Shown: positions 1 through 18,357 of the stretch, piece by piece | Numbering within the stretch: position 1 is the first letter of the stretch | Layout: the number at the start of each line of letters is the position of its first letter | IMG/VR virus record: IMGVR_UViG_2597489893_000006 | Location: 1-18,357 of that record | Direction: 5' to 3' (one strand) | From: a virus | Taxonomy: Duplodnaviria > Heunggongvirae > Uroviricota > Caudoviricetes | DNA: 18,357 nucleotides | Position numbers and translations under genes: made by a program | Notes under the pieces: model-generated | What the model saw: the letters and a program-made list of their open reading frames with translations, nothing else | Database searches by the model: none | What the model was told of the DNA's origin: nothing

Positions 1-21
1 GGTTTTTTACATCATTGGCCC

Positions 22-459
22 TCAAACCCCTCTTACTTCAGCCGGTGCTGCATGCTGGTGGTGCCATCTACAAAGGGGCAATTGCTTTTTGTGACAACCC
101 GGCGCGGTACGACCGGAGATATGGTGCAGAGACACCTCTTCAGATATTACTCCATGCATGTAGCAGGCAATGCAGGGGAGAGTGCCAAGAGCATTGGCGA
201 TGGTCCGTTCCTCCGCCGTCGGTGTTCGCCCCTTCAAGCCACGAGATTTTATTTTTACCGCACTTTTCCGCGTTTTGCTGGCTGGTGGGCGCTCTTTCTG
301 TTTAGCGATACGGCGGTCGATAGAATCCCGCATTTTCTGATATTGCGATTCTCGCCAGGCGGGGTCAGCCAACTTTTCCCGTTGCCGATCGATCGCTCGT
401 TCTCTGGCTGCCTTCTGCCACTCGCGGCGCTGTTCAAGTTTTTGTTCGATTGTTTTCAT
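22..459 (-). CDS. ref: Ref-like HNH endonuclease (P1 recombination enhancement function); start codon uncertain
   Basis: Translation from ATG at 459 gives 145 aa: a highly charged Lys/Arg/Glu-rich N-terminal region followed by a Cys/His cluster (CIAC...H...LHH...GCH...CRWHH) typical of HNH nucleases. Position and orientation downstream of cre match P1 organisation. The in-frame upstream extension to 564 begins only with TTG and contains a hairpin plus T8. Confidence 0.6.
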   Translation of the reverse strand: MKTIEQKLEQRREWQKAARERAIDRQREKLADPAWRESQYQKMRDSIDRRIAKQKERPPASKTRKSAVKIKSRGLKGRTPTAEERTIANALGTLPCIACYMHGVISEEVSLHHISGRTAPGCHKKQLPLCRWHHQHAAPAEVRGV

Positions 460-464
460 ATGGC

Positions 465-490
465 AAAAAAAAGGCGGCCTAATGGCCGCC
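465..490 (-). terminator. Intrinsic terminator-like hairpin with T8 tract, ending 5 nt upstream of the ref ATG
   Basis: On the minus strand: GGCGGCC-ATTA-GGCCGCC (7-bp GC stem) followed directly by TTTTTTTT, then GCCAT, then ATG. Confidence 0.5.
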
Positions 491-550
491 AATGATGTCA
501 AGGAGTGAAGTAATGGCAACGTCTTCGTAGTTGACAAAAACTGCGGCTCA

Positions 551-574
551 ATTATAGCAATCAATTAGAGCAAT
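551..574 (-). promoter_or_regulatory. C1-operator-like 17-mer overlapping a perfect -10 TATAAT reading toward ref
   Basis: Positions 558-574 match the reverse complement of the C1 operator consensus ATTGCTCTAATAAATTT at 14/17. Minus-strand TATAAT lies at 551-556 immediately downstream. Confidence 0.45.
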
Positions 575-635
575 TAAAGTTATTTGTTTATCGCGAATCA
601 CATTTTTTCACTTCAGTACCTGTGTACTATACTCC

Positions 636-706
636 TTCTTGATTGATTGAATGCGGAATACAAACCCGCTTTTTTGTGCAGCCTGGCTCCTTGCCAGGCT
701 TTTTTT
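636..706 (+). ncRNA. Candidate small RNA unit (promoter-like -35 TTTTCA / -10 TATACT at 605-633, tandem intrinsic terminators at 652-675 and 680-706)
   Basis: Plus-strand TTTTCA, 17-nt spacer, TATACT. Downstream hairpin AGCCTGGC-TCCTT-GCCAGGCT followed by T7. A weaker GCGG..CCGC hairpin plus T6 sits just upstream. The unit is convergent with the 3' end of the minus-strand ORF 705-1016. Confidence 0.25.
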
Positions 707-1016
707 ATTTCAGCATGGAAGCTGTTAACGCTTTGGACCTTGCTGAACTGATTGAAAGGGCTTTGTCAACGTGCCCCAAAAATTCGCCAAACTCGGCCAT
801 CACTTTGGCAAAACCGCGCCGTGCTTCTTTCTCGGTGGCATTCATCACGAAATGTTCAGCACTACGCATACTTTTGACAGGGAACGCAACGGATATTGAG
901 TCAATATCAGGCATTCTATCGCTCAGCTTTACAGTGACAATGACGGCTGGCGACTGAATATTAGTGCTTACAGACAGCACTACATATTTTCCGTCGATGT
1001 TGAAATCCTTTCTCAC
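705..1016 (-). CDS. Hypothetical protein, 103 aa, immediately downstream of cre (position of P1 cra)
   Basis: Minus-strand ORF co-oriented with cre and ref; GGTGA Shine-Dalgarno-like sequence 2 nt upstream of the ATG. The overlapping plus-strand ORF 643-957 starts with TTG and contains the terminator, so the minus-strand frame is preferred. Confidence 0.45.
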   Translation of the reverse strand: MRKDFNIDGKYVVLSVSTNIQSPAVIVTVKLSDRMPDIDSISVAFPVKSMRSAEHFVMNATEKEARRGFAKVMAEFGEFLGHVDKALSISSARSKALTASMLK

Positions 1017-1032
1017 ATGTCACCATAAATAC

Positions 1033-1049
1033 CAAAGAATTAGAGCAAT
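1033..1049 (-). promoter_or_regulatory. C1-operator-like 17-mer between the cre stop and the downstream ORF
   Basis: caaagaattagagcaat matches the reverse complement of the operator consensus at 13/17, including the TTAGAGCAAT core. Confidence 0.35.
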
Positions 1050-1066
1050 CATTTGCGCGCTAATGG

Positions 1067-2098
1067 CTAATAGCCATCTTCCAGCAGGCGCACCATTGCC
1101 CCTGTTTCACTATCCAGGTTACGGATATAGTTCATGACAATATTTACGTTGGTCCAGCCACCAGCTTGCATGATCTCCGGTATTGAAACTCCGGCGCGGG
1201 CCATATCTCGCGCGGCTCCGACACGGGCACTGTGTCCAGACCAGGCCAGGTACCTCTGGCCAGAGTCATCCTTAGCCCCGAAAATCAATCGGTGAGTTGC
1301 TTCAAAAATCCCTTCCAGGGCGCGAGTTGATAGCTGGCTGGTGGCAGATGGCGCGGCAACACCATTTTTTCTGACACGGCAAAACAAGTAGTTATTCGGA
1401 TCATCAGCCACACCAGAGACAGAAATCCATCGCTCAACCAGTTTAGTTACCCCCAGACTAAGTGCCTTCTCTACACCAGCGGTGCTAACCAGCGTTTTCG
1501 TTCTGCCAATATGGATTAACATTCTCCCACCGTCAGTACGTGAGATATCTTTAACTCTGATCCTAGAAATTTCGGCTATACGTAACAGGGTGTTATAAGC
1601 AATCCCCAGAAATGCCAGATTACGTATATCCTGGCAGCGATCGCTATTTTCCATGAGTGAACGAACCTGGTCGAAATCAGTGCGTTCGAACGCCAGCGCC
1701 TGTTTTGCACGCTCACCGGCATCAACGTTTTCTTTTCGGATCCGTCGCATGACGAGTGAAACAGCATTGCTGTCACTTGGTCGTTGCAGCCCGGACCGAC
1801 GATGAAGCATATTTAGCTGGCCCAAATGTTGCTGGATAGTTTTCACTGCCAGACCGCGCGCCTGAAGATATAGAAGATAATCGCGAACATCTTCAGGTTC
1901 TGCGGGAAACCATTTCCGGTTATTCAACTTGCACCATGCCGCCCATGACCGGCAAACGGACAGAAGCATTTTCCAGGTATGCTCAGAAAACGCCTGGCGA
2001 TCCCTGAACATATCCATCAGGTTCTTGCGAACCTCATCACTCGTTGCATCGACCGGCAATGCAGGCAAATTTTGGTGTACGGTCAGTAAATTGGACAT
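1067..2098 (-). CDS. cre: Cre tyrosine site-specific recombinase
   Basis: 343-aa translation MSNLLTVHQNLPALPVDATSDEVRKNLMDMFRDRQAFSEH... through ...GWTNVNIVMNYIRNLDSETGAMVRLLEDGY is near-identical to P1 Cre as I recall it, including the catalytic Tyr in the MNYIR motif. Canonical loxP lies 435 bp upstream. Confidence 0.97.
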   Translation of the reverse strand: MSNLLTVHQNLPALPVDATSDEVRKNLMDMFRDRQAFSEHTWKMLLSVCRSWAAWCKLNNRKWFPAEPEDVRDYLLYLQARGLAVKTIQQHLGQLNMLHRRSGLQRPSDSNAVSLVMRRIRKENVDAGERAKQALAFERTDFDQVRSLMENSDRCQDIRNLAFLGIAYNTLLRIAEISRIRVKDISRTDGGRMLIHIGRTKTLVSTAGVEKALSLGVTKLVERWISVSGVADDPNNYLFCRVRKNGVAAPSATSQLSTRALEGIFEATHRLIFGAKDDSGQRYLAWSGHSARVGAARDMARAGVSIPEIMQAGGWTNVNIVMNYIRNLDSETGAMVRLLEDGY

Positions 2099-2105
2099 TT
2101 GACAC

Positions 2106-2327
2106 TCAGATAATGGTTTTAAGTAAAGTGTACAGGATCGGCTCTGCCTTTACCTGTTTATGGTTCTCGTCATAGAAACGCCAACGACCGCGACTGCGTT
2201 CTATCTTTTCTTCACCGCGCGATAATGACAGTTGACAACTATCACGATCAAACCCTTTTGCCCGCCAGTAACCACGATTTTTCTCAAGCTCAAGATGAGT
2301 GGACACTTTAGCAGCTGAATATCCCAT
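2106..2327 (-). CDS. Possible small basic protein (73 aa) ending 8 nt upstream of the cre ATG
   Basis: ATG preceded by GAGGTG two nt upstream; stop TGA 8 nt before the cre start, so translational coupling is possible. No recognisable domain. Confidence 0.25.
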   Translation of the reverse strand: MGYSAAKVSTHLELEKNRGYWRAKGFDRDSCQLSLSRGEEKIERSRGRWRFYDENHKQVKAEPILYTLLKTII

Positions 2328-2357
2328 TTTTCACCTCTGATTGATTGGTGGTGCTAA

Positions 2358-2420
2358 GTGCGCTACGCGAAATCTGGAGCACAAACACTGCCAACATTTC
2401 GCAGATTTTACGTAGCGCAA
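2358..2420. repeat. Imperfect 19-bp inverted repeat (dyad symmetry) in the cre upstream region
   Basis: GTGCGCTACGCGAAATCTG at 2358-2376 and CAGATTTTACGTAGCGCAA at 2402-2420 are complementary at 16/19, with a 25-nt spacer. Confidence 0.4.
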
Positions 2421-2422
2421 CC

Positions 2423-2497
2423 TTGATCAAATGATCAAGTGATCACTATTTGACCTGATAAGGTATTGAACTGTATGGATTTACAGGTAAATTGATC
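2423..2497. promoter_or_regulatory. Cluster of four GATC (Dam) sites, including three tandem TGATCA hexamers, between cre and loxP
   Basis: TTGATCAAATGATCAAGTGATCAC at 2423-2446 plus TTGATCATG at 2492-2499. P1 cre transcription is known to be Dam-sensitive. Confidence 0.45.
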
Positions 2498-2516
2498 ATG
2501 TTCAATAACCCTTAAG

Positions 2517-2550
2517 ATAACTTCGTATAATGTATGCTATACGAAGTTAT
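2517..2550. other. loxP: loxP recombination site
   Basis: Exact ATAACTTCGTATA-ATGTATGC-TATACGAAGTTAT: 13-bp inverted repeats flanking the 8-bp asymmetric spacer. Confidence 0.98.
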
Positions 2551-2593
2551 TAGGTCTGAAGAGGAGTTTACGTCCAGCTGCGCATAAAAATCA

Positions 2594-2610
2594 AGAATTA
2601 TTAGAGCAAT
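2594..2610 (-). promoter_or_regulatory. C1 operator (reverse orientation) upstream of coi-c1
   Basis: agaattattagagcaat matches the reverse complement of the operator consensus at 15/17. Confidence 0.6.
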
Positions 2611-2670
2611 AAATTTTGAGAGAAAAATCCCACTCCACCAGCCAAAAACTGGATTGTTTTTCATAGTTGT

Positions 2671-2697
2671 TTGACAATTGCTCTAATAAATTATAGT
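2671..2697 (+). promoter_or_regulatory. Rightward promoter (-35 TTGACA, -10-like TATAGT) with an embedded C1 operator, directed at coi-c1
   Basis: TTGACA at 2671-2676 is followed directly by ATTGCTCTAATAAATTA at 2677-2693 (16/17 to consensus), overlapping TATAGT. Confidence 0.6.
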
Positions 2698-2931
2698 TTT
2701 GCCGCCGTTTCGTAATACAACTTTGGATTCACTATTTAATGTGTCTTCAGCGTTGTAGAGCGGCTCAGAAGGAAATGAGCAAACAGGGAAACCTTATACA
2801 ACGGCATTACAGCTATGCATTGCTCATCTTACACACAGCGCAATGTTGTAGGATTACCCCAGCATGGATCATGGGTGAAACAGTAGGTCAGAGCTTCAGG
2901 CTCTGTGTTGTCAATACAGTGAGGCATAATT

Positions 2932-3141
2932 ATGGCTTTCATTCCACCAACCATCGACGACGTTAGACATTGCTCTAACGCTTTATCTGTAGACCCCGCC
3001 GAAACCGACGCTGCCCGCGCCATTGCTGAACACTACTCAAAGATATCCAATCAGGAGTACCGCATCACCCAAGACGACCTGGATGATCTCACTGACACAA
3101 TCGAATATCTCATGGCCACTAACCAGCCAGACTCACAATAA
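2932..3141 (+). CDS. coi: Coi, C1 inactivator
   Basis: 69-aa ORF immediately upstream of and co-oriented with c1, size and position as in P1; acidic C-terminus. Confidence 0.8.
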   Translation: MAFIPPTIDDVRHCSNALSVDPAETDAARAIAEHYSKISNQEYRITQDDLDDLTDTIEYLMATNQPDSQ

Positions 3142-3157
3142 ATGCACTAATAAATCT
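3141..3157 (+). promoter_or_regulatory. C1-operator-like 17-mer in the coi-c1 intergenic region
   Basis: aatgcactaataaatct matches the consensus at 14/17; sits at the coi stop codon. Confidence 0.45.
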
Positions 3158-3186
3158 ATTATTTTCGTTGGATCCTTCTATAATGG

Positions 3187-3229
3187 TGGCCAACAACTCC
3201 CAGTGTAATCCGCTGTGAGTTGTTGGCCA
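3187..3229 (+). promoter_or_regulatory. Perfect 13-bp inverted repeat (stem-loop) 10 nt upstream of the c1 Shine-Dalgarno
   Basis: TGGCCAACAACTC at 3187-3199 and GAGTTGTTGGCCA at 3217-3229 with a 17-nt loop; no downstream U-tract. Confidence 0.4.
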
Positions 3230-3251
3230 TGTCAATTCTGGAGGAGGATCA

Positions 3252-4103
3252 ATGATAAATTATGTCTACGGCGAACAACTGTACCAGGAGTTCGTCAGCT
3301 TCAGGGATCTCTTTCTAAAAAAAGCTGTTGCACGCGCCCAACACGTTGATGCCGCCAGCGACGGTCGTCCTGTTCGCCCGGTTGTCGTTCTGCCGTTCAA
3401 AGAAACGGACAGCATTCAGGCTGAAATTGATAAATGGACTTTAATGGCGCGGGAACTGGAACAGTACCCAGACCTCAATATCCCAAAGACTATTTTATAT
3501 CCAGTGCCTAACATCCTTCGCGGTGTGCGTAAGGTTACAACTTATCAGACAGAAGCTGTGAACAGCGTCAACATGACCGCTGGCCGCATTATTCATCTGA
3601 TTGATAAGGACATTCGCATCCAGAAAAGCGCGGGGATCAATGAGCACAGTGCGAAATACATAGAGAACCTGGAAGCAACAAAAGAGCTAATGAAGCAGTA
3701 CCCGGAGGATGAAAAATTCCGTATGCGTGTACACGGCTTTAGCGAAACAATGTTGCGCGTCCATTACATTTCCAGTAGCCCTAACTACAATGATGGTAAA
3801 TCAGTTAGTTACCATGTGCCGCTGTGTGGTGTGTTTATCTGCGATGAAACTCTCCGTGATGGAATCATCATCAACGGTGAATTCGAGAAAGCAAAATTTA
3901 GCCTTTATGACTCTATAGAACCGATCATCTGCGACCGCTGGCCGCAGGCAAAAATATATCGCCTGGCAGATATTGAAAATGTAAAAAAACAAATTGCCAT
4001 CACTCGCGAAGAGAAAAAGGTCAAATCAGCCGCATCAGTTACGCGCAGCCGTAAAACTAAGAAGGGGCAGCCAGTAAACAGCAACCCCGAAAGCGCGCAA
4101 TAG
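3252..4103 (+). CDS. c1: C1 repressor of lysis (primary immunity repressor)
   Basis: 283-aa ORF with strong GGAGGAGG Shine-Dalgarno; length, position next to coi and the operator sites fit P1 C1. Confidence 0.93.
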   Translation: MINYVYGEQLYQEFVSFRDLFLKKAVARAQHVDAASDGRPVRPVVVLPFKETDSIQAEIDKWTLMARELEQYPDLNIPKTILYPVPNILRGVRKVTTYQTEAVNSVNMTAGRIIHLIDKDIRIQKSAGINEHSAKYIENLEATKELMKQYPEDEKFRMRVHGFSETMLRVHYISSSPNYNDGKSVSYHVPLCGVFICDETLRDGIIINGEFEKAKFSLYDSIEPIICDRWPQAKIYRLADIENVKKQIAITREEKKVKSAASVTRSRKTKKGQPVNSNPESAQ

Positions 4104-4128
4104 TTTTCCATCCGGCATGGTCAAATTG

Positions 4129-5613
4129 TTATTCATTAAGCCATGCCAGAGCTTCATCAACCTGCGCTTCGTCTTCGACGCTAAGCACTTCATCTTGGGG
4201 AACATAGTTCGCCAACATAGCGAAACAATATGTATCCCAATGGTCCGGTGAGTGCAGGTTGAGTTTTTTCTTCATATCTTCCTTTGACATCACCTTCCAT
4301 TGACCTGCGGAATTTATCCCTACCGGTATCTTTGATGCTTCCTCTATAGTCGCAGCCCCCTTATCAAGCCGCATACGCCCTGATTTTACAGCTTCTGCCG
4401 CCTGAATATTCGCGAAAGCGCGCATATCGAAATAAAGGCTTTTATCTTCACGGCTGTGCATCTTTTTACCCCAGCGGATACGCTGGACGGTAATGCCATA
4501 GCGTTCGTACATTAGATCAGCCGTCGATTTCCCCAAGCCATCGCCATCAATAGCTATGGTTATGTTCGGGAACCGTTCTGGGTTACATTCTGCGAAAATC
4601 TTGGCGGCTAACTGCGTTTCTGTAACGTCTGTGTATTCCAGCATACGATAGTTGATTACACGGCGTTTATTTCGCTGGCCGGACACCATCATGATATTAA
4701 TAACGGACTTATCTCGTCCTGTGCCACCAGCAACGTCAACACATGCAACCCAGCCCCATCCTTTGGCAATCTTGACCTTTCGCCGCGTCGCCCGCTCAAC
4801 CTCATCACGACCAAGAAGAAAGCCATCTTGAGATTTGGGAAATTCACCACGTACTTTGATCATGTACATGGGGTTATCACGACCGCCATACTCCGCAAGT
4901 TTTGCTCGTATAAATTTTGCATCTACAAGCGGAGATTCTTCACTATTCAGTATTATCGCAGTAAACAATCCATCAGGATTTCCCGGGCGAATAGCTAGTC
5001 TGTGGTGTGAATCGTAGAAATAGCCTGAAGGTCGCGTAGGCTGGGAAAGAAGCAGAATACGGTTATCCTTACCGGTCAGCGCACCTGTTATCACACTGAA
5101 TGCTTTATCACTCACACCCGACGCTTCGTCGATGATATACAAGAGATGATCGGCGTGTTCACCAGCCAACGCCTCCTCATTTCCGGGGCGACAGGACTTT
5201 ATCAATATTGTCCAAACACCCTTGCCAGTCACCTCAAAAAAAGACGTTTCTGTAAGAATGAAATACTTCGACAACCACGGGAATCTGCTAACAGCAGTAG
5301 CCCAATTGCTCTTTATGTATTTGAAAATACCATCAAGGACTTGCTGTCTTTTGTTAGCGACCAGAATGACGCGAGCGCCGGGGAAAAACATGATGAAGAG
5401 TATTGCAATGATACTCGTCATATCCGATTTACCAGTACCATGGCCGGAGGTCACACTTGTCCAACTGCCGTCCTGCTGCGTGGACTCAATGATCTCATCC
5501 TGCTGCCAGGTTGGTGTCTTCCCAAACAACACATCAGCGGCCGCAATCCAGTCATAACGATATAGCGCCACAAGCTCGCGCCAACGTGGGTCCGTTACGC
5601 AACTTCTGGCCAT
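4129..5613 (-). CDS. pacB: PacB, terminase large subunit
   Basis: 494-aa ORF with a Walker-A-like SGHGTGKS motif; start overlaps the pacA stop (TAATG); convergent with c1. Confidence 0.9.
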
Positions 5614-6806
5614 TAATCATCATCCCCGTACAGTTTGCGGGTAACTTCTTCGTCTTCCTCCTCGTCTTCGTCCAGATCCTGTTCAAGCCATGCTTCGTTT
5701 GATATGCCTTCCGCATCGACATCACCATAACCACCTGTATCGACGATATCGGCAATTTCTTCTCTACGATGCTCAATCCACAATGCCGCATCAGCGCGGC
5801 GGCTGGCGGCCCGTTCTCGCGCGATTTTATCCAGATCTTCAAGTGATGGAGCGCCAGATGCTGTTTGGTTTTCCTCATCATCGGTATTGGTCTTAGGAGC
5901 ACGCAGATCGGCTTTGATTTGCTCCAGCATCAGGGGCGGCACTTTTCCTCCATGCGCCTCGATGAATTCAGCCGCTTCCAGCACTGACCAGTTATTTTCA
6001 CGCTTTCGTTCGTATGCCAGCTTAACAATGCCAGCTTGCCCCATAGACAAAGCGTGCTTTTCCGCCTCCCGGCTTTCTTTTCGATAGTTATTCCGGATGC
6101 TGTAAATGGTGTTGATCAGGCTGCTTATCTGCGCGGAACAGCTGTTTAGCATGCTCGCGATACGGTATTCAGGCGGAGTACCTTCATCATCGTCTTTTTG
6201 CTGATCGCGCATTTCCTGCACCAGGCGAATACACGTATCCCTGGCGTTCTCCAGCATAAGGAGATGAGAAAGAGACTTTTCCAGAAGAGTGGTTTCCAGA
6301 ACATCGGCCCCGGACCGACGCAACATAGCGCGCGCGGCCTTCCGCGCTTCAACGTTATCTATCAGGTAATCGCCAGCTTCGAATTCAAAGCGTTCACCAT
6401 CATCATCCAGGGTGTCGCGTTCCAGGCGATCACGTAAGGTCCGGTGGGCGCGGGTGATCACGTCATGATCATCTGAACGATCATTTATGCGCTTATTTTG
6501 GCGCTTCGCATTATCGACTGCGGCACTGACAACGGCATTAACTCTTTGTTTTTCATCCATTTCAGCCACAACGTGATCACCTGCACGTTGATCATTAGCG
6601 TGATCAATGATCATGCTTTTTAGTGGTTTCCTGACAGGCTTATTTGGCTTACGGCTGTCCGCTGTTCCGGTGTCTTCTTTGAATGCACGGAGATAACGAC
6701 GTGCGGTGTTTGGGTTGAGATTAAACTCGGCGGCATATTGTGCGATGGTGTAACCACCATCTCGCGCCAGGCGAGCAAAATTCTTCTTGTGATCGTCCCA
6801 GGTCAC
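5613..6806 (-). CDS. pacA: PacA, terminase small subunit / pac-recognition protein
   Basis: 397-aa ORF with an acidic C-terminal tail; contains the GATC-hexamer pac site within its coding sequence, as in P1. Confidence 0.9.
6427..6614. other. pac: pac packaging site: two clusters of TGATCA(G/C)-type hexamers flanking an ~90-bp region
   Basis: Cluster 1 at 6427-6484 (cGATCAc, TGATCAC, TGATCAT, cGATCAt) and cluster 2 at 6574-6613 (TGATCAC, TGATCAT, TGATCAA, TGATCAT); eight GATC sites in under 190 bp inside pacA. Confidence 0.8.
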
Positions 6807-6892
6807 TTATGCTTCCTTTCGTATAAAACTCTTTTTGACGCGAGGGTAACGAAAGTCACATGTCAAAAGGCCCGGAACGGGCAAGCAATCAA

Positions 6893-7345
6893 TCAGATAC
6901 GTGCGGATGTGGCATTACCGTAATGACGGTGCTGACGGACCACCTTATTGAAAAATTGACGCGCCATTACCCAAGGCTGGTGCTCCCGGCGTTCCTTTTC
7001 GTCCTGCGTCATATAGAGTTCGTTCTGGAGTTTTTCATCAAACCGGCGCGGAGCGCGACTGCGGCGAAAGAATTCAGGATTCAGAGAGTGGATCTGAAAT
7101 CTACGTGGGCGTGTACTGTCATCAATCAAAACAGACGAATACTTAGACACAGCGATAGCCTTTAAGCGCAGATAAACATCGCGCTTATCGACATCCAGAT
7201 GCGGGTATTCCTTTTCAAGAATTGCTGCGAGTTCTTTCGCTGATAGAAGAGATTTAGTGCGGATCATGTAATCCGCAATCTCGTACGATGTTATTCGTGA
7301 GTGATTTATTTCCATGAAGTGGCGTCCCTGCCAGTTAAGTAACAT
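6893..7345 (-). CDS. lpa: Lpa, late promoter activator
   Basis: 150-aa ORF between pacA and a C1-operator-containing promoter, matching P1 order; AGGTGA Shine-Dalgarno 4 nt upstream of the ATG. Confidence 0.75.
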   Translation of the reverse strand: MLLNWQGRHFMEINHSRITSYEIADYMIRTKSLLSAKELAAILEKEYPHLDVDKRDVYLRLKAIAVSKYSSVLIDDSTRPRRFQIHSLNPEFFRRSRAPRRFDEKLQNELYMTQDEKERREHQPWVMARQFFNKVVRQHRHYGNATSARI

Positions 7346-7415
7346 CCTGTCACCTACTGATTAGCCCATGTCAACTAATCAACGTCGAATATAATACCCT
7401 CGATTAAAGAAATAG

Positions 7416-7432
7416 CAATACATTAGAGCAAT
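7416..7432 (-). promoter_or_regulatory. C1 operator within the lpa promoter region
   Basis: caatacattagagcaat matches the reverse complement of the consensus at 14/17. On the minus strand it is followed by TTGCTA, 17 nt, TATTAT, then the lpa ribosome-binding site. Confidence 0.55.
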
Positions 7433-7433
7433 T

Positions 7434-8477
7434 TTATCTAACACTCGACGAATGACTTGTGATAGCGCCAACTCCAAGCGCGTAATCAAAGAACAATCGT
7501 TGATGCATCGCCAGCCTACCGTGCGTCTTCTCCCAATTATCGCGGTCACGCTCAATATCACGCTGGCATGACTGGCACAGAGGAATAGCATAAATGTCAT
7601 GCGCGCATAATCGACTATGACGAACTATATAAGGCGTAATGTGAGCGCCAGCTCCCGCAGCTCCACAGCCACAGCATGGACGGGAAGCCACAAAGTCCAT
7701 GTACTCGGGCAATTTTAGCGATTGAAGTTTTGGTATTTTGAAATGCGCCATACCTGGGTCGGAGTCAACATCCACAGGGCATACTTTTGCACGCATCGGC
7801 GCGGCGCGTTCTTCCATCATCTGAACATATGCTGTAGCGCGATCGTCATACGGGCGAATATCCGCCTCTTTCAGAGGTCCGCTATCCTGCGGAATAGCCT
7901 TCATCTTATTTATTGATATGCGGCAGACTTCTTCCGGCATCAGGTGCATCATGTTGCGCATGAAAGCCCACCAGCACAGCTCCTGAATACTTAAATCATG
8001 GCTATTTGAAAGGCCCATTTCCTGACGGGCGACATCCAGTATCCAGTTAACGCGATTATTGTGCAGCGTTTCTTTCAGCTCATTAAAACCACGCATCCGA
8101 TAATGGTGATCGTGATGCCAGCACAACAACACCGCGCTATTGTCTCGTTCAGCGTGGACAATATGGTTGTCACACCAACTACGATCTGCGGCCTGGCATT
8201 GCCCCTCTTTCCTGCGCAACCACGCCACCAGCGCGTCAATTCCACCAATACGGCGAAACAGTTCATCGCTGTTAAAAAACGGCTGCAACGCCTCATTTGT
8301 TGCCATGGTTTGCTCGGTAACAACGAGGCCGTCTTCCATGTGCTCGATTAACTCACGCGGCACCGGCTCCATAATAAATTTACGGCCAGCCTCCACCAGC
8401 TTTCTGACCTCCTGATCCACTTTGAACGTGGCGAGGCCAAGCTCTTTCTGTACAAAGGGAGTAATTACGGCTTTCAC
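7434..8477 (-). CDS. Cys/His-rich hypothetical protein (347 aa), possibly zinc-binding or HNH-like; occupies the post-doc position
   Basis: GTG start preceded by AAGGTG. Motifs CDNH...CWHHDHH...HNN and CCGCG...H...H..C.H...C..C. Co-oriented in the phd-doc operon; no confident family assignment. Confidence 0.6.
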
Positions 8478-8504
8478 ATCACACCTTTAATCACTGATTG
8501 GGCT

Positions 8505-8684
8505 TTATCTGCTGCCCGGCATTCTCTGTTTAAGCACAACCATTTCCTGACGGCATAACACAGCAATAGCAGTCCTGGCTCCAATTTGCTTACCAACCAG
8601 GTATTGCTTTACCTCGCGGCGACTCACGCCATCAAGAAGCATCTTTAACGCTTCACGGGACAATTTGTTGTATTTGCGTGCCAT
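8505..8684 (-). CDS. Small helix-turn-helix-like protein (59 aa), translationally coupled to doc
   Basis: ATG 4 nt after the doc stop, with GGAG 7 nt upstream. Sequence LSREALKMLLDGVSRREVKQYLVGKQIGARTAIAVL resembles a resolvase/invertase-type HTH. Confidence 0.5.
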   Translation of the reverse strand: MARKYNKLSREALKMLLDGVSRREVKQYLVGKQIGARTAIAVLCRQEMVVLKQRMPGSR

Positions 8685-8688
8685 TAAT

Positions 8689-9069
8689 CTACTCCGCAGA
8701 ACCATACAATCTACGTAACGTGTCGGCGACAGAAGATACAGATATCTCGCCAGTCGCAGCGCCTACAGTAAGGTCTGCCAGTTCAGGTGAATCAAATACC
8801 TGCACCCCGTTACGGCGTAGAAATAGCAGCGCGCTGTTTAGCGCGGTACGCTTATTGGCATCATTGAATATATGCCCTCTCGCTGTAGCCACCAGGTAGG
8901 TGGCGGAGACTTCGAAAAGGTCGGTGATCTCTTCGTAGGCAACTCTGGCCTGAACTCTCCCGATAATGGCCTCTGCCCTACCCGGATCTGACATTCCCGG
9001 CAGGCCGCCGTAGCGGCTTATATTCGCATCATGAAGCGCAATAAGTTCTTCCGGTGATATATGCCTCAT
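8689..9069 (-). CDS. doc: Doc toxin (Fic-family kinase)
   Basis: 126-aa translation with the Fic motif HIFNDANKR; start overlaps the phd stop (TAATG). Confidence 0.95.
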
Positions 9070-9290
9070 TATCGGTTAACCAGTTCCTTGTTGGTGGAGT
9101 CCAGGGTGTCAAACAGGGATGCAAATTCAGCATCCAGCGCCGCTTTTTTGTAGGCTTCGAAAGTAGCCTTGCTGACAATTACTGCTGGCTCACGACCTCT
9201 GCGGGTGATTTCAACCTCTTCCCCGGCTTCAACATTGTTGAGCACTTCAGAAAGGTTGCCGCGCGCGGTACGGAAGTTAATGGATTGCAT
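9069..9290 (-). CDS. phd: Phd antitoxin
   Basis: 73 aa from ATG at 9290 ([49 protein letters not shown]...), recognisable as P1 Phd. The ORF track's longer form starts at an upstream GTG. Confidence 0.95.
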
Positions 9291-9293
9291 AAA

Positions 9294-9330
9294 CACCTCG
9301 TGTACTCGTTATGTGTACACAATTATAAAC
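9294..9330 (-). promoter_or_regulatory. phd-doc promoter/operator: perfect TATAAT, palindrome TGTGTACACA and half-site GAGTACAC, then GAGGTG Shine-Dalgarno
   Basis: Minus strand reads TTTATAATTGTGTACACATAACGAGTACACGAGGTGTTTATG. Phd is known to autoregulate through palindromic operator sites in this promoter. Confidence 0.6.
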
Positions 9331-9466
9331 TTCACAGGCATAAAGCACCAGCACTTTGCGGCTTAACAAACCTCTAGGCAGGTCATTCGTAGCCTAATGT
9401 CCGAACTGCTAAAGCATCCAAGTTGCTGTAGAATCACCGCCAATTACATAAGCCTGAAATAAGTGG

Positions 9467-10501
9467 ATGAAAATGACAAGTATTCAACAACGTGCAGAGC
9501 TTCATCGTCAAATCTGGCAAATTGCTAACGATGTCAGGGGTTCGGTCGATGGATGGGATTTTAAGCAATACGTTCTGGGCGCACTTTTCTACCGTTTTAT
9601 CAGCGAAAATTTTTCCAGTTATATTGAAGCCGGTGATGACAGTATCTGTTATGCGAAACTGGATGACAGCGTAATTACTGATGACATTAAAGACGATGCC
9701 ATCAAAACTAAAGGCTACTTCATCTACCCCAGTCAGCTTTTCTGCAACGTAGCTGCGAAAGCAAATACCAATGACAGACTGAACGCAGATTTAAACAGCA
9801 TCTTCGTTGCTATCGAAAGTTCTGCTTACGGCTACCCTTCAGAAGCAGACATCAAAGGTTTGTTTGCTGATTTCGATACCACCAGTAACCGCCTGGGTAA
9901 CACCGTTAAAGATAAAAATGCCCGCCTGGCTGCGGTTCTGAAAGGGGTTGAAGGGTTAAAACTTGGTGACTTCAACGAACATCAGATTGACCTGTTCGGT
10001 GATGCCTATGAGTTCCTGATTTCTAACTATGCGGCAAATGCCGGTAAGTCAGGCGGTGAGTTCTTTACACCGCAGCACGTCTCCAAGCTGATTGCACAAC
10101 TGGCTATGCACGGGCAGACCAACGTTAACAAAATCTACGACCCGGCAGCGGGTTCCGGCTCACTGTTGTTGCAGGCTAAAAAGCAGTTTGATAACCATAT
10201 CATCGAAGAAGGCTTTTTTGGTCAGGAAATCAACCATACAACCTATAACCTGGCACGTATGAACATGTTTTTGCACAACATCAACTACGACAAGTTTGAT
10301 ATCAAGCTGGGTAATACACTGACTGAGCCACACTTCAGAGATGAAAAACCGTTTGATGCCATCGTTTCTAACCCGCCGTATTCGGTGAAATGGATTGGCA
10401 GCGATGACCCGACGCTGATTAACGATGAACGTTTTGCCCCGGCTGGCGTCCTGGCCCCCAAATCCAAAGCTGACTTTGCGTTTGTACTACATGCGCTGAA
10501 C
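9467..10501 (+). pseudogene. hsdM: hsdM (Type IC methyltransferase), 5' fragment of 345 codons, truncated by IS903
   Basis: Translation carries the AdoMet motif [10 protein letters not shown] and the N6-adenine motif NPPY. The reading frame runs into the IS903 inverted repeat and stops after 4 IS-encoded codons (GFVE-stop). Confidence 0.9.
10493..10501. repeat. IS903 target-site duplication, left copy (GCGCTGAAC)
   Basis: Identical 9-mer found at 11559-11567 directly flanking the other inverted repeat. Confidence 0.9.
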
Positions 10502-11558
10502 GGCTTTGTTGAATAAATCAGATTTCGGGTAAGTCTCCCCCGTAGCGGGTTGTGTTTTCAGGCAATACGCACGCTTTCAGGCATACCTGCTTTCGTCATT
10601 TTGTTCAGCGCTCGTACCAGGGCCATAGCCTCTGCAACCTGACCATCGTAGTCACGCAGTGTCAGTGAACCCCCGAACAGCTGTTTTACCCGGTACATCG
10701 CCGTTTCCGCTATCGAGCGACGGTTGTAATCTGTTGTCCATTTCCACCGCGCATTACTCCCGGTCATTCGCTGATTAGCCACTGCACGGTTACGGTCTGC
10801 ATATTCACCGGGCCAGTAACCCGCACCTTTTCGGGGTGGGATAAGCGCGCTGATTTTCTTACGCCGCAGTTCATCGTGACATAGCCGGGTATCGTAAGCG
10901 CCATCGGCGGCGGCTGACCTGATTTTCCGGTGGGTTTGCCGGATTAACCCGGGGAAGGCCTCTGAGTCCGTAACGTTGTTCAGCGACAGGTCAGCGCAGA
11001 TGATTTCATGTGTTTTACTGTCAACGGCGAGATGCAGCTTACGCCAGATACGGCGGCGTTCCTGGCCATGCTTTTTGACTTTCCACTCGCCTTCACCGAA
11101 GACCTTCAGCCCGGTGGAATCAATTACCAGGTGTGCGATTTCACCCCGGGTGGGCGTTTTGAAACTGACATTAACCGACTTTGCCCGCCTGCTGACACAG
11201 CTGTAATCCGGGCAGCGTAGCGGAACGTTCATCAGAGAAAAAATGGAATCAATAAAGCCCTGCGCAGCGCGCAGGGTCAGCCTGAATACGCGTTTAATGA
11301 CCAGCACAGTCGTGATGGCAAGGTCAGAATAGCGCTGAGGTCTGCCTCGTGAAGAAGGTGTTGCTGACTCATACCAGGCCTGAATAGCTTCATCATCCAG
11401 CCAGAAAGTTATGGAGCCACGGTTGATGAGGGCTTTATTGTAGGTGGGCCAGTTGGTGATTTTGAACTTTTGCTTTGCCACGGAACGGTCTGCGTTGTCG
11501 GGAAGATACGTGATCTGATCCTTCAACTCAGCAAAAGTTCGATTTATTCAACAAAGCC
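10502..11558 (-). mobile_element. IS903 (IS5 family, IS903 group), complete 1057-bp copy
   Basis: Perfect 18-bp terminal inverted repeats GGCTTTGTTGAATAAATC (10502-10519) and GATTTATTCAACAAAGCC (11541-11558); length 1057 bp; 9-bp direct duplication on both sides; transposase ORF inside. Confidence 0.95.
10558..11481 (-). CDS. IS903 transposase (DDE), 307 aa from a GTG start
   Basis: Translation ...AKQKFKITNWPTYNKALINRGSITFWLDDEAIQAWYE... matches IS903/IS102 transposase as I recall it. The ORF track's 322-aa form begins at an upstream TTG. Confidence 0.88.
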   Translation of the reverse strand: MAKQKFKITNWPTYNKALINRGSITFWLDDEAIQAWYESATPSSRGRPQRYSDLAITTVLVIKRVFRLTLRAAQGFIDSIFSLMNVPLRCPDYSCVSRRAKSVNVSFKTPTRGEIAHLVIDSTGLKVFGEGEWKVKKHGQERRRIWRKLHLAVDSKTHEIICADLSLNNVTDSEAFPGLIRQTHRKIRSAAADGAYDTRLCHDELRRKKISALIPPRKGAGYWPGEYADRNRAVANQRMTGSNARWKWTTDYNRRSIAETAMYRVKQLFGGSLTLRDYDGQVAEAMALVRALNKMTKAGMPESVRIA

Positions 11559-11567
11559 GCGCTGAAC
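11559..11567. repeat. IS903 target-site duplication, right copy (GCGCTGAAC)
   Basis: Identical to 10493-10501. Confidence 0.9.
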
Positions 11568-12095
11568 TATCTTTCGGCCAAAGGTCGTGCTGCGATTGTC
11601 TGCTTCCCGGGTATTTTTTACCGTGGCGGCGCGGAGCAGAAAATCCGTCAGTATCTGGTCGATAATAACTATGTCGAAACCGTGATTTCACTGGCACCGA
11701 ACCTGTTCTTTGGCACCACTATTGCTGTAAACATTCTGGTGCTGTCTAAACATAAAACGGATACCAAAGTTCAGTTTATTGATGCCAGCGAACTGTTCAA
11801 AAAAGAAACCAACAACAATATCCTGACCGATGCCCATATCGAACAGATTATGCAGGTATTTGCCAGCAAGGAAGATGTTGCTCATCTGGCGAAATCTGTT
11901 GCGTTTGAGACTGTTGTCGCGAATGACTATAACCTGTCGGTGAGCAGCTATGTGGAAGCGAAAGATAACCGCGAAATTATCGATATCGGTGAGCTGAATG
12001 CAGAGCTGAAAACCACGGTCAGCAAAATCGACCAGTTGCGTAAAGATATTGATGCAATTGTGGCTGAAATTGAAGGCTGCGAGGTGCAGAAATGA
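11559..12095 (+). pseudogene. hsdM: hsdM 3' fragment (C-terminal 175 codons plus the duplicated ALN codons)
   Basis: Frame continues from the duplicated GCG CTG AAC into [49 protein letters not shown]... Removing the IS and one duplication copy restores a 520-codon ORF (the 1066-bp insertion is a +1 frame shift, which matches the observed frames). Confidence 0.9.
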
Positions 12096-13297
12096 GCGAG
12101 ATGAGTTATCTGGAAAAATTGCTGGATGGGGTTGAGGTTGAGTGGAAGACACTTGGGCAAACTTGCAAAATTGAAACAGGAAAGCTTAATGCGAATGCGG
12201 CTGTTGATGATGGAGAGTATATGTTCTTCACGACAGCCAAAGAGACAAGCAAAATTGATAAATTCCGCTGGGATACAGAGGCATTGCTGATTGCAGGCAA
12301 TGCGAATGTTGGTGAGGTGAAGCATTACATCGGCAAGTTTGAGGCTTATCAGCGCACCTATGTTCTGACAAATTTCGACGAAAATGTAAGTGTTAGATTT
12401 TTGTATTTTGTGCTTAGCCATAGCCTGAAGAAATATCTCGAGGAAAGAACAAATAGCGCGGCAATGACATATATCGTGCTATCAACCTTAGAGAATTTCC
12501 CTATCCCCATCCCCTGCCCGGATAATCCGGAAAAATCCCTTGCCATCCAGTCTGAAATCGTTCGGATTCTGGATAAATTTACTGCACTTACCGCTGAGCT
12601 TACCGCTGAGCTTAACATGCGTAAAAAACAGTACAACTACTATCGCGACCAGTTGTTGAGTTTTAAAGATGGTGAGGTTGAGTGGAAGACTTTGGGGGAA
12701 ATTGGAGATTTTACATATGGATATGCAGCCAAAGCCATGGATTCAGGAGATGCCCGTTTCGTGAGAATTACTGACATAAATAAAGACGGGAAGCTATCGA
12801 AAGAAAACCCAATGTACGTTGAATTAAATGAGGAAAATGAGAAATATACCTTAGACAAAAATGATTTACTCATGGCAAGAACTGGGGCAACCTTTGGTAA
12901 AACAATGATTTTTGAAGAAGATTATCCAGCAGTATACGCTGGTTTTTTAATAAAGTTGAACCTAAATAAAACGATTATTAATGCCAAATATTACTGGCAC
13001 TTTGCACAAAGTGATTTTTTTTGGGAACAGGCTAATAAATTAGTATCTGGTGGTGGGCAACCACAGTTTAATGCTAATGCACTGAAACAAGTCAGAGTAC
13101 CTATTCCATACCCATCTCACCCTCAAAAATCTTTAGACGAACAGGGGCGTATTGTGGATATTCTGGATAAGTTTGATGCAATCGCAGCTTCCATCACCGA
13201 AGGTCTTCCGCGTGAAATCGAGTTGCGCCAGAAACAATACGAATACTACCGTGATTTACTGTTCAGTTTCCCGAAACCTGAAACTGCCAGTAATTAA
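12092..13297 (+). CDS. hsdS: HsdS, Type IC specificity subunit
   Basis: 401 aa; ATG overlaps the hsdM stop (ATGA). Conserved N-terminal, central and C-terminal regions with internal duplication (VEWKTLG twice; ILDKF twice) and a central TAELTAEL repeat; two variable target-recognition domains. Confidence 0.9.
12587..12610 (+). repeat. Two tandem copies of the 12-bp repeat CTTACCGCTGAG (encoding TAEL-TAEL) in the hsdS central conserved region
   Basis: Directly visible tandem repeat. In the EcoR124I/EcoR124II family the copy number (2 versus 3) sets the spacer length of the recognition sequence. Confidence 0.85.
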
Positions 13298-13418
13298 TTG
13301 ATCATTGCTACCGATCGGACCACCTTAACACCCGGTCAGTATATAGACTATTTTTTACGCGCCGGAAGTCACCATTACCCCCCTTCCGGCCCTTGCCAGA
13401 CGGCACAAAGGATGCGCT

Positions 13419-16400
13419 ATGACTCATCAGACACACACCATTGCTGAATCCAATAACTTTATCGTTCTTGATAAGTACATCAAAGCTGAGCCAACAGGCG
13501 ACAGCTACCAGAGCGAATCGGACCTGGAACGTGAACTGATTCAGGACCTGCAAAATCAGGGTTATGAATTTATTTCCGTAAAATCACAGTCGGCAATGCT
13601 GTCCAATGTTCGGGAACAGCTTCAGAGCCTCAATGGTGTGATGTTTAATGACAGCGAGTGGCGGCGCTTCACGGAGCAGTATCTGGACAACCCCAGCGAT
13701 GGTATTCTGGATAAAACCCGTAAAATCCATATCGACTATATCTGCGACTTTATTTTTGATGACGGGCGACTTGAGAACATCTATTTGATAGATAAAAAGA
13801 ATCTCATGCGCAATAAGGTGCAGATTATCCAGCAGTTTGAACAGACGGGTTCTCATGCTAACCGTTATGACGTCACGATCCTGGTTAATGGTTTACCGCT
13901 GGTGCAAATCGAACTAAAAAAACGCGGGGTGGCGATTCGTGAGGCTTTCAACCAGATACATCGTTACAGTAAAGAGAGTTTTAACAGCGAAAATTCCCTG
14001 TTTAAGTATCTGCAACTGTTTGTCATTTCTAACGGCACCGATACCCGTTATTTTGCCAACACGACAAAGCGCGATAAAAACAGTTTTGACTTCACCATGA
14101 ATTGGGCGAAATCAGACAACACGCTGATTAAAGACCTCAAAGACTTTACCGCTACCTTTTTCCAGAAACATACTCTGCTGAATGTTCTGGTGAACTACAG
14201 CGTTTTTGACAGTAGTCAGACGCTACTGGTGATGCGACCGTACCAGATTGCCGCCACCGAGCGCATTCTGTGGAAAATTAAGAGTTCCTTTACAGCGAAG
14301 AACTGGTCAAAACCGGAAAGCGGTGGGTATATCTGGCACACTACCGGTTCTGGTAAAACCCTCACCAGCTTTAAAGCCGCGCGTCTGGCAACAGAGCTGG
14401 ACTTTATTGATAAAGTCTTCTTTGTGGTCGACAGGAAAGACCTCGATTACCAGACCATGAAGGAATATCAGCGTTTTTCGCCAGACAGCGTCAACGGCTC
14501 GGAAAATACCGCAGGCCTTAAACGAAATCTGGATAAGGACGATAACAAAATTATCGTCACTACTATTCAGAAACTCAATAACCTGATGAAAGCAGAAAGC
14601 GACCTGCCTGTATATAATCAGCAAGTGGTGTTTATATTTGATGAATGCCACCGCAGCCAGTTTGGAGAAGCGCAGAAAAACCTGAAGAAGAAATTCAAAC
14701 GCTATTATCAGTTTGGTTTTACCGGCACACCTATTTTCCCGGAAAACGCCTTAGGCTCAGAAACGACCGCCAGCGTATTTGGTCGTGAATTGCATTCGTA
14801 TGTAATTACCGATGCGATTCGTGATGAAAAAGTGCTCAAATTCAAGGTGGACTACAACGATGTGCGGCCACAGTTTAAGTCTTTAGAGACAGAAACTGAC
14901 GAGAAAAAACTAAGTGCGGCTGAAAATCAGCAGGCGTTTCTTCATCCCATGCGTATACAGGAAATTACGCAATATATTCTGAATAACTTCCGCCAGAAGA
15001 CGCACCGTACTTTCCCTGGCGCAAAAGGTTTTAATGCTATGTTGGCAGTGAGCAGCGTGGATGCTGCAAAAGCCTATTACGCGGCGTTTAAACGGTTACA
15101 AGAGGAAGCCGCTAATAAATCTGCAACTTATAAACCGCTGCGTGTTGCGACAATCTTCTCCTTTGCCGCTAATGAAGAACAAAATGCCATTGGTGAAATT
15201 TCCGATGAAACTTTTGATACCAGCGCAATGGACAGCAGTGCTAAAGAGTTTCTTGACGCTGCAATTCGTGAGTATAACAGCTATTTTAAAACTAACTTCA
15301 GCACCGACGGTAACGGTTTTCAGAACTACTATCGCGATTTAGCCCAACGGGTTAAAAATCAGGATATCGATCTGTTAATTGTCGTTGGGATGTTTTTAAC
15401 CGGCTTCGACGCTCCAACATTGAACACGCTATTCGTCGATAAAAACTTGCGTTTTCACGGCCTGATGCAGGCATTTTCCCGCACCAACCGCATTTATAAC
15501 GCCACTAAAACCTTCGGTAACATTGTCACTTTTCGGGATCTGGAACGCTCAACCATTGATGCCATAACGCTGTTTGGTGATAAAAATACCAAAAATGTGG
15601 TGTTAGAAAAGAGTTATGCAGAGTATATGGAAGGTTTTACTGATGCTGCCACCGGTGAAGCCAAACGCGGCTTTATGGCAGTAGTTTCAGAACTGGAACA
15701 ACGGTTCCCTGACCCTGCCAGTATTGAAAGTGAAAAAGAGAAGAAAGACTTCGTTAAACTGTTTGGCGAATACCTGCGTGCCGAGAACATCCTGCAAAAC
15801 TATGATGAATTTGCCACGCTAAAAGCCCTGCAACAAATCGATCTTAGCGATCCTGTTGCGGTAGAAAAATTCAAAGCAGAACATTATGTGGATGATGAAA
15901 AGTTCGCTGAATTGCAAACAATTCGTCTCCCTGCTGATCGCAAGATTCAGGATTATCGTTCTGCCTATAACGATATTCGCGACTGGCAGCGCCGTGAGAA
16001 AGAAGCTGAGAAAAAAGAGAAATCAACCACTGACTGGGATGACGTGGTTTTTGAGGTCGATTTGCTGAAGTCTCAGGAAATAAACCTGGATTATATCCTT
16101 GGACTGATTTTCGAACACAACAGACAAAATAAAGGCAAGGGCGAAATGATCGAAGAGGTCAAACGCTTAATTCGTTCAAGCCTGGGGAACCGGGCGAAAG
16201 AGGGCCTGGTGGTCGATTTTATTCAGCAAACGAACCTGGATGATTTACCAGACAAAGCCAGTATCATTGAGGCATTCTTTACGTTTGCTCAACGCGAACA
16301 GCAACGTGAAGCAGAAGCATTGATAAAAGAAGAAAATCTCAATGAAGATGCAGCAAAACGCTATATTCGCACGTCTTTAAAACGCGAATACGCCACCGAA

Positions 16401-16535
16401 AATGGCACAGAATTAAACGAAACATTACCAAAACTTAGTCCGTTGAATCCGCAATATAAAACGAAAAAACAGGCAGTTTTCCAGAAAATCGTCTCGTTTA
16501 TTGAGAAGTTTAAAGGCGTAGGCGGAAAAATATAG
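13419..16535 (+). CDS. hsdR: HsdR, Type IC restriction endonuclease/translocase subunit
   Basis: 1038 aa with an N-terminal PD-(D/E)xK-like nuclease motif (D...IELKK), Walker A TGSGKT and a DECH box ([10 protein letters not shown]); length equals EcoR124I HsdR. Confidence 0.93.
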
Positions 16536-16550
16536 CCCAATTCGTGTTTT

Positions 16551-16580
16551 TCTTGCGGGTTCTTAATTAAACCCGCAAGA
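16551..16580. repeat. Perfect 10-bp inverted repeat hairpin 16 nt after the hsdR stop, without a 3' U-tract
   Basis: TCTTGCGGGT (16551-16560) and ACCCGCAAGA (16571-16580) with a 10-nt loop. Confidence 0.4.
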
Positions 16581-16614
16581 GCTCGTGGGGTTCCAAATGG
16601 CTAATATACTCCCC

Positions 16615-16701
16615 TTACCCATGCGCGACGATGCCGTCAAAAGTGATAGAGAACAGCCAGAAATAGATCGCGGCCATAATGATTTTGAATGCCGTGTTCA
16701 T
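16615..16701 (-). CDS. Candidate small hydrophobic peptide, 28 aa (MNTAFKIIMAAIYFWLFSITFDGIVAHG)
   Basis: ATG preceded by AGGAG with an 8-nt spacer; one predicted transmembrane-like segment. Lies antisense between the hsdR stop and the plus-strand terminator, downstream of a C1-operator-like site. Confidence 0.3.
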   Translation of the reverse strand: MNTAFKIIMAAIYFWLFSITFDGIVAHG

Positions 16702-16727
16702 ATTTTCAGCTCCTGTGATTGATTGGA

Positions 16728-16761
16728 AACATGCCGCGCCTTGCGGCATGTTTTTATTTTT
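16728..16761 (+). terminator. Rho-independent terminator (plus-strand orientation)
   Basis: AACATGCCGC-GCCTT-GCGGCATGTT (10-bp stem) followed by TTTTTATTTTT. Confidence 0.7.
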
Positions 16762-16783
16762 ACTTTCTCTGTTTTAAAAATCA

Positions 16784-16800
16784 AGATTTATTAGAACAAT
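16784..16800 (-). promoter_or_regulatory. C1-operator-like 17-mer abutting the stop codon of the HAD-like gene
   Basis: agatttattagaacaat matches the reverse complement of the consensus at 15/17. It shares the extended context AAAAATCAAGA with the operator at 2594-2610. Confidence 0.5.
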
Positions 16801-17306
16801 TATTGTTGATGAAGAAGCGCATTTTCATACTCCCTGACCATTAATGTAAGTACGCCATGACTCCTGAACACACGCGCCACTTCAATCTTATCTTCCAGCG
16901 CGAACGCAATTTTACTTAGACCAATTTTCTTCAGGAGATCAATCTTTGCTGGACCGTCATTTCTGTCATCGGTGGCAGGACGCATAGATAGCAAAGGCTC
17001 AGCCCCGTTTGTTACGTACTTCCGCAGCCAGGCTCGTGTTTTATCCCTTGCGATCTCACAGCGCCCGGTTACAAACCAGACCGTGTAAACGTTAAATAAC
17101 TGGCGCACCATATCAATAACTGGAGTGATGGGAGCATCAGTGTCACAGGCAAGGTTAAACTCGTTCCAGTGCTCTGTTAATGCACCTTTGCCAGGTGGTG
17201 GAAGTAAATGCAGCCTGTCTTCCGTTGCCTCTGATATCGTCCCATCAATATCTACTATGACGATGTACGGACGTTCCTGGTGTGCGTGTTTATTGAAAAT
17301 ACTCAA
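16800..17306 (-). CDS. HAD-superfamily phosphatase-like protein (DxDGT motif), 168 aa
   Basis: N-terminal IVIVDIDGTISE matches HAD motif I (as in polynucleotide kinase 3'-phosphatase domains and other HAD enzymes). Start is TTG preceded by GAGGAGGG. Confidence 0.6.
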   Translation of the reverse strand: MSIFNKHAHQERPYIVIVDIDGTISEATEDRLHLLPPPGKGALTEHWNEFNLACDTDAPITPVIDMVRQLFNVYTVWFVTGRCEIARDKTRAWLRKYVTNGAEPLLSMRPATDDRNDGPAKIDLLKKIGLSKIAFALEDKIEVARVFRSHGVLTLMVREYENALLHQQ

Positions 17307-17325
17307 ATGCCCTCCTCATTGGACG

Positions 17326-17358
17326 AAAAAAATGCTGGTGGGAGCACTCCACCAGCAT
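17326..17358 (-). terminator. Rho-independent terminator (minus strand) after the coiled-coil protein gene
   Basis: Minus strand reads ATGCTGGTGG-AGTGCTC-CCACCAGCAT followed by TTTTTTT. Confidence 0.65.
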
Positions 17359-17378
17359 TAAAAGTGACACTGTAACTA

Positions 17379-18356
17379 TCAGCGAACGTAAATAGTGCCG
17401 CCGTTCTCTTTTTCCCATGCATCGCTACGTGCATAGCAAACATCGAGAAGTCTTCTTGCCGCAGTTTCCTCTAAACCCAATTCGACAACCAACTGCTCAT
17501 GACGGCGGGTAACCACATCAAACAGGGTATGCAGCCCTTTAGTTGCCAGATCATCAATGAATTCCGGTTCGAACGGCAGCTCTGCATCTGCCAACATAAC
17601 CTCTTGCGCCCACTCAACTCGACGGACCAATTCCGGGCGGCGGCTTTCCATCTCTTTACAGATCAATTCATGGAAGAACTCTACCCAACCTTCCGGCTGA
17701 AACTCGCGGAAAATTGCCAACGGCTGGAAGTTTGGCATCAACCATTCGTTGATTCGGATATCAATGGCATAGCCCATGTCGCAGCAGAACTGATAAGCAA
17801 AGTCCAGCTTAGAAACGATATAAGGACGCTCGTTATTGAACTCTTTAGGCGATGAGATCCCATAAGCCAGGAGGCGCGGGAAGAAGGAGATTTGCCCTAA
17901 CGTCGGATGAAGTTTGCTTGCAGGGAAACGGCGCTCAGTAATGCCATACATTTCCTTCTTGAGCGTCGCAAATTTGGCATTCTCATTAACCAGCGCGGTA
18001 ACCTCTGCTTTTTTATTAGCAAATGCCACGCGCGCCTCGCTTGCATCTTTAATAGTTTTTTTGAGCTGTTGGTTAAGGTCGGCGACCTGCTTACGCAGTT
18101 CCTGTCGCTCGCTTTTAGCTTTGTTATAGCGTTTCTCAAGGTTAAAAGGATCAAGTTTCATGATCTCTTTATATTGAGATTTTAGCGTTGAAATCTGTGA
18201 GTTCCGCAGTTCAACCATCGCGGTCATTTCATTGAGTTTTGTTTCCAGCTCAATGCTTATACGTTCGGCATTATCAGCACGCTGGTTGGAGTCATGCGTC
18301 GCATCGTCGATCGCGTCCTGTTGCTGGTGACCTGCCCCCACGATTAGATACAACAC
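17379..18356 (-). CDS. Hypothetical protein with predicted coiled-coil region and C-terminal globular domain; 5' end beyond the window
   Basis: Open frame with no stop up to the window edge. About 100 residues of heptad-like Lys/Glu/Leu-rich sequence (ELETKLNEMTAMVELRNSQISTLKSQYKE...KQVADLNQQLKK...) are followed by a mixed hydrophobic/aromatic domain; no recognised catalytic motif. Confidence 0.55.
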   Translation of the reverse strand: MLYLIVGAGHQQQDAIDDATHDSNQRADNAERISIELETKLNEMTAMVELRNSQISTLKSQYKEIMKLDPFNLEKRYNKAKSERQELRKQVADLNQQLKKTIKDASEARVAFANKKAEVTALVNENAKFATLKKEMYGITERRFPASKLHPTLGQISFFPRLLAYGISSPKEFNNERPYIVSKLDFAYQFCCDMGYAIDIRINEWLMPNFQPLAIFREFQPEGWVEFFHELICKEMESRRPELVRRVEWAQEVMLADAELPFEPEFIDDLATKGLHTLFDVVTRRHEQLVVELGLEETAARRLLDVCYARSDAWEKENGGTIYVR

Positions 18357-18357
18357 T

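Follow-up and report, generated by a model that had tools for sequence, protein, structure and literature searches.

The gene ref of P1-like phages raises a question about its own beginning: does the terminator-like hairpin in front of its first ATG belong to the mRNA leader, as a terminator or attenuator, or does it lie inside the coding sequence of a longer Ref? The original prediction had left both alternatives standing. We addressed the question in an 18,357-nt stretch of DNA (18.4 kb; the window), which belongs to a P1-like phage-plasmid (Punavirus) and is oriented opposite to the standard P1 map.

The ref leader and the start of Ref

On the minus strand of the window, the order of elements is TATAAT (556..551), the 5' arm GGCGGCC (490..484), the loop ATTA (483..480), the 3' arm GGCCGCC (479..473), the T8 tract TTTTTTTT (472..465), GCCAT, and ATG (459..457). 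This strand has the predicted hairpin, T8 tract, and 5-nt spacer, and it lacks a ribosome-binding site, again as predicted. The features of the region are as follows.

2098..1067, minus strand: cre
1016..705, minus strand: c8, with its stop at 705
551..579, minus strand: promoter P2ref, with a perfect -10 box TATAAT (556..551) and a weak -35 box CTTTAA (579..574), from the P1 annotation and alignment
574..558, minus strand: C1 repressor operator Oref, ATTGCTCTAATTGATTG, identical to P1 AF234172 feature 1962..1978 and containing an in-frame TTG (564..562)
491..544, minus strand: ref leader 5' of the hairpin, with a 5' stem-loop GUUUUUGU/ACGAAGAC in the minimum-energy fold and moderate conservation
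492..519, minus strand: predicted second promoter P1ref, TTGCCA, 16 nt including TG, CATCAT, from a consensus scan; also labeled as predicted in the P1 annotation
473..490, minus strand: probable terminator/attenuator hairpin GGCGGCC-AUUA-GGCCGCC, from the fold, the strict scan, arm conservation, and compensatory changes
465..472, minus strand: U8 tract, the probable terminator tail, at -13..-6 relative to the AUG, the usual position of a ribosome-binding site
457..459, minus strand: ref start codon ATG, after the 5-nt spacer GCCAU (464..460), from the P1 CDS start, the PDB 3PLW chain start, and homologue alignments
22..459, minus strand: truncated ref, running leftwards from 459, with codons 1 to 143 (459..31) and then Gly-Val-stop from a transposon end (30..22)
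1..30, minus strand: Tn3-family terminal inverted repeat GGGGTTTGAGGGCCAATGATGTAAAAAACC..., 30 of 38 bp; P1 homology stops at position 30

From the C1 operator to the ref ATG, the window aligns base for base with phage P1 (AF234172/NC_005856), so that the regulatory region has the same sequence, promoter, operator, and start codon in both. P1 AF234172 annotates Oref, P2ref, the predicted P1ref, and a 186-aa ref CDS from the same ATG, while the hairpin itself has no annotated feature in the P1 GenBank records. A 41-nt hairpin query matched P1, P7, RCS47, and SJ46 with 100% identity, in one copy per genome. Transcription from P2ref would start near 545..543. The window departs from P1 in two respects, a difference of a few bases in the -35 region upstream of the operator and the end of ref after codon 143 at the Tn3-family end. 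In the -35 region, the window has CTTTAA and P1 has CTATCA, with a 1-nt length difference just upstream (575..580, minus strand); the operator and the -10 box are the same.

The N terminus of Ref had been considered ambiguous, and this can be refuted. P1, with an identical leader, has its 186-aa Ref annotated from the same ATG, and the ATG-initiated ORF of the window (145 aa) aligns with the chain of PDB 3PLW, 186 residues long, from the first residue of both through residue 143. The 3PLW chain sequence begins MKTIEQK, and the Ref homologues of Klebsiella, Salmonella, and others all align from their first residues MKT, MKL, or MIL. Because P1 Ref starts at the same ATG and the 3PLW chain starts MKTIEQK, the 145-aa ORF is short at its C terminus and not at its N terminus. 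The length of 186 aa given for P1 Ref in the original prediction was thus correct, but the gap lies at the other end of the protein.

The hairpin would be part of the coding sequence if a longer Ref started at the TTG at 564..562 or at another TTG in the same frame, a reading that is scarcely credible. The frame is indeed open over 35 codons from 564 to the ATG, and the resulting ORF of 180 aa comes close to 186 aa; however, chance alone would leave a frame open over this many codons about 19% of the time, the 41 missing aa are explained at the C terminus of Ref, and the resemblance of the two lengths is a coincidence. As predicted, the TTG lies within the C1 operator and upstream of the TATAAT of P2ref, and it is therefore not on the P2ref mRNA. 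It is not, as had been claimed, the sole in-frame upstream start: the sequence and the ORF translation show four further in-frame TTG codons (537..535, 519..517, 501..499, and 492..490), and no ribosome-binding site or Shine-Dalgarno sequence was found at any of these four. The frame is moreover closed in relatives. The loop of E. albertii-type P1 relatives reads TAAA, which places an in-frame TAA within the hairpin, and in Salmonella relatives a stop codon immediately precedes the ref start. The P1 annotation, the 3PLW chain, the stops in relatives, and the position of the TTG together dispose of the longer Ref.

The C-terminal loss is due to a transposon end. Ref ends at R143, followed by Gly-Val-stop, and residues 144 to 186 are removed. 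The minus strand from position 30 is GGGGTTTGAGGGCCAATGATGTAAAAAACC, which in the identical plasmid NZ_CP061756.1 continues ...ACGCTAAG, completing a 38-bp inverted repeat. After the repeat, this plasmid has the C-terminal half of a Tn3-type transposase (a tnpA remnant; PF01526, E = 1e-76), cut by IS26. The Pfam RecA_dep_nuc match (PF16786) of the window Ref covers only profile positions 1 to 64 of 103. The Ref-family RecA-dependent HNH nuclease domain is incomplete, with the downstream catalytic His153 missing; this residue is replaced, along with a second histidine, in the Ref H134/153A variant listed in PMC4713147. Judged from its sequence, ref in the present element is a dead gene, a transposon-truncated pseudogene, because the Tn3-family end has removed residues 144 to 186. 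Annotation pipelines should call neither the 145-aa nor the 180-aa ORF an intact Ref.

Beyond the tnpA remnant and IS26, NZ_CP061756.1 carries a heat-resistance locus (yfdX1/2, hdeD-GI, trx-GI, kefB-GI, psiE-GI, and htpX). Given the repeat, tnpA/IS26, and heat-resistance locus of this identical plasmid, the window appears to come from a P1-like phage-plasmid with a heat-resistance island inserted in ref. In locus L003, the repeat region continues at 8994..9031 and leftwards. In P7, Tn3 has inserted independently, close to the 3' end of ref. At the other end of the window, P1 and most sequenced relatives cover only 56 to 68% of its length; the best-matching phage record, vB_EcoM-673R5, reaches 89% coverage, and its matching part lists genes for type I restriction-modification (HsdR2 and an S subunit). 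A variable defence region thus seems to occupy the right half (about 9200..18357).

The hairpin as a probable intrinsic terminator and its conservation

The stem consists of seven G-C pairs closed by a tetraloop, an independently stable GC-rich stem-loop. With its tail, it folds at -16.2 kcal/mol (z = -4.5), and none of 200 shuffled sequences was as stable. The U8 tract follows the stem on the ref-sense strand only; on the opposite strand, A8 precedes the stem and no T run follows it. No Shine-Dalgarno-like purine run was found between the T tract and the ref ATG.

A loose terminator pattern is common, with 4 sites observed versus 2.9 expected in 2.4 kb. We used a strict definition as well, requiring a perfect stem of 7 bp or more, of which 6 or more are GC pairs, and 6 or more T among the 8 bases that follow. 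By this definition, both strands of the whole window hold two sites, versus 0.01 expected from 200 dinucleotide shuffles. One is the ref hairpin; the other lies on the plus strand of the same intergenic region, at 680..707. No Rfam family matched above threshold; the subthreshold matches, such as suhB/mmgR with 22.9 bits against a gathering score of 41, were rejected as driven by terminator shape. A repeated or mobile element was also rejected, because the hairpin occurs only once per P1-type genome. We consider it likely that the 5' leader of P1 ref carries, in this hairpin, an intrinsic (Rho-independent) terminator that acts as a transcription attenuator.

The stem is strongly conserved in relatives. 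All 79 P1-like loci from IMG/VR keep it, and variation is confined to the loop (ATTA, ATCA, or TAAA), the length of the U tract (7 to 10), the spacer (GCCAT, GACCAT, or ACCTT), and a change from G-C to G-U at the base of the stem. The arms of the 61 unique P1-like sequences show no changes other than wobbles, with minor-allele fractions of 0.000 (5' arm) and 0.012 (3' arm); the loop (0.061), the remaining leader (0.031), and the c8 coding sequence (0.088) vary more. The U tract of 7 to 10 in P1-like loci with ref is 6 long in ref-less E. albertii plasmids and 5 to 8 long in a Klebsiella/Salmonella clade.

This clade comprises six loci with P1-like Ref homologues of 65 to 68% identity. A C1-type operator followed by TATAAT was found in five of the six, the exception being L105 (Klebsiella aerogenes), where the operator is degenerate (four mismatches) and TATAAT is missing. 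In every one of the six, about 60 nt of leader lead to the hairpin GACGGUC-UUCG-GACCGUC-U5-8 (with the loop UACG in L105), which is followed by a spacing of 11 to 14 nt and then ATG or GTG. Compared to P1, the stem has two compensatory pairs (G-C to A-U and C-G to U-A), and L108 has a U-G intermediate. A Pantoea element with 60% identity has the operator, the hairpin GCCGCC-UCCG-GGCGGC-U7, 95 nt, and ATG; this hairpin was located by searching for a hairpin and is not homologous to that of P1. In a hairpin-centered alignment, which represents only about three lineages, 98.9% of the cells were paired and both sides had changed in three of the seven pairs; when the alignments were slid by 1 to 3 columns as a control, 16 to 70% were paired.

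The inverted repeat is perfect (7+7) at the DNA level too, and symmetric half-site changes in a binding site for a dimeric protein would likewise appear compensatory. That the palindrome serves as such a DNA site and not as an RNA structure is nevertheless very improbable. The G-U variants (GGCCGCT and GGCCGTT, and the U-G in L108) preserve pairing only in RNA of the ref-sense strand and break the symmetry of the DNA, the T tract after the palindrome is always on the sense strand only, and in Pantoea the hairpin-plus-U architecture is kept with a wholly different stem sequence.

We also looked at more distant Ref homologues, from Pantoea, Enterobacter, Citrobacter, Vibrio, and prophages of Klebsiella, Raoultella, and Buttiauxella. 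Most of them have other operators or are located in operons, and no leader terminator was found there. It follows that the hairpin is a feature of the C1-controlled ref module and not of ref genes generally.

Proposed attenuation of ref and routes of read-through

The hairpin (490..473) is placed between the P2ref -10 box (556..551) and the ATG at 459, and neither the loose nor the strict scan found a minus-strand terminator between the c8 stop (705) and the hairpin. In the mechanism that we propose, transcripts from the C1-repressed P2ref, together with any read-through from cre-c8, would meet the hairpin of seven G-C pairs followed by U8. The terminator would end 5 nt before the ref AUG, and most RNA polymerases would be expected to stop there, releasing an RNA of about 80 nt. 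Only the read-through fraction would carry ref, and thus expression of this toxic RecA-dependent nuclease would be held low even with C1 inactivated. The read-through mRNA would have no Shine-Dalgarno sequence; the U8 tract stands in its position and may recruit ribosomes.

According to PMC4713147, the ref transcript rises 73-fold on induction after C1 inactivation. Read-through or a bypass of the hairpin therefore exists, even though the start codon has no Shine-Dalgarno sequence and stands only 5 nt behind what looks like a strong terminator. Possible routes are constitutive leaky termination, a protein antiterminator, perhaps of phage or host origin, or bypass through P1ref.

We searched the leaders for RNA antiterminators and found no conserved one: in the P1 clade, pairing between the 5' arm and the leader sequence before it was no more favorable than in shuffled sequences (p = 0.14 to 0.84). 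Folded before the 3' arm is transcribed, the nascent 5' arm of P1 can pair upstream in a helix GUUGCCA/UGGCGGC, which we rejected as an antiterminator since its energy gain does not exceed that of shuffles (p = 0.14) and close variants do not retain it. Three of four leaders from the Klebsiella/Salmonella clade (L106 to L108) have a conserved upstream ACUGUCA that can pair with UGACGGU in the 5' arm, with marginal significance against shuffles (p = 0.02 to 0.06); this helix is absent in L105. It is a possible antiterminator helix in L106 to L108, with no clear counterpart in P1. No trp-type leader peptide was found; the leader offers only TTG codons with no Shine-Dalgarno sequence, all in the ref frame, which a stop breaks in relatives. 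Antitermination by ribosomes translating the in-frame leader was likewise rejected, given the missing ribosome-binding site and the stops that close the frame in relatives.

In known attenuators such as those of trp and pyrBI, and in the expression platforms of riboswitches, an intrinsic terminator between the promoter and the first codon limits transcription, as proposed here for ref. Unlike in trp-type attenuators and riboswitches, no leader peptide, conserved alternative helix, or Rfam match above threshold was found in the ref leader.

The leader of E. coli rnd, the gene of RNase D, reportedly has a stem-loop followed by U8 just before the translation start. The ref leader resembles it, with a terminator-like hairpin and exactly eight U before the initiation region; the ref U8 tract is at -13..-6, immediately upstream of the initiation region as in rnd. 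The rnd gene keeps a Shine-Dalgarno sequence and a UUG start. Unlike rnd, P1 ref has no Shine-Dalgarno sequence in its leader and starts with AUG. According to PMC3575828, U8 promotes both ribosome binding and translation. A dual role of the ref U8 tract as terminator tail and translation enhancer is plausible.

The resemblance to rnd bears on another explanation, in which functional ref mRNA comes mainly from the predicted P1ref. Transcripts from P1ref would begin within the 5' arm of the stem, so the full hairpin would never form, and the remaining short stem with U8 would serve as a 5' stabilizer and ribosome-recruiting element, as in the rnd leader. The P1ref sequence TTGCCA-16-CATCAT, with an extended -10 TG, scores 9/12 and is annotated as predicted in P1, and the TG and -10 positions A2 and T6 are kept in P1-clade variants. 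A translation-enhancing U8 is also documented: in PMC3575828, which cites Zhang and Deutscher (1992, PNAS 89:2605), U8 directly upstream of the ribosome-binding site raised reporter expression about 3-fold. However, P1ref is only a predicted promoter, it is absent from the leaders of the Klebsiella/Salmonella clade, which still keep the hairpin and the U tract, and the C1 dependence of the 73-fold induction argues that the C1-controlled P2ref supplies most of the mRNA. On balance, we find P1ref an unlikely main source of ref mRNA.

Other possible roles and the known attenuator

The hairpin is also kept where ref is missing. In 57 records of ref-less P1-like plasmids, mostly from E. albertii and E. 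coli, the C1 operator, the leader, and the hairpin are retained, and ref is replaced by a convergent pair of an antirepressor gene (KilAC/Ant) and an icd-like gene (ant-icd), which ends 2 nt from the hairpin. The recombination breakpoint of the ref-less plasmids lies within the T tract (L004 1501..1800 and L005 1501..1815). Since these 57 plasmids keep the hairpin, it may equally terminate the cre-c8 unit, and the layout of the ref-less lineage also fits a general role as a terminator or insulator.

The hairpin could accordingly be mainly the end of the cre-c8 unit and an insulator, the short C1-controlled P2ref transcript being a by-product or a separate RNA and not a means of dedicated ref regulation. 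Besides the 57 plasmids, the stretch free of minus-strand terminators from the c8 stop to the hairpin speaks for this. On the other hand, in the Klebsiella/Salmonella clade and in Pantoea, the gene upstream is a different one and the hairpin is still found between the C1 operator/promoter and ref, which means that it travels with the promoter-ref module; the two roles, terminator of cre-c8 and attenuator of ref, are also mutually compatible. We hold the cre-c8 reading as a tentative possibility only.

The spacer between c8 and ref has features on the plus strand as well. A promoter-like sequence TTTTCA-17-TATACT is located at 605..633, followed by two terminator-like hairpins (653..707), GCGG..CCGC-U6 at 653..676 and AGCCUGGC-UCCUU-GCCAGGCU-U7 at 680..707. 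They delimit a candidate plus-strand RNA of about 66 nt (about 640..707), divergent from ref, with a fold of -21.8 kcal/mol (z = -3.3) and an end at the only other strong terminator of the window. The region 605..707 is more conserved than the adjacent c8 coding sequence. It is unannotated in P1 and has no Rfam match above threshold.

The 3' modules of Hfq-dependent small RNAs consist of a GC-rich hairpin and at least seven U, and the terminated P2ref RNA of about 80 nt would, speculatively, end in the same way. P2ref, leader, and hairpin might then together make up an independent gene, repressed by C1, whose RNA product of about 80 nt would have an Hfq-type 3' end and itself act during induction; the module would make a divergent pair with the plus-strand RNA of about 66 nt. 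We think this quite improbable; if true, it would explain why the module is retained in the 57 plasmids lacking ref.

Attenuation of ref, the reading that we prefer, has a precedent in the literature. The title of Windle, Laufer, and Hays (1988, J Bacteriol 170:4881; PMC211533) names an "attenuator" for P1 ref, and on the basis of this title, and with no other terminator between the promoter and ref, we identify that attenuator with the present hairpin. The first alternative of the original prediction, that ref is translated from a leader carrying a terminator or attenuator, is thus supported and agrees with the 1988 title. The ref leader was already known, because the sequence is that of P1 itself, and the hairpin was known in so far as it matches the attenuator of that title; what is new here is only the comparison among relatives, with the covariation that it shows, and the finding of how ref was truncated. 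Our literature search returned no relevant P1 transcriptomics or transcription-start data. In a CRISPRi study (PMC10695390), ref is listed as nonessential for P1 plaque formation.

The result has little importance beyond annotation, where it settles the start codon of Ref. For the P1-like phages, the comparative data give modest new support to the attenuator proposal of 1988: the terminator in the ref leader has been kept by selection in at least two P1-like lineages, with compensatory changes in its stem, and a third lineage has an analogous, nonhomologous hairpin.

Follow-up and report, generated by a model that had tools for sequence, protein, structure and literature searches.

Two separable genes downstream of phd-doc in a P1-like phage-plasmid: pdcB, a backbone gene for a probable pseudo-nuclease, and pdcA, a probable accessory rider of the addiction cassette

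Do the two genes that follow phd-doc in P1-like phage-plasmids take part in addiction, and is the larger of them the HNH endonuclease that its database name announces? These genes, pdcA and pdcB, have been labelled 'function unknown' since 2004. Among phages P1 is a workhorse, and phage-plasmids of its type often carry resistance genes. The window studied here, which is the whole stretch of 18,357 nucleotides that was analysed, is by sequence comparison a P1-like phage-plasmid: in this region it shares 97-99% nucleotide identity with P1, P7, SJ46, RCS47 and other Punavirus genomes, in which the two ORFs are annotated as pdcA and pdcB (named Fdc and Upf95.7 in P7). A preliminary description of this DNA had equated the ORFs with the post-doc genes of P1 and had called the latter functionally uncharacterised, and both statements are borne out. 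Both genes were already catalogued, and what follows refines the picture of them modestly and describes no new system.

All features discussed below lie on the minus strand. The gene phd (9069-9296), assigned to the Phd/YefM antitoxins from the ORF list, Pfam and the P1 annotation, is followed by doc (8689-9069), which encodes the Fic/Doc toxin, by pdcA (8505-8684) and by pdcB (7434-8477), whose GTG start is preceded by AAAGGTG. The C1 operator Olpa (ATTGCTCTAATGTATTG, 7416-7432; transferred by offset from the P1 annotation) directly adjoins the stop codon of pdcB and overlaps the -35 element of Plpa (7418..7391). Downstream come the conserved neighbour lpa (6893-7345), which encodes the late promoter activator, and pacA (5613-6806). 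The curated P1 annotation is free of promoters from Pphd to the end of pdcB and places Olpa and Plpa right after the pdcB stop. Our own scan recovered Plpa. From doc to the end of pdcB it detected neither a promoter nor a convincing terminator, and as far as lpa it yielded no terminator that was credible. A terminator-like site inside doc (8845-8830) was put down to chance, given its poor T tract and a count equal to that in shuffled sequences, and the Rfam search of the whole window gave no matches. As no promoter or convincing terminator was found from doc to the end of pdcB, co-transcription of pdcA and pdcB with phd-doc is plausible in this element. The two genes had been described as lying inside the phd-doc operon; this holds as a statement about transcription in P1-type elements, but not as one about a functional unit, since the genes are separable.

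The start of pdcA points to coupling with doc. The toxin gene ends in TAG at 8689-8691, and a spacer of 4 nt (TTAA on the plus strand, 8685-8688) leads to an ATG (8684-8682) from which the ORF runs to 8505 and encodes 59 aa (MARKYNKLSREALKMLLDGVSRREVKQYLVGKQIGARTAIAVLCRQEMVVLKQRMPGSR). A GGAG Shine-Dalgarno motif (8692-8695) is located 7 nt upstream of this ATG, within the last codons at the doc 3' end (GCGGAGTAGATTAATGGCA). The original P1 annotation starts pdcA at an upstream ATG at 8705 (66 aa) that lacks a Shine-Dalgarno sequence, and the NCBI entries named 'PdcA protein' are 59 aa long. This ORF, 4 nt past the doc stop and with its own GGAG, had been noticed beforehand and is confirmed on the minus strand; the accompanying proposal that it is probably co-translated with doc agrees with the position of the GGAG inside doc and the short gap, which fit translational coupling. 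We infer that PdcA is made by termination-reinitiation after doc. Frameshifted pdcA variants occur in public assemblies, and the alternative frame ends in ATGTGA, overlapping the GTG of pdcB.

PdcA itself is an orphan. It had no Pfam match even at E ≤ 10 and no NCBIfam or PADLOC family, its PHROG (3345) is listed as of unknown function, and the search of PDB sequences returned only noise. The sole weak profile match, to a transposase N-terminal domain (TIGR01765), has an E-value of 0.03-0.04 and falls far below the cut-off of that model. Every homolog recovered among 5.8 billion proteins is at least 75% identical, originates from a phd-doc-pdcA cassette and is named PdcA. AlphaFold2 (AF2) predicts, at a pLDDT of 82, a bundle of three helices (residues 2-17, 22-31 and 36-54). 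A structure search of BFVD gave nothing below E 0.2, with fold matches that were generic, and no helix-turn-helix (HTH) family profile of Pfam or NCBIfam matched. PdcA is very basic, with an isoelectric point of 11. It is probably an accessory, nucleic-acid-binding protein, and a regulatory link to the phd-doc cassette is conceivable.

The pN/pS ratio of pdcA is 0.31-0.35, compared with 0.23 for pdcB and ~0.1 for phd, doc and lpa, which makes the constraint on pdcA ~3-fold weaker than that on phd and doc; these estimates come from very similar sequences, in a first sample picked by PdcA identity and a later one picked by Doc. In the Doc-selected loci, 14 synonymous and 17 non-synonymous substitutions were counted in pdcA, against a neutral expectation of ~22% and 78% (binomial p 0.004). 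The 59-aa ORF is intact in 75 of the 80 loci and free of stops or indels in 79; a read-through of the type seen in phage D6, where the stop codon is lost and reading continues, occurs in four. The depletion of non-synonymous changes and the intact ORF in this sample argue for pdcA being a translated gene under moderate constraint. The purifying selection on both genes, their annotated counterparts in P1 and its relatives, and the DUF968 match of PdcB described below place both ORFs far outside what chance would give.

PdcB (347 aa) belongs to the DUF968/YdfU family. Its residues 161-337 cover the whole model of Pfam DUF968 (PF06147) at E 6e-50 and 170 bits (gathering cut-off 27.8), and the protein matches PHROG 96, named 'HNH endonuclease', at E 1.6e-127. 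With a limit of E ≤ 1e-3, an exhaustive HMMER search recovered 132 representatives, which for the most part are homologous over the full length and 22-39% identical. Five fusion homologs (P0136, P0148, P0178, P0179 and P0230), in which the PdcB N-terminus is joined to portal, tail-tip or tail-fibre domains, were set aside because they are most likely assembly chimeras. There is no NCBIfam family for PdcB, the PADLOC defence models matched neither PdcA nor PdcB, and the PDB sequences yielded no match to PdcB or to the family profile. Pfam models of the HNH clan other than DUF968 did not match PdcB either, while canonical family members also match HNHc_6.

In the AF2 model of PdcB, built on an alignment of 43 sequences (pLDDT 85.8), an N-terminal domain is connected by a low-confidence linker (~190-250) to a C-terminal module. 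The N-terminal domain ends in a predicted beta-beta-alpha unit (strands 106-111 and 114-119, helix 120-129), and a second one lies in the C-terminal module (strands 280-284 and 297-301, helix 302-319), so that the model contains the beta-beta-alpha core fold of the His-Me finger/HNH superfamily. From the alignment and the model, the N-terminal zinc-type module (residues 92-130) maps to 8088-8204, and the C-terminal DUF968 His-Me-fold module (residues 251-340) to 7458-7727. The nearest solved folds of the C-terminal module are P1 Ref and YbcO, which are its top structural matches, and in hhalign comparisons of the family profile with Ref, residues 87-146 of Ref align to PdcB 259-319 (E 2.5e-5 and 1e-5). 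This agrees with the placement of DUF968 and DUF1364 in group 7 of the His-Me fingers (PMC5714182). The AlphaFold check proposed for both proteins thus recovered the HNH/His-Me fold in the C-terminal part of PdcB; for PdcA it went no further than the three-helix model with its generic matches.

Two Cys/His clusters had been described in the 347-aa protein and were found as described: C119-W-H-H-D-H-H125 and C268-C-G-C-G272 ... H279 ... H287 ... C291-x-H293 ... C301-x-x-C304. Family-wide, the N-terminal module follows the ligand pattern C94 ... C/H102 ... C119-W-x-H/C122-D-N ('LCWHHDN'), and Cys and His replace each other at positions 102 and 122, as zinc ligands typically do. Because no conserved histidine is present on its strand 1, this module looks structural throughout the family. 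We also considered an internal duplication between the two modules; the topology is suggestive, and the similarity is not significant (E 0.06, probability 0.9%). The isoelectric point is 6.5 for the whole protein, 5.9 for the N-terminal domain and 8.3 for the C-terminal module. Such a mildly acidic character is unusual for a DNA binder, so that PdcB may as plausibly bind a protein as DNA.

The C-terminal module has lost the active site of its family. The DUF968 consensus, QPCxxCG...D[PA]HH.IGHGxGGMGxKAHD....PLC[RH]xxHxxLH, combines a colicin-like HH...HxxxH site with a CxxC...CxxC/H zinc knuckle, and its counterpart in PdcB reads RPCCGCG ... TPYI...CAHD...CQSCQRDIE. The general-base histidine at the end of strand 1 is absent, DPHH of the family and SLHH of Ref being aligned to T-P-Y283-I284, where Y283 and I284 occupy the places of the strand histidines. 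The HxxxH metal ligands of the core helix are absent as well, since C[RH]xxHxxLH aligns to C301-Q-S-C-Q305-R-D-I-E309 and the helix histidines correspond to Q305 and E309. Seven residues of the loop between the strands are deleted. The knuckle cysteines C268, C271, C301 and C304, a predicted zinc site, are kept in all lineages, and H293-D294, P299 and Q305 are conserved as well. This degenerate site is found in every P1-like homolog and in two plasmid lineages that are more distant (P0120 and P0121). All 38 of the other members whose C-terminal module can be recognised have the canonical site, and all the degenerate ones are carried by P1/D6-like plasmids. Y283 and E309 cannot be conserved substitutes because the former is Phe in Salmonella variants and the latter is Ala in most P1-like homologs; H287 is replaced by Asn or Ser. 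The preliminary description had regarded the clusters as metal-binding or HNH-like. This stands in so far as both modules appear to be zinc-type beta-beta-alpha units, the C-terminal one with the HNH/His-Me fold, but PdcB lacks the catalytic histidines, which casts doubt on an HNH nuclease activity. The loss of these residues does not prove inactivity: in PacI, a tyrosine stands in for the catalytic histidine (PMC5714182), and by analogy PdcB may have kept some activity. The conserved H293-D294, Q305 and an acidic residue at position 307 could form a non-canonical site.

Comparison of PdcB with homologs of 65-70% identity gave saturated synonymous sites, a pN of ~0.18-0.2 and a dN/dS of ~0.07-0.15 in every domain. 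As this includes the degenerate module, PdcB is not decaying, and by these estimates all its domains are under strong purifying selection. In a lambdoid Serratia prophage, a canonical DUF968 member is located between rusA and the Q antiterminator, which fits the view of the family as nin-region recombination nucleases (PMC5714182; PMC4118853). Of the two genes, surveys by CRISPRi knock-down and deletion covered pdcB, and found it to be non-essential for lytic growth (PMC10695390), and a recent P1vir transcriptome mentions it only as transiently raised at 10 min in a delta-hfq host.

The genomic neighbourhoods separate the two genes. In Klebsiella, E. coli and Salmonella, P1-like plasmids of ~90 kb encode a PdcB of 65-71% identity in the block pdcB-lpa-pacA-pacB-c1; upstream of it, phd, doc and pdcA are absent and unrelated small genes are found instead. 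These small ORFs were compared with PdcA as candidate diverged versions and proved unrelated. A further lineage (L095), with a PdcB only 38% identical, shows the same order, pdcB-lpa...pacA-pacB-c1, again without phd-doc-pdcA. Conversely, phage D6 carries phd-doc-pdcA (97.8% nucleotide identity) elsewhere in its genome, adjoining isaA and cre; the homology reaches as far as the stop codon of pdcA, beyond which lies a strong intrinsic terminator. In an IncF conjugative plasmid, hsdS-hsdM-phd-doc-pdcA is followed by only codons 1-93 of pdcB and then by unrelated sequence, with IS5 ~0.85 kb further downstream; pdcA is intact there, which may reflect mere closeness to doc. Another locus (L010) is 97-99% identical to the window in phd, doc and pdcA, compared with 81% for PdcB and 72% for Lpa, and has a recombination breakpoint inside pdcB (pS 0.09-0.25 in the 5' part versus 0.9 in the 3' part). 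Finally, in another D6-like group (locus L104 and ~30 PLSDB plasmids), phd-doc is directly followed by a hairpin and a convergent gene, without pdcA.

PLSDB as a whole contains 1245 plasmids with a match to phd-doc, 1137 with a match to pdcA (1131 of these essentially full length) and 1094 with a match to pdcB, only 665 of which reach at least 80% coverage; ~91% of the plasmids with this phd-doc also carry pdcA. Co-occurrence with phd-doc is therefore not obligate for pdcB, which exists without phd-doc and is truncated where phd-doc persists, nor for pdcA, which is absent from the L104 type. These linkage patterns assign pdcA to the mobile phd-doc cassette, in which it is optional, and pdcB to the lpa/pac backbone. 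The operon position had been taken to suggest a role in addiction control; for pdcB this does not hold, as the gene lies beside lpa-pacAB in elements that lack phd-doc and is truncated in IncF plasmids that retain phd-doc-pdcA.

Could PdcB be an active HNH/His-Me endonuclease with a non-canonical site, made up of Tyr283, as in PacI, and of H293/D294, Q305 and D307/E309? It could then be, for example, a Ref-like RecA-dependent nuclease, or a branch-specific one that serves P1 recombination or removes branches ahead of packaging. RefSeq and PHROG 96 do name it an HNH endonuclease. The His-Me fold with Ref and YbcO as top structural matches, the canonical relatives with a full HNH site beside rusA, the strong conservation of a module in which H293-D294 is invariant or nearly so, the adjoining pac genes and the Tyr-for-His precedent (PMC5714182) speak for such an enzyme. 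However, the four histidines of HH...HxxxH are replaced, every one of them, in each P1/D6-like lineage, and the candidate substitutes vary in their turn (Tyr283 to Phe in Salmonella variants, E309 to Ala in most P1-like homologs, H287 to Asn or Ser). The deletion of the seven-residue inter-strand loop, the lack of any Pfam HNH-clan match beyond DUF968 in a family whose canonical members also match HNHc_6, and the lytic growth without phenotype after knock-down (PMC10695390) point in the same direction, and we consider an active nuclease unlikely. As for pdcA, it could be a decaying or functionless ORF that rides with doc, perhaps what remains of the N-terminal HTH of some transposase or recombinase. 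Its confinement to the cassette with homologs all at least 75% identical, the weak TIGR01765 match, the frameshifted and truncated database variants and the D6 variant that reads on speak for this. The well-placed Shine-Dalgarno sequence, the confident and compact three-helix model, the excess of synonymous changes over the neutral expectation (14 to 17 instead of ~22% to 78%, p 0.004) and the 79 of 80 Doc-selected loci without stops or indels make this more improbable still than an active PdcB.

At the other extreme, PdcA, and possibly PdcB, would be a functional third part of phd-doc, with PdcA acting as an HTH regulator of Pphd or as a modulator of Doc. The Shine-Dalgarno sequence within doc, the 4-nt gap, the uninterrupted stretch from doc to pdcB in this element and the purifying selection on pdcA would be expected of such a component, as would the movement of phd-doc-pdcA as a unit at 97-99% identity across the divergent backbones of D6, L010 and IncF, and the presence of pdcA in ~91% of PLSDB plasmids with this phd-doc. 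For pdcB, this reading is refuted by linkage. For pdcA, it is opposed by the ~30 plasmids and the L104 locus in which phd-doc runs directly into a hairpin and a convergent gene, by the lack of an HTH profile match and the generic fold matches, and by a constraint ~3-fold weaker than on phd and doc. Moreover, in the classical 1993 experiments of Lehnherr et al., phd and doc alone reportedly suffice for addiction. We judge a third component to be about as unlikely as a PdcB nuclease.

The explanation that we prefer, and hold to be slightly more probable than not, is that pdcA and pdcB are two independent genes, co-transcribed in P1-type elements, of which the first encodes an accessory rider and the second a pseudo-nuclease. 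In this explanation, pdcB is a backbone gene of P1-like phage-plasmids, always directly upstream of lpa-pacA-pacB, and derives from the DUF968/YdfU proteins of lambdoid nin regions, which are sited between rusA and Q and have a complete HH...HxxxH site. PdcB keeps the family plan (N-terminal domain with a zinc beta-beta-alpha module, flexible linker, C-terminal zinc-knuckle His-Me module), whereas in every P1/D6-like lineage the general-base histidine, its neighbour and both helix ligands have been replaced and the seven-residue loop has been lost. It is tempting to suggest that PdcB is a zinc-stabilised, non-catalytic binder, a pseudo-nuclease that would hold DNA or a protein partner and probably still has a link with recombination, with replication or with the early-to-late transition. 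PdcB would then be no canonical HNH endonuclease and would not control the toxin-antitoxin pair; for lytic growth it is dispensable. The product of pdcA, probably translated by coupling to doc and moving with phd-doc between backbones while being optional for the cassette, may ride on the addiction operon as an accessory protein that binds nucleic acids, rather than being a core toxin-antitoxin component. What the analyses show is the identity of the genes, the domain plan and fold, the lost active site and the patterns of selection and linkage; the roles in binding and regulation are inferred. One can also combine the two ideas and imagine a dead Ref/YbcO-like module turned regulator in PdcB, next to a Doc-coupled nucleic-acid-binding third component, PdcA, that tunes the expression or activity of the cassette. 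PdcB might then compete with Ref on RecA filaments or guide it, or might gate the early-to-late switch at Olpa/Plpa-lpa. This combination seems to us the least probable of all the readings considered.

What this analysis adds is that pdcA and pdcB form separate modules, that PdcB has a fold like that of Ref and YbcO, and that its catalytic histidines have been lost throughout the lineage while selection has continued. The name 'HNH endonuclease' given to PdcB by RefSeq and PHROGs is probably wrong at the level of the active site, which matters for annotation pipelines and for the inference of nuclease or defence functions. Since pdcB goes with the lpa/pac backbone and pdcA with the mobile cassette, the two should be studied separately.

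Several known systems offer points of comparison. Some toxin-antitoxin operons, such as paaR-paaA-parE and omega-epsilon-zeta, have three genes, the additional one being a regulator or an accessory gene. Like their third genes, pdcA is small, possibly DNA-binding, and co-transcribed and coupled with a type II pair, but it lies downstream of the toxin instead of upstream and is optional for the cassette. The autoregulation of phd-doc is attributed to Phd-Doc itself, and PdcA showed no homology to known toxin-antitoxin regulators in Pfam, NCBIfam, PHROG or PADLOC.

For PdcB, the closest parallel is DUF968/YdfU of the E. coli Qin prophage, in His-Me group 7 together with DUF1364/YbcO (PDB 3g27). 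The two share full-length homology (22-39%), the same two modules and a position just upstream of the gene that activates late functions, which is Q in lambdoid phages and Lpa in P1. They differ in their neighbours, rusA and Q for canonical DUF968 genes and lpa and pac for pdcB, and in the active site: canonical proteins have D[PA]HH ... HxxLH and a GHGxGGMG loop, whereas P1-type PdcB has [TS]P[YF][ILM] ... QxxxE/A and no loop. Canonical DUF968 genes share the nin-region niche of lambda NinG/Rap and RusA. NinG shows a weak similarity to PdcB in the His-Me motif that is not significant as homology (E 0.002 over 21 columns), and no significant homology was found between NinB/Orf and the PdcB N-terminal domain (E 0.48).

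A further comparison is with P1 Ref (PDB 3plw, PF16786), a RecA-dependent HNH nuclease, which is encoded by the same element (22-564 of the window). PF16786 gave no match to PdcB at E ≤ 0.1, against 7e-30 for the Ref of the window itself, and the alignment of the two proteins spans the zinc knuckle, the strand histidine pair and the LPLC-helix. The N-terminus of Ref, 76 aa long, is basic, disordered and needed for activity (PMC4330346), unlike the N-terminal domain of PdcB, which is acidic and predicted to be folded. Ref keeps H112/H113 and H133/H134/H136, histidines that PdcB lacks. The P1 lineage offers a natural pair within one genome, Ref being active as a His-Me nuclease and PdcB being its conserved but degenerate relative, with which to ask what this fold does after the loss of catalysis.

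The P1-like locus L010 carries a mosaic pdcB gene (5001-6041 of that locus). Its 5' part differs little from the window, with a pS of 0.09-0.25, and the adjoining phd, doc and pdcA genes are likewise similar to it, whereas its 3' part is saturated against the window, with a pS of 0.9. This difference implies a recombination breakpoint within the L010 pdcB gene. A truncated pdcB occurs in the IncF conjugative plasmid NZ_CP051665.1, in which positions 1-5900 hold a P1-derived hsdS-hsdM-phd-doc-pdcA block ending in codons 1-93 of pdcB; about 0.85 kb further downstream, beyond the point of truncation, there is a copy of IS5. Matches to pdcB are only partial in about 430 PLSDB plasmids.

A distant DUF968 homolog of PdcB (38% identity; P0121 in our representative library) is found in the D6-like plasmids, at 6001-6996 in locus L104 and at around 80-82 kb in D6 (MF356679.1), and likewise lacks the catalytic His. 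It is embedded in a lambdoid nin-like block together with an Ea22-like gene, a DUF551 gene and a NinI-like phosphatase gene, and the humD-phd-doc genes of these plasmids are located about 5.5 kb downstream of the homolog. In these elements the cassette ends at GC-rich hairpins (GAAGCCCGC...GCGGGCTT), which lie directly 3' of pdcA in D6 (around 3800-3850 of locus L012) and directly 3' of doc in L104 (around 12095-12130). Since a T tract comes after the hairpin in D6, this one is a terminator. In the window, there is no terminator between the pdcB stop codon and the C1 operator Olpa (7416-7432), which abuts this stop codon and overlaps the Plpa promoter region (7391-7418). We infer that C1 bound to Olpa may be a roadblock keeping read-through from the phd-doc promoter Pphd out of lpa in lysogens.

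Several PdcA variants in the databases are frameshifted into an alternative frame (window 8474-8596, minus strand), whose stop (ATGTGA) overlaps the GTG start of pdcB by 4 nt. The candidate ORF read from these entries, which may be real alleles or assembly errors, would thus be coupled to pdcB via the stop/start overlap. In five library proteins (P0136, P0148, P0178, P0179 and P0230), the N-terminal part of PdcB appears fused to a domain of the portal, the tail tip (J) or the tail fibre; we set these aside, as they are most likely chimeric assemblies and not genuine fusions.

On the other side of the cassette, phd adjoins a divergent type I R-M locus (9467-16535) composed of hsdM, hsdS (12092-13297) and hsdR (13419-16535). 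The methylase gene hsdM (9467-12095, plus strand) is split by an IS insertion into two pieces (9467-10516 and 11682-12095), and the IS encodes a 322-aa DDE transposase on the minus strand (10558-11526; PF13737/PF01609). The best plasmid matches to the hsd region come as two pieces, with about 1 kb absent. This element probably has an inactive or altered R-M system. Downstream of hsdR, two minus-strand ORFs encode a 168-aa protein with a PNKP-type phosphatase domain (16800-17306) and a 325-aa protein without any Pfam match (17379-18356), the latter ORF reaching the window edge.

The hsd-beside-phd arrangement is common to 22 of the 80 IMG/VR pdcA loci and is also present in IncF plasmids. In P1, by contrast, the corresponding position beside phd is occupied by humD. 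The arrangement calls to mind the EcoDXXI hsd plasmid mentioned in a note to the P1 annotation.

Follow-up and report, generated by a model that had tools for sequence, protein, structure and literature searches.

The window analysed here, a stretch of 18,357 nucleotides from a Caudoviricetes record of IMG/VR (IMGVR_UViG_2597489893_000006), carries hsd genes beside the phd-doc addiction module of a P1-family backbone, which raises the question of whether they are cargo and whether they encode a working restriction–modification system. A first-pass annotation had read them as a complete Type I system forming a defence/addiction island with phd-doc. Our analysis indicated that the segment 9367–16610 is very probably a Type IC (EcoR124-family) hsdM-hsdS-hsdR cassette whose hsdM has been split by IS903, so that it would be r− m−, in an arrangement already known and common. 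The features are listed in Table 1.

Table 1 Features of the hsd cassette and of its backbone neighbours in the window.
Feature	Position	Strand	Basis
doc, toxin of the P1 addiction module (backbone)	8689–9069	−	Pfam Fic/DOC; inside the 98.7% P1 block
phd, antitoxin (backbone)	9069–9290	−	tblastn with P1 Phd, 73/73 identical; Pfam PhdYeFM
Pphd promoter	~9322–9350 (TATAAT 9322–9327)	−	Carried over from P1 annotation and read in sequence
hsd-specific upstream segment, left cargo edge	9367–9466	+	Starts where P1 homology ends
hsdM 5′ part, codons 1–345	9467–10501	+	Pfam HsdM_N and N6_Mtase (profile positions 2–171 of 311); reconstruction; identity to 7bst_D
Target-site duplication, left copy, 9 bp, GCGCTGAAC	10493–10501		Direct-repeat search and script check
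IS903 (IS5 family), 1057 bp	10502–11558	−	99.9% identical to IS903 of phage HK022; inverted-repeat search; Pfam; NCBIfam
Target-site duplication, right copy, 9 bp, GCGCTGAAC	11559–11567		Direct-repeat search and script check
hsdM 3′ part, codons 346–520 and stop	11568–12095	+	Pfam N6_Mtase (profile positions 210–310 of 311)
hsdS, 401 aa, intact	12092–13297	+	Pfam Methylase_S (two); alignment to 7bst_A
hsdS–hsdR spacer	13298–13418	+	Promoter-like site 13325–13354 (TTAACA-18-TATTTT), consensus scan only
hsdR, 1038 aa, intact	13419–16535	+	Full-length alignment to EcoR124I HsdR 2w00_A; Pfam; TIGR00348
hsd-specific downstream tail, right cargo edge	16536–16610	+	P1 homology resumes at 16611; hairpin 16553–16580
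Retained P1 pmgT leader	16611–16800	−	Operator match; P1 annotation transferred with offset +6292
Unannotated 28-aa hydrophobic ORF, conserved	16615–16701	−	Sequence reading
Hairpin in pmgT leader	16724–16756
PpmgT promoters	~16756–16799	leftward	Transferred from P1 annotation
Op88/OpmgT C1 operator	16784–16800	in pmgT leader	Operator match
pap (3′-phosphatase), right backbone neighbour	16800–17306	−	tblastn with P1 Pap, 98%; Pfam HAD_PNKP

Boundaries and composition of the cargo

By blastn, the window was 98.7% identical to P1 over 2534–9366 and 98.6% identical over 16611–18327, and these blocks of 6.8 kb and 1.7 kb retained the Punavirus-type gene orders cre-c1-pacBA-lpa-pdcBA-doc-phd and pap-pmgS. 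Between them, the cargo takes the place of a 3487-bp P1 segment (84483–87969), the pmgT-to-humD module. The left homology ends at 9366, where the humD stop codon (TTAA) has been kept, and the right homology restarts at 16611, 5 nt upstream of the position of the P1 pmgT ATG; the breakpoints 9366/9367 and 16610/16611 equate to P1 87969 and 84482, and both coincide with misc_features by which the P1 record marks homology to DNA flanking the EcoDXXI and R124/3 hsd loci. The P1-homologous flanks typical of a Type IC locus are present, with phd/doc on one side and the pmgT leader and pap on the other. The cassette had been placed at 9467–16535, where the genes do lie, but the cargo delimited by P1 homology is slightly wider. 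As first described, it sits directly upstream of phd and diverges from it. The absence of humD, lxr and hot was borne out, as these were undetectable in the window by blastn and tblastn, likewise upfM/N/O and pmgT/U/V; these are the genes that the cargo replaces, and in reference P1 no hsd genes occupy this site. At the edges of the 18-kb window, mobile elements interrupt pmgS and ref, which leaves it doubtful that the window belongs to a complete, inducible phage genome.

The GC content of the hsd coding sequence was 43.6%, against 48.9% in the backbone and 49.1% in the P1 pmgT-humD module, and the codon-usage distance to the backbone was 0.031 for the hsd genes and 0.017 for the P1 module, with 0.016 between the two halves of the backbone itself. 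The composition of the hsd genes departs from the backbone as expected of cargo, and their description as cargo in a P1-family backbone is right.

Of 5426 complete E. coli genomes, 700 contained the phd-hsdM junction and 470 the reference phd-humD junction, and in 128 complete E. coli genomes 80% or more of the window was present. The novelty implied by the first-pass annotation does not survive these counts, the hsd arrangement being commoner than that of reference P1, nor the marking of the same junctions in the P1 reference record. With the hsd junction the more frequent of the two, frequency alone does not decide which state is derived, and the polarity could be reversed, with hsd as the older occupant of the slot and the pmgT-humD module as the newcomer. 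That order of events is unlikely: the module resembles the backbone in GC content and codon usage, from which hsd deviates, a humD stop codon remains at the left joint, and the retained C1-controlled PpmgT and its leader point into the slot, oriented as pmgT and opposite to hsd.

The three hsd genes and the interruption of hsdM

The hsd genes are real, lie on the + strand in the order hsdM, hsdS, hsdR, and gave strong Pfam and NCBIfam matches. HsdR, HsdS and a reconstructed HsdM all aligned to EcoR124 proteins with the features of Type I subunits, so the EcoR124-like Type IC assignment holds. HsdR aligned end to end with 2w00_A (2277 bits, ~98% identical, 18 of the 968 displayed residues being substituted), matched TIGR00348 at 763 bits, and keeps the ELK nuclease motif, GSGKT and DECH, as well as all four EcoR124-type parts (HSDR_N, SWI2_SNF2/ResIII, a T1R_D3-like domain and EcoR124_C, PF12008). 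The start of hsdS overlaps the hsdM stop (ATGA). HsdS has the layout of its family, in which conserved regions bracket two variable recognition domains; its N-terminal, central (LTAELTAEL, two TAEL repeats) and C-terminal conserved regions are identical to those of 7bst_A. Both target-recognition domains diverge from EcoR124I, so the target sequence differs from that of EcoR124I, and the two TAEL repeats should set a 6 bp spacer in the bipartite target. At 98% identity, the HsdS cluster comprised 209 member sequences, from E. coli.

By contrast with these full-length genes, hsdM is broken. Its 5′ part retains motif I (DPAAGSGS) and motif IV (NPPY), and the present ORF reaches 10516 and encodes 349 aa, the final four residues (GFVE) being IS-encoded. 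A 137-aa GTG ORF at 11682–12095 is a mere remnant of the start-less 3′ part. The intervening element shows the length, terminal inverted repeats (18 bp, GGCTTTGTTGAATAAATC, at 10502–10519 and 11541–11558), 9-bp duplication and single DDE transposase of IS903 (IS5 family), and its transposase ORF is intact (10558–11526, − strand; Pfam DDE_Tnp_1_5/DDE_Tnp_1; NCBIfam IS5 transposase, 357 bits). The breakpoint follows codon 345 and falls midway through the N6_Mtase domain, whose Pfam profile is divided between the two fragments. In-silico excision of IS903 and one copy of the duplication gave an exact reading frame for a 520-aa HsdM, identical to EcoR124 HsdM (7bst_D) at 517 of 520 residues. As read from the assembled sequence, hsdM was disrupted by simple transposition of IS903, which left 9 bp of its target duplicated. 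The locus is thus Type IC by descent and lacks an intact EcoR124-type HsdM; Type I families are defined through subunit exchange (PMC12707154).

The system cannot be called complete, because HsdM, needed for both modification and restriction, is split in its catalytic domain. The first proposal, in which the Type IC system is intact and active and makes up a live defence/addiction island together with phd-doc, would fit the full-length hsdS and hsdR, the near-identity of all three genes to the functional EcoR124 system and the intact hsdM of IS-free siblings, but it is contradicted by the lack of any ORF spanning both hsdM halves (the fragments encode 349 and 137 aa, an unbroken HsdM 520 aa), and we consider it extremely unlikely.

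The insertion might instead be an artefact of assembly, in which contigs were wrongly joined through a multicopy IS and an intact cassette is hidden. Enterobacteriaceae carry IS903 in multiple copies, thousands of records match it, and a sibling contig identical over 10.5 kb has no IS. A mis-join would not, however, produce a complete element that has its two inverted repeats and lies between perfect 9-bp copies of hsdM sequence. Excision of the IS and one duplication copy gives back the exact frame, and we regard an artefact as very unlikely. True transposition is the preferred reading. No other record held both IS903–hsdM junctions together in record searches with the junctions; as an IS-free copy exists at 100.0% identity, we infer that the insertion is recent and private.

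Relatives of the window

Three IS-free relatives share the 401-aa HsdS and the neighbours of the window and, unlike it, have an uninterrupted hsdM. NZ_CP032067.1 (E. coli E166) is 100.0% identical across the cassette and both junctions, p1-T-HYM1 (NZ_CP141768.1) is 99.4% identical across the same span, and the IMG/VR contig UViG_2663763232_000010 (L006), the sibling contig that matches over 10.5 kb, is 99.99–100% identical across it. In p1-T-HYM1, IS903B is located elsewhere, beside blaCTX-M-27. The chromosome of E. coli WCHEC050613 (NZ_CP019213.3) has IS903B inserted in a Type IC hsdM at exactly the nucleotide, and in the orientation, seen in the window, but this hsdM allele is 95.8% identical to that of the window and lies in a chromosomal tRNA-Ser island. 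Its right IS flank is unrelated DNA and shows no target duplication, so this locus has been rearranged further.

The Type IC prototypes EcoR124I/EcoR124II (R124, R124/3; 2w00, 7bst) have the same gene order, hsdM-hsdS-hsdR, and EcoR124I shares with the window the two TAEL repeats, the HsdS conserved regions and P1-derived DNA downstream of hsdR. The window differs in its recognition domains, in its IS903-interrupted hsdM and in its replicon, which is P1-like and not a conjugative plasmid. The EcoDXXI locus has the same P1 junctions (phd/doc to 87969, and from 84482 the pmgT leader, Op88 and pap). A table in PMC12707154 gives EcoDXXI HsdS four extra residues in the central conserved region and an N7 spacer; the HsdS of the window has two TAEL repeats. 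Reference P1 (NC_005856) and P7 share the backbone (cre, c1, pacAB, lpa, pdcAB, doc, phd, pap and pmgS, at 98.6–98.7%) and have pmgT-U-V, upfM-N-O, hot, lxr and humD (3487 bp) where the window has hsdMSR (6178 bp plus the IS).

Promoters, C1 operators and the retained pmgT leader

The segment between the left joint and hsdM presumably holds the promoter of hsdM and hsdS, although no consensus promoter scored there (9367–9466) in a consensus scan. In the same scan, promoter-like sites, including the candidate hsdR promoter, showed no enrichment over shuffles.

Seven operator-like C1 sites were found in the window, against 0.11 expected by chance. The cassette had been described as flanked on both sides by features with C1 operators; this is true only in a loose sense. 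On the right, Op88/OpmgT lies ~250 bp past the hsdR stop; on the left, the nearest operator, Olpa (7416–7432), is ~2 kb off, beyond phd, doc, pdcA and pdcB. The elements of the pmgT leader all face leftward, toward the 3′ end of hsdR. It is a long shot that PpmgT/Op88, now without pmgT, drive the 28-aa ORF and in intact siblings could tie restriction to the prophage state. In such a scheme, hsdR would be expressed while C1 represses, and upon induction convergent transcription from PpmgT might damp hsdR and spare new phage DNA. For the copy in the window, whose system is already broken, this is moot.

Predicted activity of intact and broken copies

The EcoR124I methyltransferase consists of two HsdM subunits and one HsdS; it recognizes a bipartite target and methylates one adenine per half-site, and HsdR joins the complex on unmodified targets, driving ATP-dependent DNA translocation and cleavage at a distance. 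With hsdM split, the M2S core would be unable to form, and IS903 has also cut hsdS off from the presumed hsdM promoter and from translational coupling with hsdM. HsdR may still be produced from its own candidate promoter, and would be inert without the core. Because modification and restriction both fail without an M2S core, the cassette of the window most likely neither restricts nor modifies (r− m−), judging from Type I enzyme architecture.

Partial or new activity of the broken cassette, for instance through a truncated HsdM(1–345) or through HsdS/HsdR expressed by IS903 read-out, would draw on the AdoMet motif I and NPPY held by the 349-aa fragment and on the intact hsdS and hsdR, and transposon-made truncations of Type IC hsdS are known to give new specificities (references 167 and 168 of PMC12707154). 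Such activity is nonetheless highly improbable: these precedents truncate HsdS, not HsdM; the fragment has lost the latter half of N6_Mtase and all of the C-terminal region; and there is no sign of selection, the insertion being private, having occurred once and being the sole change from the sibling at 100.0% identity.

Discussion

The copy in the window is an ordinary example of a known P1-borne cassette, and probably a dead one. In 1997, Tyndall et al. are said to have described P1 DNA on either side of Type IC hsd loci, with the same junctions (reference 364 of PMC12707154). A 2022 survey of P1-like phage-plasmids treats the pmgT-to-humD interval as variable region 8 (PMC9603915). The hsd arrangement next to phd-doc is long known and common.

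The importance of this locus beyond correct annotation is small. P1-like phage-plasmids exchange their native SOS/morphogenesis module for a Type IC cassette at fixed joints, as has been known since 1997, and the hsd state is the commoner one in sequenced E. coli. The copy studied here illustrates how easily such cargo is silenced by an insertion sequence, and predictions of defence repertoires should score this locus as disrupted, not active.

Disruption of hsdM by IS903

The window carries Type I genes where the first-pass annotation had placed them, as borne out by ORFs and domain matches (Table), whereas its description of the cassette as complete fails: hsdM lies in two pieces, with a minus-strand DDE transposase (10558-11526) between them. 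The transposase scores as an IS5-family equivalog and belongs to an IS903 element 99.9% identical to that of phage HK022. The inverted repeats at its ends read GGCTTTGTTGAATAAATC, and a perfect 9-bp direct repeat, GCGCTGAAC, brackets it at 10493-10501 and 11559-11567. In-silico removal of IS903 and one repeat copy yielded a single 520-aa HsdM ORF; as now encoded, HsdM stops after residue 345 plus four IS-encoded residues (GFVE). The target duplication makes an assembly artefact unlikely and, together with the exact frame restoration, shows that the insertion is a genuine simple transposition and not a mis-join.

No record with both IS903::hsdM junctions was found among complete E. coli genomes, PLSDB plasmids and IMG/VR; the left junction alone was matched, in an unrelated chromosomal island. 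Three close relatives are IS-free. E. coli E166 (NZ_CP032067.1) is 100.0% identical to window 9000-17000 except for IS903, p1-T-HYM1 (NZ_CP141768.1) matches the cargo at 99.4%, and an IMG/VR contig (UViG_2663763232_000010) is 99.99% identical to window 1-10501 and then passes directly into the 3' part of hsdM. Judged from these siblings and the junction searches, the insertion is evidently recent and private.

Separately, a chromosomal Type IC hsdM of E. coli WCHEC050613 (NZ_CP019213.3, 13019-15117) also carries IS903, at the identical nucleotide and with the same orientation. The two hsdM alleles are 95.8% identical, and 4 of 1057 nt distinguish the two IS copies; in WCHEC050613 unrelated DNA forms the right flank of the element and the target duplication is missing. 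The shared position and orientation hint that Type IC hsdM is a target hotspot for IS903, or that an old shared event was followed by recombination.

Table. Features of the window. Genes marked a were placed by reference to the P1 annotation and to family scans.
Feature	Position	Strand	Description
ref-like ORF (a)	22-564	-	truncated
cre (a)	1067-2098	-	
Left P1 block	2534-9366		P1 94800-87970, 98.7%
c1 (a)	3252-4103	+	
pacB + pacA (a)	4129-6806	-	
lpa (a)	6893-7345	-	
Olpa	7416-7432		C1 operator
pdcB, pdcA, doc, phd (a)	7434-9290	-	
hsd region (a)	between phd and pap	+	
hsdM 5' ORF	9467-10516	+	HsdM_N and first half of N6_Mtase profile
IS903	10502-11558		1057 bp, 18-bp inverted repeats
hsdM 3' remnant ORF	11682-12095	+	137 aa, N6_Mtase profile positions 210-310 of 311
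hsdS ORF	12092-13297	+	two-domain Methylase_S protein
hsdR ORF	13419-16535	+	1038 aa; HSDR_N, SWI2_SNF2/ResIII, T1R_D3-like and EcoR124_C domains
Right P1 block	16611-18327		P1 84482-82766, 98.6%
Op88/OpmgT	16784-16800		C1 operator
pap (a)	16800-17306	-	
pmgS (a)	from 17379	-	

Family identity and predicted state of the system

Once reconstructed, HsdM shares 517 of its 520 residues with the M subunit of EcoR124 (PDB 7bst_D). HsdR aligned end to end with EcoR124I HsdR (2w00_A), with 18 substitutions among the 968 residues listed, and retains the ELK nuclease motif, GSGKT and DECH. HsdS shares its N-terminal, central and C-terminal conserved regions with EcoR124, including two TAEL repeats, but differs in both target-recognition domains. 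EcoR124I recognizes GAA(N6)RTCG, and Type IC members with four extra central residues have an N7 spacer (PMC12707154); from its two repeats, the HsdS of the window is predicted to have a 6-bp target spacer. The allele is common, falling in a 98%-identical cluster of 209 member sequences in a large protein search, in which no member gave a specificity name, all being called generically “restriction endonuclease subunit S”.

In EcoR124I, M2S1 methylates the bipartite target, and HsdR is recruited on unmodified DNA, where ATP-driven translocation leads to cleavage at a distance (PMC12707154). Here, the sole M subunit gene is severed inside the catalytic domain, and hsdS is cut off from the upstream promoter and from overlap-coupled translation (ATGA, 12092-12095). 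With the sole M gene split, the M2S core would be absent and neither modification nor restriction would be expected. A candidate promoter at 13325-13354 could still drive synthesis of HsdR, but the protein should be inert; a consensus scan of the window gave no enrichment of promoters or terminators over shuffles. An intact, working system is excluded by the split in hsdM, and residual or new activity of the fragments finds no support.

Backbone and cargo boundaries

Megablast against phage records identified the backbone as a Punavirus (P1-family) segment, in the orientation opposite to the P1 reference record. The phd-doc module adjoining the cassette is intact, and an Rfam scan of the window gave no match to a non-coding RNA. 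An operator-consensus scan of the window found seven C1 operator sites against 0.11 expected by chance. The earlier view that the cassette is flanked on both sides by backbone features with C1 operators holds only loosely: Op88 is ~250 bp past hsdR, and on the other side the nearest site, Olpa, lies ~2 kb away.

Pairwise BLAST to P1, an alignment of the kind that the first-pass annotation had proposed for delimiting the cargo, gave two homology blocks; since they end at 9366 and restart at 16611, the cargo spans 9367-16610. Its length is 7244 bp, of which 6178 bp remain once IS903 and one repeat are discounted. On the left, the break coincides exactly with the stop codon of humD; on the right, it precedes the pmgT start codon by 5 nt. 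The P1 proteins of the replaced pmgT-humD module were not found in the window by tblastn, which did recover the Phd and Pap controls, and the hsd genes are oriented opposite to that module. In the comparison of GC content and codon usage also proposed there, the hsd genes deviate from the backbone: their coding sequences have a GC content of 43.6% (hsdS, 40.7%), against 48.9% for backbone genes and 49.1% for the P1 pmgT-humD genes, and their codon-usage divergence from the backbone is 0.031, against 0.017 for the P1 module and 0.016 between the two backbone halves. Both this base and codon composition and the direction of the leftover promoter argue against the reverse polarity, with hsd ancestral. 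The hsd cassette, now the commoner state, is nevertheless best read as a foreign segment, from its composition and from the PpmgT promoter with its leader and the stop codon of humD that were left behind.

The retained pmgT leader contains a conserved, unannotated 28-aa hydrophobic ORF (MNTAFKIIMAAIYFWLFSITFDGIVAHG; 16615-16701, minus strand), which follows the C1-controlled PpmgT promoters and has a good AGGAG ribosome-binding site. P1 and five of five relatives checked all carry it intact, and two of these relatives show three synonymous and no non-synonymous changes from P1; because the cargo boundary lies 4 nt past its stop codon, the ORF is whole in hsd carriers. The stretch from the hsdR stop to Op88 contains two strong hairpins. 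That at 16553-16580 is in hsd-specific DNA, and its T-run precedes the stem instead of following it. That at 16724-16756 is in P1-derived DNA and looks like an hsdR terminator borrowed from the pmgT leader, since a T-run follows the stem on the plus strand.

Mobile elements at the window edges

Because all matches stopped at 30 and 18327, the outermost bases of the window (29 at its start, 30 at its end) were suspected of being artificial, but they are real mobile-element termini. Positions 18328-18357 form one end of ISSen4, an IS3-family element, homology to all P1 relatives ending at 18327; 366 E. coli genomes contain an exact 32-nt match to this end where an ISSen4 transposase is annotated. 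The element interrupts pmgS (17379-18327; a putative head-morphogenesis gene that would reach ~18641) ~105 codons from its start, and the source element may be a defective phage. At the other edge, positions 1-29, read on the other strand (GGGGTTTGAGGGCCAATGATGTAAAAAACC), resemble a Tn3-family terminal inverted repeat, and the IMG/VR contig UViG_2663763232_000010 runs on at 10564-11238 into a Tn3-type transposase C-terminus (Pfam DDE_Tnp_Tn3, 1e-76). The ref gene appears truncated by a Tn3-family insertion, because its ORF matched the RecA_dep_nuc profile at positions 1-64 of 103 only. In the same ref-mat area, transposons bearing blaCTX-M-27 are found in related P1-like plasmids (PMC11117986).

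Prevalence and precedent

At least 80% of the whole window was present in 128 of 5426 complete E. coli genomes, among which the 300-bp phd|hsdM junction occurred in 700 and the reference phd|humD junction in 470. In PLSDB, at least 65 plasmids covered ≥80% of window 9000-17000, and the cassette is also found in phage records, including vB_EcoM-673R5.

Recurrent cassette decay was considered for plasmid records without an annotated hsdM or hsdS and set aside as apparent sequencing or annotation noise: the long-read assembly of p1-HYM1 (NZ_CP141766.1) has each of doc, hsdM and hsdS labelled “frameshifted”, and in CP122701.1 only the hsdM annotation is missing. Across p1-HYM1 681-4221 and vB_EcoM-673R5 12600-18551, doc, hsdM, hsdS or hsdR is annotated as frameshifted or split (HsdR1/HsdR2). 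Such lesions in close relatives look like long-read homopolymer error and not biology, so annotation-based counts of “intact” cassettes would be unreliable.

In the P1 reference record, 87969-88647 is annotated as 98% identical to the DNA of an E. coli conjugative plasmid that lies upstream of the EcoDXXI hsd locus, and homology to the DNA downstream of hsdR in EcoDXXI and R124/3 is noted for 84263-84482 and 84399-84482; these flank annotations are the same breakpoints as those of the cargo. The hsd/P1 breakpoints were reportedly the subject of a 1997 paper by Tyndall, Lehnherr, Sandmeier, Kulik and Bickle (Mol Microbiol 23:729; reference 364 of PMC12707154). The first-pass reading of Type IC cargo next to phd-doc is correct, on the EcoR124-type HsdM, HsdR and HsdS, the P1 breakpoints and the composition, though the arrangement is already known, long published and very common. 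The IS903 knockout of hsdM is the only particular feature of this copy, and is an ordinary event.

Follow-up and report, generated by a model that had tools for sequence, protein, structure and literature searches.

The DNA analysed here, referred to as the window, is a stretch of 18,357 bp that makes up the whole of contig AFYG01000054.1 of an E. coli draft genome; it is part of a P1-like phage-plasmid. The P1 core genes ref, cre, c1, pacA/pacB, lpa and phd-doc are found in syntenic order, and the called genes match the Pfam families RecA_dep_nuc, Phage_integrase, Phage_P7_repressor_C1, BPP1_LPA, Fic and PhdYeFM. Plasmids with a P1-type gene set cover 94-100% of the window at about 99% identity. 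Such plasmids are about 64-104 kb in size among the matches listed at 98.8-99.2% identity; only 18 kb of the replicon lies in the window. One plasmid with the shared backbone is typed IncY, and 152 plasmids in PLSDB cover at least 80% of the window. Both ends of the contig stop at mobile-element boundaries. Comparison of the contig ends showed no inverted repeat between them, so they do not represent the two ends of a single element.

A type IC restriction-modification locus of the EcoR124 family lies beside the phd-doc addiction module, with its genes in the order hsdM-hsdS-hsdR that is also found in EcoR124I and EcoR124II (plasmid R124; PDB 7bst, 2w00). Once its frame is restored by removal of the insertion sequence (IS) and one repeat copy (see below), HsdM is identical to EcoR124II HsdM at 517 of 520 residues. 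HsdR has the same length as EcoR124 HsdR and matches it throughout (2277 bits against 2w00_A, residues 1-1038 against 1-1038); it contains no internal stop and differs from the HsdR of the related plasmid p1-T-HYM1 by four amino acids. Alignment to EcoR124II HsdS reveals the EcoR124-type conserved N-terminal, central and C-terminal regions in HsdS, and the two TAEL repeats of the central region (TAELTAEL) are shared with EcoR124I HsdS. In contrast, both target-recognition domains of HsdS are unlike those of EcoR124, which gives the system here a different specificity. The two systems also differ in location and in state: EcoR124 sits on R124, whereas the system described here is on a P1-like phage-plasmid, adjoining phd-doc, and its hsdM is interrupted. 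The 121-bp spacer preceding hsdR holds a sigma-70-like site at 13325-13354, which is a consensus match only.

The interruption is an IS903 (IS903B) element of 1057 bp, which splits hsdM after codon 345. Coordinates of all features are given in Table 1. The two ends of the IS form perfect 18-bp inverted repeats, and their likeness ends immediately past base 18. The element is flanked by a perfect 9-bp target-site duplication. Forward copies of GCGCTGAAC occur in the window at those two positions alone; the chance of a 9-bp match at two fixed positions is about 4^-9. Deletion of the IS and one copy of the repeat leaves an uninterrupted ORF of 520 codons (345 + 175), in which the restored junction reads CATGCGCTGAAC followed directly by TATCTTTCGG. 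The IS903 insertion that knocks out hsdM on this P1-like phage-plasmid of E. coli is thus confirmed to the base. The original prediction, which was made from the sequence alone, had named the element IS903 and the interrupted gene hsdM, and had described the perfect repeats and duplication, the restorable frame and the intact hsdS and hsdR; all of this holds, and the gene can further be assigned to type IC.

Table 1. Features of the interrupted hsd locus and its surroundings (window coordinates)
Feature	Position	Strand	Remarks
phd-doc addiction module	8689..9290	-	divergent from hsdM; Pfam Fic and PhdYeFM, annotation of relatives
hsdM 5' part, codons 1-345	9467..10501	+	Pfam HsdM_N and N6_Mtase; TIGR00497 hsdM; EGV45480.1
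Left 9-bp target-site duplication GCGCTGAAC	10493..10501		hsdM codons 343-345 (A-L-N)
IS903 / IS903B insertion sequence	10502..11558	-	transposase gene antisense to hsdM
Terminal inverted repeat GGCTTTGTTGAATAAATC, 18 bp	10502..10519		IS end distal to transposase start
IS903 transposase gene, 307 codons	10558..11481	-	start GTG at 11481; no internal stop
Terminal inverted repeat, 18 bp	11541..11558		transposase-start end; perfect reverse complement of 10502-10519
Right 9-bp target-site duplication GCGCTGAAC	11559..11567		perfect copy
hsdM 3' part, codons 346-520 and stop	11568..12095	+	Pfam N6_Mtase profile positions 172-310
hsdS, 401 aa	12092..13297	+	intact; nucleotide-identical to hsdS of p1-T-HYM1
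hsdR, 1038 aa	13419..16535	+	intact; Pfam HSDR_N, ResIII/SWI2_SNF2, T1R_D3, EcoR124_C

Across its full 1057 bp, the IS shares 99.9% identity with the IS903 annotated in phage HK022 (NC_002166), from which it differs by one base and in its insertion site. It is also 99.9% identical over its full length to IS903 of phage O276, 99.4% identical to the copy in phage P7 (AF503408), and identical at 1053 of 1057 positions to an IS903B copy in E. coli WCHEC050613. Near-identical copies carry the label 'IS903B family' from the NCBI annotation pipeline (PGAP). Its length of about 1057 bp, 18-bp inverted repeats, 9-bp target duplication and single DDE transposase of about 307 aa close to reference copies are those of the IS903 group of the IS5 family; the HK022 and P7 copies share the 1057-bp length, the GGCTTTGTTGAATAAATC ends, the 9-bp duplication and the 307-aa DDE transposase. 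The transposase matches Pfam DDE_Tnp_1_5 and DDE_Tnp_1, scores 357 bits against the NCBIfam model NF033579 for IS5 family transposases (cut-off 140), and is identical in protein sequence to the copies in L002 and L004. The mechanical ORF call is longer, at 322 aa from a TTG at 11526. Judging from its intact ends and ORF, the element should be able to transpose.

hsdM is cut midway through its N6_Mtase domain, between positions 171 and 172 of the 311-position Pfam profile, of which the 5' half of hsdM matches positions 2-171. The truncated ORF continues four codons into the IS (GFVE) and stops at 10514-10516; its product is 349 aa long, with the C-terminus ...HALN-GFVE. In the frame of the 3' half, the first start codon past the preceding stop is a GTG at 11682, which opens an ORF of 137 aa (11682-12095). 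The hsdM stop and the hsdS start overlap as ATGA at 12092-12095. The 137-aa ORF retains this overlap, an observation that counts against loss of hsdS expression.

A search of related isolates for the IS-free allele had been proposed, and that allele is found, for example in p1-T-HYM1 (NZ_CP141768.1). The IS-free P1-like plasmids p1-T-HYM1, MF510496.1 and NZ_CP080254.1 share ref, cre, c1, pacAB, lpa, DUF968, phd-doc, hsdMSR and the phosphatase gene with the window, and their hsdM and hsdS are nucleotide-identical to those described here once the IS is removed. They lack the IS in hsdM, and they show patches of substitutions in the cre region and, starting at the 3' end of hsdR, in the sequence that follows. 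Between about positions 2500 and 15385 of the window, only one mismatch separates the restored sequence from p1-T-HYM1; it lies at 13378 in the hsdS-hsdR spacer, and there are 0 mismatches in hsdM and hsdS. The 6-kb hsd locus of p1-T-HYM1 is in turn 100.0% identical in at least eight other plasmids among the matches listed. None of the 30 PLSDB matches listed has an IS in hsdM. The description of the insertion as recent-looking fits both the perfect repeats and the zero substitutions in the hsdM halves and hsdS relative to intact alleles. The insertion is evolutionarily recent, but it is inherited and not a transient state. A literature search on type I systems of P1-like elements returned nothing specific to this locus.

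An artefact at the IS junctions had been named in the original prediction as a possible objection. It would require that short-read mis-assembly of a repeated element had placed the IS inside hsdM, which is extremely improbable. Repeats did break this assembly, as the window is an entire draft contig bounded by mobile elements. However, the 9-bp duplication is perfect and exactly restores a known ORF, which is a hallmark of real transposition and not of an artefact. In addition, a second sequencing run (SRR26685673), put together with another assembler (Logan), yielded a contig that is identical to window positions 9465-12697 (0 mismatches in 3233 bp) and spans both junctions. The insertion is not an assembly artefact, because this separately assembled contig carries the same insertion without a mismatch. 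Exact-protein look-up of the 349-aa stump returned AFYG01000054.1 and one further contig. The disrupted allele is not a one-off; it is present in two data sets. SRR26685673 may be the same strain re-sequenced, in which case it excludes an artefact but is not proof of a circulating allele.

Wider searches were made for the junctions. No record covering both sides of the left junction (200 bp) was found in PLSDB (72,556 plasmids) or in the phage collection, and exact 31-33-mers of the junction gave no match in IMG/VR, the GTDB representative genomes or the JGI metagenomes. Of 5,426 complete E. coli genomes, WCHEC050613 alone had the left junction, and none had the right junction.

The arrangement can be explained by transposition of a single IS903 (IS903B-type) element by simple insertion into hsdM codons 343-345, which would have generated the customary 9-bp target duplication; we infer this pathway from the structure of the insertion. 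In type I systems, R docks on the M2S core via M, and neither S nor M alone binds DNA (PMC3874165); S needs M2 for DNA binding (PMC12707154). The 349-aa HsdM stump lacks the latter half of the methyltransferase domain and the entire C-terminal region. The M2S1 core is required for DNA binding, methylation and HsdR docking. Since HsdM is needed for all three, the plasmid's type I system is almost certainly to be expected to be r-m- despite its intact hsdS and hsdR. The earlier view that the whole system should be off is supported in this form, both by established type I biology and by the position of the cut inside the N6_Mtase domain. The insertion may also affect hsdS. Because the hsdS start overlaps the hsdM stop and about 1.6 kb of untranslated DNA now precedes hsdS, its translational coupling is lost; transcriptional polarity on hsdS is probable. 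A consensus scan found no promoter-like site on the + strand from 10502 to 12092, which is a weak negative. For a promoter at the IS end, outward-facing or hybrid, that could rescue hsdS, the same scan likewise gave no + strand match between the IS and hsdS.

The system would nevertheless be partly on if the intact hsdS/hsdR pair were served in trans by HsdM from another type IC system, adding a specificity, or, less plausibly, if the two HsdM fragments reassembled. Complementation between subunits is what defines type I families (PMC3874165; PMC12707154), type IC hsdM genes of about 96% identity are present in E. coli chromosomal islands, and 717 PLSDB plasmids carry the same type IC locus. 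hsdR is also preceded by a spacer of its own that holds a promoter-like site. On the other hand, hsdS lies behind the IS, uncoupled from hsdM translation and with no promoter-like site on the + strand in between, and no second hsdM is known in the AFYG strain. Since the catalytic domain itself is cut, function of a split HsdM is unlikely. Partial activity of either kind is considered quite improbable.

The chromosome of E. coli WCHEC050613 (NZ_CP019213.3) carries a diverged type IC hsdM to which an IS903B is joined at precisely this nucleotide, with the same orientation and an identical encoded transposase. Unlike the plasmid allele, to which it is only 95.8% identical, this truncated hsdM has no duplication and no 3' part beyond the IS; the far side of the IS borders an O-antigen-type gene cluster. 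Because the duplication and the 3' part are missing, the chromosomal arrangement is best read as a product of deletion or rearrangement, not as a simple insertion. Shared descent of the two junctions was rejected on the ground that divergence in the hsdM flank is 4%, one mismatch being 14 bp away from the join, whereas the two IS copies match at all but 4 of 1057 positions. The joins are therefore independent, although there are two only, and the shared position suggests a preferred target site. Published IS903 target preference is WTTYA-N9-TRAAW (tabulated in PMC2577343). The 5-bp flanks of the present target, TACAT and TATCT, agree with it at 4 of 10 positions, which is about chance; the published preference was therefore rejected as the cause of site choice. 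A combined reading, in which GCGCTGAAC in the conserved type IC hsdM is an IS903 hotspot beyond the published consensus and insertion and precise excision there toggle defence on phage-plasmids and genomic islands at the population level, is highly doubtful.

The original prediction also held that precise excision would switch the system back on. This is correct with respect to the sequence, in that the wild-type allele would be restored; 'switch' is too strong a word for a rare, host-mediated event. Precise excision of IS903-type elements is rare and transposase-independent, and IS903 is not known to excise at high frequency. A true phase-variable off switch would combine preferred-site insertion of IS903 in hsdM with precise excision frequent enough to toggle the population. 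The intact duplication and perfect inverted repeats do permit precise excision to the wild-type allele, and the same nucleotide and orientation were used by IS903B in the diverged chromosomal hsdM. Reversible IS-based switches also exist, in Pseudoalteromonas atlantica (IS492 in eps), in Neisseria meningitidis (IS1301 in siaA) and with IS5 in fucAO-fucPIK, from which that element is excised precisely (PMC5493358). The hsdM insertion resembles them in that a gene is inactivated, that precise excision would restore it and that there may be a preferred site. Reversion would be tolerated, given that type IC systems can establish with hsdR already expressed (PMC12707154). However, frequent excision and mixed ON/OFF populations belong to those systems and are hypothetical for hsdM. 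The identical disrupted allele in two data sets looks stable. Absence of the junction from the plasmid, IMG/VR, GTDB and JGI collections searched indicates that the site is rarely hit, and in the complete E. coli genomes the left junction occurs in one chromosome and the right junction never. The WCHEC050613 case, with no second junction or duplication, is a dead end and not a switch. Such a switch is very improbable, and nothing suggests that a real one operates here.

It is also possible, though unlikely, that the knockout is real but selected and not neutral, with the lost restriction barrier aiding uptake of foreign DNA or relieving self-restriction. Defects of the hsd locus recur in relatives: NZ_CP057359.1 has IS1 in hsdR, NZ_CP060066.1 has IS903B and ISKpn26, pE102651_87 has IS903B in hsdS together with a frameshifted hsdM, and hsdM is unannotated in CP142577.1 and CP122701.1. 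The contig ends show that the same replicon has gained further mobile elements. Against this, all three genes are annotated in about 22 of 26 plasmids with the same hsdS allele, so that loss is a minority state, and missing hsd annotations may stem from sequencing frameshifts. Moreover, insertions are simply tolerated in a place such as an accessory gene of a variable region (PMC9603915). Taken as a whole, a simple IS903 insertion that is recent but inherited, leaving the plasmid system with an expected null for both restriction and modification, is very likely the correct explanation.

The hsdM knockout is real and was correctly read, but it is ordinary. With it, the visible pattern of IS insertions in hsd loci of P1-like plasmids gains one clean, dated example. 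That IS903 has used one hsdM nucleotide repeatedly gives a small, testable lead as to how the element chooses its targets; otherwise, the insertion offers nothing new on transposition or restriction-modification. For users of the strain or the phage-plasmid, the type I system is predicted to give no methylation motif and no restriction barrier. This predicted null would bear on the interpretation of methylomes, on transformation efficiency and on susceptibility to phage.

The hsdM gene is interrupted by an insertion sequence (IS) lying between the only two forward copies of GCGCTGAAC in the whole window. The 18 bases at each end of the element, GGCTTTGTTGAATAAATC, are perfect reverse complements; similarity between the ends ceases past base 18. 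When the IS and one copy of the repeat are deleted in silico, hsdM becomes an open frame of 520 codons. The original prediction of perfect inverted repeats, a perfect target duplication and a precisely restorable frame (345 + 175 = 520) is thus confirmed.

Features of the interrupted hsd locus and the right end of the window
Feature	Position	Size	Remark
hsdM, 5' part	9467-10501	345 codons	followed by four IS codons (GFVE) and a stop
Left repeat	10493-10501	9 bp	GCGCTGAAC
IS903	10502-11558	1057 bp	
Transposase start GTG	11481	307 codons	
Transposase start TTG	11526	322 codons	
Right repeat	11559-11567	9 bp	GCGCTGAAC
In-frame ORF	11682-12095	137 aa	GTG start
hsdM stop/hsdS start	12092-12095		ATGA overlap; end of restored hsdM
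hsdS	12092-13297	401 aa	
hsdR	13419-16535	1038 aa	
ORF at right end	17379-18356	325 aa	
IS3-like end	18318-18357	about 40 bases	

Across its whole length, the IS has 99.9% identity to the annotated IS903 of phages HK022 and O276; against chromosomal copies labelled IS903B by PGAP (NCBI), it matches at 1052-1053 of 1057 positions. Its transposase frame is unbroken; the protein scores as an IS5-family DDE transposase, and two complete E. coli genomes encode an identical copy. Restored HsdM is identical to EcoR124II HsdM (PDB 7bst_D) at 517 of 520 residues, HsdR matches EcoR124 HsdR end to end, and HsdS shares the conserved N-terminal, central and C-terminal blocks of EcoR124; because of these matches, the genes are assigned to a type IC system. 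The hsdS spacer is of the same length type as in EcoR124I (two TAEL repeats), whereas both target-recognition domains are unrelated to those of EcoR124I and EcoR124II, and a different specificity is predicted. The claim that hsdS and hsdR are intact holds for both genes. Gene disruption by an IS is textbook biology, and each of the two components here shares at least 99% identity with elements already described; the finding of a disrupted hsdM is correct and cleanly documented, yet ordinary.

The window corresponds to the whole of contig AFYG01000054.1 in the E. coli draft assembly GCA_000224395.2; the deposited HsdM stump is EGV45480.1. Its gene content (Ref, Cre, C1 repressor, PacA/PacB, Lpa, DUF968, Phd-Doc, hsdMSR and a PNKP-type phosphatase) is that of a P1-like phage-plasmid, and coverage of the window of 80% or more is reached by 152 PLSDB plasmids, at approximately 95-99% identity. 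At the place of the hsd genes, P1 and P7 carry humD and neighbouring genes beside phd-doc; this stretch is among eight highly variable regions of P1-like plasmids in a survey (PMC9603915). P7 also has an IS903 in the variable region, a short way upstream of humD-phd-doc, the same neighbourhood as the window's hsd locus and IS903 (AF503408.1 92007-93063; 3501-4557 of the P7 stretch L008); it is 99.4% identical to the window IS.

Positions 1-29 match no close phage-plasmid relative, and positions 1-50 are 100% identical to 81043-81092 of the IncY P1-like plasmid NZ_CP061756.1, where the junction adjoins IS26 and a heat-resistance island (trx-GI, kefB-GI, psiE-GI, htpX). The left contig end is probably the edge of a heat-resistance-type island inserted beside ref. 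The last 40 or so bases at the right end lie off the phage-plasmid backbone and show approximately 92% similarity to one end of an ISSen4-like element of the IS3 family; hence another IS probably interrupts the 325-aa ORF in the genome of origin. Since the contig breaks at this repeat and not at IS903, the latter may be single-copy there.

An independent Logan contig from run SRR26685673 is identical to window 9465-12697 (0 mismatches in 3233 bp) and crosses both junctions. This removes the objection of an assembly artefact, which the original prediction had allowed for; the insertion is real. The disrupted allele is therefore present in two data sets, possibly from the same strain, and is inherited. 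The IS-free allele was sought among relatives and is present: none of the 30 close plasmid relatives listed has this IS in hsdM. From approximately 2500 to 15385, the IS-removed window has one mismatch, at intergenic position 13378, to the IS-free P1-like plasmid p1-T-HYM1 (NZ_CP141768.1); across the two hsdM halves and hsdS, it thus has the same nucleotide sequence as an allele that looks functional. The 6-kb hsd locus of p1-T-HYM1 recurs at 100.0% identity in at least eight other plasmids among the matches listed. The insertion looks recent, as had been proposed: the repeats are perfect, the transposase gene is undamaged and the flanking genes have not decayed.

Substitutions relative to p1-T-HYM1 are clustered, with approximately 90 in the cre region (500-2500), approximately 85 in the stretch that begins in the 3' third of hsdR (15386-18000) and one in the 12.9 kb between; the pattern is that of recombination patches. 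The HsdR proteins still differ at only four amino acids.

In E. coli WCHEC050613 (NZ_CP019213.3), a type IC hsdM is joined to IS903B at the same nucleotide and in the same orientation (L002, the locus from this chromosome, 9001-9200 versus window 10380-10620). This hsdM is chromosomal, and its island also carries Ag43, an antirestriction protein and cbtA/cbeA. It is only 95.8% identical to the window gene, and one mismatch lies 14 bp from the join; between the IS copies there are 4 differences in 1057 positions. The two joins thus arose independently. On its far side the WCHEC050613 element meets an O-antigen-type gene cluster without a duplication, and in a sister arrangement in E. coli GF43 the same IS meets hsdM at a point 366 bp farther downstream, consistent with IS-mediated deletion or rearrangement. 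The cluster (L002 10127-18029; 7493-12566 in the GF43 locus L004) contains glycosyltransferases, glf and an ABC exporter annotated rfbB. It adjoins the same IS903B copy in both strains, inside an Ag43/antirestriction/cbtA island and in place of the distal part of a type IC hsd locus; the hsdM breakpoints differ. Two independent captures on one nucleotide of a gene of approximately 1.5 kb have a roughly estimated chance of 1e-3, which points to a preferred target; with two events, the suggested IS903 hotspot is a lead rather than a finding. The published IS903 pattern WTTYA-N9-TRAAW matches the site at 4 of 10 positions and does not explain it.

Independent damage is found in the type IC locus of other P1-like or related plasmids. 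Plasmid pE102651_87 (L003 5073-7748) has IS903B at the hsdS start and a frameshifted hsdM. In PLSDB, NZ_CP057359.1 has a 778-bp, IS1-sized insertion, read as IS1 in hsdR, and NZ_CP060066.1 has IS903B and ISKpn26 within the locus; hsdR is unannotated in both. All three hsd genes are annotated in about 22 of 26 plasmids with the same hsdS allele.

It had been proposed that precise excision would switch the system back on. At the sequence level, excision between the 9-bp repeats would yield an allele identical to intact ones, and reversion should be viable, since type IC establishment is tolerated even with hsdR already expressed (PMC12707154). Reversible IS-based switches exist, and IS5 is capable of precise excision (PMC5493358). 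However, the same disrupted allele was found twice; the full allele with both junctions is absent from PLSDB, the phage collection and 5,426 complete E. coli genomes, and junction k-mers are absent from IMG/VR, GTDB representative genomes and JGI metagenomes. An on/off switch at a useful rate is thus unsupported; the statement is formally true and biologically unsupported.

With the IS in place, the Pfam N6_Mtase domain is split at profile position 171/172 of 311. The AdoMet and NPPY motifs remain in the HsdM stump, which lacks the remainder of the catalytic domain as well as the C-terminal region. As the hsdM stop overlaps the hsdS start, hsdS would lack upstream translating ribosomes, behind approximately 1.6 kb of untranslated DNA. 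The 137-aa ORF spans the C-terminal part of HsdM, is annotated by gene callers and retains the overlap; its translation, should it occur, could maintain part of the coupling to hsdS. A consensus scan, which is weak evidence, gave no plus-strand promoter-like site between the IS and hsdS and one in the spacer ahead of hsdR. Should the host have another type IC system, HsdM could come from there; the ability to exchange subunits is what defines type I families, and type IC hsdM genes approximately 96% identical to that of the window can be present on E. coli chromosomes. In type I enzymes, HsdR attaches to the M2S core via M, and S or M by itself does not bind DNA (PMC3874165). For the window's own system, the expected phenotype is therefore r-m-, with hsdS and hsdR stranded but intact.

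Follow-up and report, generated by a model that had tools for sequence, protein, structure and literature searches.

The window, by which we mean the entire 18,357-bp stretch of DNA that was analyzed, carries a type I restriction-modification locus in the order hsdM-hsdS-hsdR. The hsdM gene is interrupted by an insertion sequence, and the hsdS gene combines a conserved framework with two target-recognition cassettes (TRD1 and TRD2). The features of the locus are listed below by coordinates and strand.

9473..10501, + strand: 5′ part of hsdM, codons 1–343 of 518, identical (100%) to nt 1–1029 of the p1-T-HYM1 hsdM
10493..10501, unstranded: left 9-bp target-site duplication GCGCTGAAC, hsdM nt 1021–1029, repeated on both sides of the insertion
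10502..11558, − strand: IS903B (IS5 family), 1057 bp, with 18-bp terminal inverted repeats GGCTTTGTTGAATAAATC
10558–11526, − strand: transposase ORF of IS903B (Pfam DDE_Tnp_1_5 and DDE_Tnp_1)
11559..11567, unstranded: right 9-bp target-site duplication GCGCTGAAC
11559..12095, + strand: 3′ part of hsdM, nt 1021–1557 of the intact gene, 100% identical to p1-T-HYM1 (Pfam N6_Mtase positions 210–310)
12092..13297, + strand: hsdS, ATG to TAA, 401 codons and a stop, with Methylase_S stretches and a PADLOC match
12092..12145, + strand: N-terminal conserved region of HsdS, residues 1–18, 18/18 identical to EcoR124 HsdS (100%)
12146..12499, + strand: TRD1, the first target-recognition cassette, residues 19–136, 18% identity to EcoR124 TRD1
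12500..12703, + strand: central conserved region (first coiled-coil helix and linker), residues 137–204, about 96% identity to EcoR124 HsdS
12590..12613, + strand: two tandem copies of ACCGCTGAGCTT, encoding TAEL TAEL, residues 167–174
12704..13120, + strand: TRD2, the second target-recognition cassette, AT-rich, residues 205–343, 18.5% identity to EcoR124
13121..13294, + strand: C-terminal conserved region (linker PQKSLDEQ and second coiled-coil helix), residues 344–401, 78% identity to EcoR124 HsdS
13419..16535, + strand: hsdR, intact, 1038 aa (Pfam HSDR_N, SWI2_SNF2, T1R_D3-like and EcoR124_C)

HsdS proteins contain two globular TRDs, each responsible for one of the two halves of a bipartite DNA target, and two conserved helices that form an antiparallel coiled coil and keep the TRDs apart. 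The 401-aa product of hsdS, which is identical to protein WP_001293319.1, contains two Pfam Methylase_S stretches and matches the PADLOC Specificity_I model over its full length (E = 1e-124). When compared to all PDB chains, its sole significant match is 7bst_A, the EcoR124 HsdS (phmmer E = 1e-74), in an alignment that spans residues 1–401 versus 1–404. The fold of HsdS is settled because of this sequence identity to a solved HsdS. We computed identity to EcoR124 HsdS region by region, using 7bst_A as the reference. The preliminary description had proposed an EcoR124-family framework with two variable domains unlike those of EcoR124I, and both parts agree with the computed values (100%, about 96% and 78% in the conserved regions; 18% in TRD1 and 18.5% in TRD2). 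As both TRDs are unrelated to their EcoR124I counterparts, the half-sites must differ.

The protein thus has the three conserved regions, two variable TRDs and TAEL repeat (2 copies) of a type IC HsdS, and its gene is linked to EcoR124-family hsdM and hsdR genes in the same order as in EcoR124I. Both partner subunits match their EcoR124 counterparts over their full lengths and with very high scores: phmmer assigns 2277 bits to HsdR against EcoR124 HsdR (PDB 2w00_A; residues 1–1038 of both), and the repaired HsdM reaches 1155 bits against 7bst_D (over 518 aa). Originally, membership of the type IC family was decided by subunit complementation with EcoR124I or EcoDXXI. Given these full-length, high-scoring HsdM and HsdR matches, complementation of this system with EcoR124 subunits would be expected to succeed.

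The copies of ACCGCTGAGCTT start at 12590 and 12602, with no further copy within the 18,357-bp window, and TRF finds 2.3 copies (100% match) at 12587–12614. These two exact tandem units are the two 12-bp TAEL repeats that had been noticed before our analysis, and from which a short-spacer class had been proposed. That proposal is supported by inference from EcoR124I, EcoR124II and the EcoR124I/EcoDXXI hybrids (PMC3874165). EcoR124I, with two TAEL repeats, recognizes GAA N6 RTCG and has its methylated adenines 7 nt apart, while in EcoR124II, EcoDXXI and EcoprrI, with three TAEL repeats, the methylated adenines are 8 nt apart (PMC3874165; PMC12707154). In hybrids of EcoR124I and EcoDXXI, the spacer tracked the repeat number irrespective of the TRDs (PMC3874165; cf. 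PMC12707154, Table 1 footnote). The present allele has a framework in common with EcoR124II, EcoDXXI and EcoprrI, as well as their mode of variation by TRD exchange and TAEL copy number (PMC3874165), but it differs from them in having two repeats rather than three.

The second conserved helix, which ends in YYRDLLFSF, aligns without gaps to the EcoR124I helix and is equal to it in length. Because two TAEL repeats are combined with a second helix of EcoR124I length, we predict that the recognition site is bipartite and asymmetric and that its two methylated adenines, one on each strand, lie 7 nt apart. An M2S1 methylase containing this HsdS would methylate both of these adenines, and the R2M2S1 complex would cleave unmethylated DNA following translocation. 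By analogy, the spacer would be N5–N7, where the number of N is set by the length of the half-sites. Unlike in EcoR124I, the loop or linker that follows TRD2 is 7 residues longer and lies outside the helix; this longer loop may conceivably affect the placement of the TRD. The loop after TRD2 resembles the loop after TRD1.

Repeat number and TRD identity were compared across 5,426 complete E. coli genomes. The TRD1/TRD2 pair is accompanied by two repeats in 50 of 50 E. coli records, and a synthetic three-repeat query retrieved no three-repeat version of this exact pair from the 5,426 genomes. The same query found TRD2 in three-repeat frameworks alongside other TRD1s.

Each TRD is also found apart from the other. 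TRD1 occurs at 99% identity or above in 61 of the 5,426 E. coli genomes (63 records), and intermediate forms were absent, since all matches were at least 99% identical even in blastn's sensitive mode. TRD2 occurs in 93 genomes (94–96 records), with matches of at least 95% identity except for two records at about 78%. The two TRDs occur as a pair in 50 records. As judged from these alignments, the TRDs are discrete cassettes and not diverging lineages. Alleles from other plasmids and from a phage compare to the window allele as follows.

FDAARGOS_1337 plasmid (WP_072647224.1): TRD1 different, TRD2 identical, 2 TAEL repeats, phd-hsdM context as here
pEC16-2 (WP_212639650.1): TRD1 the same with one substitution, TRD2 different, 3 TAEL repeats
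K. pneumoniae 13765 p3 plasmid (WP_226330848.1): TRD1 the same, TRD2 different, 2 TAEL repeats
K. pneumoniae pKP1078-111K: TRD1 different, TRD2 81% identical, 2 TAEL repeats
Phage vB_EcoM-673R5: TRD1 different, TRD2 different, 3 TAEL repeats

The FDAARGOS_1337, pEC16-2 and 13765 p3 alleles have the framework and one TRD in common with the window allele, while their other TRD is unrelated. By comparing DNA sequences, we mapped the recombination breakpoints of TRD1 to about 12154 and 12502 (using one fetched allele) and those of TRD2 to about 12664–12688 and 13189 (using two fetched alleles). All mapped breakpoints fall within the conserved flanks. Internal direct repeats, pairing 12133–12161 with 12673–12701 (86%) and 12566–12595 with 13160–13189 (77%), supply homology for cassette recombination. 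Each TRD recombines as an independent cassette within its conserved flanks.

The sequences of natural alleles that have one TRD in common with the window allele, in frameworks with either two or three TAEL repeats, are proof of cassette shuffling. The domain swapping suspected in the preliminary description is thereby substantiated, by natural alleles that share TRD1 alone or TRD2 alone with the window gene. The domain limits given there (residues 20–145 and 200–345) also lie near those derived from the breakpoints (about 12154–12502 for TRD1 and 12689–13188 for TRD2).

We next consider base composition. TRD2 (12704–13120) has a GC content of 0.362, and 0.288 at third codon positions, compared to 0.451 and 0.486 for the hsdS framework and 0.443 and 0.489 for hsdM and hsdR combined. 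The difference at third positions is significant against both references (Fisher p = 0.0007 versus the framework and 5e-6 versus hsdM and hsdR). No other 417-bp stretch of the window is as low in GC as the one beginning at 12766, within TRD2. The AT-richness of TRD2 that had been reported by eye is thus reproduced by calculation, and the windowed GC comparison over hsdS that had been recommended as its check reveals the difference for TRD2. TRD1 (GC of 0.410, and 0.441 at third positions) does not differ significantly from the framework. All TRDs that we examined in the EcoR124 family have GC contents of 0.34–0.42, below the 0.44–0.48 of the framework; low TRD GC is a generic family trait and not special to the allele here.

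That family-wide deficit bears on the origin of TRD2. Its low GC could arise from the abundance of K, N, I, F and Y among its amino acids, or from functional constraint, rather than from a foreign source, and both the uniformly low GC of the family's TRDs and the tendency of the TRD2 homologue to lie a few points below its flanks in most hosts agree with such an explanation. However, the deficit is greatest at third codon positions (0.288 versus 0.486–0.489), and homologues of TRD2 in Actinobacteria reach GC contents of 0.54–0.58, with 0.62–0.70 at third positions. Across hosts, the GC of TRD2 homologues ranges from 0.30 to 0.58, and from 0.15 to 0.70 at third positions, tracking the local genome. 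Since TRD GC follows the host in this way, the protein sequence leaves room for third-position GC values other than 0.29, and we consider a purely compositional or functional origin of the low GC unlikely. A third-position GC of 0.29 within an element of GC 0.47 fits the unameliorated import of TRD2 from a donor with about 35–42% GC, and this is the direction of TRD transfer that we infer. TRD2 would then still bear the base composition of its lower-GC donor. The host-tracking GC of the homologues supports the earlier suggestion that TRD2 was swapped in from a lower-GC background.

The protein relatives of TRD2 occur in a wide range of phyla, in many cases as half-size HsdS. Its closest named relatives are found in Acinetobacter bouvetii, A. 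gerneri, a Marinomonas MAG, Alteromonas and Endozoicomonas (one genome per species), at 79–81% protein and 72–77% nucleotide identity, followed by Bacillus, Bacteroidales and Porphyromonas at 72–75%. With the best match to TRD2 at 80–81% protein identity (Acinetobacter and Marinomonas), the relatives yielded no donor for either TRD. The relatives of TRD1, at 82–87% identity, sit in type IC-like frameworks of unidentified bacteria.

The locus lies in a P1-like phage-plasmid (Punavirus) backbone, in which cre, c1, pacB, pacA, lpa, pdcB, doc/phd and pmgS are syntenic. P1-like plasmids of about 64–187 kb from E. coli, Klebsiella and Salmonella cover 94–100% of the window at 96–99% identity, P1 and P7 themselves cover about 47%, and Punavirus phages match the backbone. 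In annotated relatives, the gene order is cre, c1, pacB, pacA, lpa, pdcB, pdcA, doc, phd, hsdM, hsdS, hsdR, 3′-phosphatase and pmgS, so that the hsd locus is placed between the phd-doc genes and the 3′-phosphatase/pmgS genes. P1-like phage-plasmids have eight variable regions, to which this hsd site belongs (PMC9603915). Enterobacterial type IC hsd loci flanked by P1 DNA were described in 1997 (Tyndall et al., Mol Microbiol 23:729, as cited in PMC12707154). Rfam and tRNA scans of the window returned no matches.

The allele itself is widespread. The 1206-bp hsdS is present at 100% identity in 50 E. coli records from 48 of the 5,426 complete genomes and in 27 PLSDB plasmids, including those of Klebsiella, Salmonella and E. 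fergusonii, and the exact protein occurs on at least 1000 contigs of a 15-billion-protein collection, always under generic names. WP_001293319.1 also occurs in islands of the chromosome, where its neighbors are a YeeP-like GTPase, Ag43 and an antirestriction gene, with IS1 coming next. The identical system in pMCR_SCKP-LL83 was called 'unnamed' in 2018 (PMC5786510); its hsdS is 100% identical over 1206 nt and its neighbors are likewise doc and 3′-phosphatase/pmgS, but its hsdM is intact (1557 bp), where the window copy is interrupted by IS903B. The allele is common and already catalogued; its family is a textbook one, and its genomic setting is known.

We searched for its recognition sequence by several routes. 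Searching PDB sequences with each TRD alone returned no solved relative and only spurious matches (MetQ and an exonuclease). Among plasmids, the next-best relative of TRD1 is 50% identical (Acinetobacter), and TRD1 has about 32% identity to a TRD of a plasmid HsdS annotated as EcoprrI. A full-text literature search for WP_001293319 found no paper naming the accession, and no recognition motif for the allele was found in the searchable literature on P1-like elements and on E. coli and Klebsiella type I methylomes. As motif sources, an ST101 methylome preprint and an Aeromonas paper treat other systems only. A lead to NgoAV, through a half-size HsdS of Neisseria mucosa that is 69% identical to TRD2, was dropped: LEAT repeats are absent, orthology was not demonstrated and the half-site was not transferred. 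An alignment of half-size homologues placed the homologues of TRD1 onto the TRD2 half and was set aside.

Against the likely uncharacterized specificity proposed in the preliminary description, there is almost an even chance that the specificity has already been characterized, with a REBASE motif from long-read methylomes for this HsdS or for its TRDs in other combinations. The abundance of the exact protein speaks for this, as the allele sits in dozens of complete genomes, which are often long-read, and an FDA-ARGOS strain carries TRD2, as does, at about 98–99% identity, an NCTC strain. Genomes from FDA-ARGOS and NCTC are often accompanied by methylome data. Against it, the protein accession is named nowhere in the searchable literature, the methylome literature that we searched does not cover the allele and the 2018 description left the system unnamed (PMC5786510). 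With somewhat less than even odds, the TRD1/TRD2 pair may specify a recognition sequence absent from REBASE. If so, a very common P1-borne restriction barrier among E. coli and Klebsiella from livestock and the clinic would have a target not yet catalogued. The allele rides on many P1-like phage-plasmids with mcr-1, blaCTX-M and other resistance genes, and knowledge of the target would help to predict the DNA restricted by their hosts. In that case, four methylomes from the natural allele series (TRD1 kept with TRD2 changed, TRD2 kept with TRD1 changed, and two versus three TAEL repeats) would reveal both half-sites together with the TAEL spacing rule.

Beyond such bookkeeping, the significance of the allele is small. 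TRD swapping and changes in TAEL copy number are the textbook routes to new type IC specificities. The link of type IC loci to P1 was already known in 1997.

In the window copy, and unlike in EcoR124I, hsdM is interrupted by IS903B. The insert, whose ends read GGCTTTGTTGAATAAATC and GATTTATTCAACAAAGCC, has the 1057-bp length, 18-bp inverted repeats, 9-bp duplication and DDE transposase of IS903B, and records that match it at about 99% identity are annotated as 'IS5-like element IS903B family transposase'. The 5′ part of hsdM encodes Pfam HsdM_N and N6_Mtase positions 2–171 of 311. The truncated HsdM retains the AdoMet motif DPAAGSG and the catalytic NPPY (residues 300–303), and its reading frame ends 4 codons into IS903B with the loss of the C-terminal 175 residues, a third of the protein. 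The intact hsdM of p1-T-HYM1 is 1557 bp. Compared to the p1-T-HYM1 copies, hsdS has 0 differences over 1206 nt and hsdR has 34 differences over 3117 nt. The insertion looks recent, because hsdS and both hsdM fragments are base-identical to p1-T-HYM1 and the hsdR ORF is intact.

Type I enzymes require the M2S1 complex for methylation as well as for restriction. With the insertion after codon 343 of 518, the operon lacks the intact hsdM of a functional type I restriction-modification system and should be inert, since M2S1 is needed for both activities; the window copy is expected neither to methylate nor to restrict. IS903B would probably also block transcription and translational coupling into hsdS. 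The TGA stop codon of hsdM overlaps the ATG of hsdS (ATGA), and a promoter and terminator scan of 9250–13450 gave counts equal to the shuffled expectation, with no above-chance promoter-like site between the insertion sequence and hsdS. Because of this overlap and the lack of an above-chance promoter in between, hsdS expression is probably reduced by polarity as well.

It is conceivable that HsdS is still in use, if the HsdM of a second type IC system in the cell acts in trans, so that this subunit contributes an extra specificity despite the broken hsdM in cis. Members of a type I family are recognized by their ability to exchange subunits (PMC12707154), some E. coli, such as AH25 and BS74R-D, carry both chromosomal and plasmid type IC loci, and hsdS and hsdR are intact in the window. 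But hsdS lies downstream of a 1-kb insertion sequence, its start codon overlaps the hsdM stop and promoter-like sites in between do not exceed chance, which makes its expression doubtful, and we regard use in trans as improbable. Taken together, the ORF at 12092..13297 very probably encodes the specificity subunit of a type IC system on a P1-like phage-plasmid, with TRDs that are swapped cassettes, in a system expected to be silent owing to IS903B in hsdM. The IS903B copy illustrates that such a barrier can be lost while hsdS stays unchanged and the hsdR reading frame open.

P1-like elements and chromosomal islands exchange the hsdMSR module. We found the identical HsdS protein (WP_001293319.1) in an island of one E. 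coli chromosome (L087, 6004-13994) and a near-identical variant in that of another (L088, 6004-13994), in both cases together with hsdM and hsdR. Both chromosomal modules adjoin a gene for a YeeP-like GTPase and have an IS1 after them; in L087, genes for Ag43, RadC and antirestriction are also present upstream.

Rearrangement within hsdS itself is suggested by plasmid pEC16-2 (L004), which shares the first target-recognition domain (TRD1) of the window's allele and carries a different second one (TRD2). Its second TRD is flanked by duplicates of two framework stretches: the N-terminal conserved motif ahead of it (3551-3590, 97.5% to window 12106-12145) and the central conserved segment behind it (3933-4009, 96% to window 12503-12579). 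It seems that a cassette of the position-1 type was relocated to position 2. In the window's HsdS, the loop after TRD2 (13100-13145) is similar to the loop after TRD1 of the same protein and is 7 residues longer than its EcoR124I equivalent (PVPNINEQ), which suggests that the TRD2 cassette brought along a linker of either the position-1 type or the half-HsdS type.

The closest plasmid, p1-T-HYM1 (L001), shows no difference from the window in hsdS or in either hsdM fragment, whereas hsdR (window 13419-16535, L001 15993-19109) differs at 34 of 3117 nt. This contrast hints at a recombination boundary between hsdS and hsdR. The 121-bp gap ahead of hsdR contains a candidate regulatory feature:

13325-13354, promoter-like site (TTAACA, 18 nt, TATTTT), a consensus match only, in a region where such sites occur at chance counts

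Its placement would be expected if hsdR had its own promoter.

The interval between hsdS and hsdR is occupied in a Klebsiella relative with the window's TRD1, K. pneumoniae 13765 p3 (L006), by a gene for a 439-aa 'AAA family ATPase' (4127-5446); the window has no such gene. At the EcoprrI locus, prrC is likewise placed between hsdS and hsdR.

The interruption of hsdM, after codon 343, is defined by two features:

10502-11558, IS903B insertion
10493-10501 and 11559-11567, perfect 9-bp target duplication flanking IS903B

Because the hsdM sequence on either side is 100% identical to intact hsdM, the insertion is recent. When the IS903B junction was queried against the complete E. coli genome set, the top-ranked matches spanned it only in three joined pieces and never in a single unbroken alignment. 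Plasmid p1-T-HYM1 carries IS903B with blaCTX-M-27 near ref (L001 557-2435), an arrangement absent from the window; the same IS family is therefore active elsewhere on related elements.

Follow-up and report, generated by a model that had tools for sequence, protein, structure and literature searches.

What is the very short open reading frame (ORF) that faces the 3′ end of the restriction gene hsdR in this stretch of phage DNA? A sequence-only reading of the window (the whole stretch analyzed, 18,357 nucleotides) had drawn attention to a 28-aa hydrophobic ORF antisense to the hsdR 3′ region and had raised two possibilities, a type I toxin/antisense arrangement or a small membrane protein under C1 control. 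The window belongs to a P1-like phage-plasmid, its positions 16611-18327 being 98.6% identical to P1 82766-84482 (blastn), and the P1 reference annotation (NC_005856) lists no gene between pap and pmgT. The ORF and its translation signals are the following.

16615..16701, minus strand: small gene of 28 codons and a TAA stop; its product, MNTAFKIIMAAIYFWLFSITFDGIVAHG, is predicted to be a membrane protein with a single pass.
16710..16714, minus strand: Shine-Dalgarno sequence AGGAG, 8 nt 5′ of the ATG and preceded by a conserved CAATCAATCAC motif (read from the sequence).
16702..16749, minus strand: N-terminal extension of a 44-aa ORF, the start used in some GenBank records.

The 28-aa ORF and the good AGGAG site that had been claimed are both present (16701..16615 and 16714-16710, minus strand), the frame running from an ATG at 16701-16699 to a stop codon at 16617-16615. 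The description of the product as a single transmembrane-like peptide was also borne out: its top 19-aa Kyte-Doolittle window scores 1.94 (residues 7-25), and a 46-aa homolog is modeled as a single helix (block-mean pLDDT 85-92, residues 1-20). The copy in the window differs from the P1 consensus by the change G22D. A chance-expectation scan for hydrophobic ORFs with a Shine-Dalgarno sequence is given no weight here, since its cut-off of 2.0 would miss this copy. The program-made ORF list gives the small ORF as a 44-aa frame (16615..16749), a product that we rejected because its ATG, which lacks a Shine-Dalgarno sequence, falls within a hairpin at the predicted start of the transcript and because the extension is not conserved, being out of frame in other lineages. 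Judged in this way, the extension is probably untranslated.

The peptide belongs to a narrow family of single-helix proteins of 28-53 aa found in six P1-like lineages. The P1-type protein is 28 aa long, that of the Salmonella P1-like plasmids 46 aa, and that of lineage L093 48 aa; the 53-aa members come from Cronobacter phage JK004, L089/L090, and L091 and are conserved over their full length. Residues M1, K6, A11, and W15 are invariant, position 13 is Y or F, and GGAGC at the Shine-Dalgarno site is kept in all lineages. Over 23 comparable codons, lineages differ at 2-6 second-position sites, 8-17 first-position sites, and 5-18 third-position sites, and between-lineage pS is 0.5-1.0 versus a pN of 0.24-0.48, the exception being JK004 versus L091 (pS 0.19, pN 0.24). 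Two close pairs show 0 nonsynonymous and 2 synonymous and 2 nonsynonymous and 5 synonymous differences (dN/dS of ~0.1), figures to be read in the light of a small, closely related family with few independent lineages.

Could this nevertheless be a chance ORF in an intergenic leader, its nucleotide conservation arising only from RNA or DNA signals? The frame is indeed very short and missing from the P1 reference annotation, and with 95-100% identity of the region among P1-lineage members, intactness by itself is little evidence. However, the frame, start, Shine-Dalgarno sequence, and hydrophobic pattern are kept in divergent lineages whose third positions are saturated, and neither an alternative frame nor an antisense ORF persists, which makes a chance origin scarcely credible. 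Looking for disruption in close relatives, we found that 82 of 83 P1-lineage loci have an unbroken ORF and that it is present in 870 PLSDB records. A database search, which had also been proposed, took the form of an HMM search run exhaustively over 1.84 billion representatives; it returned only 12 matches, all members of this same family. On these comparisons, the small ORF is a genuine conserved protein-coding gene that is new to the P1 reference annotation.

Database and literature searches added little to this picture. Four family members gave nothing below E = 0.03 in Pfam, PHROG, NCBIfam, and PADLOC, and Pfam had no match for PmgT, PmgU, PmgV, or the downstream genes of JK004 and SJ46. 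A Pap-anchored scan using one genome per species yielded just two close Escherichia coli loci and no distant relatives. We found nothing relevant in the literature on Op88/pmgT and no paper for the peptide string, and the P1vir RNA sequencing literature does not treat or resolve the small ORF. In a CRISPR interference screen, pap, pmgT, pmgU, and pmgV were nonessential; the small ORF was never targeted (PMC10695390).

In P1 and most relatives, the small ORF is followed at once by a co-directional gene, which in P1 is pmgT. The P1 sequence after the stop codon, TAAGGGGGATGCATG, is the start of pmgT, and the small-gene TAA lies inside the pmgT Shine-Dalgarno sequence. In JK004, L089, and L091 the stop codon overlaps the next start in the ATGA manner, in L093 the two share TGATG, and in the Salmonella plasmids the TAA is followed by 6 nt. 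Co-directional, often overlapping genes lie 3′ of the ORF in P1, SJ46, JK004, the Salmonella plasmids, L089-L091, and L093. Since the stop abuts or overlaps the next start in P1 and in the other lineages, the small gene appears to lead an operon, the downstream content of which is highly variable.

This tight and constant linkage of stop to next start is also what would be expected of a regulatory upstream ORF, in which translation itself matters (through ribosome coupling to the next gene or melting of the leader) and the peptide has no role. Such a coupling device, however, has no need of a conserved amino-acid pattern, and here second codon positions and residues K6, A11, Y13, and W15 are kept across saturated synonymous divergence. 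The 53-aa forms are conserved from end to end. Furthermore, the gene stays intact where the downstream gene is gone. We therefore consider the upstream-ORF explanation unlikely and return to a protein-coding gene that leads its operon, the control region of which comprises the following elements.

16800..17306, minus strand: pap, a HAD-type polynucleotide 3′-phosphatase homolog and the gene upstream of the operator (Pfam HAD_PNKP and P1 annotation).
16784..16800, minus strand: C1 operator, ATTGTTCTAATAAATCT, corresponding to P1 OpmgT (formerly Op88), an annotated protein_bind feature of NC_005856.
16756..16784, minus strand: predicted sigma-70 promoter (P1pmgT in the P1 annotation), with −35 TTGATT at 16784-16779, a 17-nt spacer, and −10 AAAAAT at 16761-16756.
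16727..16753, both strands: hairpin of 11 bp with a 5-nt loop, AAACATGCCGC/GCGGCATGTTT.
16754..16766, plus strand: T-tract TTATTTTTACTTT, which completes a plus-strand intrinsic terminator (called terminator-like by the scanner).

The C1 operator that had been claimed at 16784-16800 is thus the equivalent of P1 Op88. It has 2 mismatches to the 17-bp asymmetric C1 consensus ATTGCTCTAATAAATTT, begins on the final base of the pap stop codon, and is one of 7 operator matches in the window versus 0.11 expected (pattern search). C1 itself is encoded in the window by the 283-aa ORF at 3252-4103, in a stretch 98.7% identical to the P1 c1 region. The operator is kept in JK004, the Salmonella plasmids, L089-L091, and L093, and in all six P1-like lineages the small ORF lies directly downstream of it; in the Salmonella plasmids, which are without pap, the ORF comes directly after pmgS. 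Of the two alternatives in the earlier reading, the comparison of lineages therefore supports the second, a C1-controlled small membrane protein.

The control region resembles the other C1-controlled early operons of P1 (Olpa/Plpa-lpa, OpmgRa-pmgR-pmgS, and OpmgT/Op88-pmgT), which carry the same 17-bp asymmetric operator. As in the annotated Op88 unit, it occupies the same genomic position, C1 is encoded in the same element, and the operator overlaps the −35 of a sigma-70-type promoter (predicted here), as at Plpa. The difference is that the P1 annotation begins the operon at pmgT, whereas we find a conserved 28-codon gene preceding it; in the window, moreover, pmgT and the eight genes that follow it in P1 have been swapped for an inverted hsd cassette.

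The promoter is a prediction, as it is in the P1 annotation: it matches the consensus at 8 of 12 positions and the scanner makes no call on it, while the spacing TTGATT-17-nAnAAT is common to all six lineages. Transcription is predicted to start near 16750. The scanner's own −10, AATAAT at 16804-16799, lies just upstream of the operator, and use of that promoter would place the hairpin ~40 nt inside the leader instead of at its 5′ end.

The hairpin folds with −20.7/−20.8 kcal/mol (z = −6.3 on the plus strand and −3.8 on the minus strand). Read on the minus strand it forms the predicted 5′ end of the mRNA; read on the plus strand, together with the T-tract, it has the shape of an intrinsic terminator. 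The strong plus-strand terminator claimed at 16728-16761 was accordingly found, as a terminator-like hairpin and T-run at 16727-16766, but the small ORF is not bracketed by operator and terminator, as had been stated, because both elements precede the ORF in its reading direction (along the minus strand, the order is operator, hairpin, Shine-Dalgarno sequence, ORF). The layout of operator, predicted promoter, hairpin, Shine-Dalgarno sequence, and ATG is identical across lineages. The hairpins of the other lineages have other sequences but the same position, beginning within ~2 nt of the predicted transcription start, and the stem covaries: pairing holds in 96% of cells and compensatory double changes occur in 4 of 7 stem pairs, versus none in slid controls, as counted on the four lineages with 9-nt loops and thus again on few independent and closely related sequences. 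The opposite-strand T-run is a feature of the P1 lineage only and is absent in JK004, the Salmonella plasmids, and L089-L093. The centroid fold leaves the small-ORF Shine-Dalgarno sequence unpaired, and the minimum free energy (MFE) structure pairs it in no more than a 3-bp helix. At gathering threshold, Rfam matched nothing in the whole window, and at E values up to 10 it gave only chance-level, hairpin-driven matches in 16300-17100 (e.g., GcvB at 19 bits versus a gathering score of 42).

Taken together, these results make it probable that the small ORF is a real gene, the first cistron of the C1/Op88 (pmgT) unit, and that its convergence with hsdR is secondary to the arrival of the hsd cassette, the relevant parts of which are as follows.

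13419..16535, plus strand: hsdR, type IC (EcoR124/EcoDXXI-like), convergent with the small gene (Pfam HSDR_N, SWI2_SNF2, T1R_D3-like, and EcoR124_C).
16551..16580, no strand assigned: strong hairpin just 3′ of the hsdR stop codon, part of the hsd cassette, with no T-run on either strand.
16610..16611, no strand assigned: junction between P1 backbone (from 16611) and hsd cassette (up to 16610), placed by blastn against P1 and 80 loci.

The type IC cassette (9367-16610) stands in place of the segment from pmgT to humD (pmgT and eight further genes), in the opposite orientation, and the junction falls 4 nt past the small-gene stop codon. The same replacement occurs in 22 of 83 P1-lineage loci and in 256 of 873 plasmid records, and pmgT..humD is a recognized variable region of P1-like phage-plasmids (PMC9603915). 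The hsdR product carries the EcoR124_C domain, as in the EcoDXXI/EcoR124 type IC hsd loci, and the cassette is flanked by phd-doc and the small-ORF region, exactly as the P1 annotation notes for EcoDXXI and R124/3; this comparison concerns the neighboring cassette rather than the small gene, and the hsdM of the window is interrupted by an insertion sequence.

Replacement of the rest of its operon by the cassette is thus why the small gene faces hsdR and why it is now the sole gene of its unit. The scanner and folding revealed no canonical terminator between the hsdR stop codon and the hairpin and T-run at 16727-16766, the 85-nt stretch with the post-hsdR hairpin (16536-16620; MFE of −24.8 kcal/mol on the plus strand and −25.6 on the minus strand) not being called a terminator. 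As a consequence, hsdR transcripts would cross the small ORF as far as that T-run, the P1-lineage leader hairpin serving as the first terminator available to hsdR, and in the window such read-through transcripts probably end at the T-tract at 16754..16766. The claimed antisense relationship to the hsdR 3′ region is therefore real in the window and absent where no hsd cassette has replaced pmgT..humD; to judge from the locus comparison, the overlap is a by-product of cassette insertion and not a property of the small gene.

This bears directly on the suggestion of a type I toxin-antitoxin-like system, in which a toxic hydrophobic peptide would be repressed through base pairing by a plus-strand RNA, either the hsdR 3′ untranslated region (UTR) or a short antisense transcript terminated at 16727-16766. 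As in hok/sok, ldr/rdl, tisB/istR-1, ibs/sib, and shoB/ohsC, the peptide is small, hydrophobic, and single helixed, within the usual toxin range of ~20-60 aa with one transmembrane helix, the plus-strand terminator at 16727-16766 is strong, and in the window the convergent hsdR RNA would be complementary to the small ORF over its whole length. However, the convergent arrangement is restricted to hsd-insertion variants, the scanner found no plus-strand promoter-like site in 16300-17400, and the opposite-strand T-run is missing outside the P1 lineage, so that no dedicated gene for an antitoxin RNA, having a promoter and a terminator of its own and conserved with the peptide, is in evidence. Nor is the ribosome-binding site sequestered or blocked; it is exposed, unlike that of the folded, translationally silent toxin mRNAs. 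Transcription of the small ORF already falls under a C1 operator, and the small gene differs from type I systems in its conserved operon-leading position, its repressor control, and the secondary nature of its antisense overlap.

Sequence comparison points the same way. The earlier statement that the peptide is no recognized type I toxin held, no Pfam, NCBIfam, PHROG, or PADLOC match to known toxin families (Hok, Ldr, TisB, Ibs, ShoB, Fst, and others) being found below E = 0.01 and no Rfam antitoxin RNA family being matched above its gathering score. A type I mechanism is thus very unlikely, and a toxin/antisense pair is not supported.

Although the gene is real in P1, its copy in the window might be a relic, deprived of its operon partners by the incoming hsd cassette and drifting since then without a function. 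Among P1-lineage loci, from which ORF copies were taken by anchored extraction, pairwise nonsynonymous codon differences are 0.07 in pmgT-type and 1.10 in hsd-type loci, whereas synonymous differences are similar (0.68 versus 0.54), as is pap nucleotide diversity (pi of 0.044 versus 0.045). The peptide departs from the consensus in 15 of 22 hsd-type copies versus 2 of 58 pmgT-type copies, and the changes include charge-adding helix substitutions (G22D, that of the window, G23D, and G28R). Against this, none of the 22 hsd-type copies has acquired a stop codon or frameshift or lost its start, all 22 keep the Shine-Dalgarno sequence, hairpin, and operator, and the replacements are concentrated in the C-terminal third of the peptide, a part that differs from lineage to lineage as well. 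The distinct variants are few (8 nonsynonymous and 5 synonymous in hsd-type loci versus 2 and 3 in pmgT-type loci) and come from phylogenetically nonindependent sequences. These comparisons suggest that selection on the small ORF is relaxed in hsd-carrying relatives, including the window, and its G22D copy may no longer be under selection; a functionless relic is nonetheless the less probable state, if one to be taken seriously.

How might a functional first cistron of the C1/Op88 unit work? In the plasmid-prophage, C1 bound to the operator overlapping the −35 would keep the small gene off, and inactivation of C1 would allow transcription to start near 16750. A stable stem-loop at the 5′ end of the mRNA might then protect that end from RNase E-dependent decay. 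The dependence of RNase E on the 5′ end is the established principle behind stabilization by 5′ stem-loops in E. coli. The leader resembles the stabilizing stem-loops of the ompA 5′ UTR type in having a stable hairpin within ~2 nt of the predicted start in six lineages, with structure kept and sequence not; it differs in that the P1-lineage hairpin has terminator form on the opposite strand. The exposed AGGAG would permit translation of the 28-aa peptide, approximately one transmembrane helix bearing the M1/K6/A11/Y/F13/W15 pattern, which would insert into the inner membrane early in lytic development.

MgrB, MgtS, AcrZ, and PmrR are small regulatory inner-membrane proteins of enterobacteria. 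The peptide shares with them its size range, a single transmembrane helix, and conserved aromatic and small helix residues, a likeness drawn from general knowledge and useful only as a lead; it has no sequence similarity to them and is phage-plasmid encoded and repressor controlled. The analogy suggests action by helix-helix contact with a larger membrane protein, and we propose tentatively, as one doubtful possibility for its specific mode of action, that the peptide makes such a contact with a host or phage membrane component.

In hsd-type elements, one further consequence can be imagined. With no minus-strand terminator between the small gene and the hsdR 3′ end, the C1-controlled promoter that formerly drove pmgT might on induction fire through the small gene into hsdR, the resulting antisense transcription damping production of the restriction subunit and hence self-restriction of newly replicated phage DNA, while in the lysogen the leader hairpin and T-run would also insulate the early promoter from occlusion by hsdR transcription. 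We regard this scenario as quite unlikely.

The locus reveals no new kind of system, and the toxin/antisense idea does not hold. Even for P1, a model phage much used in genetics, the reference annotation is empty between pap and pmgT, where the Op88 unit begins with a conserved small predicted membrane protein behind a conserved 5′ hairpin. The 44-aa start given in some records is corrected to 28 aa. A recombination hot spot, variable region 8, in which P1-like phage-plasmids exchange cargo such as type IC restriction systems, has its edge at the small-gene stop codon, and the analysis also accounts for the "membrane protein, partial" remnants that adjoin hsdR in IncF plasmids. The small gene provides a concrete small-protein candidate for early lytic functions.

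The minus-strand small ORF downstream of pap is a real gene. Its elements in the window are as follows.

ATG 16701-16699 to TAA 16617-16615, minus strand: small ORF of 28 codons, encoding MNTAFKIIMAAIYFWLFSITFDGIVAHG
16714-16710, minus strand: AGGAG Shine-Dalgarno (SD) sequence, 8 nt 5′ of the ATG
16727-16753: hairpin AAACATGCCGC/GCGGCATGTTT, with TTATTTTTACTTT coming next on the plus strand
16784-16800: C1 operator ATTGTTCTAATAAATCT, orthologous to the annotated OpmgT (formerly Op88)

The ORF, AGGAG, hydrophobic stretch, hairpin, and C1 operator described in a sequence-only reading are all present. Residues 7 to 25 are hydrophobic (mean Kyte-Doolittle value, 1.94), the hairpin was scored as terminator-like by the scanner (fold, −20.7 kcal/mol; z = −6.3), and a pattern search found 7 operator-like sites in the window versus 0.11 expected. 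The same reading had the ORF bracketed by operator and terminator, which is wrong, the order on the ORF strand being pap stop codon, operator, predicted promoter, hairpin, SD, and ORF. The gene is not annotated in the P1 or P7 reference records, and a 44-aa version of the frame appears in the GenBank records of SJ46 (J46_0098; L084, 2453-2587) and phi456 (Orf75; L002, 6166-6300). The ATG of that version lies inside the leader hairpin and lacks an SD, and the extension is not conserved, so that the 28-aa form is likely the actual product. Common gene callers have a minimum length above 28 aa, which probably explains both the mis-assigned start and why the gene is often left out.

When the 44-aa form was queried against 5.8 billion proteins by word-indexed search, only near-identical Escherichia coli entries came back, carrying the names “hypothetical” or “membrane protein, partial.” We also inspected the DNA that follows divergent pap homologues and used a small alignment as query, which gave homologues in Cronobacter phage JK004 (53 aa; Pap there is 72% identical), in Salmonella P1-like plasmids of 86 to 93 kb (46 aa, directly after pmgS, without pap), and in metagenome-assembled relatives (53 aa in L089/L090 and L091; 48 aa in L093). 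M1, K6, A11, and W15 are kept, position 13 is Y or F, and hydrophobic swaps are conservative up to residue 24. Over 23 aligned codons, lineages differ at 2 to 6 second, 8 to 17 first, and 5 to 18 third positions; between-lineage pN is 0.24 to 0.48, and pS is near saturation (0.5 to 1.0) in all pairs except JK004 versus L091 (0.19). In two closely related pairs, nonsynonymous and synonymous changes number 0:2 and 2:5. When 1.84 billion representatives were searched exhaustively with a profile, 12 proteins were recovered, each a member of the family, which is therefore narrow and limited to P1-like elements. AlphaFold predicts a single helix for a 46-aa member, confidently over residues 1 to 20. 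The frame is intact in 82 of 83 P1-lineage loci. In a few elements foreign DNA interrupts it at codon 20 (...FSINKK...; one IMG/VR locus among L003 to L082, and protein P0007/P0020), so insertions can land within the gene too. Separately, in the Salmonella plasmids L087 and L088 and in L093, which lack pap, pmgS is immediately followed by operator, hairpin, and small gene; next to the operator, on its upstream side, pap is thus an insertion/deletion polymorphism.

The leader has a single layout in all six lineages: C1 operator, TTGATT, 17-nt spacer, nAnAAT hexamer, 5 to 7 nt, hairpin, motif, and ATG. The TTGATT (TTGTTT in JK004) overlaps the last base of the operator, and the motif is CAATCA(C/T)nGGAGC, with an extra CAAT ahead of it in the P1, JK004, Salmonella, and L093 lineages. 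The predicted promoter agrees with the consensus at 8 of 12 positions and was not called by the scanner, whose alternative −10, AATAAT (16804-16799), lies upstream of the operator; C1 would block either. The hairpin stems vary (GGCCGC/GCGGCC, AGGCCAC/GTGGCCT, GGCGGTCGC/GTGACCGCC, GGCAGTCAC/GTGACTGCC, and a longer P1 form). In the four lineages whose loops are 9 nt long, 96% of cells were paired and 4 of 7 pairs had changed on both sides, against 14 to 54% pairing and no double changes in slid controls; the structure is therefore selected. It begins no more than ~2 nt from the start site predicted by the conserved −10. The dependence of RNase E on 5′ ends is established, and the placement of the hairpin would fit a 5′-terminal stabilising stem-loop of the sense mRNA. 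On the opposite strand, a T-run follows the hairpin only in the P1 lineage (GAAAACATTC, GGTGAGTATT, or AAATGATTCT elsewhere), so that the plus-strand terminator is a lineage-specific extra rather than what the hairpin is conserved for; P1 itself has this terminator too, without any convergent gene to require one. Farther upstream, between pmgS and pap, two terminator-like minus-strand hairpins with T-runs (17331-17384) suggest that pap may be transcribed apart from pmgR-pmgS.

In every lineage without an hsd cassette, the small-gene stop abuts the next start codon. The junction is TAAGGGGGATGCATG in P1 and SJ46, with the stop inside the pmgT SD; an ATGA overlap in JK004, L089, and L091; TGATG in L093; and TAA followed by 6 nt in the Salmonella plasmids. 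The downstream genes vary among lineages, and database peptide variants carry differing C-terminal extensions beyond ...IVAHG, placing recombination junctions at or just past the stop codon. The small gene thus appears, from these comparisons, to be a fixed first cistron bordering a variable region.

By sequence, the window represents a P1-like phage-plasmid (Punavirus): 16611-18327 matches P1 82766-84482 (98.6% identity; pmgS, pap, and the pap-pmgT spacer), and 2534-9366 matches P1 87970-94800 (98.7%; phd, doc, pdcB, lpa, pacA, pacB, and c1). P1 84483-87969 (pmgT to humD) has been swapped for an hsd cassette with exact boundaries at 9366/9367 and 16610/16611.

9367-16610, opposite strand: type I restriction-modification cassette, between the two P1-matching stretches
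9467-10516: hsdM N-terminal fragment (HsdM_N and N6_Mtase positions 2-171)
10558-11526, minus strand: DDE transposase gene (DDE_Tnp_1_5 and DDE_Tnp_1), flanked by the hsdM fragments
11682-12095: hsdM C-terminal fragment (N6_Mtase positions 210-310)

The cassette also holds hsdS and a 1,038-aa hsdR with an EcoR124_C domain; with hsdM split by the transposase gene, this element can probably neither modify nor restrict DNA through its type I system. A survey of P1-like phage-plasmids calls the block “variable region 8” (PMC9603915). According to the P1 annotation, its two flanks match the DNA that borders the EcoDXXI hsd locus on either side, and likewise the flanks of the R124/3 hsd locus; the “conjugative plasmid” EcoDXXI locus therefore sits in P1-like DNA. 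In many conjugative IncF plasmids, hsdR is followed by an 84-bp small-gene remnant (codons ~3 to 28) cut short by IS1, as in NZ_CP045279.1 (1501-1800; window 16450-16694). NCBI names these remnants “membrane protein, partial,” and ~324 PLSDB records have the 2-28 match. The remnant beside hsdR traces the IncF type IC hsd locus to a P1-like element.

The convergent overlap with hsdR, from which a type I toxin/antisense arrangement had been proposed, is structurally real in the window and results from cassette insertion; of the loci on viral contigs, 22 of 83 have it, as do 256 of 873 plasmid records. Neither the scanner nor folding found a minus-strand terminator beyond the small gene, whose transcript would thus enter hsdR. 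The hsdR 3′ hairpin (16551-16580) has a T-run after it on neither strand, and there is no further terminator ahead of 16727-16766; the hsdR 3′ hairpin is strong (11 to 12 bp, directly past the hsdR stop, with T5 preceding it on the plus strand) and may be a 3′-end stabiliser. The small gene does not qualify as a type I toxin-antitoxin system, whose defining traits are absent: a promoter scan found no antisense promoter for the ORF, the opposite-strand terminator is not conserved among lineages, the SD is accessible by folding, and family searches gave no toxin or antitoxin-RNA match for the peptide or region. Moreover, C1 control would keep the small gene off in the lysogen, the state in which hsdR would be expressed.

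The peptide in the window carries G22D. Among P1-lineage loci L003 to L082, 15 of 22 copies beside an hsd cassette encode a non-consensus peptide versus 2 of 58 beside pmgT. Pairwise nonsynonymous codon differences are 1.10 in hsd-type versus 0.07 in pmgT-type loci, with similar synonymous differences (0.54 versus 0.68) and equal pap diversity (pi, 0.045 versus 0.044). This suggests, from few and phylogenetically linked events, that selection was relaxed after loss of the downstream operon, although every hsd-type copy is unbroken and keeps its leader signals.

A literature search found nothing on the small gene. In a CRISPRi screen whose targets did not include the small ORF, the neighbours pap, pmgT, pmgU, and pmgV were non-essential (PMC10695390). 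The likeness to bacterial small membrane regulators is in general form only. The small gene would work like other repressor-controlled early genes of P1.

Follow-up and report, generated by a model that had tools for sequence, protein, structure and literature searches.

Positions 16,611–18,327 of the 18,357 bp stretch of DNA analysed here (the window) showed 97–99% nucleotide identity to 19 P1-like phages, P1 and P7 included, and on this alignment the locus is the pmgS–pap segment of a P1-like phage-plasmid, with two already catalogued genes, both on the minus strand. The account that we consider probable is that Pap is a 3′-phosphatase of the T4 Pnkp type, that PmgS is unrelated to it, and that pmgS and pap do not work as one functional unit. 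Both genes were named and given predicted functions in the 2004 P1 annotation, and public records carry them as "PmgS-like" and "3′-phosphatase"; in P7, PmgS goes under the name ShtB. An earlier note on this DNA had described the two ORFs as being of unassigned function, which is true experimentally but overlooks these names and predictions.

The features of the region, listed by coordinate, were as follows.

13,419–16,535, plus strand: hsdR of a Type IC restriction–modification (R-M) cassette, given as context outside the pair (full-length EcoR124I HsdR match).
16,615–16,701, minus strand: conserved hydrophobic ORF of 28 amino acids, MNTAFKIIMAAIYFWLFSITFDGIVAHG, with an AGGAG ribosome-binding site (alignment of the window, P1 and phi456).
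16,756–16,799, minus strand: region homologous to the P1pmgT and P2pmgT promoters (P1 annotation transferred through the alignment; homology only).
16,784–16,800, minus strand: C1 repressor operator-like site ATTGTTCTAATAAATCT (OpmgT of P1, previously called Op88) that overlaps the stop codon of pap.
16,800–17,306, minus strand: pap, a predicted stand-alone HAD (DxDxT) phosphatase of 168 amino acids with a TTG start, orthologue of P1 Pap (P1_gp094).
17,310–17,317, minus strand: Shine–Dalgarno sequence of pap, GAGGAGGG, 3 nt upstream of the TTG start (direct reading of the sequence).
17,321–17,359, minus strand: intrinsic terminator after pmgS (terminator scan and RNAfold).
17,379–18,327, minus strand: 3′ part only of pmgS, residues ~105–420 of the 420 amino acid PmgS of P1 (P1_gp093).
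18,328–18,357, no strand assigned: terminal 30 nt of ISSen4 (IS3 family), interrupting pmgS.

The nucleotide identity of pmgS to that of P1 was 98–99% and the amino acid identity of Pap to P1 Pap was 97.6%. The window Pap differed from the commonest Pap variant at four residues, all of them non-catalytic. The order pmgS, terminator, pap, Op88 was common to the window and P1, and in the GenBank feature table of P1, which was the source of the P1 regulatory features, pmgR precedes pmgS. The position of pmgS and pap between pmgR and the Op88 operator was therefore conserved relative to P1, as expected of orthologues. The pmgR gene itself lies outside the window. Several elements of the earlier description were borne out by this layout: the HAD-like ORF was present on the minus strand at 16,800–17,306 with the motif I IVIVDIDGT, its strong ribosome-binding site GAGGAGGG lay 3 nt before the start codon, and an intrinsic terminator of −18.1 kcal/mol separated the two ORFs. 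The large coiled-coil ORF was also present, running from 17,379 to the end of the window, but it is incomplete, as homology to P1 ended at 18,327.

Folding with RNAfold gave the terminator, read from 17,359 to 17,331, an 11 bp stem and a 7 nt loop followed by a T run, with a free energy of −18.1 kcal/mol. As no promoter fits between this terminator and the start codon of pap, transcripts covering pap would start at the C1-repressed pmgR promoter and run past the pmgS terminator; the strength of the terminator upstream of pap counts against such read-through. The C1 site ATTGTTCTAATAAATCT has two mismatches to the consensus and is one of seven such sites in the window, against 0.11 expected by chance. 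A C1 operator at the 3′-end of the HAD gene had been reported in the earlier note, and the site is indeed there; in the alignment of the window, P1 and phi456 it coincided with the annotated OpmgT/Op88 of P1, where it serves the next operon (pmgT) and not pap. The region homologous to P1pmgT and P2pmgT likewise reads away from pap, and in the window too the operator would control the pmgT promoters rather than pap.

Homology to P1 ended at 18,327 bp in all of the P1-like matches, ~105 codons into pmgS, and the 30-mer from 18,328 bp to 18,357 bp was 100% identical to the ends of ISSen4 in 591 plasmids. The first ~105 codons of the P1 gene are missing here through this insertion, by which pmgS is predicted to be inactivated in the window. 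The hsdM gene of the adjacent cassette was also split by an IS. With pmgS and hsdM both broken, activity of PmgS or of the R-M system should not be assumed for this element. The hsdR product gave a full-length match to EcoR124I HsdR (2w00; 2277 bits).

The 3′ side of pap differed from P1, as the Type IC hsd cassette stood in place of pmgT..humD; the same arrangement was found in phi456 and vB_EcoM-673R5. The block pmgT..humD, replaced here, corresponds to a documented variable region of P1-like plasmids (variable region H, PMC9603915), and pap adjoins the R-M genes simply because the cassette sits in this slot. The functional tie between the pair and the cassette that had been suggested is not upheld, since pap lies at the same place in P1, where pmgT stands instead of hsd. 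For the window little is changed by the analysis: pmgS and pap were already in the P1 catalogue, and a known variable slot explains their R-M neighbour. The P1 annotation carries notes on the flanks of EcoDXXI and R124/3.

Analysis of the translated pap sequence indicated that Pap is a small stand-alone DxDxT (HAD) enzyme homologous to the C-terminal 3′-phosphatase domain of T4 Pnkp. The likeness to polynucleotide kinase 3′-phosphatase domains had been proposed from motif I, and Pfam, profile searches, Foldseek and the alignment of catalytic residues all agreed with it. Pap matched the Pfam family PF25109 (HAD_PNKP) with 45.3 bits (cut-off 27.6), every full-length Pap homologue carried a precomputed PF25109 assignment, and matches were found to PHROG 415 and PHROG 505 ("polynucleotide kinase"); NCBIfam models and PADLOC defence models gave no match to Pap. 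A search of the PDB with the single Pap sequence was swamped by a de novo TIM-barrel artefact, so a family profile of 11 homologues was used instead. The best real PDB proteins found by this profile were Pnkp1 (E 2e-6) and T4 Pnkp (E 5e-6 and 4e-5), represented by entries 4xrp, 5uj0 and 1ltq. The T4 phosphatase domain, used as a tblastn query, found pap in P1 with an E-value of 4e-5.

The AF2 model of Pap was made up of alternating strands and helices around a Rossmann-like core (pLDDT 70–88). Overall the model was moderate (pLDDT 66.7), with residues 22–58 unreliable (pLDDT <50), because the word-indexed homologue search that was used for both Pap and PmgS reached only relatives at least 56% identical. 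Foldseek with this model ranked 5uj0, 4xrp and 2ia5 first (the T4 Pnkp phosphatase and Pnkp1), and all 26 matches at E ≤ 1e-3 were HAD-fold proteins.

Motif I of Pap (D19-I-D21-G-T23), which follows the hydrophobic strand IVIV, did not vary among the homologues or in T4 Pnkp, and motifs II–IV (T80 in VTGR, K121 and E138-D139) aligned with S211, K258 and D277-D278 of T4 Pnkp. Residues D19, D21, G22, T23, G81, R82, D113, R115, D117, K121 and D139 were invariant across Pap, the T1-like proteins, K1H and T4 Pnkp. Besides the HAD motifs, Arg176, Arg213 and Asp254 of T4 Pnkp are known from mutagenesis to be needed for 3′-phosphatase activity. In the alignment D19, D21, R82, D117, K121 and D139 of Pap corresponded to D165, D167, R213, D254, K258 and D278 of T4 Pnkp and T80 to S211; catalytic roles for D165, D167, S211, K258 and D278 have been described (PMC3592404), D165 being the nucleophile and D167 the acid/base. 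The counterpart of Arg176 was ambiguous: it is either R31, which is invariant, or K40, as Pap has an insertion at this point and the model there is of low confidence. This conserved insert of ~20 residues after motif I (RLHLLPPPGKG...W.EFN.A) is missing from T4 Pnkp and could redirect the specificity of Pap.

The two proteins share the DxDxT acylphosphatase fold and equivalent catalytic residues (T4 Pnkp is encoded by pseT; 5uj0, 1ltq, 2ia5) at an identity of ~21–27%, but T4 Pnkp has an N-terminal kinase domain and works with an RNA ligase. Pap, at 168 amino acids, consists of the phosphatase domain only, with none of the P-loop 5′-kinase of a bifunctional Pnkp. With the K1H P-loop protein and the kinase domain of T4 Pnkp as queries, tblastn against the whole P1 genome and the window detected no Pnkp-type kinase (best E 1.8), and the P1 gene list shows no ligase partner for Pap. 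Pnkp1 (4xrp), from the bacterial Pnkp1-Rnl-Hen1 RNA repair system, was the top profile match of Pap and carries a HAD phosphatase module belonging to Pap's subfamily; it is a 312 amino acid kinase-phosphatase complexed with a ligase and a methyltransferase, whereas Pap is the phosphatase module alone. Closer relatives are the stand-alone "polynucleotide kinase" proteins (PHROG 415) of T1-like (Drexlerviridae) and Kagunavirus phages, which belong to Pap's family and showed 35–41% identity over the full length, equal size and the RLHLLP insert. In these phages a separate kinase-like P-loop gene adjoins the phosphatase gene or lies ~1 kb away, which amounts to a split Pnkp, whereas P1 has the phosphatase only. 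K1H and a T1-like phage each encode, near the Pap-like gene, a stand-alone P-loop protein related to the kinase domain of T4 Pnkp (E 9e-7). As Pap is phosphatase-only and no kinase was detected in P1, the label "3′-phosphatase, 5′-polynucleotide kinase" over-states what it is; this widespread label is wrong for its many phage relatives too, which are likewise phosphatase-only, the kinase of T1-like and Kagunavirus phages being a separate gene.

That the two ORFs make up an undescribed module, as had been put forward, did not hold. They are P1 pmgS and pap at 97–99% identity, annotated in many records, and they are not co-inherited: relatives of PmgS were found in 27 phage records versus 1124 for Pap. 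In D6, phiARM81mr and Vibrio phage 1F273_PE002 the 5 kb on either side of the PmgS-like gene contained no Pap homologue, and conservation of the pair beyond P1 was rejected. PmgS is unrelated to Pap and rarer, and the pair is no functional unit, given these very different distributions and the intrinsic terminator that separates the genes. With the Pap family spanning >1100 phage genomes, the function of Pap concerns over a thousand phages.

In the proposed mechanism Asp19 would attack the terminal phosphate monoester to give an aspartyl-phosphate intermediate, with Asp21 as the general acid/base; Thr80 and Lys121 would hold the phosphate, and Asp139 together with Asp19 would bind Mg2+. From homology only, we infer that the substrate is the 3′-phosphate, perhaps also the 2′,3′-cyclic phosphate, of DNA or RNA ends, which would be converted to 3′-OH. 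Since there is no 5′-kinase partner, Pap would carry out end-healing only, and sealing or extension would be left to host enzymes. No published enzyme assay was found in the literature for Pap or any other stand-alone protein of its family. Pap has been shown to be an accessory gene product: CRISPRi and deletion data found both pmgS and pap to be non-essential for lytic growth (PMC10695390), and 24 of 29 pmg/upf knock-outs had no plating or antirestriction defect (PMC9024508).

Pap might instead act on a small molecule, for example as a 3′- or 5′-(deoxy)nucleotidase tuning nucleotide pools or as an enzyme destroying a phosphorylated metabolite or signal. We regard this as unlikely, although it is the alternative to which we would give most weight. 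It fits the original label of "putative acid phosphatase", and nucleotidases are frequent among HAD enzymes of this size; Pap had a weak Pfam match to class B acid phosphatase (E 0.028), and class C acid phosphatases, HisB-N and MDP-1 were among the lower Foldseek matches. The absence of a kinase partner is compatible with it, and the family-specific insert after motif I could function as a small cap if the substrate is a small molecule. In the T4-like Krischvirus JEP8 the Pap-like gene directly follows nrdAB and overlaps the end of nrdB, an adjacency that fits a role in nucleotide metabolism equally well. Against this, sequence, profile and structure matches consistently favoured the phosphatase domains of T4 Pnkp and Pnkp1 over any nucleotidase, and the conserved R82 and D117 align with Arg213 and Asp254, both essential in T4. 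Furthermore, the Pap-like protein of K1H and T1-like phages sits with the Pnkp-kinase-like P-loop protein and an SbcD-like exonuclease, which is a context of nucleic acid ends.

The earlier note had also raised counter-defence, in which Pap, alone or with PmgS, would heal tRNAs cleaved by PrrC or another anticodon nuclease, mirroring T4 Pnkp and Rnl1. In its favour, the homology of Pap to the phosphatase domain of T4 Pnkp is genuine, the cassette adjoining pap is of Type IC, and a Type IC locus is where PrrC, which T4 counters, is encoded (PMC3874165). P1 also encodes its own tRNA genes, and pap is dispensable on laboratory hosts, as would be expected of a counter-defence gene. We nevertheless hold this idea to be highly improbable. 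The T4 pathway needs a 5′-kinase and an RNA ligase, and neither was in evidence, with no Pnkp-type kinase detected by tblastn in P1 or the window and no gene annotated as ligase or kinase in the P1 gene list. RNA that has been 3′-dephosphorylated is not repairable by the host ligase RtcB, so removal of the 3′-phosphate would block rather than help this route and the benefit of Pap to RNA repair is not obvious. No prrC was found in the window, where all large ORFs were accounted for and the hsd locus read hsdM::IS, hsdS, hsdR with no extra ORF. The pap gene was at the same position in 19/19 P1-like phage matches and the hsd junction in only 2/19; the cassette, moreover, shares its element with pap and is broken by an IS. 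The knock-out library showed no change in antirestriction (PMC9024508). The extra ORFs of the phi456 hsd locus were considered as candidates for a PrrC-like gene and rejected, being an IS5-type transposase and an hsdS fragment. Only general papers were found in the literature on anti-defence roles of phage polynucleotide kinases or phosphatases. A broader proposal, doubtful in our view, is that the Pap family are stand-alone polynucleotide 3′-phosphatases acting as a one-enzyme counter to host nucleases or toxins that leave 3′-phosphate or cyclic-phosphate DNA or RNA ends, P1 having kept only this half of a split Pnkp; PmgS, independently of this, would be an early DNA-binding protein with a coiled coil and an (HhH)2 domain, and its head-morphogenesis label would be wrong.

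PmgS matched PHROG 1660 (E 1e-152). The AF2 model of the full-length protein had a near-continuous helix over residues 40–232 and a confident C-terminal domain, with a pTM of 0.26 and a conserved middle domain (residues 233–335) at pLDDT <50. A profile of this middle domain gave no match in the PDB, and Foldseek with the whole model returned nothing at E <1e-3, its matches being to the C-terminal domain only. Matches to HHH_5, HHH or RNA_pol_A_CTD were found in distant members of the family (HHH_5 in 4/16, best E 8e-7). The PDB profile matches of the family were to the HhH modules of Brr2, the Rad51 N-terminal domain, NusA-AR and alpha-CTD, those to the Rad51/RadA N-terminal domain, NusA AR1/AR2 and RNA polymerase alpha-CTD having E-values of 5e-6 to 1e-4. 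The C-terminal domain superposed on such modules with an rmsd of 1.4–1.8 Å over 50–61 residues, and on the RAD51C N-terminal domain with a TM-score of 0.79 (rmsd 1.7 Å). These data show the C-terminus to be, at family level, an (HhH)2 nucleic-acid-binding-type domain, a five-helix module with two hairpins. Unlike known (HhH)2 modules it is fused to a ~200-residue coiled coil and a conserved middle domain. The GIG hairpin was retained in most distant relatives, but the second hairpin is degenerate in P1 PmgS (ELGLEE instead of KGIG) and so DNA binding by PmgS is not assured. The NCBIfam matches of PmgS were confined to coiled-coil noise (SMC and Rad50 models), and in PADLOC its coiled coil matched nothing but LmuB, and that weakly (E 1e-4).

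Distant PmgS homologues adjoined RecT/exonuclease and methyltransferase genes. Since their surroundings are thus early recombination and methylase genes, the label "head morphogenesis" is open to doubt; PmgS most likely acts early and in association with nucleic acids, not in head assembly. The catalogue names taken at face value, with pmgS serving head morphogenesis or scaffolding and pap having an accessory part in virion assembly, would be the least expected of the readings, and we give them hardly any chance. Such names come from the P1 annotation ("putative morphogenetic function"), from PHROG 1660 ("PmgS-like head morphogenesis") and from the D6 homologue, recorded as a "putative prohead scaffolding protein"; scaffolds typically have long coiled coils, and the upstream pmgR is essential with a head-completion-like phenotype (PMC9024508). 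They conflict with the non-essentiality of pmgS and pap in knock-down and deletion screens, with a pmgS promoter that is C1-repressed and of early rather than late type, and with the (HhH)2 domain, the propagated PmgS label being at odds with all three. The early recombination and methylase surroundings of the distant homologues and the IS disruption of pmgS in the window also speak against them, and PmgS is nowhere mentioned in the main text of the paper on the P1 virion proteome.

Beyond the C1 operator, a family search with the 28 amino acid ORF MNTAFKIIMAAIYFWLFSITFDGIVAHG gave no match. This ORF (16,615 bp–16,701 bp) is the final P1-homologous feature ahead of the hsd cassette, and a strong hairpin (16,724 bp–16,756 bp) lies upstream of it.

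Megablast analysis matched positions 16540-18357 of the window to 19 P1-like phage genomes at 97-99% nucleotide identity, and the corresponding features were annotated as pmgS and pap, which are known, named P1 genes of putative function. The HAD-like open reading frame, the second open reading frame, the terminator, the ribosome-binding site and the C1-operator-like site described in the earlier note were all found to be real, with both open reading frames on the minus strand. The features of the locus, and their order in the P1 RefSeq record, were as follows:

16800-17306, minus strand: pap open reading frame, 168 aa, TTG start, protein beginning MSIFNKHAHQERPYIVIVDIDGT
17379 (end) to the window edge, where it is open, minus strand: second open reading frame (pmgS), from the ORF call
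17359-17331, between both open reading frames: stem-loop AATGCTGGTGG-AGTGCTC-CCACCAGCATT, then TTTTTTT, from the terminator scan
3 nt before the pap TTG start: ribosome-binding site GAGGAGGG, read from the sequence
16784-16800, overlapping the pap stop codon: C1-operator-like 17-mer, 2 mismatches
P1 RefSeq, up to pap: PpmgR with C1 operators Op86a and Op86b, then pmgR, pmgS and pap
P1 RefSeq, after pap: C1 operator OpmgT (Op88) over the last pap codon, then P1pmgT and P2pmgT, then pmgT

The stem-loop had a predicted energy of -18.1 kcal/mol. In P1, PmgS is labelled as 420 aa with a 'coiled-coil domain aa 75-220' and pap as 'putative P1 acid phosphatase'. A C1 operator is indeed present at the 3′-end of pap, but it is not part of pap control; the P1 annotation gives it to the pmgT operon and, as OpmgT is followed by the pmgT promoters, it is the operator of that following operon, whose transcription leads away from pap. 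When the window, P1 and phi456, a P1-like phage with an hsd cassette at the same slot, were aligned, the control region past pap proved to be conserved base-for-base. Seven C1-operator-like sites were found in the window against 0.11 expected by chance, in keeping with the immunity region (c1 and the genes around it) and Olpa that a P1-like element carries; the other six were at 558, 2594, 2677, 3141, 4901 and 7416 (span 558-7432). The pmgT operon leader also encoded a hydrophobic 28-aa open reading frame (MNTAFKIIMAAIYFWLFSITFDGIVAHG; 16615-16701, minus strand) with an AGGAG ribosome-binding site, preceded by a hairpin (16724-16756, -20.7 kcal/mol) with its T run on the opposite strand. This open reading frame, which had no match in PHROG, was present in P1 (unannotated) and phi456, identical bar one codon, and P1 homology stopped directly past its stop codon, at the hsd cassette border.

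Every phage and plasmid match ended at 18327, and the last 30 nt (18328-18357) matched the end of ISSen4, an IS3-family element, at 100% identity in 591 plasmids; pmgS is therefore cut ~105 codons from its start. This cut parts the remaining pmgS fragment and pap from PpmgR, and the pmgS/ISSen4 junction was shared by no PLSDB plasmid. The first 29 nt (1-29) also lay outside the P1-like match and, on the minus strand, begin GGGGTTTGAGGGCCAATG, which may resemble the terminal inverted repeat of a Tn3-family element. Overall, the window has the look of a contig with mobile elements at its borders and scattered inside it.

Pap is probably a dispensable accessory of the C1-controlled early region, and is predicted to be a 3′-phosphatase of the polynucleotide kinase-phosphatase (Pnkp) type without a kinase. 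The similarity to polynucleotide kinase 3′-phosphatases raised in the earlier note was borne out. In Pfam, Pap scored 45.3 bits (cut-off 27.6) with PF25109 (HAD_PNKP, 'Polynucleotide kinase PNKP phosphatase domain'), and it matched PHROGs families 415 and 505, 'polynucleotide kinase'. When an HMM built from 11 Pap homologues was run against solved structures, the best proteins were Pnkp1 of the Pnkp1-Rnl-Hen1 complex (E 2e-6) and the T4 Pnkp phosphatase domain (5e-6, 4e-5). Foldseek with the Pap AF2 model (pLDDT 66.7; core 70-88) placed 5uj0, 4xrp and 2ia5 in the top ranks, and a T4 phosphatase domain query, confirmed as 100% identical to T4 pseT, found P1 pap by plain tblastn at E 4e-5. In an alignment of Pap and T4 Pnkp with Pap relatives as distant as 39% identity, D19, D21, G22, T23, G81, R82, D113, R115, D117, K121 and D139 were invariant. 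Their T4 partners include D165 (nucleophile), D167 (acid/base), R213, D254, K258 and D278 (Mg2+), and T4 S211 aligned with Pap T80; the T4 roles of D165, D167, S211, K258 and D278 are given in PMC3592404. Unlike T4 Pnkp, Pap has no kinase domain and carries a conserved, poorly modelled insert of ~20 residues after motif I (RLHLLPPPGKG...W.EFN.A), which leaves R31 and K40 as the candidate counterparts of T4 Arg176.

Pnkp-type kinase queries found nothing by tblastn in the complete P1 genome or the window (best E 1.8), and the P1 gene list contained no ligase and no kinase. P1 thus holds the phosphatase half alone, and the common label '3'-phosphatase, 5'-polynucleotide kinase' over-states Pap. 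In phage K1H (locus at 2865-5031), the Pap-like gene was flanked by genes for an SbcD-like metallophosphoesterase, which is exonuclease-like, and a 184-aa P-loop protein with 31% identity to the T4 kinase domain over 87 aa (E 9e-7). The T1-like phage G29-2 (3289-3909 and 4847-5359) encoded a 52%-identical homologue of this P-loop protein ~1 kb from its Pap-like gene. A Pap-like gene with a separate T4-kinase-related P-loop gene makes these split Pnkps, the halves of which are often mis-annotated in K1H/T1-like siphophages. In the T4-like Krischvirus JEP8, a stand-alone Pap-like gene (3013-3489) overlapped the end of nrdB, with denA-like and rnlA genes a short distance of a few genes away.

As a Pnkp-type enzyme, Pap would be a Mg2+-dependent phosphatase acting through an aspartyl-phosphate, and would convert 3′-phosphate nucleic-acid ends, possibly cyclic-phosphate ends too, to 3′-OH without a kinase. 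The main alternative, to which we give some weight while thinking it unlikely, is that Pap acts on a mononucleotide or another small molecule, as the family-specific insert and the Pap-like copy beside nrdAB in Krischvirus would favour. That Pap counters the PrrC anticodon nuclease, as the earlier note proposed, is improbable, as this would require a kinase, a ligase and the nuclease: tblastn found no Pnkp-type kinase, the P1 gene list has no ligase, and prrC was found in neither the window nor phi456. The catalogue's reading of the genes as morphogenesis functions is more improbable still. The 'head morphogenesis' label of PmgS is unsupported given that CRISPRi and deletion studies class pmgS as non-essential (PMC10695390; PMC9024508), that PmgS is unmentioned in the main text of the P1 virion proteome paper, and given its early-gene context and C-terminal domain.

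The two genes do not form an undescribed module, nor are they a pair. By tblastn, 1124 phage records had Pap relatives, the bulk of them from Drexlerviridae, Kagunavirus and some T4-like phages, against only 27 for PmgS, and a strong terminator parts pmgS from pap. Their synteny held across the 19 P1-like genomes but not at the PmgS-like genes of D6, phiARM81mr and a Vibrio phage, where no Pap homologue lay within 5 kb. The conserved neighbour in D6 was pmgR, not pap. Distant PmgS homologues sit among early genes: in phiARM81mr the neighbours are exonuclease VIII, RecT, integrase and Dam, and in the Vibrio phage they are YfdP, YfdQ and a methyltransferase.

An AF2 model from the PmgS family alignment had helices at 15-35, 40-160 and 168-232 (pLDDT ~70-87) and a confident C-terminal helical domain (336-415); the middle domain (233-335) was the most conserved sequence stretch, yet gave no usable model. 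Exhaustive phmmer with PmgS 225-420 found just 40 clusters among 1.84 billion cluster representatives, ~20 of them distant full-length proteins (380-470 aa), most with a clear L..KGIG....A..I hairpin. Pfam detected HHH_5 in 4/16 distant relatives (best E 8e-7), HHH in one and RNA_pol_A_CTD in one. A profile of the middle and C-terminal domains matched HhH modules of Brr2, the Rad51 N-terminus, NusA AR and alpha-CTD (E 5e-6 to 1e-4), and the modelled C-terminal domain superposed on the RAD51C N-terminal domain with rmsd 1.7 Å and TM 0.79. A nucleic-acid-associated early role is more likely for PmgS.

The adjacency of pap and pmgS to the R-M cassette is incidental, contrary to the link first suggested: the hsd junction was present in just 2/19 phage matches and pap in 19/19. 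[quoted passage not shown] According to the P1 record, the flanks of the EcoDXXI and R124/3 hsd loci share 96-98% identity with P1, with precisely the same borders, and the order phd-hsd-pap was also found in phi456. In the P1 isolate OP279344.1 (30748-31830), a laboratory derivative, phd directly followed pmgT, with pmgU to humD missing, a further indication that what lies between pap and phd can be exchanged freely. The window HsdR matched EcoR124I HsdR over the full 1038 aa (2277 bits), making the cassette Type IC. Its hsdM was in two pieces (9467-10516 and 11682-12095), split by an IS5-group (DDE_Tnp_1_5) transposase gene (10558-11526, minus strand), and the R-M system is probably inactive. 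The same cassette in phi456 was interrupted by a different IS, within hsdS.
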